Of a stretch of 64,000 nucleotides of DNA, positions 1-64,000 are shown piece by piece. A program made the position numbers and the translations under genes. Position 1 is the first letter of the stretch, and each line of letters opens with the position of its first letter. The notes beneath the pieces are model-generated. The model saw nothing but the letters and a program-made list of their open reading frames with translations, was not told the DNA's origin and made no database searches. Source of the DNA: Octopus vulgaris (lineage: Eukaryota); contig OX597818.1 in the NCBI GenBank assembly GCA_951406725.2, positions 8,866,001 through 8,930,000 of the forward strand. Reading direction: 5' to 3'.

Positions 1-29
1 AGGACACACGTTTTCCCAAATCGGCTCAG

Positions 30-62
<33 letters not shown>

Positions 63-109
63 CATGCACACGCACATATGAATGCGTATACCCAATACAT
101 ACATACATG

Positions 110-168
<59 letters not shown>

Positions 169-169
169 A

Positions 170-1165
170 ACGATAAAATTGTTAAAACTTTTATCAGTAG
201 CCAGCATATAAAAAAGATAGACGTGTTAAGGTGAAAACATAAATACAATTATAATTAATGGCATAGAAAAAATTCTTGCCTGCATGCTGAAATGAGTCAC
301 TAAATCGTCGAACCCCATTAAATATCATCACTATTATTTATTACACACGTGTCGAAAATCGAGTGAGCAAGCTAACGGAAATTCATAAAATGGTATCTCT
401 GCATCGGCCAATTTCTAGATTAACCCTAGAGGAAATAAATGAAATACTTATACATAGCCACAGAAAAGGAGATGCAAGGTCATGAATGCACATAAGTACC
501 CTGAATATATCCATATCAAATCACTCAGTAATCCTTGACATGTCTGTGGCCGGTCTAGAATAGCACATTAGTGGCTAGACTGTTCCGAATTGAATGGGAA
601 TTAATTAAATTATAATATAAAAGGATAAAATTGTTAGAAATTTTATCAGTAGCCAGCATATAAAAAGATAGACCTATTAAGGTGAAATCATAAATACAAT
701 CATAATTAAGGACATAGAAAAAAATGTTGCCTATATGCTGAAAGGGGAAGCTAAATCGTCGAACCACAATAAGCGGCATCAATATCATTATTACACACGT
801 GTCGAAAATCGAGGGAGCAAGCAAACGGAAATTCATAAAACTGAGTTATATCGTGATCGGCCAATTTCTGGATTAACCCAAAGGTTTTCTTTCGTCAGCA
901 GAGAATACTGAGAAAATAAACTAAATATTAATGCATACCCAGAGGAAAGCAGATGCATATAAGTACTCCAAATATATCCATATTGAAGTGCATAGCAAGC
1001 CTCGACACATGAGTAGCCGGTCAAGAATTTGTGTTCGCTTGCTTCCTCGATTGTCGACACGTGTGTAATAATAATAGTGAATATATCTAATGTGGTTCGA
1101 CGATTTAGCGTCTCCTTTCAGCATATAGGTAAGAATTTTCTTCTATGTTCTTAGTTATAATTGCA
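170..1165 (-). repeat. Diverged ~452-bp tandem repeat (about 2 units) plus a terminal inverted partial copy; decayed hammerhead-bearing retrozyme/pLTR-like element
   Basis: GATAAAATTGTTA...TTTTATCAGTAGCCAGCATATAAAAA starts at 172 and 624. 1028-1165 is the reverse complement of ~695-835. The minus strand at 904-849 reads TCTCTG-CTGACGA-...-GAAA-TTGGCCGA-TC. Flanked by (TA)n and (CA)n. Confidence 0.75.
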
Positions 1166-1196
1166 TACACACACATACACACACACACACACACAA

Positions 1197-1243
<47 letters not shown>

Positions 1244-1630
1244 CACACATATATATATGTATGTATGTTTGTACGTATGTATGTATTATTGACCTGTATG
1301 CGTATATAAAACACATATATATTTGAAAATCGTATACTTGAAAATTTATCCGTTTGTATTTTTGAAAGCTAAATATCTGTATTAATTCATGTACTCGAGG
1401 TAAATATGTAAAATCAATTCCGTTATGAATAAATTTCCATTACGCAAACGGAAGGGTTCAGTAATGTGTGTCTTGCAGGCACAATATTACATATAAATTT
1501 GTCATATCTATTCTTTACTTAATTCGAATGAACACAAGTTTTACAAGCATATTTTGTCATATATGTGTACATATACATGCATATATACATATACATACAC
1601 ATACAGACGTACTTTTACACATATATACGC

Positions 1631-1710
<80 letters not shown>

Positions 1711-1940
1711 GCACATACGCACACGTAACTTTATATAAATATATACACAAACCTACATTTTAAACGTATGTAAATATCTTAATGCAGTTCGTATATTTGC
1801 ACATTTAAACTTGTGTGTCACTATGTAGTGAGATGATTTGCTCTTTTAAATAGATCCTGTTTTTCTGACGATATTTTTCGCTGTAGAGTGGTGCCTTCTT
1901 CTTCTTCTTCCCCTCCCCTTCCTCGTCCCCTCCTCCTCCT

Positions 1941-1981
1941 CATTCTTCTTCTTCTTCTTCTTCTTCTTATTATTATTATTA

Positions 1982-2028
<47 letters not shown>

Positions 2029-2045
2029 ATTATTATTATTATTAT

Positions 2046-2086
<41 letters not shown>
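1941..2086. repeat. Compound (TTC)n(TTA)n(TAG)n microsatellite, representative of dozens of simple repeats in the window (e.g. 3147-3332, 30471-30670, 35226-35400, 47148-47340, 56783-57160)
   Basis: Directly visible; explains the poly-I/N/Y/L/S ORFs in the track. Confidence 0.98.
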
Positions 2087-3146
2087 TGTTTATTATTCAT
2101 GCTTCCATGCAGATATTATATTCTGTTTCTCTACAGTGTAATGTTGAATTTTATATAATTATTGCCCATTTTTTATTTCTATATTTACATGAATATTTCT
2201 TCAACGTTTAAACTGTAACTACATGAAAATCCTAGAAATATGCTAATTTCATGTATAGAAGCAAAAAAACGCGTCGATTTTTGGGATAAAATTCTTTCAG
2301 GCTATGATATCAGTAAGAATAAATTAGTTAATGAATTGTCTGATCCTAGATTTCAGAAAATTCCTTATTTGGTAACTGAAAAATTTCCGGCTCTTCGTTT
2401 GAACCAAACATTTCACATGCCACAATGTATTATTAAATGGAAGTGTGGTAATCTGTAGAAACTGTTCTGTGGGATTTATTTCGAAATAATTTGTTAGGCT
2501 CCTGTATGCTATATTCGACGAGCATCTGCAACAATTTAGCTATTACGAACTGTATACTATACATACAACTATCGGCTACTCTTGTGGGTGAGTGATAAAT
2601 TATAACTACAATGCAACAAAGAATGTTTTGTTCGTTATAATACTCGCATCTAAGCCAGATGAATACGTATGAGTGTGTATGTGTGTATGTGCGTGTGTGT
2701 TTTTCTTTATGCATTTGCCATCTTTTATGTGTTTTCTTACCTAAAATCCTTTCTAAATTGAATATTACGAGATGTTATTCGTGTAGCTACGAACAAGCCG
2801 GCCCTGTAAAAGTTTTATGTTGATAAGTAATCAGCTAGAACTGAATTACATAGGGCCCAGAATTAAATTATACTTTGTAGCGCCATCTATGAGTCGAGAT
2901 ATTAAAATCTGGTGACATTTAGAGACATTTATTCTTCATTAGCATTTATTCTTTTATTGAAGCTGTAAAATTTCATTAAAAATATCTTGAACTACTACCA
3001 ACTGCTTCAAGATTCCTTTTGGAAATAGATGCATGGGCTTTTGTTGGTTTTATTTCATCTTGTTAACAAGAAGAAATTAAGCTAAAACTTCACTTGAAAA
3101 CTTAAAGATTATCTGAATTAACTTATCCGCTTTTATAATTCAATGT

Positions 3147-3273
<127 letters not shown>

Positions 3274-3282
3274 CAGCAGCAA

Positions 3283-3315
<33 letters not shown>

Positions 3316-3834
3316 TAGCAGCAGTAGCAGTAGCATGAAGCTATGCCCCTGTCCTGAAAGAGAAAATTTTTTTGTAGTGAATATGCTTCAAAGCACAAAT
3401 TCCCATTTATAAAAAAAAAACAAAAAAACTTTTTCATTTGCTGAAGGTAATCGCACAGTCAGGCATAGAAAAACTACATTTCAAAGACGCCCGTTCAAGC
3501 AGGCATATGACCGACGATTGCTCAGCAATTTAAGTCCGACAGGTGATGGTATGAACAACAGGTTGTCGGGATAAGCAAAAATGCAGAAGTATGTTGTTAG
3601 TTTGTGTCCCACTGTCAGTAGGTTGTGCATAAGTAAGTCAGTAAATGTTTGTTTATCTGCCTTTTGGAAAAGTGTCAAATATAGCAGTGCAATGCCTGGG
3701 TGATGAAGTAGTCAATGAAAGTAAATGTTGAATCTGTCCACTATAAGGATTTCGTATATGTTGACATTGAATTCTTAATAAGTTTTTGAAAGACTATGTC
3801 CGACATAATATTAGTTACACACATTACATAAGGA

Positions 3835-4130
3835 TAAACAGTAATGACTCCCTTCGGTCATGAATGACCATGGGATTGCACCTAGAAACTTACTCTCTGA
3901 GGCAAGCTTATTTATGAAGACCAGCAGTCATGCATGCATAACAGCCTCCCCTCTCCACGCCACTGAAGGAAAGGAAAACGTAAATACAGCTTGGCACCAG
4001 TGACGTCGCACCTCAATTCTACAACTGAATGAACTGGGACAATGTATTATAAAGTGTTTCACTCAGAGAAACAAACTCACTACATCGTGATTGGGAGACC
4101 GGCGCTTTAACCATTGAGCCATGCGTCTTT
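3835..4130 (-). mobile_element. tRNA-derived SINE (family A)
   Basis: Shares CCTTCGGTCATGAATGACCATGGGATTGCACCTAGAAA...CAGCTTGGCACCAG...AACCATTGAGCCATGCG with copies at 6185 and 10795. tRNA-like head (TGGCTCAATGGTTA) lies at the right end on the minus strand. Confidence 0.75.
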
Positions 4131-4919
4131 ACGTTACATATAGCATTTTTTAAATAAATAGTTAATGTTTTAGAATGAAAATGTTTATGATTTTGATATA
4201 TACGAAGTAATTTTATGAGGCTGTTAGAGATTTTGCAGCTAAGTACACCGTACGGTTTGACTACTTTATTGGTCATCTGAGTTTGCTTAGGTTTTGTATG
4301 TCGAGAGTGTCTTCTCTAGATGTTCAGCTGAAAGTAAGAAAATATATAATAGAACGAAAATATATAATTAGGCACTTCATGTTCGGGTCAAGCATAGCCA
4401 CAGCCCAATGCCTAATATAAGTAAGTGTTAAACGAATAAAGAATATATATTTCTCTGTCTGTGTGTATTCGCGCATGTGTGTATATCTGTGTAACACGCA
4501 GATTTCTTAATAATTAAAAAGTATATCGCATCACAGAAAACATTTAAACTGAAATTAATTTACATTTAAATGTATTTTAAAATCTTACAAAATTTAATAA
4601 TATCCGCTTCGCATTATTTGGAAATTTAAGAGTATAAACTAAGAATAATGTTGAATGTCCCATTGGTAAATTTGATTGATTGTATCAGTATTAAGTTTAC
4701 AAAACTGTTAGATGTATATCTTCGTAAGGTATGACTTTTAAATATTTTCTAAATAAAAGAAAAATGCTTGTTTCATCCCCATTCATTAAAACATCTATAT
4801 CAAAGCAATCAATGCTTAAAAGCTTTGTATCTTTTTATCATTTTTGCCTTAACTAGTTTGCCATTATTTGCTATTAAAATTCCACTATTATTACTGGTGC
4901 ATCGTACCTTTTAAAATTT

Positions 4920-5128
4920 ATTGGTTTCTAATTGCGGCAAGAAGTCAGCAATTTGGTGATTGGAGTATGTCATTTAGATCCACCCTTGTAATCAACTTGT
5001 GCTTATTTTATCAATTCCGAAACGATGAGAAGTAAAGATAACCTCGGAGAATTTTGAACTCAGAACGTGAGAACAGACAAAGTTGCACTAAGCATTTTGT
5101 GAGACGTACTAACGTTCTGCCAGCTCCC
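4920..5128 (-). mobile_element. Degenerate tRNA-derived SINE (family B, Meta-domain-like)
   Basis: Reverse-complement match to the 16231-16372 SINE (GGAGCTGGCAGAACGTTAG...TTCTGAGTTCAAAATTCTCCGAGGT). Confidence 0.65.
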
Positions 5129-6184
5129 TTGATGTCTATTATTTATCGTGTTTGACTCCAGTCAGCTTATATTAAATTTAACATATGCTATAAATTGATT
5201 TTGTTCTTGTTGCTTAGTTGCATGTCAAATCTGATCGAATAAACCTAGACTCAAAGACGATCCAGCCACAGCCATCACATGTAGTTTTGATTTAAATGAC
5301 ACAGTTTGCCTTTATGTCATGTTTTTCTAATGTTTTTGTTTTTGTTTTTGCTTTTTGTAAACCGAAGTAATTTTACCGCTGTGCTTGAAGTTCGAATGAC
5401 CGCTTAGAAACACCAATATTGGTTCATATTTGTAGTCCAATGTTGTAGTTACACTAAAGTTTCATCCAGGAGGGATATGCTGATTATAATTTCATTAATA
5501 TTCAATGCTTCATTAAATAGGATATAATGATTTGCTTATATATAATGCGCAGCTGGCAGCTACTTCAAGTAATTTAATCATGCTATAGAAACTGTGTTTA
5601 TGTACTATACTGTACAATGCAATATATATAGAGTTTAAACAAAACAAACAGATGTAAGCAAGTCATAGCTATTATCCACTATCTTCGTTGACAATACAAA
5701 AAGAACAATGTTACCATTTTCATTCACATGTAGAGATTTCAAGATCGAACGATTACCCTGACGGAGACACCGCTTATAAATTTGTTATCACTAAAGTTTG
5801 ATGTATACCTGAGAATATCATTTGCATATATGATGAATTTTAGGCAATTTAATCAAATTTGTTTGCACGTTCGTCTATCAGATTTATTTAACCTACTTGG
5901 TCTATTAGCAGTGTCGCCATCGACAGTTAAAATGAGTAAGCAGGTGCTAAAAAGTCCGAATCATAAAACTAAGGCTAATTTGGATGATCCTGCTTTCTAC
6001 TGTCCACTGGCATCATTTATATAAAGGCAAAGTTTTTAACAAACTCTGGTTTAAAGAGTGTCAGATGAAATGTCCAATTACATTTTGTCGCGCAGTATGT
6101 TGACATTGAATTCTCAATAAGTTTTTGAAAGAACATGTCGTTTCTTTGTCCGACATAATATCAGTTACACACATTACATAAGGA

Positions 6185-6500
6185 TAAACGGTAATGACCC
6201 CTTTCGGTCGTGAATGACCATGGGATTGCACCTAGAAAGTTAAACTCCGACGCAAGATTATTTATGAAGACCAGCAGTCGCGCATGTATTATAGCCTCCC
6301 CTCTCCACGCGACTGAAGGAAAGGAAAACGTCGATACAGCTTGGCACCAGCGACGTCGCACCTCATTTCTACAACTAAGTGAACTGGGGCAATGTGACAT
6401 AAAATAATGTGAAACAAAGCACAGCCCGGTCAGAGAAACGAACTCACTACATCATGATTAGGAGACCGGCTCTTTAACCATTGAGCCATACGCCTTCACA
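6185..6500 (-). mobile_element. tRNA-derived SINE (family A), inside a local duplication
   Basis: Same family as 3835-4130, and the flanks are duplicated as well. Confidence 0.75.
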
Positions 6501-8217
6501 TTACATATAGCATTTTTTAAATAAATAGTTAATGTTTTAGAATGAAAATGTTTATGATTTTGATATATACGAAGTATCCTTTATGTGGCTGGTAGAGATT
6601 TTGTAGCTACGTACACCATATCTTCTGACTACTTTATAGATCATCTGGATTGCATGGCATATTTTTCTTTATAATACTAAGCACGTTGCAAACCAATATC
6701 GCACACGACATACCTGAGTATTTCTGGGGGGGGGGGGGACGTTCAAGCACAATCAGTGCAACTAGTATCTAGGGAGTCACATTAAGTTCTTTCTACCTTG
6801 TATAGCGGTGTATTTAAAAGATGCTGATCTTCAACAAGTTTTGAGAAACAAAATGTTCATGAAATAAATTCTTCTAATCAGGATGCTTCGTTATTGTAAC
6901 TTGTATGGGAAAGTAGTTGAAACAGTATTTACTAGTACACAAAAACAAATTTTATGCCAATGTATACAGTCCAAAGAAACAGACGATGATATGAAAAAGA
7001 TAAATATCAATACGACGTAATGAAAGTGTTTGAGGATGATGTAATACCGGTGCAATACTATTAAGCAAAAACAATGTAAATTGTCTACAGAAAATATTAT
7101 TTCATTTTATTGAGTTAATATTTACATTGCTAGAACATCCATTGGTTTTGTTTATCTAAAATGCCCCGAGATACTAATTTGGAAACATGAACATGTAGAG
7201 AAAATCAATATCCTATCCTATAATATACGCAATACCATCGCAATATACACCATAAATGTGTTTGGGGTGAGTGACGCACGTTTCTAGTGGCAGGAAAAAG
7301 TGAGGGAATATAGGATGGAATAGATAATTTCAAGTAAATCTCTCACGATAATCACAACATAAACTTACTCCCAACTATGTTAGCAAAGAATTTGAAAAGA
7401 ATTTTATTCGTAGATATAAATTTTCACAGTCAAATACATTGCTGAGAATGCAAGGAATGACTAAGACTTCGGAATGGTATATGGAACTTTGAGAAAGCCA
7501 AGTTAAAATTTCAATTTTGGAACTAATAAATATATATTTTTATCCGCAACTTATATGATGCTAGGTAACACTAAAATTTAAAATTTTAAATACTTTACTG
7601 ATGCATTAACCCAATAGTGCTGTATCTGATAGGGGTCCATTAACTGAACTAAAATACAACTTCAAGTTAAAAACAACAGATACTAGATGGTTAGAAAAGA
7701 CACCAATTGATTCATTGGCAAAATATTTGAGCTTGACATACCGTACGTTAAGAGGAGTAGATTACATTAAATGGAGAAAATTATATGGGTTTTCATTTTT
7801 TCCTTCGATGATTCGTTTTAATTCGCCTGTTCCACTGAGCTTTGAGTAGAAGTGATATTGATTGATTGATTCTAGTTTCAGCTCATGAGCTGTGGCCATG
7901 CTGGGGCACTGTGTTTTTTTGTTGGAGCATTATAAATAGATAATAAATTAATGAAATCATCTTGGTATGAGAGAGAACAGGGGAGAAGTTGGTATGGTAC
8001 TAATAGTTCACCTCTCAAGCGAACAGGGGAGAAGTTGGTATAGGGCAAATAGTTCGAGTCTCATAACTAAAACTGGTATATAAAACAGTTATGACCAAAG
8101 GGCTAAAACAGCAGGAGAATAAATTATTTCCGGGGATTCAATGCTTCATTCCAGATCGTTCTTCAAGGAAAAGACTTTTATCGAAAGAATATTTTTCAGT
8201 AATTCATGTGTGTGTTT

Positions 8218-8258
<41 letters not shown>

Positions 8259-8848
8259 GTTAAGATCCAAGGATCAAGGTGTAGGAAGTTAGTATGCTTC
8301 GAGTAGTCCGTAGAAGGTATAAAACAACAACTTTCAGGAATGATAGTAGTTTATTGACGTAGAAGGTTGTAAAGTTTCCGATATCGAATTTCGATAAGCT
8401 AAAAAGAGTTATTTCATAACTTAAGGTTAGCAGCTGGTATTGCTCTGTATGCGAATAAAAATCCGAAATCAGGAGATAAAATCCAGTCTACATATGCTTC
8501 ACTGCTAAACGAACCTCGGAAGTAGAGAAATATCTGAATTTGTAAAGGAAGAGAAAAAGAATACGGAAAAGAAAAGGAAAAAGGGCTGAGTAGGGGTAAA
8601 AATACGCTTTCCTTTCTCTTCCTTAACTTTCCACGCTTTATCGATCGAATTTCTAGCGAGTTCGTTATATGATTTGTTTTCAAATATGCATATAAGGAAG
8701 TCATTCCAAATTTCATTAGATTCAGGTCTTTTTGACCCAATGAGTAGCTAGCGGATTACCCTTCTTTTGAGCAATTAATACTTCCGAGGTTCTGCTAGCT
8801 ATGAAACATATGTAGCCTGATATTTCATTTATTCCAAAACCTAATTCT

Positions 8849-8930
<82 letters not shown>

Positions 8931-8952
8931 CTGTGTGTGTATATATAAGTAT

Positions 8953-8985
<33 letters not shown>

Positions 8986-9040
8986 AATATTAAAATTACT
9001 AAGTCTCTCTAAAAGAGATTACGGCAGCGTTACTGGAAAT

Positions 9041-9276
9041 TAATTGTTATCGCCATATTAATATGGCAGTCTTATAGATATAAGACTAAAAGCTGTCGCT
9101 GATTAGCTCCATGACTAGCAGTGTGAAGCGGCTGACCTCCCTTGTCCGAAGGTTATAATGGACACAGTTTGTGTGTCAAATAGCTATCTTAAGGCGATGG
9201 CCTCATGGAGCTAATCAGCGACAGCTTTTAGTCTTATATCTATAAGACTGCCATATTAATATGGCGATAACAATTA
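9041..9276. repeat. Perfect 74-bp inverted repeat with an 88-bp spacer, between (TA)n tracts
   Basis: 9041-9114 (TAATTGTTATCGCC...GATTAGCTCCATGA) is the exact reverse complement of 9203-9276. Confidence 0.95.
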
Positions 9277-9277
9277 G

Positions 9278-9348
<71 letters not shown>

Positions 9349-9389
9349 GCATATATATATATATGTATAAATATATATTTATATACTCT

Positions 9390-9614
9390 TTCTCTTTTAC
9401 TCTTTTACTTGTTTCAGTCATTTGACTGCGGCCATGCTGGAGCACCGCCTTTTAGTCGAGCAAATCGACCCCGGGACTTATTCTTTATAACCCCAGTACT
9501 TATTATATCGGTCTCTTTTGCCGAACCGCTAAGTGACGGGGATGTAAACACACCAGCATCGGTTGTCAAGCAATGCTAGGGGGACAAACACAGACACACA
9601 AACACAGACACAGA

Positions 9615-9668
<54 letters not shown>

Positions 9669-9826
9669 CGACAGGCTTCTTTCAGTTTCCGTCTACCAAA
9701 TCCACTCACAAGGCATTGGTCGGCCTGGGGCTATAGCAGAAGACACTTGCCCAAGATGCCACGCAGTGGGACTGAACCCGGAACCATGTGGTTGGTTAGC
9801 AAGCTACTTACCTCACAGCCACTCCT
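9390..9826 (-). mobile_element. Full-length tRNA-derived SINE (family C) with an internal (TA)n
   Basis: Minus-strand head AGGAGTGGCTGTGAGGTAAGTAGCTTGCT...GGTTCCGGGTTCAGTCCC (Pol III box A/B-like); tail ...GAAACAAGTAAAAGAGTAAAAGAG. A partial copy lies at 45280-45445. Confidence 0.8.
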
Positions 9827-10118
9827 ATATTTATATATATATATATATACAAATATAGATATATAGATGCATATATATATATATACCTGTATATATATAT
9901 ACAGAGAGAGATAGTGTGCGTACGTGCATGTGTATGTGTGTGTGTGTATGAAAGAGAGAGGCGACGAAAAATTCCTGGCTTTGAGTACAAGAAAATATAG
10001 ACTCACGCACACATTGCAGCATTCCTTCTGGGAGTTGCACTGGAATTCTTTACATCGTTCTCCAGCCACAAGGGAGCAGTGCAGAATTATGCCCAAAAGA
10101 TTGCCGAGATGAATAATG

Positions 10119-10150
<32 letters not shown>

Positions 10151-10154
10151 CGTA

Positions 10155-10312
10155 CGAGTGATACTGAAAAGTTTAAGGTTACCATGAAAGACTTGGTTAA
10201 AAGCCCAACATTCCGAATTCTTTTACAGAGCATATAAGAACAGAAGGAGTGCTGCAATATGTAAATTTGCATTTTCCTGTACAAAAAGCCAAGAACTTTT
10301 CACCAACTCTCG
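10155..10312. mobile_element. Tc1/mariner-type MITE
   Basis: TA|CGAGTGATACTGAAAAGTT ... AACTTTTCACCAACTCTCG|TA: imperfect TIRs with a TA target duplication. Confidence 0.7.
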
Positions 10313-10337
10313 TATATATACGTATATATACCTACTA

Positions 10338-10729
10338 AAGTTCGAAAATAGATTAAGGTTGTTCATCTTTTTTTTTTCAGTCTGCGGAGAAATTGCTAAA
10401 ATTTTCCCTGTTTATAATTATACCATTTGTTACATATTTCTTATATCATACCTTGATACTGTATGGACAAAGATCCCCGTTGACAGGCCGCTGGTGTTTA
10501 TAGAGTATTAATTTCGGTATGGCTATTAGGGACTCTTTCATAGAGTAACTGCTGCTTTTGCTGAATGTATAAAAGATTTGGCTGCTTGTTTCTCCGGAGA
10601 CTGTCAAAATGATGTAGACGCCTCTGATGAGAACTCAATAAGGTTCGAAAATCGATTAAGGCTGTTCAAAATTTTTTCAGTCTGCGGAGAAATGACTAAA
10701 GATTGCCTTGTTTATAATTATACCATGTG

Positions 10730-10735
<6 letters not shown>
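10338..10735 (+). repeat. ~303-bp unit, 1.3 copies (pLTR/retrozyme-like)
   Basis: TTCGAAAAT.GATTAAGG.TGTTCA...TTTTTTCAGTCTGCGGAGAAAT...TGTTTATAATTATACCAT at 10341 and 10644; an older copy lies at ~19500-19670. Confidence 0.8.
10620..10662 (+). ncRNA. Minimal type I hammerhead ribozyme
   Basis: GCCT-CTGATGA-GAAC(TCAATAAG)GTTC-GAAA-ATCGAT-TA/AGGC. Complete core, 4-bp stems I and II, palindromic stem III, predicted cleavage after 10658. Confidence 0.85.
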
Positions 10736-10769
<34 letters not shown>

Positions 10770-10794
10770 GTGTGTGTGTGTGTGCAAGAGATAA

Positions 10795-11120
10795 AAAGTA
10801 AAGATACCCTTCGGTCATGAATCACCATGGGGTTGCATCTAGAAACGTACATCTGGGGAAAAGTCCGGCATGTTTGTTTATGGAAGAACAACAGTCACCC
10901 ATGCATAGCAGGCCCCCGCTCTCCACGCCACCGATGTTGTCCAAGGGAATGGAAAACTCCGATACAACTTCGCACCAGTGGTGATGCAACTCATTTCTAC
11001 AGCTGAGTGACCTGGAGCAACGTGAAATTAAGTGTCTTGCTCAAGAACACAGCACACAGACCGACCTGACAACCGAACTCCTTACATCATGATTTGAGTT
11101 CCTTCCTCTAACCACTGCGC
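10795..11120 (-). mobile_element. tRNA-derived SINE (family A)
   Basis: Homologous to 3835-4130 and 6185-6500. Confidence 0.75.
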
Positions 11121-12729
11121 TTTGATACATCTATACACACACATACATACCTAGACAGCATCAATATATGTGTCTATATGTGTGAGCGGGTGTACTTTTA
11201 CTTTGATTTATATTTATATTCTTAAGATAGTCTAAGGCGATCGATTGTGGTGTGATGCCTGATTTCCCTCCAACTTTCTGTGTAGACTGGCCATTCCAGT
11301 TAGCTTTGTGTTGCATGAGACAGCTGTATTCATAGAGTACGTGCTCAGTAGATTTAAGTTTTGAATATGGATATAATGAAATCATTCCTTTGTTTACTGT
11401 TCAGCAGTTATAGTCTGTATTATATAATGCGACATTGAAAAGCAGTTTGGACCGACCTTGTTCCTCTATCGCCATCACTTCGTCTAAACATAGATCCTAT
11501 TGGTGTTGCTGTTGCTATGGAAGTTGCCAGTGTTGGTTAGTGCCTTTCAAAGTTTGATGTCGAGCCTGCTGATCTCGTCAAATGTCCAGTCCAGTAGCCC
11601 AAATGTGGATACTAGTCACACAGAAAAAAAGCTCTGTGAGAGAATATTTGTTTCAATACAAACTGCTCTGAGTTGCATATTTTCCCTTTTAAATATATGT
11701 GGATATATCTAGAACAGAATTAGAAGAAATTTTATAGGCAATCACCAAACAAACTCTACCTCTATGAAACAGGAAAGTTAAAATATACATATATACGAAG
11801 TAAATTGTATAGAAAAACAATCAATACATACAGAGAAACATATAATTATACAACCTTTACTCAAATAATTTTGTGAACTTTAAAGCACAAGGGAAACAAT
11901 TTTCTGTACTAACAAAGTTGTTGCACGCCTGACCAATAGTTCCAATCTTACAAATACAAATGAAAAATACCTAGAATAACATCGGAAACAAGTAAATGTA
12001 AGAACAGCCTAAACTTACAACTTATATACATTCTTTTGTGTAAGAAAGTTGATAACCCCAATTGCAAAGGGCTGAAATAATGGACTTTGTACGTTTGATA
12101 TTTATATTTTCAAAACAAAAAGTATTAGATACAGTATTACCAAAAACAAGATAAATACTGCCAAACCTTGTGCCTACCTAACAAAAGCAAAACACCTACA
12201 GGCTTGCTTTACAATGTTCTGCATGACTCTATACATTCTAAACTCAAAATTAATCAAACATTTTTCTAAAACATCTTATCATAACAACCACCCATGCAAA
12301 CTTAACTGACACACCACTCAAACCCTCACACCCAAACATGATTGTAACTTAATAAATACTATATAAAGGCAAAATTTAATTTAATGCATTGCAGTGCAAA
12401 TGCGATGGCTCTGCATGCCGAATCTTCGAAGTCAACGTCACTAAAATTCTTTTATGCGAATAATACGAACGCACACAAACACACATCAAACACAGAGAAA
12501 TAAGCTCCTCTTATAGGGATGTAAAACATCCAATTTTCACTGGTTAACTGTTCAATACCTAATACATAATAATTCTTAGAAAAAATTCTTCAATATAAAT
12601 GGGCATATATATACACAATATACAAAATAAAAGGAAAATAGAGAATTGAAATTGAAGTATGTTAATTTATTAACATAATATTATATTACTATTACAATAA
12701 TATTAATATAAAAACATAATGATTAATAT

Positions 12730-12995
12730 AAGTACAATCCCTACAATTGCTTAGATTCTTATCCCAAAACCAACAAAAAATTTTTAAATTCATACCATGG
12801 AAATATTTTGAGGTAAGAGTCTCATCAGGTTAACGGAAGAAAATCACATGTGAGAAGTTTAAAATCACGAAAGAGACTGAATCAATATATTAATCCAGTC
12901 TGTTTTGCGATTTTATATATTTCCATAATATGAATTTAATAAATTCTTGTTGGTTTTCTTGTTTGAATTGAAACAATTGTAGGGACTGCATTTAT
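12730..12995. repeat. Diverged inverted repeat with a decayed hammerhead
   Basis: 12730-12806 is inverted at 12917-12995. The minus strand has CTGATGA-GACTC (12828-12817). The right arm has GAAA-CAATTG-TA at 12970. Confidence 0.6.
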
Positions 12996-13037
12996 TCTAT
13001 TTTTATATTTTCATATAATAATAATAATAATAATAAT

Positions 13038-13078
<41 letters not shown>

Positions 13079-13140
13079 TAATAACAATAATAATAATTAT
13101 AATAATGATAATAATAATAATAATAATAATGATAATAATA

Positions 13141-14552
13141 ATACTTAGGAATCCATGAACTAGATAAGACACAATACACAAATGAAAGAGAAAGTAGAAA
13201 AAGAATATTATAGACGACTTGGATCAATACTGAAAACAGAGCCCAATGCTAAAAACAAGATAATATGTATCAACACTTTAGCCGTCCCAGTTATAAGTTA
13301 CAGCTACAATATCCTTATGAACTGACCAAAATAGATAGTAAAACAAGAAAAATAATGACAGGATCTAGGATGCATAACACAAAATCTGACATAGAAAGGC
13401 TATATATACAAGGTATAGAAGGTGGTAGAGGCCTTATACGGCTGGAAAACTAATACAAAATAACCACCATAGGACTGCAAAAATATCTACTTCAGAAGGA
13501 AGGAAAACTGATACAAATAGCGGCAAAACACGAGCAAAACAAAAAACTGTTCTCAGTATTTAAGGAAGCTGACAAATACAAACAAGAAATCATACCACCT
13601 AACAAATATGAAGAAGAAGATGATTAAGAAACAACAAAAGCTATAAAATAAATAAAATCCAAACTAAAAATAGAACAGCAACGAACCATGATAAAACGAT
13701 GGCAAGAAAAGCCTCTTCATGGCAAATACTGGACTAAACTAAATGCAAAAGAAATAGACAAAGAAAAATCCCAGCAAAGGTTTAGAAGCTCAGGACTCAA
13801 AGCAGAGACAGAAGGATTTTTAATTGCAGGACAAGACCAAAGCCTCCCTACCGGAAATTACCAAAAACATGTAATGAAAAGAAACATAACAAGTAATTGC
13901 AGAATATGTGGAGATGGACAAGAAACAATAAATCATATTATCTCTGGCTGCCCAGTCCTGGCTAAGAAGGAATATATTCACAGTCATGACAGAGTTGGGA
14001 CCTATATACACTGGAAGCTATGCCAACATTATGAAATAACAACAGAAAAAAGATGGTATAGGCACACAGCAGAAAAGGTCACAGAAAACGAGAAAGCAAC
14101 CATGCTCTGGGATATGCCAATACACACAGATAGAGAAATTAAGGCCAACAGACCAGATATAGTTGTCAGAGATCATGAAGAAAAAAATGCTTTCTAATTG
14201 ATGTATCAATACCAGCAGATGACAACGTGTCTCTAAAAGAAAAGGAGAAACTTTCAAAATACTGGAAATAGAGGTAACCAGAATGTGGAATCTAAAAACG
14301 GAAACAATTCCTATCATAATAGGTGCATTAGGCATGCTAAAAAATATTCAGACAAATACATAACAAAAACACCAGCACTTACAGATACATATAACATACA
14401 GAAAAATGCACTACTAGGCACTGCACACATCCTATGCAGAACACTTTCCATACAGTAACCATTAGAGCATCACAACAAATCACAGCACATACCCAGGGCA
14501 CACAGAGCTGCGCTCGGTAGTGAAGTGAAAGCACGCTATAAAAAATATACTA

Positions 14553-14558
<6 letters not shown>
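13141..14558 (+). mobile_element. 5'-truncated R4/Dong-clade LINE (RT C-terminus, CCHC knuckle, REL endonuclease), pseudogenised
   Basis: GGRGL, CRICG..ETINHIISGC, HSHD and RPDIV motifs; close copy of 31965-33415; (TAA)n on both sides. Confidence 0.9.
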
Positions 14559-14626
<68 letters not shown>

Positions 14627-14999
14627 ATTAGCATGTGTCAATTTCATTTCTTCATTTTCCTTTTATTATTGTATATATATATATATATATATATGTCTGT
14701 GTGTGTGTGCGTACATATATATACATATCTACAAAAGTCAGTTGCATATATCATCACCCATTCATCCAAATAACTGTAGGTTATGCTATTAATATATTCA
14801 CATGTATTAGTAAGAACAATAACATCTTCATCGCGCCCACTTTAATCTAAATAACAATGAATTCAGTTGATTCCGATCATAGGACTAATAATGATGCCAA
14901 AATGATTATTAGTCCTATGTCGTTTTAATACTAGATAATAGTTTCACTAAAAAGGCCAGAAATTTGTAAATATAAAAATCCAACATCCTAACTGCGACA

Positions 15000-15560
15000 G
15001 GATTTTTACATGAGATGTTTCCAAGATCTGTCATCCCAGAAGCGATAGTGCCTGACAATGGAACGCAATTTGTCTTTTGCGTTTAAAAAGTTTTGTAAAA
15101 CGTTCGCACTAGAACGTGTAGCTACGGCAACATGCCCTCTCAGATCTAACGGACAAGCAGAATACTTTGCCGATACGTTCATGCGAGACCTAAGAAAATC
15201 GAATACGGAGGTCATGGGTGAGGTAGCTCTACAACAAATCTTATTAAGTATAGTGTTACACCAAATCCAGATAAAGCAGTAGGAATGTCACCAGTGGAGC
15301 TGATACTTCCGAGAAGAATAAAATCAGTCTTCGACAAATTGCTATCTGGAAAGAAAAGTAAAATGGCAAGGAAAAATACACCAAGTTATTTCAAAATTGG
15401 TGAAAATATGTATATTAGGGCATATAAGAATGGAAAATAAAGTTGGGAAGGTGGTTTGATTAGCAAACGGATAGGGAAAAATACTATACTTGGAAAAAGG
15501 AAGAAAACGGGTAAACAATAGATACATGAACCAACTAAAAAAGGAAAAAAATATTCGTTG
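15000..15560 (+). pseudogene. Gypsy-type LTR retrotransposon integrase relic
   Basis: Broken frames give PEAIVPDNGTQF...FCK...P.RSNGQAE.F.DTF, the DDE integrase core pattern. Confidence 0.7.
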
Positions 15561-16230
15561 AGAGCGAATCCAAGAGAATTGAAAAGCCAAAGGAATGGTT
15601 AAATGATACTTTTCAAGTACCAATGCCACTACAAACGACTGAACCTTGATGCACAAACGTAAGTAAAAGAAAATGCACTGAGATCCTGAAAATAGATGCC
15701 AAACGAAATATTAAATGTAATTATATAAAAAAAAAAAAATCAAACAGACACACACATATATAAATTTATAGATAGATAGATACACGTATATACGCTCATA
15801 AGATGCTCCCTATATATAGCTGTGTGTGCGTATGTATGTACTATGTATGAATGAATGTATGTATGTTTGTATGTATGTTTGTATTTCGTGAGAAAGTTGA
15901 AATCAGTTACTATGAAAGCAAACAAGACGTTTTAGTTAAGAGAATTATCCTTTTTTGAATATGTGGTTGGTTTGGTGTGTTAGTTGATCTGCCATTGTTC
16001 ACGCTAAAATGTGTGCATCTATTGATATAAAGACTATCAGACTGAGAATCTCTGGAATGTCTTATAAATCTCCACTGCGCAGCCAACATATTACATTTGA
16101 TGAATGCATGTCAGTCTCTTTTGCCCTTTCTTTGAAAAACAGTAATTCTAGAGATTTTTTTTTTGGGGGGGGGGGTCAGGTACGTAGCCAAGTGCAACTA
16201 TAATCATAGTTACAAATAAAGATTTAATAA

Positions 16231-16372
16231 AGGTGGCGAGCTGGCAGAAACGTTAGCACACCGGGCGAAATGCTTAGCGGTATTTCGTCTGTCCCTACAT
16301 TCCGAGTTCAAATTCCGCCGAGGTCGGCTTTGCCTTTTATCCTTTCGGGGTCGATTAAATAAGTACCAGTTA
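16231..16372 (+). mobile_element. tRNA-derived SINE (family B, Meta-domain-like)
   Basis: GGCGAGCTGGCAGAAACGTTAGC...GAGTTCAAATTCCGCCGAGGTCGGCTTTGCCTTTTATCCTTTCGGGGTCGA. Confidence 0.75.
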
Positions 16373-16769
16373 TAAATAATAACTAGAATGTACAAAAACA
16401 GACACAAATCAGAAGATATATTTGAAGAATAGGATCATACGTGATATCTGAAATATCTTCTGATTCAGTGTCTTTTATCTTGGTGTTCAGCAATTTAAAA
16501 TGAAATTAAGTCTGATCAACCTGCATAATCAGAAACGGTATTTAAACCCCACCCTTTATTTTATCAGTAGTCCGTACGTAAAAAAGACGTGTATGTAGGT
16601 ATGTGTTTATACATATGCCTATCGATATATCAGTACAGAGAAAAGTGTACAAATACACACACAGACGCACGCACACACTAACAGACACACGTACACAGAA
16701 ATACATATAAACTCAATTTTTTAATAGACATTTTCTATCTATATGTTTCATCATGTTATTTTCCCGCTT

Positions 16770-16810
<41 letters not shown>

Positions 16811-16811
16811 G

Positions 16812-17008
16812 CGCCGGACGAAATGCGTAGCGGTATTTCGTCTGTCGTTACGTTCTGAGTTCAAATTCCGCCGGGGTCGACTTTTCCTTTCATCCTCGCG
16901 GGGTCGATAAATAAAGTACAGAGTTTCGCACTGGGTCGATATAATCGACTTAATCCCTTTGTCTGTCCTTGTTTGTCCCCTCTATGTTTAGCTCCTTGTG
17001 GGTAGTAA
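16812..17008 (+). mobile_element. tRNA-derived SINE (family B), 5'-truncated, with tail
   Basis: Same core as 16231-16372, ending TGTGGGTAGTAAAGAAA in (TA)n. Confidence 0.75.
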
Positions 17009-17014
17009 AGAAAT

Positions 17015-17078
<64 letters not shown>

Positions 17079-17082
17079 AATA

Positions 17083-17227
17083 CTTTATTTAAAGCAGCAG
17101 AAATTTCAACAAAATCTGTTACTCTGAGTTTCTCGTCGCCGTTCATCAGACAAAGACTGTCTGATGAACGACAACGAGAAACTCAGAGTAACAGATTTTG
17201 TTGAATGTTCTGCTGCTTTAAATAAAG
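17083..17227. ncRNA. 70-bp-arm palindrome carrying a minimal hammerhead-like motif on each arm
   Basis: Plus strand 17157-17195: CTGT-CTGATGA-ACGACAACGA-GAAA-CTCAGAG-TA/ACAG. Inverted copy at 17115-17152 has loop A-CG-GCGA-CG-A. Stem II is very weak. Confidence 0.7.
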
Positions 17228-17297
17228 CATATTACTCTACCACTGGTATTTGAGTACTCTTTTTCTCCAGCTTGTTTCATATTTATGTGTTTACTCC

Positions 17298-17390
<93 letters not shown>

Positions 17391-17515
17391 TTTATATATG
17401 TATTCATGCATAAGTTAATGTATGTACACATGTATACACATATATACATATATATAGATATAGATATAGATATATATCTATGTATATATATGCATACATG
17501 TATATATATATATAT

Positions 17516-17554
<39 letters not shown>

Positions 17555-17556
17555 CC

Positions 17557-17588
<32 letters not shown>

Positions 17589-17871
17589 ACTGCTTCCTGT
17601 ATATGTATGAGTATACGCAGACACGTACATTTGCATACGTGTGTACGCGTATATGGTAATGTATGTGCATGTATGAAAGTGTTTTCTAAAAGATTTTGCT
17701 CATTCTGATAGGCTATATACGTTGTGTATGTATAATTATAGAAATATCGATGTATCTAAGTATAGATGTGTGTATGTATATATATTGGAGTGTTTGTGTA
17801 TTTATGTATATATAAATATACACATCTACAAACGTACGTATGCCCAATCATTAACATGCACACACACACAT

Positions 17872-17919
<48 letters not shown>

Positions 17920-19749
17920 TACATGTGTATACGTCTGTATCAATGAAGCATGTGTGTGTCTTGATACGTGTATATATAAGTACGCATCTTTATATGTGTG
18001 TATTTTACAACTTAAATTAGTTTCGGCAATTCCTTTGGCGCCTTTGGGAAAATTGGTAAATGTTTGGAAATCTTGATTCCCCAAAGAGTAAACTAAATAT
18101 TATATTAATCCCAGTCAAATAAATACCAAATATATAGAAATATACAAATATAAATATCATACACTAGATGAGTTCGTCTTCCTCTTTGATTTCTTGTCTC
18201 GTGATTTTTTTCCTCCTCTCCAAATCAATAACAAAACAAATAAAAAATAAAACTAAAAATGGATTTTAGAATCCTCCTGCCATCAAACAGTACGCTGCAA
18301 GTAAAACATTCTTCTTCTTGTCGAGAAATAGTAATGGAATTTTTTTATTTACTCTCTCATAACTTCTTAATTTTTTATCTCTTTACATCTATTTAAATTT
18401 TCATTTTTCTGTATGAATTCCTCTTCCTCTTCCTTTTCATTTTATTATTAGAGTACGGTTATTATCATCATCATCATGCACGTCATCATCATGATTTTAA
18501 ATTGGAAATGCATATACGCATATGATTACGATTTGCAATAAAATATTTTCTCCCTCAACTCACATTCGTACAGTTTAACTTACTTAATTATTACAGTTTT
18601 ACCTTTCATAGAAATTTTTTCATGCAGTTACCATCTAGTTCTTCGAAATCGTGCAATTAGCTATATGCTGAAACACAAAAATTTGTTAAATTATAAAGCT
18701 GCTGAGATACTGAATTGTAATTCTGAAATTCAATTTTGGATATGTAAATATATTAAAGAATATCTTGCTGTAGAAGATATTTACTTCCAATGGCTACAAA
18801 GAGAAATGACAACTGAAATATATTCCACAGAAAGCTTACTGAAAATTGATTAAATAGCAATGTGAGTGAACGAAGGAACTGTTTATGTTATGGATCTATA
18901 TACTAAAGATGTGAACACACCTCTTCCAAAAATATATGTAAACATTGATTAATATAATAAATGATAACCTGTTTTAATACATATAAGTATGTTCGCAACT
19001 TGAAAACCTCCGACGAGAGGTCTGTTAACCTATCAGGCTATTGTAGAGATTGTCTGGTAAAAACTGTGCTGCAGTTCTTTGTTAGTATAAGGTGGTGGCA
19101 TCAGATCGACGATCGGAGGGTTTCAAGTTGTGGCTGGACTTATATTTATTGAAACGCGGTGTATTTTGGATTATGTTATAATTGTTATTTCTGGTATTTC
19201 ACGCTAAAATATGTCTAAAATGCATTTCAGCTACTTTTGTTTCAGCATATTTGAAGCGTAAAGTTAGAACATTTTTACTTGTTAGACGTAAAGACACATT
19301 TCTGCCTAATATACATACCATATGCTTGAAATTACAGATAGGCTTCTAAGTGAAGATTTAATAAAAAACATATCGGACGTGATATCTTCTCATATGTACA
19401 AGGAATATATTATCTATATAAATATTCCCTTCTGAATATCTTAATGTTGATATAGAGTGTTAAACACTTTCGGTATGCAAATTAGGGACTCCTGCATTTC
19501 TTAACTATATAAACAGTTTGACTGCTTATAATCTGGAGATTGTCAGAATGGTGTAGACGCCTCAGATGAAAACACAATAAAAATCAACAATCGATGAAGT
19601 GTGTTCATCATTTTTTTCAGTCTGCGGAAAAATAGCTAAAATTTGCCATGTTTATAATTATACCATATATTATAGATATACATGGGTTATTTATTTTAAT
19701 GTTTTTTTTAATTTATTATTTGGGTTGCTTAAAATATTTTGCTAAAATT

Positions 19750-20839
19750 TCTCGACAGATCTATCGGACTTTAAAAGGGGTCACATTGTTGCTGCTCGTA
19801 TGGCAGGCACTAGCGTTACGAAAACAGCCGAAATGCTTGCTGCATCAAGAGGTACTGTCTCGAAAGTTATGACAGCTTTTGAGAAAGAGAGAAAAACCTC
19901 CCCATCGAAACAAATCTCCGGAAGAAAATCAAAACTTTCTGATAGGGACCGTCGGACTATTACGCGAAATGTTAGAAACGATAACAAAAGTACAGCTCCC
20001 AAAATTACTACAGAGCTTAATGAGCATCGCGAGAAGCCAGTTTCCACAAAAACTGTTCGCCGGGAGCTGCACAAATCCGGATTTCACGGAAGGGCTGCAA
20101 TCAGAAAACCACTTCTTTCAAAAACAAATGTAGCAAAGCGTTTAGAGCGGAGGAAAAACCTATATAATTGGTCCCTAGAGTGTGGAAGAATGTTATTTTC
20201 TCGGACGAGTCATCCTTTGCCTTATTTCCGACCACAGACCGAGTCTACGTGTGGAGACAGCCAAAAGGAGCATCTGACCCAGACTGCCTTCTTCGAATTG
20301 TTAAACATAGAGAAGGATCTGTGATGATCTGGGGGTGGGACTATATCTTGGAAATCCGCCGGCTCAATGGTTTCCCTTTCTGGAAGAATTAATGTCAAGA
20401 CTATTCAAGCATTTTATCTGATCAAATTCATAGTATCGTTGCGGAACTGCTTCCGGGGGATAATGCAATCTTTCAGGATGATAATGCACCAATTCACACT
20501 GCTGAAGTTGTTACTGAATGGCACAAGGAACATTCTAGTGAAGTTGAACATCTTATCTGGCCAACATAGTCCCCAAATCTCGATATTATTGAACATTTAT
20601 GGCGTATTTTAGAAAGACAAGTGAGGAATCGATATCCTCCGCCATCATCACTACAAGAAGTGGAGACTGTTTTAGCTGAAGAATCGACAAGAATTCCTCT
20701 GGAAACAATTCGAAATTTGTACGAATACATACCTCGTAGACTTCAAGCTGTAATTACTGCCAGAGGCGATCCTACTCGATGTAATAAGATAAATTTGTCT
20801 GAAATATTAAGATGTTTTCATTACTTTGTCCAACCCCTG
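19750..20839 (+). mobile_element. Tc1-family DNA transposon, frameshifted transposase
   Basis: HTH region (SGRKSKLSDRDRR, VSTKTVRRELH), WKNVIFSDES, FQDDNAP.H, WP..SP.L.IIEHLW (DD34E-like). Right end ...TTTGTCCAACCCCTG|TA; no left TIR found. Confidence 0.9.
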
Positions 20840-20918
20840 TATATACACATATTGCCCACTAACTCGTGTTTGAATACCTATCTATTTGTTTAGCTATCTG
20901 TATTATATATATACATAC

Positions 20919-20956
<38 letters not shown>

Positions 20957-21008
20957 ATGTGTGTACAAGGATGAAAAGGAACACACGAGTTGATATATAT
21001 GAAAAAAC

Positions 21009-21526
21009 AAGTCAAGATAGAAAATGCTAAAATAATTTTATAAAGAACATTTCAGTGCCGGTTCCAGTCATTTTGAGACCTTTTCAACTGTAACGATTAA
21101 ATAATTAAATTTAGAAAAATTAAAAGAAAAGTCTTTTTAAAAGAATATTTGTATAGTGTTCAAATATAAGTGGCATTTTCCTTGTTTCTGCCTTTCTATG
21201 CCTCTCTTGTTTACACTTGTGGGTTCGAGGTCGAACCCACAAGTGTAAACAAGAGAGGCATAGAAAGGCAGAGACAAGGAAAATGCCACTTATGGCTTCG
21301 ACCTCGAACCCACAAGTGTAAACAAGAGAGGCATAGAAAGGCAGAAACAAGGAAAATGCCACTTATATTTGAACACTATACAAATATTCTTTTAAAAAGA
21401 CTTTTCTTTTAATTTATTTTTCTAAATTTAATTATTTAATCGTTACAGTTGAAAAGGTCTCAAAATGACTGGAACCGGCACTGAAATGTTCTTTATAAAA
21501 TTATTTTAGCATTTTCTATTTGGACT
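21009..21526. repeat. ~225-bp-arm near-perfect palindrome with a duplicated ~60-bp centre and a degenerate hammerhead-like motif
   Basis: 21009-21235 is inverted at 21297-21526. 21443-21486 reads TTACAG-TTGAAAA-GGTC..GACT-GGAA-CCGG-CA-CTGAAA. A related old copy lies at 22082-22320. Confidence 0.9.
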
Positions 21527-21529
21527 TTT

Positions 21530-21583
<54 letters not shown>

Positions 21584-22419
21584 GCATACATATAATGTAT
21601 ACTTAAGTATATAATATACATGCCATGCCTCACTCTGTTGTAAGTATTTTGCTCCCTAGCTACATGGTTCAGGATTTGATCCCACTGCATCGGGTTAGAT
21701 GAGTATGGTGATCTAACTCGCTTTGGGGTGGTTTTCTGTACTGTCAGTAGATAAACCCCTGCTATCTTGCGGCCCTATGGGCTTTTAGCCCTTACATTTA
21801 GCAATATAACTGCTACCCAGGACCTCAGTCACAATCAGCGGCAACGGAATTTTTCCGTTTTCGTGTTATATTGCTTATAGCCGCTTTTATTGCCTATTTA
21901 ACAATTTCATAATTTTATTAGGAGTAAGCCAAACTATCCAGTTAAAGAGTAGTCTCCACTTATAAGCTTTGAATTTAAAGCGAAACTAGACTAGTATAAT
22001 GAACTCGCTAGCTGCGGTTATCTCCCCTGTCATTGCACAGACATGTGCTTCTTCTTTCTAGTATTATGCATATATCGAATTTTGAAAAGGAACACACGAG
22101 TTGATATGTATAAAGAAAATAAGATAAGATAGAAAATATTAAAATAATTTCATCATGAAGAACATTTCGGTCTTTGCGAAATTTAGATTAAATCATGAAA
22201 AACAATTAAATTGCAGAAAAATTAAATGAAATGTTTGTTTTAACAGTTCCATAGTTTTCAAATGCAAGGGACATTTTCCTTTTTTCTCTCTGTCTCTGTC
22301 TCTTTTCTACACATGTGAGGTCTCGGTAGCAGGTAGCAGGTAGTGGCAGTCCTAATATTTGATATGAGTTCTTGGTTTTGATTGTTTAAGCCGCAGTAGT
22401 AGCTGGGAAAGGAGGCGGC

Positions 22420-23910
22420 GGTTATTGCTCTTTCTCAGCACAGAGTGGCTGCTCGGCTAGATAGCGCTGCTGAACTCCCGTTCGAAAGTATATAATTTTC
22501 AAAGTGACAAGCAATCACTCATCTAATAAATATAAACATTATTATTTCTGAACCTCAGAAAGAGAGATATTCAGTAACAGAATCTTAAAGTAAAGACTAT
22601 TTGCCAACATAATGAGACAGTCATGGGTACGACGAATGTTACTGTTATTTAGCCCCAATAAACGTCGTTTCCTGCTGGCTGTTGATAATATGTTTCTTTA
22701 TATTTTCAAACAGGGGAACTCAGCATCCAAATCCAGCAAAAAAGCAACATCTGTGAATCGATTTCTGAGTTATTGCCTTTCTCAGCACAAAGTACTTGCT
22801 CGGCTAGACGGCGCTGCTGAACACCCATTCTAAAATATATAATCTTGAAATTGAATGACAGGCACTGATCTAATAAATGGAAACATTATTATTTCTAAAT
22901 TTCTCAAAGAGAGATATTCAGTAATAGTACATTACAGTAAAGACTATTTCCCAACACGTGTAGCAGTGCTGAATGCGACGAATGTTACTATTGTTTAGTC
23001 CCATGAAATGTCGTTTTCCGCTGGCTATGAGACACAATATCTGTATATTTTCGAATTAGGGAGCTCAGCACCACCATCCAGCTCAAAGCAATATCTATGG
23101 ACCCGTTTCTGGGTTATTGTGCTTTCTCAGCACAGAATAGCTGCTCGGCTACAGTTTCACATATATTGCTTGTGATGGGTAGGGGTGCTGAGCTCCCCTC
23201 TTCGAAAATATAAGGACACAGATATTGTGTCGTATAGTCAGCCAGAAACGACGTTTGCTGTGGCTAAACGACAGTAACATTCATCACATCTTGGACTGCC
23301 ACATTATGCTGGCAAATGGTCTTTACTTCAAAGTACAGTTACTGTACTCTTTCAGGGATCTAGAAATAATAATGTTTTTATTCATTAGATCAATGAAGGC
23401 GTGTGACTTTGAAAGTCATACATGTTCGAACAGGAGTTCAGCAGCGCCGTCTAGCAAAGCAGCTACTCTGTGGTGAGAAAGAGCAATAACACAAAAACCA
23501 GTCCAGAGATGTTGCGTTGTGGTGGATGGAGGTGCTGAGCGACCCTGTCCGAATATAGAATTACATAGATATTATGTAGTATAGCCAGCTTGAAGTGACG
23601 TTTCCCGGGACTAATAAATAGTAACGTTCATCCCACCCAGGACTGCCACGTTATGCTGGCAAATATTTTTACCTAAAGTACTGTTAATGAATATCTCTCT
23701 TTGAAAGATTTAGAAATAATAAGGCTTCCATTCATTAGATAGGTAACTGTGTGTGACTTTGAAAACCATTCAATTTCGAAAGGGAGTATGGCACCATCTA
23801 ACCGAGCAGCGACTCTGTGCGGAGAAAGGACAATAACCCACAAACCGGTCCACAGATGTTGCTTTGTGTTTGATGTTCGTGCTGAGCACGCCAGGCCGAA
23901 AATATAAGGG
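22420..23910. repeat. Diverged ~350-bp tandem repeat, about 2 units in each orientation
   Basis: GTTATTG..TTTCTCAGCACA....GCTCGGCTA at ~22421, 22769 and 23113; reverse-complement units from ~23183 to 23910. Confidence 0.85.
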
Positions 23911-24000
23911 CACTCTATAAAATTATAATGGTACTCTAAACATAAAATTTATAACAAAAGTAACCTTTAATAGGGAGCTATTAATGTTATTAAACAATTA

Positions 24001-25701
24001 TTATTTATCATGAAACTTATTATATAGGTAAAGTAACCTATGTCTGCATTTAATTTTGCGCTCTTCACCTGTATTAAGTAAATTATCATACTTATAAAAT
24101 AAAATTTCCTTAAACTCATTAGAGCATAAATAACAAAAATTCGCTCCTATAGTATATGATTTGGTTTTACAAATTATTTCCCAAGATAAACTATAATTAA
24201 TATTTTGTGATTTAAGTCTCCAAATGTACTTACTAAGTCCAGTGGAGTTGATTAAGTTTTTATTTTTAAAAGAATTCAGATGTGCGATTCTTAATTTTAT
24301 TTTAGAGGAAGTAGACCCTATATAAATCGCTTTTGGGTAATTATTATCCTTAAAGTTATTATCATGTAATGTAACTATACATTTATACACTACATCGTTA
24401 ATATCGCATTTATTATTTAATTTACATTTAGATTTATCTCTACAAGTACAATTAATATATGTCTTATCTTTATTATTAGTATTATTAAATAATTTATTCT
24501 TATAAAAATTATTCAGTTTAAATTTATTAAATGAAGAAACAATGTTACCTACATTATTAGTGGTGGAATAACCTACTCCAAATTTATTACTAGAGAAAAT
24601 GTTTTTATATTTACGATTATCTCTAATAAATAGTTCGATAATATCTAAAATCTCTTTAATAATATTCGTTTTTACTTGATCACCATAAGGAACTATTAAC
24701 CAAATTTTATTCTTATTTACCTTATTATTATAACTGTCATTATTATTATTATTGTATTCATAATTCTTTATAATATTAAAATTATTATCAGAATTATATC
24801 TATGTACAGCATTTAATGAATTATTATTATTAATTTTATCAATATTATTATTATTATTATTATTATTATTTTTATTTTTATTATTCTTATTTTTATTTTT
24901 ATTATTTTTATTTTTATAATTTCTAATATTTTTACGACTAATATTAACAAAATTATAATTATTATTAATATAATTATCTCGAAAATTATTAGTTATATCT
25001 TTATCATTAATATTATAAAATTTAATATTCCTATTATAACCTGCCTCTCTAAGGGCCTCATTATAATAAGTAGCATGTTTATTAAAAATCTCTAAATCAT
25101 AAGAGAGTAATGAAATACGTTTACTTATATTATTAATCAACGATTTTTTAATAGAATGTGGGTGATTACTATTAACATTTATATATCTAAGGTTCTCATT
25201 AATTTTATGATATGGTTGTGTTTTACCTGTAATTAGATTAAAATTAACATCTAAATAATTAACATTATAATTCTCCTTATATATAGTAATACTTAAACCA
25301 TATCTTTTAAAGAAACTATATAGTTTTTTCTTATATACTTCTAGATTCCTATTAGTACAATTCTTTGTAATTAGTAGAAGATCATCTCTATATAAACCAC
25401 CCTCTATCTTAAGATTTTCTAATTGGAGTTCAGATAAAAGAAAAATACCTACTAAATCTGTAGCTTGTGCAGAATCTGGTGCTCCCATAGGTATATCAAA
25501 ACAATCCCTAGTATCTTTCCTAGCCCATAATTTATTTTTATATTTAATGAGCGATTTCCTAGCCATTTTAATTACATTAACTTCATCGAATGTCATTCCC
25601 ACTTTATTCATTGCGAAAATAAGGGCCTTATTAAGCACAATTTCATTATGTGTGTGTTTATGTGTGTGTATCATAAATTCAGTCGGAAAACAATCTTGCA
25701 T
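24001..25701 (-). mobile_element. Penelope-like element ORF, 5'-truncated: RT (C-terminal half), Asn-rich linker and GIY-YIG endonuclease; Hydra-clade-like
   Basis: IPMGAPDS, GLYRDDLL, VNYLDVNF, YINVNSNHP, CTCRDKSKC (CxCx5C), VVY...IYIGST...KLR, CYLC...LLN...KCRH. The first ~20 codons are microsatellite-derived. Confidence 0.9.
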
Positions 25702-27821
25702 TCGATAATAGCATTTTTAGTTTTAGTTTTAAGTTATTAATCGTAATGTGGTATAAGTTTTTGTGGACGCATACATTATAAAACTGGAAAATATGCTTTT
25801 AAACACCGATATAAATTGGAAAGTCTAATCTAAAGCAAAGTATTGCAACAGAACTAAAAGACAATGTAGATTTCGTATTAATTGGGTAAAATGGCAATGC
25901 TATTTGTTAAATACTCGATATGGAACTGGCATGCACAAATAAATTGTTTTTCAAATTATATAACATAGTTCTCTTTAAAATTATCCAGCCCATTCATTTT
26001 CCATACAACTAAGATTATCCTATACTGATATTGGCTTATGTATTTTTTCTATTAACTGCTCCTGACAAAAACATTAATCACTTTTCTTATCCACTTCACA
26101 ATTTACTGCTTACCTTCACAAACGAGACAGCTAGTAATTGCATTGTAATAACCTATACTGTCAACATGTTTCTGTACGTGCTATTATTACCTCACAGCAG
26201 TTTATTTCTAGGTCATACCTCAGCTCACTAGACGTATGCACTTACTTACAATTACTGACACATTTCCACATCTTAATATATATTTACATTATACCTGCGT
26301 TACCCAAATGTATTTACTGCTTTCACAGCTTTGTTCCTTCTAATTTTTTCCTGTCTACCCACTTTGTGAAGATATTCTTACATTTATATCCCTATAAATT
26401 CTTAATTGGGTTAATCCGACTTTTTTCCTTACACACGCGTTCTCCGACAGTTATTTCTTCAAACTAAGACTAAGAATAATATCCATTTTAACCTCTAGCA
26501 AGTATGGATATCCCTCTATTGCTCCTATTATACATTTTCAAACAATTTCTTCGCTATTTAATAAATTACTTTCAAATCTTGCACTAACATCCACTATACT
26601 ACAAATATTTTCCTTACTATCAAACATCAGATCACCTTCCACTCTTTACAAATATAATGATGACTCTGACAATAGGAACTTACGTAATTTTTTTAGCTTC
26701 CTTCTAATTGTTGAGCGTTCTAAAATACATTATAATGTTAAGATTTTAAGCCAACCATGGTATACAGAAATATAATATTAATGTATTTATGTTTCTAAAT
26801 CCAAACTTAAATGTTAAATTTATGACTACATAATTAGTAAGCAAGACTTCTTTGATGCGTGTAATATTGCCCACAGGAGTCGTTACATAGAGCTTAATGC
26901 TTCCTGTTCCATTGATTTTGTCTTTTAGTCTATGTTTATAAATATAAATATTGATATTTTAACAACTCCGATGGTGTTCGCTTCTTAGACCTCACGGCTA
27001 GCTCTCTTTGAGTCGGCCTTTGACACGAATATAGCAGATTGAATGTCTAGCGTGAAAACCTAAGCACTAGCTCCATGTGATCTATGATCGCATCAAACTG
27101 TGGACCATGAAGTACAGAGGCTTATGGAATAGTGGATGCTATCGTTCGTACATCTAAACATGTTCATAGGCCTGAAAAATAATCTTATTTTTCTTCAAGC
27201 CTCTTCTCGTTGTAGTTGTGGTTTAATAAATAAATTGACTCTCACCCATCCCACCTATTGTTAGAAACGTACCAACTTTTAATCATCCTGCCTTACTAAG
27301 CGTATCTGTGACTAAATTATTCAATCCAAAATTTCCAAGCATTTCAAAAACAATACCTTGAGATTTGAGTTAGACTTTGCTGCTGTGATTAGACGATGAA
27401 GAATCTGCCTAGGATCTGTCTTCGTTAGTTGCAGTAGTTATATCAAAACTAGTGAGGTTAATTGATCAGAAATTTGTTGATATAAGAAAATATTCTCCGA
27501 AGCATTGATTTTAATTTTGTTTTAATTTTGTATTTCAAGTAGAGTTTCAATGAATCTTTAGACTTCATTTTGTAATTATTTAACTTGGTAAACTATCAAG
27601 CGCCATCTAATTTTAATTTATCTTATATGGAAACTCAGTAAATTAAACTTTCATTTTAATTTCACCCTGTCAGGCTCACCTCGTATATCAATGGCTATGA
27701 TATAATTTGAGTTGGAATCATTTATTAAAGATATACAAAAATTAAATGTCAACAACACAACAACGTGATCATGCTTACCTTATATATCAATACCTATGCA
27801 GCAATTTGAATCGAAATCATT

Positions 27822-27863
<42 letters not shown>

Positions 27864-28658
27864 TACGTATAAATAACATCAACAAAAATTAACAGCAGTA
27901 ACAATCACAACATTAAAAACAAAATGAGACCCATAAAATTTAAAAAGATGACTAAAAGAAATACAACATTAATAATGTTCGGAATGATGATAATGATAAA
28001 TCTTTTAGCTTAAAGAAATATATTGGCAAAACAAATCAAAACACACATCTACCGTCTTTAAATGTAAGTAATTTAGTGGGGAGATCGTCTTATTTTATTG
28101 TCAGAATTTACAATATATGAACGGTTTGTACAAATTACAATTTCGATATTGTGTATGTATATGTACATATACATATATAGACACACATACATATATATAT
28201 ACATGACATGAATACATACACACATGTATATATGTGTGTGTGTGTCTCTGCCTTTATCTGCGTGTACCTTGATTTACATATAAATCTATATGTTTATATA
28301 TCATACACTTACAAATAAACGTATATGTATGTATATATCTATGCATGTATATACACATATATATATATGTATGTTTGTATGTGTATGTGTGTGTCTGTGT
28401 GTGTGAGTTATTGTGTATATACGTATGTATATCATTTACATATAACTTTTTCTGTTACATGCGTAGAAAACAGCAAATAACAAAAGCGTTACTCGTTACT
28501 GCTCCGTCGTCGCATGCTGCTCTTTTACCAAATATAACTTATCTTCTTAATGGAATTTACCATCCACTTCCTTTATCGGTAGATTCGTAGATATAGACAT
28601 ATGCTTCAATACATACATATATGCATACGTATATACATACATACATATACATACATAT

Positions 28659-28714
<56 letters not shown>

Positions 28715-28791
28715 TATACATATATATGTATATATATATACATACATATATCTATATATATTTGTATGTGTTTGTATGTGTGCATATATAT

Positions 28792-28830
<39 letters not shown>

Positions 28831-30469
28831 GATATGCATATATGTGCAGTAAAACAATTAGGAAATTAGCGATCGAATTAAAAGTAAGAAATAAAATATC
28901 ATGACTGGCGTCAGTATTCTGCCTATCCTATACATGTATGTTGCTTTTCGCTGGAAAATTATTTGCCTGTCATGTCCTATGTACTAGCAATACTTGTTAA
29001 AATTACAGACCACTCTGCAAGACGTCCATTAAGCTGACATTTTGTTTCGAAACGATAATCTATCGTTTGCGGGCTTGTTGTTATTATTTTGTTTCTGTTC
29101 GATGTGCATGTGTGAGTGTGTTTACATGGTTGTGTTGGCGTGTAAGTGAGTGTGTTTGTGTGCGTATTAGTGTGCATGTGTGTATTGTTATGTGTATGAC
29201 TGTGTGGTTGTATATGCGTGTAATTTTGTGACTGATTCCCTGATATTTGCTCACTCGTCTAACTATTTTAATGCACACTGGCATACAACTACTTACATTG
29301 GTGATGTTTAAGCCGATCAATTTTTTTGCAACAGTTCGTGGCTTGACGATGCTGTTGACGCTGATTATTGTTTTTGTTTATTTCTTGTATTCGTGGTGGT
29401 GGTGGTTGTGGCGGTCGCGGCGGCGGTGGTGGTGGTGGTGGTGGTGGTGGTGATGGTGATTATGGTGTTGGTGGTGGTGGTCTCTTTTGCCCCCAGTTCA
29501 GACCTGACTGAGCAGATATTTAATCCTTGCCGCAACATCATTATTTCCCTTTTTCTCAAGCATAGTGTTTTTAATGTATTCTTAGTTACTTTTCTAACTT
29601 GGGGAGATGGCTACTATGTCTAGCACATCGAGTTACTATGAAGTAACTCCCACTTTTGCATATGCTTTTCCATCGGTCTTAGTGCAAATGGAAGATGTGT
29701 ATTTTGGTGGAGGGACTGCTGGTGACGCCGACGACGACGTTATACTGCCACACACGACGACGAAGCTGACGGTAGTGATGGTGCTGCTAACTGCGTTTGA
29801 AACGGTGATTATTATGGTGAGTATGATATATAACGTGTGTTTGTGCTGTTCATTTAATGATGTTGTGGCACTGATTATATTCACATTCACGTTGATTACT
29901 AAGGCAGGGATGAACTCTTACTAATACAACTCTGCAGAAAATCATTACTATATATGATGTTCTGTCGTAGAGATGGTGAAATATATAGTGCTACAAAATC
30001 AGAGAGATACGGCAGTGTGAGGGTTTGAGTCCCTATGCGACGTAGCATTTTCTCATAGGTGGTGTAAAATTTGCGATCGTAGTGAATATTTAATTTAATA
30101 TGGTAATAACTATTGTTGCTTAGCCACAAGTCAACCTTGTGTTTGCAACTGGTAATAAGATTGTTTAAATGCATTTAGCCTATAAAATAAATAAGAATAT
30201 TATCTACCCGTTATCGATTCGGTAAGAATTATAAGATATATTCGTCTGCTATTTATAGAATATGTTGCCGGGCAACACCACGGAACGAGCCCTTGTATCT
30301 CGTATTACTGCTGTTGTTAAGCCCCAGGAAAATATTGTTAGAGGTGTGTCAATCATGAAAATTCTAATTGGTACAAAACTACATTCTCTCATGTTAACCC
30401 CGTTCTTTGAGACGTCCTGGCGTAGTTTAAGAGAAGTTTATCTGCTGTTTCTTACAATTCGAAGAAAGA

Positions 30470-30527
<58 letters not shown>

Positions 30528-30544
30528 TAATAATAATAATAATG

Positions 30545-30641
<97 letters not shown>

Positions 30642-30689
30642 TAATAATGATAATAATAATAATAATAATAAAAAAAGAGAACAAAAATA

Positions 30690-33415
30690 CTCCGCAAATA
30701 TAACATCACAAAGAAAGATTTGCCTGAAATAAAAGAAAAGCTGAAGCAAGATATCCTTGCCAAAGCACAAAGGATCCGCCGGTACAAGAAACGCCAACGC
30801 TTCTTTGAAGAAAACAAAAAGTTCAACTCTAACCCCAAAAAGTTCTACCAAGAACTGGGAAAAAATAAAATAGAAGTCACTGCAGCACCAACGGCAGAAG
30901 AATTGGAAGAATTCTGGGGAGAAATATGGTCGGCGAACGAACCACCAAAAAAAGAAGTATCAGAATAACAAACTCGGCATCTGAACAACTTTGGACCCCC
31001 ATAACAACTGAAGAGGTCACCCAGGCACTGCAAAGACTAAGCAACTGGAAGGCACCTGGGCATGACTAGATCCCCAAATTCTGGTTGAAATATCTAACAG
31101 GAATGCACAAAAAGCTGGCTGAAAACTTTAACAAAGTACTAGCAGAGCCAGAGACAATGCCTGAATGGCTCACGAAGGGGAAAACCATCTTAATTCCCAA
31201 ATCAAATAAAACAGAAAAACCAGAAAACTACAGACCAATAACCTGCCTCCCTACTATGTTCAAGGCATTTAGTGCAGTGATATCACAAAGGCTGAACAAG
31301 CACCTGGACGAAAACAAACTGTTCCCAGAAGAGCAGAAAGGATGCCGCAAAGGCTCATATGGCTGTAAAGATCAACTAATGATTAATAAAGCCATAACTG
31401 AAGACAGTCACAGAAAGAAGAAAGGCCTCAGTATGGCCTGGATTGACTACAAAAAGGCGTTTGATAGCATCCCCCACACATGGATCCTCGAAACACTAGC
31501 CATTAACAAAGTAGCACCAACAATCATAAAATTCATAGAGCACTCTATGAATAAATGGCAAACAGTCCTACACCTCCAAACAAAAGAGGGACTCATGAAA
31601 ACCAAAGACATCCCCATTACAAGAGGAATATTCCAGGGAGACACGCTCTCTCCACTCCTTTTCTGCTTGGCACTGTCACCTCTATCTGATATGGTAAATA
31701 GAACTGGATGCGGATATAAATGTTACGGCAAAACGATCAGCCACCTTTTATATATGGATGACCTAAAACTATACGCTGCAAATGACAAACAGCTGGAAAC
31801 ACTATTAAAGACAGTTCATGGATTTACCAAAGAAATAGATATGAAATTTGGATTAGAAAAATGCGCCAAAGTAACCCTGAAAAGAGGAAAACTAGTTAAG
31901 AGTAACAACATCACACTAGATAAAACCAATGAAATAAAAGAATGAGACCAAAGCCAAACTTACAAATACTTAGGAATCCATGAACTAGATAAGACACAAC
32001 ACACACAAATGAAAGAGAAAATAAAAAAAAGAATATTATATACGAGTTAGATCAATACTAAACACAGAGCTCAATGCTAAAAACAAGATAATATGTATCA
32101 ACACTTTAGCTGTCCCAGTTATAAGTTACAGCTACAATATCCTTAACTGGACACGAAATGAACTGACCAAAATAGATAGGAAAACAAGAAAAATAATGAC
32201 AGGATCTAGGATGCATCACCCAAAATCTGACATAGAAAGACTATATATACAACGTATAGAAGGTGGTAGAGGCCTTATACAGCTGGAAAACTACTATAAA
32301 ATAACCACCATAGGACTGCAAAAATATCTACTTCAGAAGGAAGGAAAACTGATCCAGATAGCGACAAAACACGAGCAAAACAAAAAACTGTTCTCAGTAT
32401 TTAAGGAAGCTGACAAATACAAACAAGAAATCACACCACCTAATAAACATGAAGAAGAAGAAGAAGATGAAGAAACAACAAAAGCTATAAAACAAATGAA
32501 ATCCAAACTAAAAATAGAACAGCAACGAACCATGATAAAACGATGGCAAGAAAAGCCCCTTCATGGTAAATACTGGACTAAACTAAACGCAAAAGAAATA
32601 GACAAAGAAAAATCCCAGCAATGGTTGAGAAGCTCAGGATTCAAAGCAGAGACAGAAGGATTTTTAATTGCAGCACAAAACCAAAGCCTCCCCACCAGAA
32701 ATTACCAAAAACATGTAATGAAAAGAAACATAACAAGTAACTGCAGAATATGTGGAGATGGACAAGAAACAATAAATCATATTATCTCTAGCTGCCCAGT
32801 CTTGGCTAAGAAGGAATATATTCACAGACATGACAGAGTTGGAACCTACATACATTGGAAGCTATGCCAACATTATGGAATAACAACAGAAAAAAGATGG
32901 TATAGGCACACAGCAGAAAAGGTCACAGAAAACGAGAAAGCAACCATACTCTGGGATATGCCGATACACACAGATAGAGAAATTAAGGCCAACAGACCAG
33001 ATATAGTTGTCAGAGATCATGAAGAAAAAAATGCTTTCTAATTGATGTATCAATACCGACTGATGACAACGTGTCTCTAAAAGAAATGGAGAAACTCTCA
33101 AAATACAAAGACCTGGAAATAGAGGTAACTAGAATGTGGAATCTGAAAACAGAAACAATTCCTATCATAGTAGGTGCATTAGGCATGATAAAAAAATATT
33201 CAGACAAATACATAACAAAAACACCAGGACTTACAAACACATATAACATACAGAAAATTGCACTACTAGGCACTGCACACATCCTACGCAGAACACTTTC
33301 CATACAATAACCATCAGAGCATCACAACAAATCACAGCACATACCCAAGGCACACAGGGCTGTGCTCGGTAGTGAAGTGAAATCACGCTATAAAAATAAA
33401 AATAAAACTACTGAA
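30690..33415 (+). mobile_element. R4/Dong-clade LINE, 5'-truncated (RT, CCHC, REL endonuclease, 3' UTR), a few disabling mutations
   Basis: KAPGHD, NYRPITCL, DYKKAFDS, GIFQGDTLSP, LYMDDLK, CRICG..HIISSC, RHD and RPDIV motifs; embedded in (TAA)n. Confidence 0.93.
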
Positions 33416-33468
33416 TAATAATAATGATAATGATAATAATAATAAGAAGAAGATGAAGAAAAAGAAGA

Positions 33469-33525
<57 letters not shown>

Positions 33526-33559
33526 AATAATAATAATAATAATCATAATAATAATAATA

Positions 33560-34589
33560 TATTTGGTTGTTTTTGTGTTGTACAGGTGGATGTCTAAAAA
33601 AAATGTTTGTTTTAAACCTTGAGATTACATAGAAAGTATTTTGCGTAGGATATGAGCAGTTCCCATGAGCACTATCTTTTGAATTTCTGCCATTTTGGGG
33701 TTTCCTGGTATCTGAGTTAGGTAGCTATCAGCCCCTTTTGCTATCATTCCCAGGGCACCTATGACAACAGGTATTGTTTTAGTCTTCAGCTTCCACATTT
33801 TGCTGATTTCTATTTCAAGATCTTTATATTTGCTCAGTTTTTGGTAGGTCTTGACAGATACGTTTATATCGATTGGGACAGTCATATCAATGAGGAGGCA
33901 TGTTCTTTGTTTGAAGTCTATCAATATGATGACTGGCCTATTTGCATCTATCTTTCTGTCAGTTTGAATGGTGAAGTTCCAGAGGAGTGAGATGTGGTCA
34001 TTTTCAAGCACTAGGGGTGGTTTGTATTCCCACCATTTTTTTTCATGGGGCAAATCCAGGTTTTTGCAGATTACCTAGTGAATATCTTGTGCAGCTCTAT
34101 CGTGCCTGTTGAGATACTCTGTAGGCGCTAGAAGACTGCACTTGGAGGCCACATGATCAATGGTTTCATTTTGTTGCTGGCATACACGACACGTTGGACT
34201 GCTGCTGATCTTTAATATGTTGGCCTGATAGTTTCTTGTTGGTAGGCATTGATCTTGAGCTGCTATGATAAACCCCTCTGTTTCAGATTTTAATCAAGAG
34301 GCCATTAGCCATTGATGGGTCAGGGCTTTGTCAACATCTGTATTATTCGCTCTCTTTGGGTATTTGCCATAGAGAGGTTTTTCTTGCCATTTATCATTCA
34401 GAATATCTAAGGCCGCAGATTTAGCACGGGTTTTCATGCGCTTAGCTTTTTCTTTGCCTGTTTCTTGTATGTCTATCTCTAATTCCGAAATTTGTTGTAT
34501 TCGGAATTCACTTAGATATTCCTTTGCCTGTTTTGTTACTGAGTATGATGCTTTCTTGTTTTCATGTTTTGAGACATGTTTTGAGACAA

Positions 34590-34590
<1 letters not shown>
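33560..34590 (-). mobile_element. Second, divergent R4/Dong-like LINE 3' fragment
   Basis: ORF 33625-34053 (ANRPVI..CLLIDMTVP..KLSKYKDLEIE..IPVVIGALG..GTAHILRK) is paralogous to 33071-33310; (TAA)n on both sides. Confidence 0.88.
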
Positions 34591-34676
<86 letters not shown>

Positions 34677-35225
34677 GAGTGAGAGAGCAGTGCATGCCAT
34701 CAGAGTGACACTAGGGTAAAATATACAAAGCCCAGTATACCCATCATGACTACCCGTCTGATAAGGCAAACCAGGCACATGCATCACAACCATATGTGCG
34801 CGACATGATTTCATATCAAGATAAACAGCGCATGACTTTGCAGGTGGGGTCTAGTTAGAATTTTCTTCAGGTCGAGTAGCCCATCCCGCTCAAAAGGTCC
34901 TTGAATAAGGTTTAAGGATGTTGAACGAAACGTCCATATTTCCGAAGGTGAATTATCCATACCCCAAAGAATTCCTTCCAACACATGGCTATGATGCTCC
35001 CCCACTACTTCTGCTCGTGATCAGAGATGCACGTATTGTCAGCCACTAAGGGACATGCTCAACTGGTTGAGGTCAAGCAACTGACAAGCAAATCTGTGAT
35101 ATTGAGCAGAATATTTGCTGTAGTCCATCTTTTATACCAAGAGAAAACAATGTACATGATAACACCTCCAATCAGTTAAGATCAGAAGCCATGAGAGTCA
35201 CTGCCCGGTACTGTATCAGGGCTTT
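34677..35225. mobile_element. ~550-bp non-coding interspersed element between (TTA)n tracts
   Basis: Complex, higher-GC block with sharp edges in (TTA)n and no coding signal; family unidentified. Confidence 0.45.
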
Positions 35226-35260
35226 TATTATTATTGTTATCATCATCATCATCATCATCC

Positions 35261-35390
<130 letters not shown>

Positions 35391-36371
35391 CATTATTATA
35401 AGTATATATACTCTACGAATCATCAACAACAAAGTATTTGCTAAAATACGTTGAGTTCCAAGAATATTAACGTTAAAATTTTTGTGACACCGTTGGTATT
35501 GTGTTGTATTTTGTGTTGTAATGAATATTGAATTGATCTTATGGTTGATATTCAGCTTGTTGTTGCTATTTAATCATGGCACTATGTTAGAAACACATGA
35601 TGTCTTTTAAGTCTTTTATACTCTATATTCAAGTTGGTGCTGTTTTGTTTATATGTTTGAAAATGGAGCATGGCGAAACTAACTAGAAATACTTATGGGA
35701 CCTTTCTGGTCCCATTATTCATTTTGATATCAGGACAGATATTCACTTTGCTTAGATTATTCATTTCGGTCAAATTTTGTGTTTCTTCTAACATCAAGAA
35801 ATCGCATTCTCTCTCACATTTTCTTAATCATTCACGAAATAATCATCAATCAAATGTGAAATTGATTGATATAAGAAAATGTAATAGAGAAAATATATTA
35901 TTTAGACAGCGCAGAGATGATTGGCAGCTTGCAGAAATGTATATTTTTACACCAGGTGTGATTTATAATTATTATGTGTTGATGTGTATTTGATATCTAT
36001 TATTCTTAATGTGTGGTTGTATTTTCTGTGAATCATACATGTGTGCTCCATAGTACAGTTAATTCCCATTTGACTAATGTGCACACACTCTCCAGTATTT
36101 AGCTATAAGCCATACTTTTTTCTAAAGTTTATTTATGCATGATAAACAAAATATGTCTACTAACAGCAGTATTCTATGTAAGATATCGTTCTAAAGAACG
36201 ATGACATTGAGTGCAATGTATCTGGCATCATTGATATTTCATGAAGAATACCTATGTGGAGTTGTACTGCCATATCTCACGAAAAATAATATGTAAATGG
36301 AAACCCGATGATATCTTTATTAAGGAATATTTCATGAGCAAATATTTCAAGAGTTTTATGGGTATACATAC

Positions 36372-36403
<32 letters not shown>

Positions 36404-36413
36404 ATACATATAC

Positions 36414-36468
<55 letters not shown>

Positions 36469-36735
36469 TTAAATAATGAGGGAGATAAATTAATATTTAT
36501 TTTAATATCAATTTAAAACCAGTAATCTAGCATACAAAAAATCTGAGAAGTCAGAGAAAATTCTACTATATGTGTATATTGGCAGGGCGAGACTGCTAGG
36601 TAGTCGGCCGTATGCTAGAAATAGATCATCAACGATCAAACTACAAAGGAAATTCTCTAGAGGAAAAATTCAGCGAACACCAGAACCAAATTTGGCGGGC
36701 AGGACAGATGAAAATTTATATAAAAAACAGAATCA

Positions 36736-36812
36736 AATGCATACCTCGGTTTCGGCCTTTAACAAAAGAATTACTTACATAATTCAAATGTCCGTGGCTT
36801 CATCAGTGCATT
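36736..36812 (-). ncRNA. Type I hammerhead ribozyme (546-bp family)
   Basis: AATGCA-CTGATGA-AGCC...GGCC-GAAA-CCGAGG-TA/TGCATT. Confidence 0.8.
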
Positions 36813-37281
36813 CGTTCAGTGTAAATGCAAACTGAAAAAAACTAACCCCGGCTTTCTGTGCCAAGACAGACACGTGCTTAGTTTTACCGATTACATTAGG
36901 GATAAAATTTCAAATGTCTTGGTTCTGGCGCGCTAAGAAATTCCTGAAGCAAAGGACTGCAGTAAACAATTCACTGCGGTTAGTGCTTACTACTAGAGAA
37001 CATATTTATTTCAATATTTAAATAATGAGGGAGATAAATTAATATTAATTTTAATATCAATTTAAAACCAGTAGTCTAGCATACAAAAATCTGAGAAGTC
37101 AGAGAAAATTCTAATATATGTGTATATTGGCAGGGCGAGACTGCTAGGTAGTCGGCCGTATGCTAGAAATAGATCATCAACGATCAAACTACAAAGGGAA
37201 TTCTCTTGAGGAAAAATTCAGCGAACACCAGAACCAAATTTGGCGGGCAGGACATGAAAATTTATATAAAAAACAGAATTA

Positions 37282-37358
37282 AATGCATACCTCGGTTTCG
37301 GCCTTTAACAAAAGAATTACTTACATAATTCAAATGTCCGTGGCTTCATCAGTGCATT
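37282..37358 (-). ncRNA. Type I hammerhead ribozyme (546-bp family)
   Basis: Same motif, one period downstream. Confidence 0.8.
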
Positions 37359-37718
37359 CGTTCAGTGTAAATGCAGACTGAACAAAACTAGTCTCGCCCT
37401 GCCAATATACACATATATTAGAATTTTCTCTGACTTCTCAGATTTTTTGTATGCTAGACTACTGGTTTTAAATTGATATTAAAATTAATATTAATTTATC
37501 TCCCTCATTATTTAAATATTGAAATAAATACGTTCTCTAATAGTAAGCACTAACCGCAGTGAATTATTTACTGCAGTCCTTCGCTTCAGGAATTTCTTAG
37601 CGCGCCAGAACCAAGACATTTGAAATTTTATCCCTAATGTAATCGGTAAAACTAAGCACGTGTCTGTCTTGGCACAGAAAGCTGGGGTTAGTTTTTCGGT
37701 TTGCATTTACACTGAACG

Positions 37719-37795
37719 AATGCACTGATGAAGCCACGGACATTTGAATTATGTAAGTAATTCTTTTGTTAAAGGCCGAAACCGAGGTATGCACT
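37719..37795 (+). ncRNA. Type I hammerhead ribozyme (546-bp family)
   Basis: CTGATGA at 37725, GAAA at 37778, GTA cleavage triplet at 37787-37789; stem I shortened to TGCA/TGCA. Confidence 0.75.
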
Positions 37796-37874
37796 TAATT
37801 CTGTTTTTTATATAAATTTTCATCTGTCCTGCCCGCCAAATTTGGTTCTGGTGTTCGTTGAATTTTCCTCTAGA

Positions 37875-37939
<65 letters not shown>

Positions 37940-38058
37940 AATCAAGGAACGGCCATAATAGGCCATTCACCCACTAGAAATAACAGCCAAAAGCTTTAAC
38001 CGCAAAATAACATTAATACCGTAAACCAGGAGAAAATTGAAAAACTTTTACCCTGTAA

Positions 38059-38163
38059 TTTCTTAGACGATGCACCGTTTCATCTAGCGTTTAATGGTAA
38101 ACCAACCTGATTAAATTAAATCAAGCCAATCCACCATAGGCCCTTAGACTCATCAGTAAGAAA
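38059..38163 (-). ncRNA. Type I hammerhead ribozyme (484-bp family)
   Basis: Reverse complement of 39034-39138. Confidence 0.9.
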
Positions 38164-39033
38164 TAGCCAAATCGGAACAGATATTTTTCACGAGGCATTC
38201 CTCTTGCTGCCTCGGCAATATCTGACCTAAAATTTTCAAATCGTCGCACTCGCGCCAAATTTATCGGCAGCAAATGAACCACCGATTCTGTTACGGAACT
38301 AACCAGAAAATTCATAATTAATCAATATAGGGTGACAAAAAAATTTTGTAGAATTCTTTTGCCACCAGCGGCCTAGTAGGAAAAAATTAAATAGTCATAA
38401 ACCATTTTTACGTTCAACATCACAATCAAGGAACGGCCATAATAGGCCATTCACCCACTAGAAATAACAGCCAAAAGCTTTAACCGCAAAATAACATTAA
38501 TACCGTAAACCAGGAGAAAATTGAAAAACTTTTACCCTGTAATTTCTTAGACGATGCACCGTTTCATCTAGCGTTTAATGGTAAACCAACCTGATTAAAT
38601 TAAATCAAGCCAATCCACCATAGGCCTAGATGAAACGGTGCATCGTCTAAGAAATTACAGGGTAAAAGTTTTTCAATTTTCTCCTGGTTTACGGTATTAA
38701 TGTTATTTTGCGGTTAAAGCTTTTGGCTGTTATTTCTAGTGGGTGAATGGCCTATTATGGCCGTTCCTTGATTGTGATGTTGAACGTAAAAATGGTTTAT
38801 GACTATTTAATTTTTTCCTACTAGGCCGCTGGTGGCAAAAGAATTCTACAAAATTTTTTTGTCACCCTATATTGATTAATTATGAATTTTCTGGTTAGTT
38901 CCGTAACAGAATCGGTGGTTCATTTGCTGCCGATAAATTTGGCGCGAGTGCGACGATTTGAAAATTTTAGGTCAGATATTGCCGAGGCAGCAAGAGGAAT
39001 GCCTCGTGAAAAATATCTGTTCCGATTTGGCTA

Positions 39034-39138
39034 TTTCTTACTGATGAGTCTAAGGGCCTATGGTGGATTGGCTTGATTTAATTTAATCAGGTTGGTTTAC
39101 CATTAAACGCTAGATGAAACGGTGCATCGTCTAAGAAA
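39034..39138 (+). ncRNA. Type I hammerhead ribozyme (484-bp family)
   Basis: TTTCTTA-CTGATGA-GTCTA-(58 nt)-TAGAT-GAAA-CGGTGCATCG-TC/TAAGAAA. 7-bp stem I, GUC triplet, predicted cleavage after 39131. Confidence 0.92.
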
Positions 39139-39517
39139 TTACAGGGTAAAAGTTTTTCAATTTTCTCCTGGTTTACGGTATTAATGTTATTTTGCGGTTA
39201 AAGCTTTTGGCTGTTATTTCTAGTGGGTGAATGGCCTATTATGGCCGTTCCTTGATTGTGATGTTGAACGTAAAAATGGTTTATGACTATTTAATTTTTT
39301 CCTACTAGGCCGCTGGTGGCAAAAGAATTCTACAAAATTTTTTTGTCACCCTATATTGATTAATTATGAATTTTCTGGTTAGTTCCGTAACAGAATCGGT
39401 GGTTCATTTGCTGCCGATAAATTTGGCGCGAGTGCGACGATTTGAAAATTTTAGGTCAGATATTGCCGAGGCAGCAAGAGGAATGCCTCGTGAAAAATAT
39501 CTGTTCCGATTTGGCTA

Positions 39518-39622
39518 TTTCTTACTGATGAGTCTAAGGGCCTATGGTGGATTGGCTTGATTTAATTTAATCAGGTTGGTTTACCATTAAACGCTAGATG
39601 AAACGGTGCATCGTCTAAGAAA
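39518..39622 (+). ncRNA. Type I hammerhead ribozyme (484-bp family)
   Basis: Identical copy; predicted cleavage after 39615. Confidence 0.92.
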
Positions 39623-40002
39623 TTACAGGGTAAAAGTTTTTCAATTTTCTCCTGGTTTACGGTATTAATGTTATTTTGCGGTTAAAGCTTTTGGCTGTTA
39701 TTTCTAGTGGGTGAATGGCCTATTATGGCCGTTCCTTGATTGTGATGTTGAACGTAAAAATGGTTTATGACTATTTAATTTTTTCCTACTAGGCCGCTGG
39801 TGGCAAAAGAATTCTACAAAATTTTTTTTGTCACCCTATATTGATTAATTATGAATTTTCTGGTTAGTTCCGTAACAGAATCGGTGGTTCATTTGCTGCC
39901 GATAAATTTGGCGCGAGTGCGACGATTTGAAAATTTTAGGTCAGATATTGCCGAGGCAGCAAGAGGAATGCCTCGTGAAAAATATCTGTTCCGATTTGGC
40001 TA

Positions 40003-40107
40003 TTTCTTACTGATGAGTCTAAGGGCCTATGGTGGATTGGCTTGATTTAATTTAATCAGGTTGGTTTACCATTAAACGCTAGATGAAACGGTGCATCGTC
40101 TAAGAAA
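40003..40107 (+). ncRNA. Type I hammerhead ribozyme (484-bp family)
   Basis: Identical copy; predicted cleavage after 40100. Confidence 0.92.
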
Positions 40108-40353
40108 TTACAGGGTAAAAGTTTTTCAATTTTCTCCTGGTTTACGGTATTAATGTTATTTTGCGGTTAAAGCTTTTGGCTGTTATTTCTAGTGGGTGAA
40201 TGGCCTATTATGGCCGTTCCTTGATTGTGATGTTGAACGTAAAAATGGTTTATGACTATTTAATTTTTTCCTACTAGGCCGCTGGTGGCAAAAGAATTCT
40301 ACAAAATTTTTTTTGTCACCCTATATTGATTAATTATATATATATATATATAT

Positions 40354-40408
<55 letters not shown>

Positions 40409-40436
40409 TCATAAACATGCATGCATATATACATAC

Positions 40437-40492
<56 letters not shown>

Positions 40493-40554
40493 ACATACAT
40501 CTATATATATGCTATTATACATACACACACACAATATATATATATATATATATA

Positions 40555-43500
40555 TTCGCTCAGTCGAAGTCGACTCTCGGTTCCTCCATGGATCAGTGTC
40601 CACCAGTTAGTTCTATCTTGGGCCGCTTCTTTCAGACTGGCTATGTCCATTCCGGTATCACTCTTGATGGTGTCAAGCCAGCCGGTTCTTGGTCGGCCTC
40701 TTCCTCTCTTGCCACTGACCATTCCGAGCATGATATCCTCCTTCAGGGATTTTCTCCTCATAATATGACCAAAATATGCCAATCTATGCTTGGTGATCCT
40801 AGCTTCTAGTGACATATTCAGCCTGATCTGCTTAAGAACTTCTCCATTGGTGAGCCTCGCTGTCCATGGAATCCGTAAAAGTCTTCTCCCACACTAAAGC
40901 TCGAATGCATTAATTCTCTTCTGGTCAGCTTTCTTTAGTGTCCATGTCTCGCATCCATATGTTGCTATTGGGAAGACAATTGTATTCACCAAACTTCATT
41001 TGGTAGCGAGTCTGATGTCTCTACTCTTCCAGACCCTGCTCATGTTGATCATTGCCTCTCTACCTAGTACTATCTGCTATCTTATTTCTGGAGTGCAGTC
41101 ACCATCTCGATTTATTTTGGAGCCAAGGAAGATGAAATCATCAACCACTTCGATCTCTTCATTATCGATCTTGATGCTGATGTTTGTTGTGGCTGCTGTT
41201 GACATGATCTTTGTTTCTTAACATTGAGGTACAGCCCAAATTTCTCACTCTCTTTCTTGACTATCAGGACAAGATCCTCCAGATCCTTACCACTCTCCGC
41301 CAGCAGGGTTTTATCATCTGCATAGCGAAGGTTATTAATATTTCTTCCTCCAATGCTGCTATCCTCCAGGCCTGCATTCATCATGACCTTTTCAGCGTAC
41401 ATATTGAAGGCTGCTGGTGACAGGATGCAACCTTGCCGAGTGCTTTTTTCGATCTCAAACCAGTCAGTGTCGCCATATGGTGCCCGTACTGTAGCCTCTT
41501 AATTTGATAGAGTGATCTAATAAGCTGGACAAGGTGTAAAGGTGTTCCCATTTCCTCCAGACATTTCCATAACTTGTCATGATCAATGCTGTCAAAGGCT
41601 TTGGAATAATCGATGAAACACATGTACAGCTTCTTTTGGTATTCTCTTGCCTTTTCCATAATCCACAGTGGGTTGGCGATGTGATCGCGAGTGCCTCTTC
41701 CCTTTCTGAAACTAGCTTGCACCTCTGGCAATTCTCTCTCAATAGTTGTGTTCAGGCGCTTCTGGATGGTTTTAAGGAGAATTTTGCTTACATGGGTGAT
41801 CAGGGTGATGGTACGGTAGTTTGCGCAGTCCTTGGTATCTCTTTTCTTTGGTATTGGGATGAAAACTGACCTCTTCCATTCCCTTGGCCACTTACAGGTT
41901 CTCCATATTCGTTGGCAAAGCGATGTTAGTGTTTTTGTTGGTATTGGCTTGAGTAATTCTAGTGGAATACCATCAGTACCTGGGCCTTTTCGGTTGGCCA
42001 GTTGTTTCATTGCCCATACTACCTCATCCTCCAGGATGTCTGGTTCCAGTTCCAGTTCCAGTGGCTTGTCTTCTGCCTGTTCATCGAGGTTGTTCCCTGC
42101 ATACAACTGTTCAGTGTACTCCTTCCATCTTTTCCTGATCCCTTTTTGGTCATGCAGTTCTTCACCATTTCTCCCTCGGATGGTTGCTTGTCTGGCCATG
42201 AATGCTGTACGGGTCTTCTTTACGTGTTGGTAAAGTTCTCTCATGTTCCCTTTCCTGTTTGCCTCCTCTGCCCTTGCACATTCCTCATTCCAGTATTTCT
42301 CTTTGTCCTTCCTGGCGGCCTGTTGGAACATTGCATTCAGGCGCCGCACTTCATCCCTGCTTCTGGTCATCTTTGCTCTCTTTCTTTCTTCTGCTATTGC
42401 AATAGTCTCTTCCGAAATCCACTTTGCTGATCATATGGGTTTCTTGTACAGTACATGTTTCTCTGCTATTTCAATGACAATTTACTTCACCTTCTCCCAT
42501 ATTTCTTCTGCTTTCTGATTCTCTTCGATGGCGAGCACATCGAAGCGGTTTCTGATCTCAGCGGCATATGATGGACCGATCTTGCTGGTATTAAATTTCT
42601 GGTAAATGGGTGGTCGCTTGACGCTGCAGAGTCTTGATCTTGGCAACCAGAATTTCATGGTCATATGCACAGTCTGCCCCAGGGAACGTCTTCACATCTT
42701 GGACTGAACTCTTCCACCGTTGCTGACATAGGATGTAGTCGATTTGATTGCAGTATTGTCCACTTGGCGACGTCCAGGTATATAACCTTCTTCTTGGTTG
42801 CCGAAACTAAGTATTGGTTAACCGCATGTGTTGTTCTTGACAAAATTGGACCAGTCGATCTCCTGCTTTATTCCGTTCTCCTAATCCAAATTTTCCAACG
42901 ATGACTGCTTCTGCCCTTTCTCCAATTTTGGCATTGAAATCTCCCAGAATATACACAACATCTGCTCGTGGTGTTTCCTCGATTGCGCCCTGAATTTCTG
43001 CATAGAATTGTGCAATCTCATCTTCTTCGGCGTCGGCAGTTGGTGCGTAGATTTGTAGCAATGTGATTTGGCTCATGGTCTGGTAACTTTCAACGCACTT
43101 GGATATTTTCTTGTATAGAACAAATCCCACTCCATGTTGTCTTCTCTTACTATTACCCGAAAAGTACATTGTATGATCACCAGAGTTGAAGAAACCATTG
43201 CCAGTCCAATGAACTTCGCTGACTCCCAGGATATCGATGTTTGACCGATTCATTTCCTTCTTGATTGTGTCCAACTTCTCAATGTTCATCCCCACTTACG
43301 TTCCATATTCCAATTTTTGTGTCTTTTGTGCAGCGCAGAGATCTCAGTTCGCTGGTGGCTACATCAGCAGCCAGGTGTCCAGAAGGATTTGTCCCATCCG
43401 CGTCATCAATACCGCCGCTATTATGATTATCCTTGTGCTCTTCCCCAGTAGCCAATGTGGTATCTCGCAGTCTGGGGGTCCCACTGTTTGGTACCATCAT

Positions 43501-43660
43501 ATTATAATTCTTACACTTTTGATCCATAGAGTATATTGGCCAGGATACTGGGGTAGGTGGCCAGGTCTTTCTCCAGGCCAGAGCCGTTTAGCCAGCATAC
43601 TTACCATATGCCGTTGCCACCCCCAGCAACACGGTGAGGAGAACGGTTGGGCTTTGGAGG

Positions 43661-43663
<3 letters not shown>
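40555..43663 (-). mobile_element. Near full-length RTE-clade (BovB-like) LINE: short 5' UTR, APE endonuclease, RT; frameshifted
   Basis: IGIWNV, DILGVSEVHW, QIYAPT, GDFNAKIG, KGPGTDGIP, NYRTITL, FIDYSKAFDS, NLRYADD and YFGHIMRR...GRPRTGW motifs; (TA)n on both sides. Confidence 0.93.
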
Positions 43664-43710
<47 letters not shown>

Positions 43711-44484
43711 AAATGGGACAAGAACGCAAAACATTCAAATAGACGATACAAAAAACACGGACGGGTCATTCGAAGCCTCTAATCTTCAGTCAAGAACCGG
43801 ATCATCCCCGCTATTTCGGCTGATTAATCTTGAGAGTGCTCCAATCTGGCCAGCCTCAAGGAAAAACTAAGCTACGAGCATTAGATTTCTTGGAAAAACG
43901 AACGAATGTATACGAAACAAGGACAGAAAATCGGACGATGTTATACGAATATAAATACAAAAAACAATAATAATAATAATAATAATAACAACAGGCGTTT
44001 TTCGACCAGAGACCAATTGAACTCAGCTAGCGTATGTATATATACACACATATATACACACATTCCCCCCTCACTTTCCTTGTCTTTGACATACTACCTA
44101 CTGTCTTTGAAAACTCTCCTGTTTTTAAAAAACATTATTCTTCCACCTTTCTACTTCCGGTCATTCAATATGTGACCTCGTGAGTACCACTGGCGATTTT
44201 TTTCCTCTGTCTTCCTTTCTCGGGATCTTTCCTTCTAAGTTTTTCCGACGAAGAGCTCCGCTCGAAACGTTATACCCTCCTCCTTCCCTTCTTTCCTGAG
44301 CGTCCAATAATACTTTATTTGTTCCCCGTCCTCGCGTTGTTTTTTTTTTGCTGTTTTTTGTTTTCTTGTTTGGATTAACTATATATATATATATATATAT
44401 AATATTAGGGAGTAAATCCAAACTTACAGGGAAAAATTAGATTTAGGATTAAATCTAATTTTATAGTATAAATACATATATTAT

Positions 44485-44715
44485 ATTAGAGATAAAAACC
44501 ACTATTAGGCAAATCAAATAGTGATAATCATAAACCAATACATAGAAATAAAATTAATTAATAAAAAATATATAAAATATAAAATTCAAATTAAATTTTT
44601 AATTTAAATTTTGAATTTTATATTTTATATATTTTTTATTAAATAATTTTATATCTATGTATTGGTTTATGATTTTCACTGTTTGATTTGCCTAATAAAG
44701 ATTTTATCTCTAATT
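44485..44715. repeat. AT-rich palindrome, ~110-bp arms
   Basis: ATTAGAGATAAAA..TATTAGGCAAATCAAA..ATCATAAACCAATACATAGA is mirrored by TCTATGTATTGGTTTATGAT..TTTGATTTGCCTAATA..TTTTATCTCTAAT. Confidence 0.85.
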
Positions 44716-44724
44716 TTATATCTC

Positions 44725-45190
44725 GGGTTTGTAAGGGAAATAACTATATAAGCATTTTTAGAGAGTTACTTCCCTTATAAATTCGGGCCTTTCTTAGCCA
44801 TTTTTGTTTTGGTGTCTTCAAGCCATGAAGTCGTTGTTCTAAAAGAACGCTGGTTTCCTTCACAACGCATTACGACGGTGATTTCTTTACACTCCCTTCC
44901 CCACAGCTTCACGAGGGAGGGAAGGGGGAGAAGCAAACAGGTGCAGGTGTGACCATGGACGCCAACTCCGCCGCCATCGACACACGATGCATTTTATGCA
45001 TTAAAATGGAATAAAAAATGATGTTAATTTATTTTTAAAATCGTAGACTCATCGTTGACGCGCGCTAATAGTCAGACGGGCTCGATATGAATCCCGACTA
45101 TAAGATACCCGAATTTGGTTAAACTGCACCGCAAAATGTGGGAGGAGTTAGGAATCTAAATCGAAGGGGACAGACACTCACACAACTAGA

Positions 45191-45200
<10 letters not shown>
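44725..45200 (+). mobile_element. Probable non-autonomous Helitron/Helentron-type (DINE/HINE-like) element
   Basis: 5' subterminal inverted repeat (TAAGGGAAATAACT...AGTTACTTCCCTTA) and 3' end GGAGGAGTT...GGACAGACA...TTTTATATATA; recognised by resemblance only. Confidence 0.5.
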
Positions 45201-45276
<76 letters not shown>

Positions 45277-45279
45277 TAC

Positions 45280-45445
45280 AGCTCGAGCTTCTTTCAGTTT
45301 CCGTCAACCAAGTCTACTCACAAGGATTTGCTTGGCCCAAGACTACAGTAGAAGACACTTGCCAAAAGTGGCACGCTGTGGAACTGAACCTGAAACATTA
45401 TGGTGGGGAAGCAAACCTCTTATCACACAGCTTCGGCTGCGCCTA
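45280..45445 (-). mobile_element. SINE family C head fragment
   Basis: CTTCTTTCAGTTTCCGTC..CACAAGG..GTAGAAGACACTTGCC matches 9676-9826. Confidence 0.7.
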
Positions 45446-45449
45446 TATG

Positions 45450-45492
<43 letters not shown>

Positions 45493-45729
45493 GGAAAAAT
45501 AAGATGAAAAACAGATTTATTTTAACAGTCTAAAGAATATATTAGAATCATAATAGTAAAAGTATTATACAATATTTTGCAACAGCATAATAGCCGGCTT
45601 CTTTACCGCTTTTCAAATTATGAGTTATGATGTATTTCTGAATTAGACATTCTGCTTTCCAGTGGGAATAATTGATGCCCAAGTTATTTTACAGTAAAGG
45701 GGAAGTAATCTATACTATTTCTTAGTGGT

Positions 45730-46560
45730 CTACATTTGATTCTTACAATGGTTGGGATAAATTTTCATTATGGAATTATATTTTATTCCGGCTTCTATAT
45801 TTCGATAAATGAGACCCCCTTATTTAGTCGTACATTTGTTGAGATCCAAACAGCAAATTGATATAATGGGAAGATTAGGAATTGGGGCTGCAGTTGTTCT
45901 GCACATCTATCAACGTGTTCACAGATATATCTGGCGATATTGTATGGAGGATATAGGATGTGTGTGGACCGTACATCTTCATCTGATCGATATTCCTGTC
46001 GACTCTATATAGATTTTATGGAATCCCGAGCACCTGATAACATAAATGAGGTTTTCAGAAGTGCAAGTGAATTTGGATTTAACATTGAATTTTTGTCCTT
46101 GTCTAAAATGGATCCTTTCAAAAGACTGGATATGTTCCAAACTTTTTTACTCTTGCGTCCATTATTCTTGAAACTAATTTATCATTTGTGAGGACCTTCT
46201 TTAATGTCTTTCGTTGTATATTGTCTCTAATGATTTTATTGGTCTGTAGAATTTCGTTCAGTTTGGGATTCTTATGGAGTATTGGGAGATTTGAGACAAT
46301 GATGCTAAATGCTTCTTTTTTCTGGGGTTGTATGTGGAGACATAAGGCAGTGTTTCCAGTAAAGGTGTGTGACGGCAGATTCAGTTTGTATTTTGCTTGG
46401 TTATCATTGAAGCATGCCAAGCTTGGACGTTTACATTAGGGGATGGATCTGTCTGTTTAGAGATAAGGTTTTGAGACAACACCGCCTCTGAGTTCCCTGA
46501 ATAAAAACATTGCTCGTAACTTTCCTTCTTAAAGCTAACAGATGTGTATACGTCTGTATC
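45730..46560 (-). pseudogene. Second Penelope-like element relic (linker plus GIY-YIG region), different clade from 24001-25701
   Basis: NLPILHKNPKLNEIL...TLKKVLT..KL, followed by broken NVIRCSGFH and YRQISVNT/EH.D.C-like segments. Confidence 0.55.
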
Positions 46561-47147
46561 ATTTTTTGTTGATAGATTTATCTCTGGGCATAGTTTTTGT
46601 GGTGATTCGAAACTTATGAATTCTTCAATCTGTCTTTGTTAGTTCGAAAAATAAAATAATTTTGGTTATTTTTTCCTTTATTTGTGACACGTGCTTTCAT
46701 ATGCGTGTATGCCTGTAAATTTCCCGTAGTTGCGTAAACATTGGGATGTACGTGTAGTCCTATAGGTATTGAAAATATATATATATATATATATATATGA
46801 TTGAGTAGACATTCGAGTGTATGCGTAATTAATCAATTTAAGTACTTTCTGTTTTGTTGCATGTATGTTTTATAAGTTGTAAACTTTCCGATGCTGTTTT
46901 CGCATGCGTCTTTCGCACATGTTTCACTGAGACATCGTTCATAGGAGAAACTGTGCTTTGTATGGCAGTAAAATTTCATTTTTGTGATTATTTTCGTTAA
47001 TATGCCGCTTCTTTCAAGTCCTTCACAAGTTCCTTTATCCCATTCCACCGATGTTATTTGATTAGACTCATTTTTAAATGGAGAACCCGGTGAAGCTCAA
47101 ACATGTTGTTATTCAGCCCGGAGCCTCTTTTTCGTTCTGCGCGGAGC

Positions 47148-47198
<51 letters not shown>

Positions 47199-49629
47199 GA
47201 TTATTATTATTATTATTATCATCATCATCATCATCATCATCCTTATCATTATTATTATTATTATTTTCATCATCATCATCATCATCTTTATCATCATTAT
47301 CATTATCATCATTCTTATTGTTATTGTTATTAACATTATTATTAAGGCGGTAGCTAGATACCCTCTTCCAAAATATCAAGCATTGTATCTCCTTAGAAAG
47401 TATTTCTAACTTAAAAAGCGGAAAGCTTAACAGAAGCGTTAGCACGCTGGGTAAAATTAAGTTGTCGTTAAGTCCTGAATTCCAATACCTCTGTAGTCGA
47501 CTTTGACTTTCATCAAAACCGGAGTCGAGGAAATAGGTACTCGAATAAGAAGACGGGTTATAAAAATAGTATCCCAACAATACCAGCCACATTTAACAGA
47601 AAATATACGAATAATAATATCAATGACAATATAAAAAGAAATGAAGAGGAACGCAACACCTTAGTTGATCAAGTAAGAACAACAACAGTGAAAAGCAAGA
47701 CAAAGAGAAGCTTCTAGCAAAGTACAAACTTTAATACAATGGGAATAGTAAATTCTAGAGTTAGCTAAGAAATTACTGGAGCTAATTGTTTGTTGGAAGA
47801 ATTAATGCAAAACGCATCTCGGCAAAGTCGCCGAACAAAGTAGATAAATACACCGAAGATGAAAAACAGTATTGTATAATTTCATTATATTGAAAACGAG
47901 GTGACTTGAGCAAGCGACGGAGGCCCAGGTGGAAAAGTCTGTGAAACAAATGAAAGGCATAAAATCTTATGCCCAACTAAATATGACTAGAAAAATTCTT
48001 CGATTCAAAAGCCGATGATTTCGACTGTGAAGTCATTGACATACTACTGGAAGTTTGACAAATATTGATGAACAATGATGGGAAATATGACAGTGATAGG
48101 TTTGCAAGAATTGGCGATAAAAATGTAGGACTAAATTAAATGGAGAAAAATGGATTTCATGATAACTCAATGCATGTGAAATCAACCACGAATTAGCGGA
48201 AGGACAGAATGCTAGTCCTTCAACACTTACACCTTAAGTGTTTATTCTCGTTTACCTTCTTCTTATCGAATAGAATAGTCAGTGTGAATACACATGGCCT
48301 GGATAGGATCATCTTGGAAGTAAGTTCACTTGCTTTCAATAGATGTTGATGTGGTGGCAATAAGCTAAACCACTATTTCCAAGACGTAAGCACTTGTCAC
48401 CATCTTTGGTTGATTCTTGGGATAGAATCCATTTTTCTGGACACAGAAAATAAGATAATGGTGAGAGATTCATGAAGTCGTATAAACCATGCTTTCAGAT
48501 GAATAGCCGTATAAATCCTGGAAGGTGTGGAGTGCCCATACTAATTTCAAGCATCTGGAAACCGTCCTTGTATCTTCTCACAATTTGGTACACAGGTTCT
48601 AGCAGCTAGAAGAGGACAGAGCACAAGCCTCGCAAAACTGCTTACATTTTTGCAACTCCCTGACATATTACGAATTCTTTTCTCCAGTGCGTCAATGCAG
48701 TAATGCAACCAAACAGCATCGCGTCACCCAGATCGGGTCTAGAGAGAGTCATTAGATAGTATACGGCCATATCTGCCGCAGATAGATTGCTACTCTGACA
48801 GCAAAATCTACTCGCTGGTTAAGGTCAATAGTCACCTATTAGAACTACACAGAAGCATATACTCTGTCCTTCAAGGTTGTCTTCTCTCGTCTCTTTTTTT
48901 GTAGTCAATTCTACAGAAAATAGAGGCATTTATGGGTATCCTACACGAACTAATATGTGGAAGAGCAGCCTCCGTATAAATAGTTATATCGAACACAGTG
49001 AATAGAGCTCAGAGAAATTGCTCTAAGATTCAACGTGGCTGTGATAAGAGCAAAACACAACCAAGTAAGTCAGTGAGTCTCCAGGCGTTTTGTTGAGGGT
49101 ACGTTTTCCACTCGTTTTACGGTACATGTTTCGCTGATAGGAGGAGTGATAAAATGATGCGCAGACATATTGTTGAGGAAGTGACAATTCAATGTTTCAT
49201 TAATGGTAAGAAACGGAACCAAAGTGTTTCAGTCTTGCTTTCTCTCAACTTGTCTCTGTAATAGACATTCACTCGTTTCTCATCTCTCTCAATGGCGAGC
49301 AATATGATAGTTGGAATTTCTAAAGTGCCCGTCAATAGATTTCAACGAGCAACCCTCAGAAGTCTGCTCAATGATAGAGAATAATTTCTTGTTTTGATTT
49401 TTTGCCGCGGTATTATTTCTCTGTATTGTATCGTCCTGAAATGTCCTGGATTAGTTTTGTAAACTCTTAGTGGTTGATACATAAAAAAAAATTACCATTC
49501 TCTTCCTCCTTCTTCTTCCCATCCTCCTCCTCCTCCTCCTCATCATCATCATCATCAAAAACAACAACATCATCATCATCATCATCATCGTCATCTTCAT
49601 CATCATCAGGTCGGTGTTCAGGATTGGAG

Positions 49630-50530
49630 TCAAGAGTTAACCTGGGGAATAAGTTCATCATCATGCTTTCTCTTCAAAAAAGACTTCATGTTTGGAAAAA
49701 GGTGGAAGTCAGATGGTGAGATGTCGGGAGAGTAAGGGGGATGAAGAAGGACTACATAACCGCAGATGTGTGCTTTCAATTGGAGGAGGTGGTCTACTTT
49801 GGTCAGTATACCACGCTTTTCTACTTTGATGGCATCCCGCAATTTCTGCAGCAGGGAAGCATAATATGTCGTGTTAATTGTGGTGCCCTTTACTTCAAAA
49901 TACATAATCACTACTCTACGGTGGTCCCAAAAGACTGTCAGCATCACCTTGCTGCTGAGGGTTTGACACGAGCCTTCTTTGGAAGTGGTGAGTTATCATG
50001 CTTCCATTGCTTCAATTGGACTTCAATCTCAGGATCATAGTGATGAACTCATGTTTCATCGTTTGTGATAAGTCTGCTAGAAATGGCCTCCTCAATTTCT
50101 TGGCACGTTGCCAAAAGAGCCTGGGAGCAATTGACTCGTTCCTGCTTCTGAAAAGGTGCGAGCCATCGGGTAATCCAACGTGCAGACTACTTCCGCATGT
50201 GCAATTGATTGTGAATGATGTTTTCCACAAGGATCCAACACTTATCTTCCATTCGAGGGCTAGTTGCTGAATAGTTATGCGGCGATCCTCCAAAATGGCA
50301 GCTTCCACTTTATGGATGATGTCATCATCAATGGCGGAAAGTGGACGTCTAGGAACAGAAGCAGTTTCCACCGACATCCGGCCGCATTTGAAATATCGTT
50401 GCCAGTGCTTGACTACGTAGTAAGATAGCGTATCGTCATCATAAATTTCTGTTATCTCATCGAAAGTCATTTTTTTCTGTACGACCTTTCAAGTATAAGG
50501 AGCTGATCCCCGATCTGCATTAAACTGCCT
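49630..50530 (-). pseudogene. mariner-type (DD34D) transposase relic
   Basis: W.RYFKCGR.S, GRP-like motif, EDRRITI..LA, VMLTVFWD, HPPYSPDISPSDFHLF. Confidence 0.88.
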
Positions 50531-51263
50531 CTATTATAACACCTTAGTCTACTTCAGCAGCCGAAAAGACAAATGAATGGAGAGATAGGAAATCATTAAT
50601 GAACACCCCTCATCAATTCATTGTAAATGCCAAACATTGTGTTTATTTTAGCAACAATTATTGTTATAACTACACAATCGCTGTTTTTGTATGCTACTGA
50701 AAAAAAAGATTCATTGTATAAGTGATGGCAGAATCGGTAGAGAGCCGAAAATATTTATCTTGCATTATTTAGTTTTGTTCATTTGTATAACGTCTTCAAA
50801 TTCGCCTTACAACGTTGTGAGCCCGATATTATAAGTAAGAGTCACTAACCTATGTTGAATAATTGATTGTAATTTCTCCCCCAAAATCCCAAAGCTGGAA
50901 ATCATTAATTTCATTATTAATCTATTTTTACTATTATCAACACATTTCGCAAGTAATTGTTTTACTTAGGTTACTATCCACTCCTTAAGAACTCTTTGGG
51001 GATTTCTTCAGACGCAGATCTCCCTGGTTAAGTAAAATAGATATACTTGTGAAAGATAATTCTTTGCAAGTGAAATAAATTAACTGTTTCAACAAAATAA
51101 TTATTTCACGTTTAGATAAGAACATTTAAATATTTTAACACCTCAGCTAACACATGACCTATTATTAGTTTACTTAATTTTAGTCTATATACGTGCACTG
51201 AACATTAGTAATTCTTTCAGTTCAAACAGTAACATATATATGTGTGTTTGTGCTTGTGAGTGT

Positions 51264-51300
<37 letters not shown>

Positions 51301-52177
51301 TGTGTGTGTGTGTGTTTGTGTTTGTGTGTGTTTGTGTTTGTGAGTGTGTATGTGTGTGTGCTTGTTTATGTGTGTTTCTTTGTAAGCATGTGTGTTTGCA
51401 TATGAGGACGTACAGCATTTCCTTGCTGCATCTTCACATTCCAGATTACAGATTATTTGTTCTTCTATAACTCGTAGAATATAGTGAATATTTAGCTGGC
51501 TAAGGTGTTATCAAGACCTACTTCAATGTTTTTCAAGTGGCACAGTTATAACGGCCATTTATTTTCACAGTTATAAATTTTCCGGGCTTACATTATCCAA
51601 TATTTCCCACCTTCTCGACCATAGGGTTTTATTTTTTGAAGGTTTCGTCAATATACATGAGGACAGAATAACCGTACCTTCTAGATTCTATTTCTTATCT
51701 CTTTTTTTCACTTCTGCTGTTTTTTATTTCCACCATGCTATCTATTTAACATAGTCATCTTATGGCACGGAATACATGGGATATAATCTTCCTTATTTTA
51801 CTGGCTTTGCCTTAGATAAACTATAACACGTTCATATAATCACTAATTTTATTCTATTGCTCTACACCTTGACTGAACAGTTCTTAGATATGAATAAGAT
51901 TAATTTCCCAGAAGCGTACAAAGGCTCTTCACTGAAGAAAAATGAGGGCTTCTTTGACCTGCATCTTACATCCAAGCCGATAGCGGCATTGTGTTTCTGT
52001 AACCTCCATTGGAAGCCAAATGCCTCGTGATTTATCGATCTTCTACATACCGTCCATTGTATAAATTCCCACCGTCGCTCATATTCACTAATTTCCTGTC
52101 GATTCAATTGTATTTTGGATAATAGATGATAGATTTAATGGCATTCTTTATATCATGATTACGCATATAACATAACC

Positions 52178-52513
52178 TACAATGATAAAAGCACATTCAT
52201 ATCGATAGCGGACGAGAATCGTCTGGCACGCATGGCGGAACAATACCGTCACATGATTTCAACTTACATGCGCTTCATCAGTAGTAGGCACCCGCTCACA
52301 TGCCGGCTATTTGTAATCACAGTGACTATATACTTACTATTCTTTTTTTTTTTGTAATATATTGATGCCGGTGGAATTTGGCTGGCATGAGATAAGCGGG
52401 CGCCAGTTACTGATAAAAACGCATTTACGCTGAAATCCTGTGACCTCGAAGTTTGGTCACTCGTGCCAGACTTCTCTCAATGCTAACTATATTTATGCAC
52501 TTTTATCATTGTA
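52178..52513. mobile_element. Old TA-flanked fold-back MITE
   Basis: TACAATGATAAAAG..CAT...GTCTGGCACG is mirrored by CGTGCCAGAC...ATGCACTTTTATCATTGTA; inner CCCGCT..CATGCC.GC is mirrored by GC.GGCATG..AGCGGG. Confidence 0.7.
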
Positions 52514-55500
52514 TGAAGGATCTTCCAAGGCAAATACCACAGAAATAAGTTGTTCTAACAATTCATCAGCGGGAAATAAGATGTAAAATTTGACATTGCG
52601 TATTAATACTGCTTCCGTCGCAAATGTTTTTTTTTCTTTTATAGATGCGAGAATTTCCTTGTTACTAACCGAGCTGTGGTATTCACTATGACAAGTCTAC
52701 GTGACATCATTTCCTTAGATATGTACCAACAAAATCAACTAACACTGTGTTGTAAACACCGCAGCACAGAAATCCTGACTGGCATTTCATCCACTTGTAC
52801 TAAATTCAAATGCCTATTTAGTGAAGGGGATCAATATCAGAACTAACATTCCCAAAATAACTTACATCATATCTAATTGTGGTTGTTGGCAATTCTAAAC
52901 CTACGATACGTTATGGACCTTATAACTGTAATGGATGTAAATATTTTCTTTCGAAAATTACTGAATATGATTTTGGTTTTGGCTGGTATGTATCTAATCG
53001 TTGTTTGCTTGATTAAAGCAGCAACATATTAAAGTCTAACTGACGCTACTGGATAGTAGCAGAACAGTTCTTCTTGAATCACAGTGTACTGTCTCCAATA
53101 TGTAAATGATTCATCATATAATGTGCCCGCGAGACATTTTAAATCAAAATTACACATGTATATATGAAAACAAGAACCTTACCAGAATTATCTATTCTTG
53201 ACTAAAAAAGCATGGCGAGCTTCTGATTTTCAGCATTTATGGAGACAATAATCTTATTTAGTATTTGATTAATTAAGATATTAGGGTTGCTTCACTTGAC
53301 TACTTTGGAAGGCATTTTCATTCATCCATAAAGTGAGGAGAACAACTTTCACGCTAAGTTGAAAGATATTACACGACAGCGGAATCCATCACCGTACTAT
53401 GCATGCCTAGTATTATAAATCACTGGTGGCAGTTGACATATATTACAATGGTAAGTAATGGTTATTTAGAAAGTTAACTGTAAAGACTGCGTGTTTATTC
53501 AGAGTAGCATTTTCTTCTCTAGTTTGGAAACATTTCTTCTACTTCGTTAACAACTATACGGCTAACGGTGTCAATAGTTACCAAAATAACATTAACAACA
53601 AGAATAATAACAAGAACATCAGTAATATCAAAACCAGTAGCAAGAACTATAAGAGAAACAATAATATTCATGATTTTTAACATAGATACAAGTTCTTAAT
53701 TTTGGTGGTTCTAGGTGCATAGCCGAACATATCATGTCAGTACTTAACTTGTGCTTATTATCTCGGGCCAGATAAGATAAAAGAGAATATATAGTTGGAC
53801 GCAGATGTTAAAGGAATAAATAGAACAGATGCTGCATGATATTTTGGTAGATGGTCTAACGATTGTTCCACGAACTATTCTAATTCATTTAGTAGTAATA
53901 ATTTCGAACATGGGCGCAAGTTCCAAAAGATATAAGGAGAGATTACTAGATTATATCAACTCCTGTACATGTCTGTTAATGTATTTTATCGGCTGCGGAA
54001 GCATGAAAGACAAATTAAACACGCTGGGATTTGAACTCATAAAGAACCGAAAGAAATGTTTGAGGATATTTTGCCTATACAGCAAGGATTTTGCTATTCA
54101 CTACAATTATATGATTGATAATTGTTTGCAAATTAGGTACAAGTCATTCAATGTTTAAAGAAAAAGATCAGTAGATGACGTGGCCTGATTGAGTCTTCAA
54201 TTCATCGATCACAAATGGTTGAAAGGATGTATGGATTGGAAGCGGTGGGGCATGAATACAGCGCAAAAATTAATAAGAATCTTTTGACGCCTTGGCGATT
54301 CTGCAAATAATAGCCATATTACTATCAATGAAGACGAGACAAGCGATACATAGATAGATAACTGGCTTTTCACTACTTTTCTCAAATTCTGATTCGTTTT
54401 CACCTTCACAATTATTTTCTTAATATTTGGAGCTTTAAATTAAGTACAAAAAATAAATTTGATTTGGTATGTGTAATTTCGTCAGAGGAAGAGTATTCCT
54501 TATAGTAGGGTCTCTATGCTGGATGGAATGTGAGAAAAGACTATGAAACATGTGATAATTCACCAGAAGGTAAATATCAGTTCATTGAGCTAACATACGA
54601 CTAGATATTTTACCCGATTTATTACAACTAAGTGGATTCCTGTTAAACAACTGTTTAACATTATGATGGTCTGGAAACTAACACTTATTCTTGCCAGCTG
54701 AGTAGATTGGAGCAACGTGAAACCAAGCGTCTTGCTCCAGGAAACATGCCACTAGTAACCGTACTCATGATCTTACGATCGTGAGCCGAATATTCAAACC
54801 ACTAAACAACGCCACTTCACCATTTTCAATCTATTGGTACAGCAAATGTATTACCCACAAAAATAACCTTCAGCTGAGAATAGATTTCGATATGAACTAT
54901 ATGATGCGATGAATATTTAGAATATATGAAGTTAAACCTTATAGCATTATTAAAATTCTCATGAAAACAGAGTTTAAAATCGGGGTAATTATAGACAAAA
55001 GAAAACAAATTCATCTGCTAATTTAACAATTTTTTAACAAAACATGACCCTCGTACGAAATTTATAGATTACATTAAAAATCATCTCTAATAAACATTTT
55101 ATTTTGCGAGAAAAGTTTTTCTTTTTAAATTTCTACTTGGATTTGTTTATAATGAAGTAAATGATATACTTTCAGGTGTTAAGAACTTTGTAGTTTAAAT
55201 ATCATATAATAACCGAACATAAATGAAAGTGAACTTCATTACAGGTGAGCATTCTATGTGATGTAAATGGTTGATAATGGTTTGTAAATAGGTTAATATG
55301 TAGCAATTTCACATTTATGAAATAATATCAACTTAATATCAATTAAAATTTTACATTTTTCTTCTCCTCGTACTTTGATTTTTATCGACGGCTTAATTAA
55401 ATAAACACATTAAGATTGCGCTTAATATTTAATATTTTTTGGCAGCTATATCTATTATCATTACCTTTTTTATAGTTCTTTTGTGATTTTCGTCGATGCC

Positions 55501-56784
55501 GTTTTGATGTTGTTCTTTTAGTTTTTCTATACTCAACCCTAATATTTTCAAGTGACTTCCATTAAAAGAATAAAGATTCCTTTGATAAAAATTATCCGTC
55601 GAGACAAATGAAGATTTCAACCATCCCATCATATCTGTTAGTATTTTACACATTCACACATACGCAGACACACACACTTCCGAACACACATACATACGTA
55701 CGCACATACGTATGTATGCGAGAGAGTGGGAAGGAGACACACACACAGATAGAGAGAAAGAGAGAGAGTGAGCAATGAAACATGGGTGTATAACGTGAGT
55801 ATTTAGTACGATATGTATGTATAATAGAACTGTTCTTTGTAAAGTGCATATGACTGTATTGTCATAGACTTTTATGAATTTCTTGTGCCACCATCGTCAC
55901 CAATAATGACGACAATAAAATCGCTATTACCACAGTTGTTACAACGATTCAACTGCTACCGTCATTGCCAGATTCGTCTTTCGTCAACGACCACAGCACA
56001 TTGCATCAGGCTTTGAAAAAATTATACGTAAAAAAATACAACGTGCCGGGAAAGTGGAAGTATACAAAACGTTCAAGAGAAAACTCAAAATGAAACACAA
56101 CATCAAGAATATACATGCGAAGGAAAACATGCTGAGTGTGTTACTTTTGTAACTAGTATCTTAGAAAGAGAACTTGTATGAAAAACATAACCCCTATCAT
56201 AATCAACAGTAACCACAAGCAAAATTAACTCCACCAGCATCAGCATCCATACAAAAAACATGATATGCAAACCTCATCAAATAACACCGACATCAGCATC
56301 ACTATCTTTCTGATATCAAAAATATCAACAAGAAAAACTATAAATAATATAAACAATTACATACACAAACAATAAAAACAAACAAAAATATCTGATTGCC
56401 ATTAACAGCGAAAATTGTCAATCTTTGATTTTTCCTATCATTCTTGAAAGTTTCCATCATCACATCCCCGACTTACGCTTCTTTTAGTTGATCAATAGTA
56501 ATTAGTGGAATAGATAGCTTTGATTGCAATTAGCAGCTATCCTTCGATAAGCTAAAGGGGGATTCTGTGTTGCTAATGAAAAGCAACAATGTGTGGAGAC
56601 TAATGGAAACTACTAGAAATAGGGTGTTTCAATTTAATAATGATGGTGCGTTTCGATGAAAATGGGCAAAGAGCTGCTTAGAAGAAGGGGAAAAAAGTAG
56701 CATAGCATAAAATAAAATAAGCAAAAATGAAATACTACAACAAAAAGGCGAGAGCAAAAAATATCATAAGAACCATAAATAGTG

Positions 56785-56863
<79 letters not shown>

Positions 56864-56987
56864 TAATAATGAAAAACATAAGCTGCAGAAGCAAAATAAA
56901 GACTACAACAAAAAGGAATAAATGGCAGAAACGAAGAATAACAACACAAAAAAAGAGCACATCCAATACCAGCAACACAACAACAAC

Positions 56988-57088
<101 letters not shown>

Positions 57089-57682
57089 GAAGAAGAAGAA
57101 GAAGAATAACAACAACAATAACAATAACAATAATAATAATAATAACAACAACAACAACAACGGGGAGTAGAAAGAGAAAGAGGAGGAAAAGAAGCAGAAG
57201 CATGATGATGATGACAACGACGATGACGATGATGAGAATTTTGATGATAGTCTATCATAAAATTAATAAATACTAACTTACAAGTAAATTGATCAAAGAA
57301 AATAGAGATGGTAAAAGTTCAATATGTACAGACATATGCGCCCTCGCTTACACATACGCATACACGTTGGTTTCAGAATGATGTGTATTTGTAGATATCC
57401 ATATTTGCATGTGAAACAGCATGGATTGTGCAGATACTAACATTTGTAGTACAATGAAAGATATAAATATGCATACATAAGCATGTTTGAAGTGTCGTTC
57501 AAAGTATTTGAACAAATAAGTATTCATATGCATCCGCTCAGACTCATACGTTTATGTCTGTGTGCATTTAAGCAAGCGTAGATAGATAGCTAGCTAGCTA
57601 GCTAGCTAGCTAGATAGATAGATAGACAGAGAGATAGTTAGCTAGATAGATACAAACACATAAATGCATATACATATCTATG

Positions 57683-57739
<57 letters not shown>

Positions 57740-60182
57740 CACATTTACGTATATATTGCACAAACACATAACACACATGTGCACACACGCACACTCACGT
57801 ATATATGTGTATACATACTACCAATACACAGTAACATTTCATACATAAAACACACTTTTTTAAAAATCATTTCTACTCAGTGAAATTTATTTGATATTTT
57901 TTCATTGATTTTACAAGTTCGTACGCTCTGTATCTACCTTTTTACTGAACGCACGACTAAGTTATCTTTTATTTAGTTTTATTTTTATTCTGTTATGTAT
58001 TTCAATGTCTCACAGAGAAAGAATTCGATAACCTCACAAGTAAAGAGAAACATTAGCGAACACATATACACGTAAGCACACGCCCCCATACACATCATAT
58101 ACGGCTGGCACACAAAAAGCAAGTTCCAAATTGCATGATCTTTGACTCAGGCAAGTTAACTTTCCATTTCTAGGTTGTCATTAAAAATTTAGTTAATTTA
58201 AACATTCAACGAGAAGAGTTGAGTACTTTATTGCAAAAGTCGAAGCTGTAGTTTTGTTAGATGAATCACAAACACGCACAGGAATAGTTAAAACAGAGAG
58301 AGATTGAAAAACAGATAGACTGGAAGAAGATGAATGAAAGAGAGTGAGGAAGAAAGAGATCGAAAAAAGAATTCAAATAATAGAACGGGAGAGAGACAGG
58401 AGGTGTGAAAGAGAAGTACACATCTATGCACATGCGAATAAAAAATTAAAAGAAGACATAATAAACAAGATGTCCTAGAGTAAAATGAAAAATTTAAATA
58501 TTTTCTTTTTTCTCACATTTAAATTTTTGACTTCCTTGTTTATTTATGATTTCTTTGGTAATATAATGGAAAAGCAAGTTCAAAAGGGCAAAGCCAATCA
58601 AAATTATCATTTAATTAGTTACTTTGTTAATGATCTCTGCAGTTAATAGACTCTTAACTATATGAAATTGCGACGAATCGGCCAGACTGCTGCAGTGAAG
58701 AAAGATAGCGGTGGATCAATAATATATAGTGGATTCTTTCACAATACTTCACAGTAACTTTTGGCTTAAAATTTTTGATGTGCTGCAGCGATATATTCAG
58801 TGCTCTTTCACTACTTTTTATGACTTAGAATTTTTATTTTCATTTTCTTTTTCTATCTTTTTTTGGGTGGATTGTGAGCCGTGTTTTAGGGTATAAATTA
58901 TATTGACTCAATTAACTTCATTAGCACTCTATCTTGATGGTTCTCAAAGGGATGATTGTCGAACTAGTTAAAATTTTACATTGGAATGTAAAATTACATA
59001 GCACAATATTGCAAGCATTTGTTTTTTACATTCTACAGGTCCCGCTATGAATAGCGATAATAAAAACAATCATGTCAGTTAAAATTTGAGCATGTACTTC
59101 ATAGTCTAGAAGTAATTGTTAAATTTCTCTCAAATCACTGCCTATCGTTTTGAGAGCTTAAGAGCATATTGATAAAGATAACACTAACTTTCTCAACTGC
59201 AGACCTGCGTTGTCAAGCTTGTTCTATCAATGATCAAGCAACAATTGTATTTACCACCAAAAATTAATTTGTTTAAATAAGTTACTGTTATTGTTTACCC
59301 CCAGATTAATGTTAATAAAAAATAATTATATCCAAAGCCATTACACCCGTGACTATGCTGTGGGACAGACTGTATCCAGAACTGCAGCTCAGTCCAAAAC
59401 ATGAACTGTTTAAAAGCTACTAAGACAAAAGGTGATCTGACCTGATCCCCGTCATCGAAGCACTAGAAATATTGCAGCCTCGGTGAACCCTCAGCTCCGG
59501 CATAATCAGGCCACCACAAATGGGATACCTGAGCAGTGGCTGTCGTCTCTTCCACAGAATATAGATGAGTAGATGCTACAGTCCTGTTAAAGGCGACCTA
59601 GGGCAAGCCACGGTGGGCAGGCGGTAGTATATGACTGAGTGTATGACTAAGAAGATGTATTCATGCTTAACATCTGCCCTACATTTCAGTTACATGCTTT
59701 TCGGCCCATTTTTGAGTGAAGTTGTGCACAATGCTCCTCACCTAGTCTTAGTTCCTCTCCACTTCGAGATATGAGCAAAACAGAGCGATGTAAATGGTCC
59801 GACCTTTCTTCATCCCATGATTTTTTTGAACAGCATGACCCCGCCTCACGAAGTGCCGAGGTGCAGGCTCACTGACTTACCTTGCTTTTATCACAACCTA
59901 CGATAAGTATAAAACAGTACAGAGGAAATGTATTTTTCTAGAGTCCAACATTATGACAGTGACACCGTTTGATATGTCAACATGAGTCTCTCATGTCCTA
60001 TTTTGCACAGGATACCCCTTAGCGTCTCTAGTTTCCATAGTAGTGATTCTTTAGTCAGTACATACAAAACAGGAGCAATCGTGACGGACCAGGTGCGTAA
60101 TACTGAGAGGTTCCGATACGTGACCATTTACCCGAAATGCCGTGTAGATAACGCTTTACATTGCGGCAACCCAACTAAAGGG

Positions 60183-60565
60183 TTTGACCCGGTCATAAAA
60201 ACAAAAAAAAATAGTGTAATAGGTGTAAAGCAAATTCCTGTAAACGAATATGACAACGAAAATGCGCGCTCGCGAAAGAGAGTGGGGGAGAGGCCTCGGA
60301 AAATTCACATCGTGAATTTCCGAAATCGTCTGAGGGTCTAACCCAGGCACAAAAACAAAAACAAAATGGTGTAATATGTGTAAATCAACTTGCTCTAAAC
60401 GAATATGACAAAAAATATACGCTCTAGCGAAAGTGGGGTGGGAGAGAGGACTTTCGAAAATTCACATTTTCACTCCATGGCCTTTAAACTATAGTGTTTG
60501 ATCCGCCCGGAAAAAAAAAAATAGTGTAATTTGGTGTAAAACTACTTGTTCTAAACGATTATCAA
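60183..60565 (+). repeat. ~155-bp diverged tandem repeat (2.5 units)
   Basis: AAAAAT(A/G)GTGTAAT..GTGTAAA...TAAACGA occurs three times; inverted copy at 61050-61217. Confidence 0.8.
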
Positions 60566-60702
60566 GAACATACACACACACACACACACACAAAGAGAAA
60601 TGATTGGTTCAAGGCAAGTGTGCATTGAACTGAATTTAAATAAGCAAGAAAGATATTATCAAAGAAAAGGCCATATCACCATCTTAGTATCTGTTGTTGT
60701 CG

Positions 60703-60751
<49 letters not shown>

Positions 60752-61049
60752 GGAGTTGAATGTGTATGTGTGGTGAAGTTATTAATATCAATACATTAAC
60801 CAACACCATTGAAGTGAAATAATAGTTTCTATACTTTTGGTTTGGCACTGCCGAATTGAGTCAAAAACTATGCAATACAATTCAGCAGAAAAAAAAAAAA
60901 GAAAAATGCGATATCCAGAACGGTAAAGAAATAAGACCTCCCCCAAACAGTAACCCTTGTGTTTAAAATCTCTGTAACAAAAAGGAGAGGTTGTTTGGCT
61001 ATGGACTTCATTGATATTTCCATGTGGTTTAGCCACTATTTACACTTTT

Positions 61050-61217
61050 TCTTCGTGCCCGGGTCAGACGCTTTCGGAAATCACGACGTAAATTTTCCGA
61101 GTCCTCTGCCCCACCCACTTTCGCGAGAGCGCATTTTTTTGTCAAATTCGTTTAGAGGAAGTTGTTTTACACCTACTACACTATTTTTTTGGTTTTGTTT
61201 TTATGACCGGGTCAATC
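61050..61217 (-). repeat. Inverted copy of the 60183-60350 unit
   Basis: TTTTATGACCGGGTCAA is the reverse complement of TTGACCCGGTCATAAAA; the ORF track shows the shared peptide HDVNFP.PLPH.LSR.RIF. Confidence 0.85.
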
Positions 61218-61229
61218 GCATTAGCTTGA

Positions 61230-61920
61230 CCCCTCTTTTTATTAGCCTCCAGTTGAAAAGGTTGCCAACCATGCTAGGATCCTCTCCCACTCAATCTCTA
61301 ATGGATTGTATGAGGTAGAGATGATCGTAGATAAATCTCCTGAGGATATTGTAGATGTGCATATCATCAATGATAATCGCTAACCTATTCGCTGTCACAT
61401 CTTGAAACTTTTAAAATCTGTCATTAGCAGTGTTATGGATTTAGAATTATCTTCATGCTCCTTAATTGGATCATTTCTATGCCTCGACTTACAACTATAT
61501 GAATCCTCCCGTTCTGTTGTTATTTGCTGTAGATATCTACCAAGACTTGCAAATATATTAGGCATGTACAAGTAAATCATCCAAAACAGGTGATATGGAC
61601 AATGAAGTCAATGATAGTTTCCCATATCTCTGTTACTGTAACCATCTGCATTTGTTGCTGAGAGTTGTGACAGGCCGTCTAACTGTGCACTGAAATGCAA
61701 TCCTGCATTCTGGTCCACCATTTGTTCTGAACCGTGAGCGAATGTATGACATGCATTTTTCATAGTCCACCCAAAATCAGTGAAATGTAGTTTTGGTGCC
61801 TCTAACACTCAGCCACATCAAACGGCTTCCATTCCTTCGTGTCTTAGAGCATAGACCTTAGCTTTGACATTGGAGCCATCGTGCATCACTTTGAAGAATT
61901 CAACCAGGGCCAATCTCACC
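61230..61920 (-). pseudogene. Highly decayed RTE-like RT fragment
   Basis: Scattered LHDG, F.V..GV, APKL and RFRT.GG-like remnants only. Confidence 0.35.
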
Positions 61921-62919
61921 GGGCGCATGTCGGCTGCAATGTATTTCCTAAGTGTTTTTCTAAGTTTCTAATTCCCATTTATTCTTTTTTTATCACCATA
62001 ACCATACTAAAACAAATTTATTCCTCTCTAATTGTCCATTCTTAGGGAAAACCCACCATTTAAATCACCTATCTGGTCTCTGTAATCTCGGTACGCAGAG
62101 TGACACGTTCAGTTACAATTAATTGTGTTCCTTTCTACAAATCCAACGCAAGTGAATCGAACAGATCAGAAAATTTGAGGTCTGGGCAGCAGTCAACTTT
62201 AAAATGTGAACAGCCTGTACTACCTTTATTTACTTGACTACAGGATACGATGTAAAGAGCGCCATGCACTTAAAGGATACGATGTAAAGGGTCCCATGCA
62301 CTTCCGCATTAACAGATACAGAAAATCCAGGCAGCATCCAGTCACTCGCTCACTTTAAGGAGAGGGACACTCCATGGAAATCCTCAAGAAATTTGGCTGT
62401 TCTGCAGCAGTTGGTTTATAAACACATACTAGTCTCAAGGCACGCCCTTCGCATCTATTGACATTCAGGGCAAAGAATTTACCTCTGTGTACAAAATGAT
62501 ATTCCGCATTTGAAAATCTAGAGCCTTCTGATCAAAGGAGCAGCGCTGCCTTATATTCTCGGTCGACATGGAGATAAGGATACAGTAATCCTTCGCCATA
62601 TTGCAGTTTATTATTTAAGCTTACGTCGAGTCCTCCGTGATAGTGTTTTGCATTTATAATAAAATATAATTTATAATAAAGAAATTATAAAAATAATAAA
62701 GACAAATATACAGTACAATACTGTCTCTACTTTGTGGATCTTCACATATAGCGAGGGTTTTTGGAACGTAATCACCTCAATAGTCGAGGGATTACTATAT
62801 AAGTATACTTCATATCCACCAAAATTGTATATACTGTATAAGTATATTTCGTATCCACTACAAATGGTCATGACCTTTTGTGGATTGGAAACTATGGTCT
62901 AGCTCATGGCCACCACATT

Positions 62920-64000
62920 TATATATTTAGTGTTATAAAGTGTTTGAGTATGTTTCTCTCCTTCTAAGATGATCCTGGCTATGTACTTAAGGCTTTAAGT
63001 ATATCTTCAATGTGGTGTAAGAGCTGTGTTAGACAGTCCCTGCCACAGCGAAAGCCATGCTGATTTGCATTTAGGTGTTTGTGGATCTCCAGGAAGTCAG
63101 CTATCCTTGATCTTAACACTATTTCAAACACTTTAATGATGTGGGGGGTGAGTGAGATTGGGCGATAGTTGACTGCGAGGGATCTGTTTCCCTGTTTGAA
63201 AACCAGGATGACAGACTGGGATAGAAGCTGTTTCGGTATATAACCTGAATCTAACGAATTTCTCTAGAGGTTGGTCAGAGGGACTGTAAGTTTGTGTCTA
63301 CATTCCTTCAGGAGACAAGCGGGGAATCTATCAGGACCTACAGCAGAATAGTATTTGACCTCATTTATTGCTGCTATGATGTCAGAGGCAGTGAAGGTTA
63401 TGTCTGAGATTTTATGTTGGGAATCAACTTCGTTCGCTTCTCTTACGTCACTATCAGTGGTATCACTATAGACAGAGCAGTATTGTTTCTGCAGTATTTC
63501 TGCATATTTCTTTAGCATTGTGTTGGGGAATCCCGTTATCATCGATCAATGGCCCACTGGGTTAGACAGCTGTTCTATGATTATTTGCATAAGAATAGAA
63601 CACTTTTGGGTTCTGTTTGATGTTTTTGATTACTCACTGTTCCTCCAGATCTCTTTGATTTTCAATGGCGGTTTTCATGTTGTTGAACGTGGATGTTGTA
63701 TGTGGGAATATTTTAATTGGTTGATTTTTTTATTGAGTCTTTTGATGCGCCTGATGAGTGTTTCTTTTTTCTTTTTAGTGAGCAGGTTTCTGTTTGTGTT
63801 AGGGGATATCGTAGGAGCGTGTTTTGAGCATGTATAGGTGACAATGTTCTCAAAGTGTTGCCATGCGGTCTCAATTTTAGTGGAACTGAGAGTAAAAGAC
63901 CAGTCGATGAAAGACAGATCCTTTCTGATTGCTCCCCAGTCCGCTTTGTGGAAGTTTATGTTGTCAAATGAGTGCCATGGAGTGAGAATGGCTGGTTTGG
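62920..64000 (-). pseudogene. CR1/Jockey-like LINE ORF2 relic running off the window end
   Basis: INFHKADW, SAVGPDRFPACLLKEC..L..PL, VNYRPISLT, QHGFR.GR.CLTQLL motifs. Confidence 0.8.

Follow-up and report, generated by a model that had tools for sequence, protein, structure and literature searches.

A hammerhead-bearing 484-bp repeat occupies positions 37935-40337 of the window (the complete 64,000-nt stretch of DNA analyzed here) as a young head-to-head insertion into (TA)n. The explanation that we hold to be somewhat better than evenly probable is a non-autonomous Penelope-type insertion, in which each nicked target strand primed the reverse transcription of one arm and the two arms were joined over a single base, at a site that was probably not fixed by a ribozyme helix. 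The architecture (Table 1) is itself already known, and it is read directly from the DNA, as are the hammerhead motif, the identity of the arms, the one-base overlap and the position of one outer end at a recurrent terminus of the family. Measured against one monomer, the two arms together show no mismatches and one extra base over 2,404 bases. Measured from the ribozyme cleavage site, the outer end of the inverted arm lies 131 nt downstream; the longer direct arm ends 237 nt downstream, within an AT-rich word, and overshoots the outer end of the inverted arm by 106 nt. The surrounding DNA is repeat-rich and eukaryotic with abundant microsatellites, and no target-site duplication can be read in the (TA)n flanks. 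The 484-bp element is likely a non-autonomous Penelope-type retroelement, or non-LTR retrozyme: as in retrozymes, three consecutive non-coding units each carry a complete hammerhead, and with no open reading frame of 150 amino acids within 37935-40329 it behaves like a Penelope pseudo-LTR and not like an autonomous Penelope-like element. The family is dispersed and high-copy, with 622 to 10,540 contigs per public run in all four runs and many variants. The stretch is contained in 20 of the 24 sequencing runs listed, one of which is recorded as RNA (share 0.07; most RNA labels are guessed).

Table 1. Features of the 484-bp-repeat element and its flanks (window coordinates)
Feature	Position	Strand	Details
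Whole 484-bp-repeat element	37935-40337		(TA)n on both sides
(TA)30 flank	37877..37936	.	common to the neighboring 546-bp element
Inverted arm	37935..38626	-	692 nt, or 1.43 repeat units; 100% identity to 39055-39746
Hammerhead on inverted arm, complete	38058..38164	-	descriptor scan
Facing pair of truncated hammerheads across junction	38542..38655	.	CUGAUGA and stem II 5' strand missing from both
Spacer of innermost palindrome	38572..38625	-	54 nt; reverse complement of the distal hairpin on stem II with its adjoining internal loop
Inversion junction	38626..38626	.	one shared base (monomer G408 in inverted arm, C463 in direct arm)
Direct arm	38626..40337	+	3.5 tandem 484-bp units; 1711/1712 bases match one monomer
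Hammerhead 1	39033..39139	+	CUGAUGA at 39041, predicted cut after 39131; descriptor scan, Rfam, fold, family variation
Hammerhead 2, complete	39517..39623	+	descriptor scan, Rfam
Hammerhead 3, complete	40002..40108	+	descriptor scan, Rfam
(TA)n-rich flank	40335..40555	.	

Each 484-bp unit contains a type I hammerhead motif with the core CUGANGA, GAAA and UH and with stems I, II and III in the type I order. Stem I has 8 bp, stem II has 5 bp (monomer 401-405/464-468) and stem III, which follows GAAA, is near-palindromic; beyond stem II lie a 7x7 internal loop and then a 19-bp G-U-rich distal hairpin. A descriptor scan of the window recovered the four complete copies and, at 10624, a single motif belonging to another family, compared with one match in 30 shuffles. 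The Rfam Hammerhead_1 model gives 22.1 bits (E 0.06), under its gathering score of 34, and no Rfam hammerhead match in the window reaches gathering level; the 45-position model has to absorb the 55-nt stem II insert. The hammerhead fold has z = -3.5. The core-region variants listed in the public contigs fall at N7 (39045), at H17 (39131 C>A) and, as 39048 G>A and 39115 T>C, at the first pair of stem II, and none of the variants listed, which are unphased, affects a core base. This is the pattern expected of a conserved hammerhead, for which self-cleavage is predicted from the sequence. Variants of stem III (39116-39131) at loose contig ends remain palindromic or nearly so, which would fit dimer-dependent cleavage. 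The motif at 10624 is a compact type I hammerhead in a repeat family of ~300 bp (10336-10735 and 19451-19672) in which no inversion was seen.

The preliminary description had quoted the letters of the junction correctly, with CCATAGGCCTAGATGAAACGG unique and located at 38618 and the intact antisense word CCATAGGCCCTTAGACTCATCAG at 38134. It had also placed the switch inside stem II, from TAGAC into TAGAT, which the alignment contradicts. Base 38626 is both the last to match in the antisense arm and the first to match in the sense arm, giving a formal microhomology of one base (C38626), and the arm ends correspond to monomer positions 408 and 463, in the 7x7 internal loop between stem II and the distal hairpin and 2 nt out of register with both flanking helices. 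The break is beside stem II, and use of TAGA as microhomology requires a 2-nt slip. Random joins of the 484-bp monomer share at least one base in 44% of cases and have a slipped match of at least 4 nt in 5.2%. We defined a near-register junction as one lying at most 2 nt from a pair of probability at least 0.3, with a null taken over all monomer end pairs. By chance, 1.4% of all end pairs are near-register, or 2.8% and 4.1% when the ends are at most 100 nt and at most 60 nt apart, and at least one such junction among four to six would be seen by chance in 5-22%. The near-register positions match at 15 of 30 at the junction (P 0.03). Since the pairing and register signals are one observation viewed several ways, they are not independent tests.

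The low chance of a near-register end pair (1.4-4.1%) and these matches are the points in the sequence that stand against independent priming of the two arms, and the first of them favors joining guided by the hairpin. An antisense strand ending at 38626 would fold back on itself or anneal to the other cDNA, slipping slightly, and extend into the sense arm. This corrected form of the preliminary idea agrees with a published self-priming model, and we regard it, and with it any help from the hairpin at 38626, as a possibility to be taken seriously with the balance tilted against it. The available text of PMC3846280 (Arkhipova et al.) attributes palindromes at such head-to-head junctions to self-priming on an antisense template, which also speaks against our preferred explanation. 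The arm ends are partly complementary because they are copied from opposite strands of the extended stem II, and the template reads G-C-G at 461-463, so that a 2-nt slip would be easy. Taken as RNA, the antisense end folds back at -6.6 kcal/mol compared with an optimum of -8.1 kcal/mol and pairs all of its last 10 bases by way of two G-U pairs and two single-base bulges, and in RNA-parameter folds of three sizes the last base of the arm pairs most probably with 38571, the partner observed. Against this, the terminal-pair probability as RNA is only 0.004-0.022, a level reached by 56% of the 484 3' ends and no better than the median, and the antisense RNA itself is presumed. Fold-back of the cDNA is unstable (+1.0, +1.1 and +4.4 kcal/mol, with a terminal-pair probability of 0.001 for the +1.1 structure) because the G-U pairs of the sense hairpin turn into C-A mismatches, and as a duplex the two cDNA ends are unexceptional (P 0.23). 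Fold-back alone would also leave the unequal arms and the recurrent outer end unexplained.

The preliminary description had proposed that the ribozyme helix supplied the microhomology or pause site for the template switch. The hammerhead and the inversion are both present, and both arm ends do lie near opposite strands of the extended stem II; the helix as cause fares less well, with one true shared base, a 2-nt offset in register, an unstable cDNA fold-back and none of four other junctions in agreement. A pause would be expected before the helix, yet the cDNA had apparently passed the stem II 3' strand, which argues against a pause site. The near-register position of 38626 is most likely a coincidence.

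For comparison, we assembled five testable junctions from four families, four in the window and one in public contigs. Only one of the five is near helix register, and apart from 38626 the count is zero of four. The 546-bp array (36464-37878) is inverted at 37390 over one shared base, out of register; one of its ends lies 37 nt upstream of CUGAUGA, close to the ~30 nt first reported, and the other, which the preliminary description had omitted, lies 145 nt downstream of the cut. In the 467-bp family (158-1166), four bases are shared and the ends are out of register, one lying 130 nt before the core and the other 24 nt past the cut. The palindrome at 17077-17298 does have its center (17150-17160) directly before CUGAUGA at 17161, as the preliminary description had it, with no jump between helix strands: the center falls in the stem I 5' strand and the core is present on both arms, whereas a helix-guided jump would have landed on the 3' strand. 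Neither this palindrome nor the 546-bp array, which had been offered as further cases, shows helix microhomology. Among the six joints listed when public contigs were compared with one monomer, a single opposite-strand joint was found (39180/39288, run X12), which has no shared bases, lies outside the ribozyme and is out of register. Shared bases at four junctions thus number 1, 1, 4 and 0 nt, and a general role of ribozyme helices in setting breakpoints is not supported. The junction at 38626 is not among the joints listed in the contigs of four public runs, in which rare forms are dropped and this variant is nearly absent. Two inversions were left out of the register count, that of the 347-bp array (22421-23907), which has no recognizable hammerhead and arms of 72-77% identity, and that at 52178-52513, which has no longer copy for placing its ends. 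The proximity of ends to ribozymes carries a recognition bias, as arms were identified partly by their spanning a ribozyme, and the reverse transcription start lies just downstream. We considered and rejected junctions at the cleavage site itself, to which the closest end (467-bp family) is 24 nt away.

Several further observations concern these neighboring repeats. At least five head-to-head hammerhead-like families are present in the 64 kb, with 158-1166, 17077-17298 and 52178-52513 being decayed hammerhead-like elements that are also head-to-head. In all three ribozyme copies of the hammerhead-like 546-bp array the first pair of stem II is an A-C mismatch, and the (TA)30 tract common to the 546-bp and 484-bp elements suggests repeated insertion into one microsatellite. 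The 347-bp array is old and tandem, with its inversion at about 23151-23156, and its units seem to contain an internal inverted repeat. CTAG was noticed post hoc at, or at most 7 nt from, four junctions (38626, 37390, 23151 and 1025), in the junction or in the uninterrupted copy, and occurs 1-4 times per unit. A 155-bp tandem repeat at 60175-61224 has an inverted partial copy about 500 nt away, while 31070-33041, 13140-14624, 41381-43295 and 19746-20324 hold LINE-type reverse transcriptase fragments and a Tc1/mariner transposase fragment (Pfam RVT_1, HTH_Tnp_Tc3_2).

Priming from both target strands would account for the ends, the template and the arm lengths. Under this mechanism, a Penelope reverse transcriptase/GIY-YIG protein supplied in trans would nick both (TA)n strands; synthesis would be primed by one nick at the usual start 131 nt beyond the cut and by the other at an AT-rich internal word; both cDNAs would be copied from a single RNA, circular or tandem, and run across the cleavage site, and their two 3' ends would then be end-joined. 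The outer end on the left is a recurrent terminus of the family: in run X15, 14 contigs have a loose end here and continue into (AT)n. A second recurrent terminus lies about 17 nt further, like a Penelope tail. The features of Penelope-type insertions are accordingly present in the element, namely an inverted 5'-truncated copy, a microsatellite target and two adjacent 3' ends, and in all four well-resolved elements of the window the 3' ends face outward into microsatellites. Reverse transcription in these elements starts 43-275 nt downstream of the cut site, so by geometry alone short arms end near the ribozyme. All units of both arms carry family-rare letters: the C at 39110 leaves at most 29/645,648 of the depth in run X1, about 0 in X15 and X12, and 1,427/1,637,370 in X2. 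Rare letters common to both arms indicate that one template made both, and reading of this template appears to have crossed the cleavage site several times, in keeping with an RNA that was circular or an uncleaved tandem. As the direct arm exceeds the inverted arm and overshoots it, the element is not a plain copy-back of the inverted arm. Both-strand priming with end joining would be the simplest account of these observations.

A candidate source of such a protein type is found at 24001-25716 on the minus strand, where an open frame of 571 codons has reverse transcriptase motifs, an asparagine-rich linker, a cysteine cluster and a GIY-YIG-like end. From motifs read by eye and from Atlas, we label it a putative 5'-truncated Penelope-like element, and it suggests that Penelope-type reverse transcriptase/GIY-YIG proteins exist in the genome. 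A Pfam search with this frame returned nothing, and the self-comparison of the window found no DNA similarity between it and the 484-bp unit. It adjoins the 347-bp inverted array. Asparagine-rich inserts are described for rotifer Penelopes in the available text of PMC3846280.

Three other explanations have less behind them. Penelope-type inversions might be templated by RNA structure, with new strands halting on opposite sides of a helix, in this case the extended hammerhead stem II, and joining through mirror-image complementarity, a proposal that we consider unlikely. If true, genomic junctions would preserve a trace of how the retrozyme RNA intermediate was folded and perhaps of its polarity; no published mapping of such junctions onto ribozyme helices was found in the main texts of a mostly open-access literature. 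A tandem array already in place might instead have been inverted afterwards as DNA, through template switching in replication or through repair of a break. The one-base overlap is compatible with end joining, and identical tandem units would serve as templates, but this explanation is very unlikely: the inverted arm ends on its outer side at a recurrent terminus with (TA)n immediately beyond, flanking DNA is unduplicated and the same polarity is seen in several unrelated families of the window. An artefact of a fold-back read or of assembly, in which two homopolymer errors would convert an in-register join to the observed letters, agrees with the 100% identity of the arms and the absence of the joint from those listed in four public runs (weakly informative, as these runs hardly contain the variant), but we give it scarcely any credence: a fold-back read would also mirror the flank, which is unmirrored, older elements of the same layout have diverged arms (72-98%), and a single indel is found across 2,404 bases of the array.

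The nearest known systems are the non-LTR retrozymes of animals, which the available texts of PMC7229834 (Cervera and de la Pena 2020) and bioRxiv 10.64898/2026.07.22.740005 (Li, Clavereau and Pollet) treat as likely Penelope-derived, with a dependence on Penelope-like elements proposed there. The octopus element resembles these in its low-GC non-coding tandem units, type I hammerhead, short palindromic stem III and very high copy number, and differs in its 484-bp unit, compared with about 300 bp typically, and in its 19-bp stem II extension. A term search of the same texts found no account of inverted arms ('inverted' occurs 0 times in the first and once, in a reference title, in the second). 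With the inverted pseudo-LTRs of Penelope-like elements, as far as the available texts of PMC8557442, PMC3846280 and PMC4209133 describe them, it shares the head-to-head inverted 5'-truncated copy, partial tandems, the (TA)n target, a tail-like pair of 3' ends and a palindromic junction, whereas it lacks an open reading frame and its tail is about 17 nt compared with 30-40; these texts contain no mapping of junctions onto ribozyme helices. Inverted 5'-truncated copies, tails and a (TA)n bias are given as typical of Penelope-like elements in that part of PMC8557442, with their origin left undefined, and PMC4209133 places hammerheads in pseudo-LTRs, reports opposite-strand pairs 100-700 bp apart in Schistosoma and proposes circular templates. 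According to the available text of PMC11167929, the Penelope-like protein of Anolis cleaves and extends both target strands, starts reverse transcription at nt 111-118 of the ORF, about 85-90 nt past the hammerhead cut at 26, and does not need hammerhead cleavage in vitro. In our pattern scans, no matches were found in metagenome and prokaryote contigs; two in viral contigs, without hairpin or stem I, were rejected as chance.

Short high-copy retrozymes with readable junctions make the formation of tandem and inverted Penelope insertions testable by counting: junctions should be scattered and share 0-4 bases under twin priming followed by end joining, and should fall in hairpin register under antisense self-priming. 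The small comparison set leans toward twin priming with end joining, and a single junction is indecisive. In twin priming of LINE-1, two cDNAs are made from opposite target strands, one from the usual start and one from an internal site, and are joined head-to-head over short microhomology. The arrangement proposed here is alike in having head-to-head cDNAs primed at a usual and an internal site. The pieces of a LINE-1 insertion are adjacent, non-overlapping parts of one linear RNA, whereas the arms of the octopus element overlap and extend over several units, which is what copying of a circular or tandem template should give.
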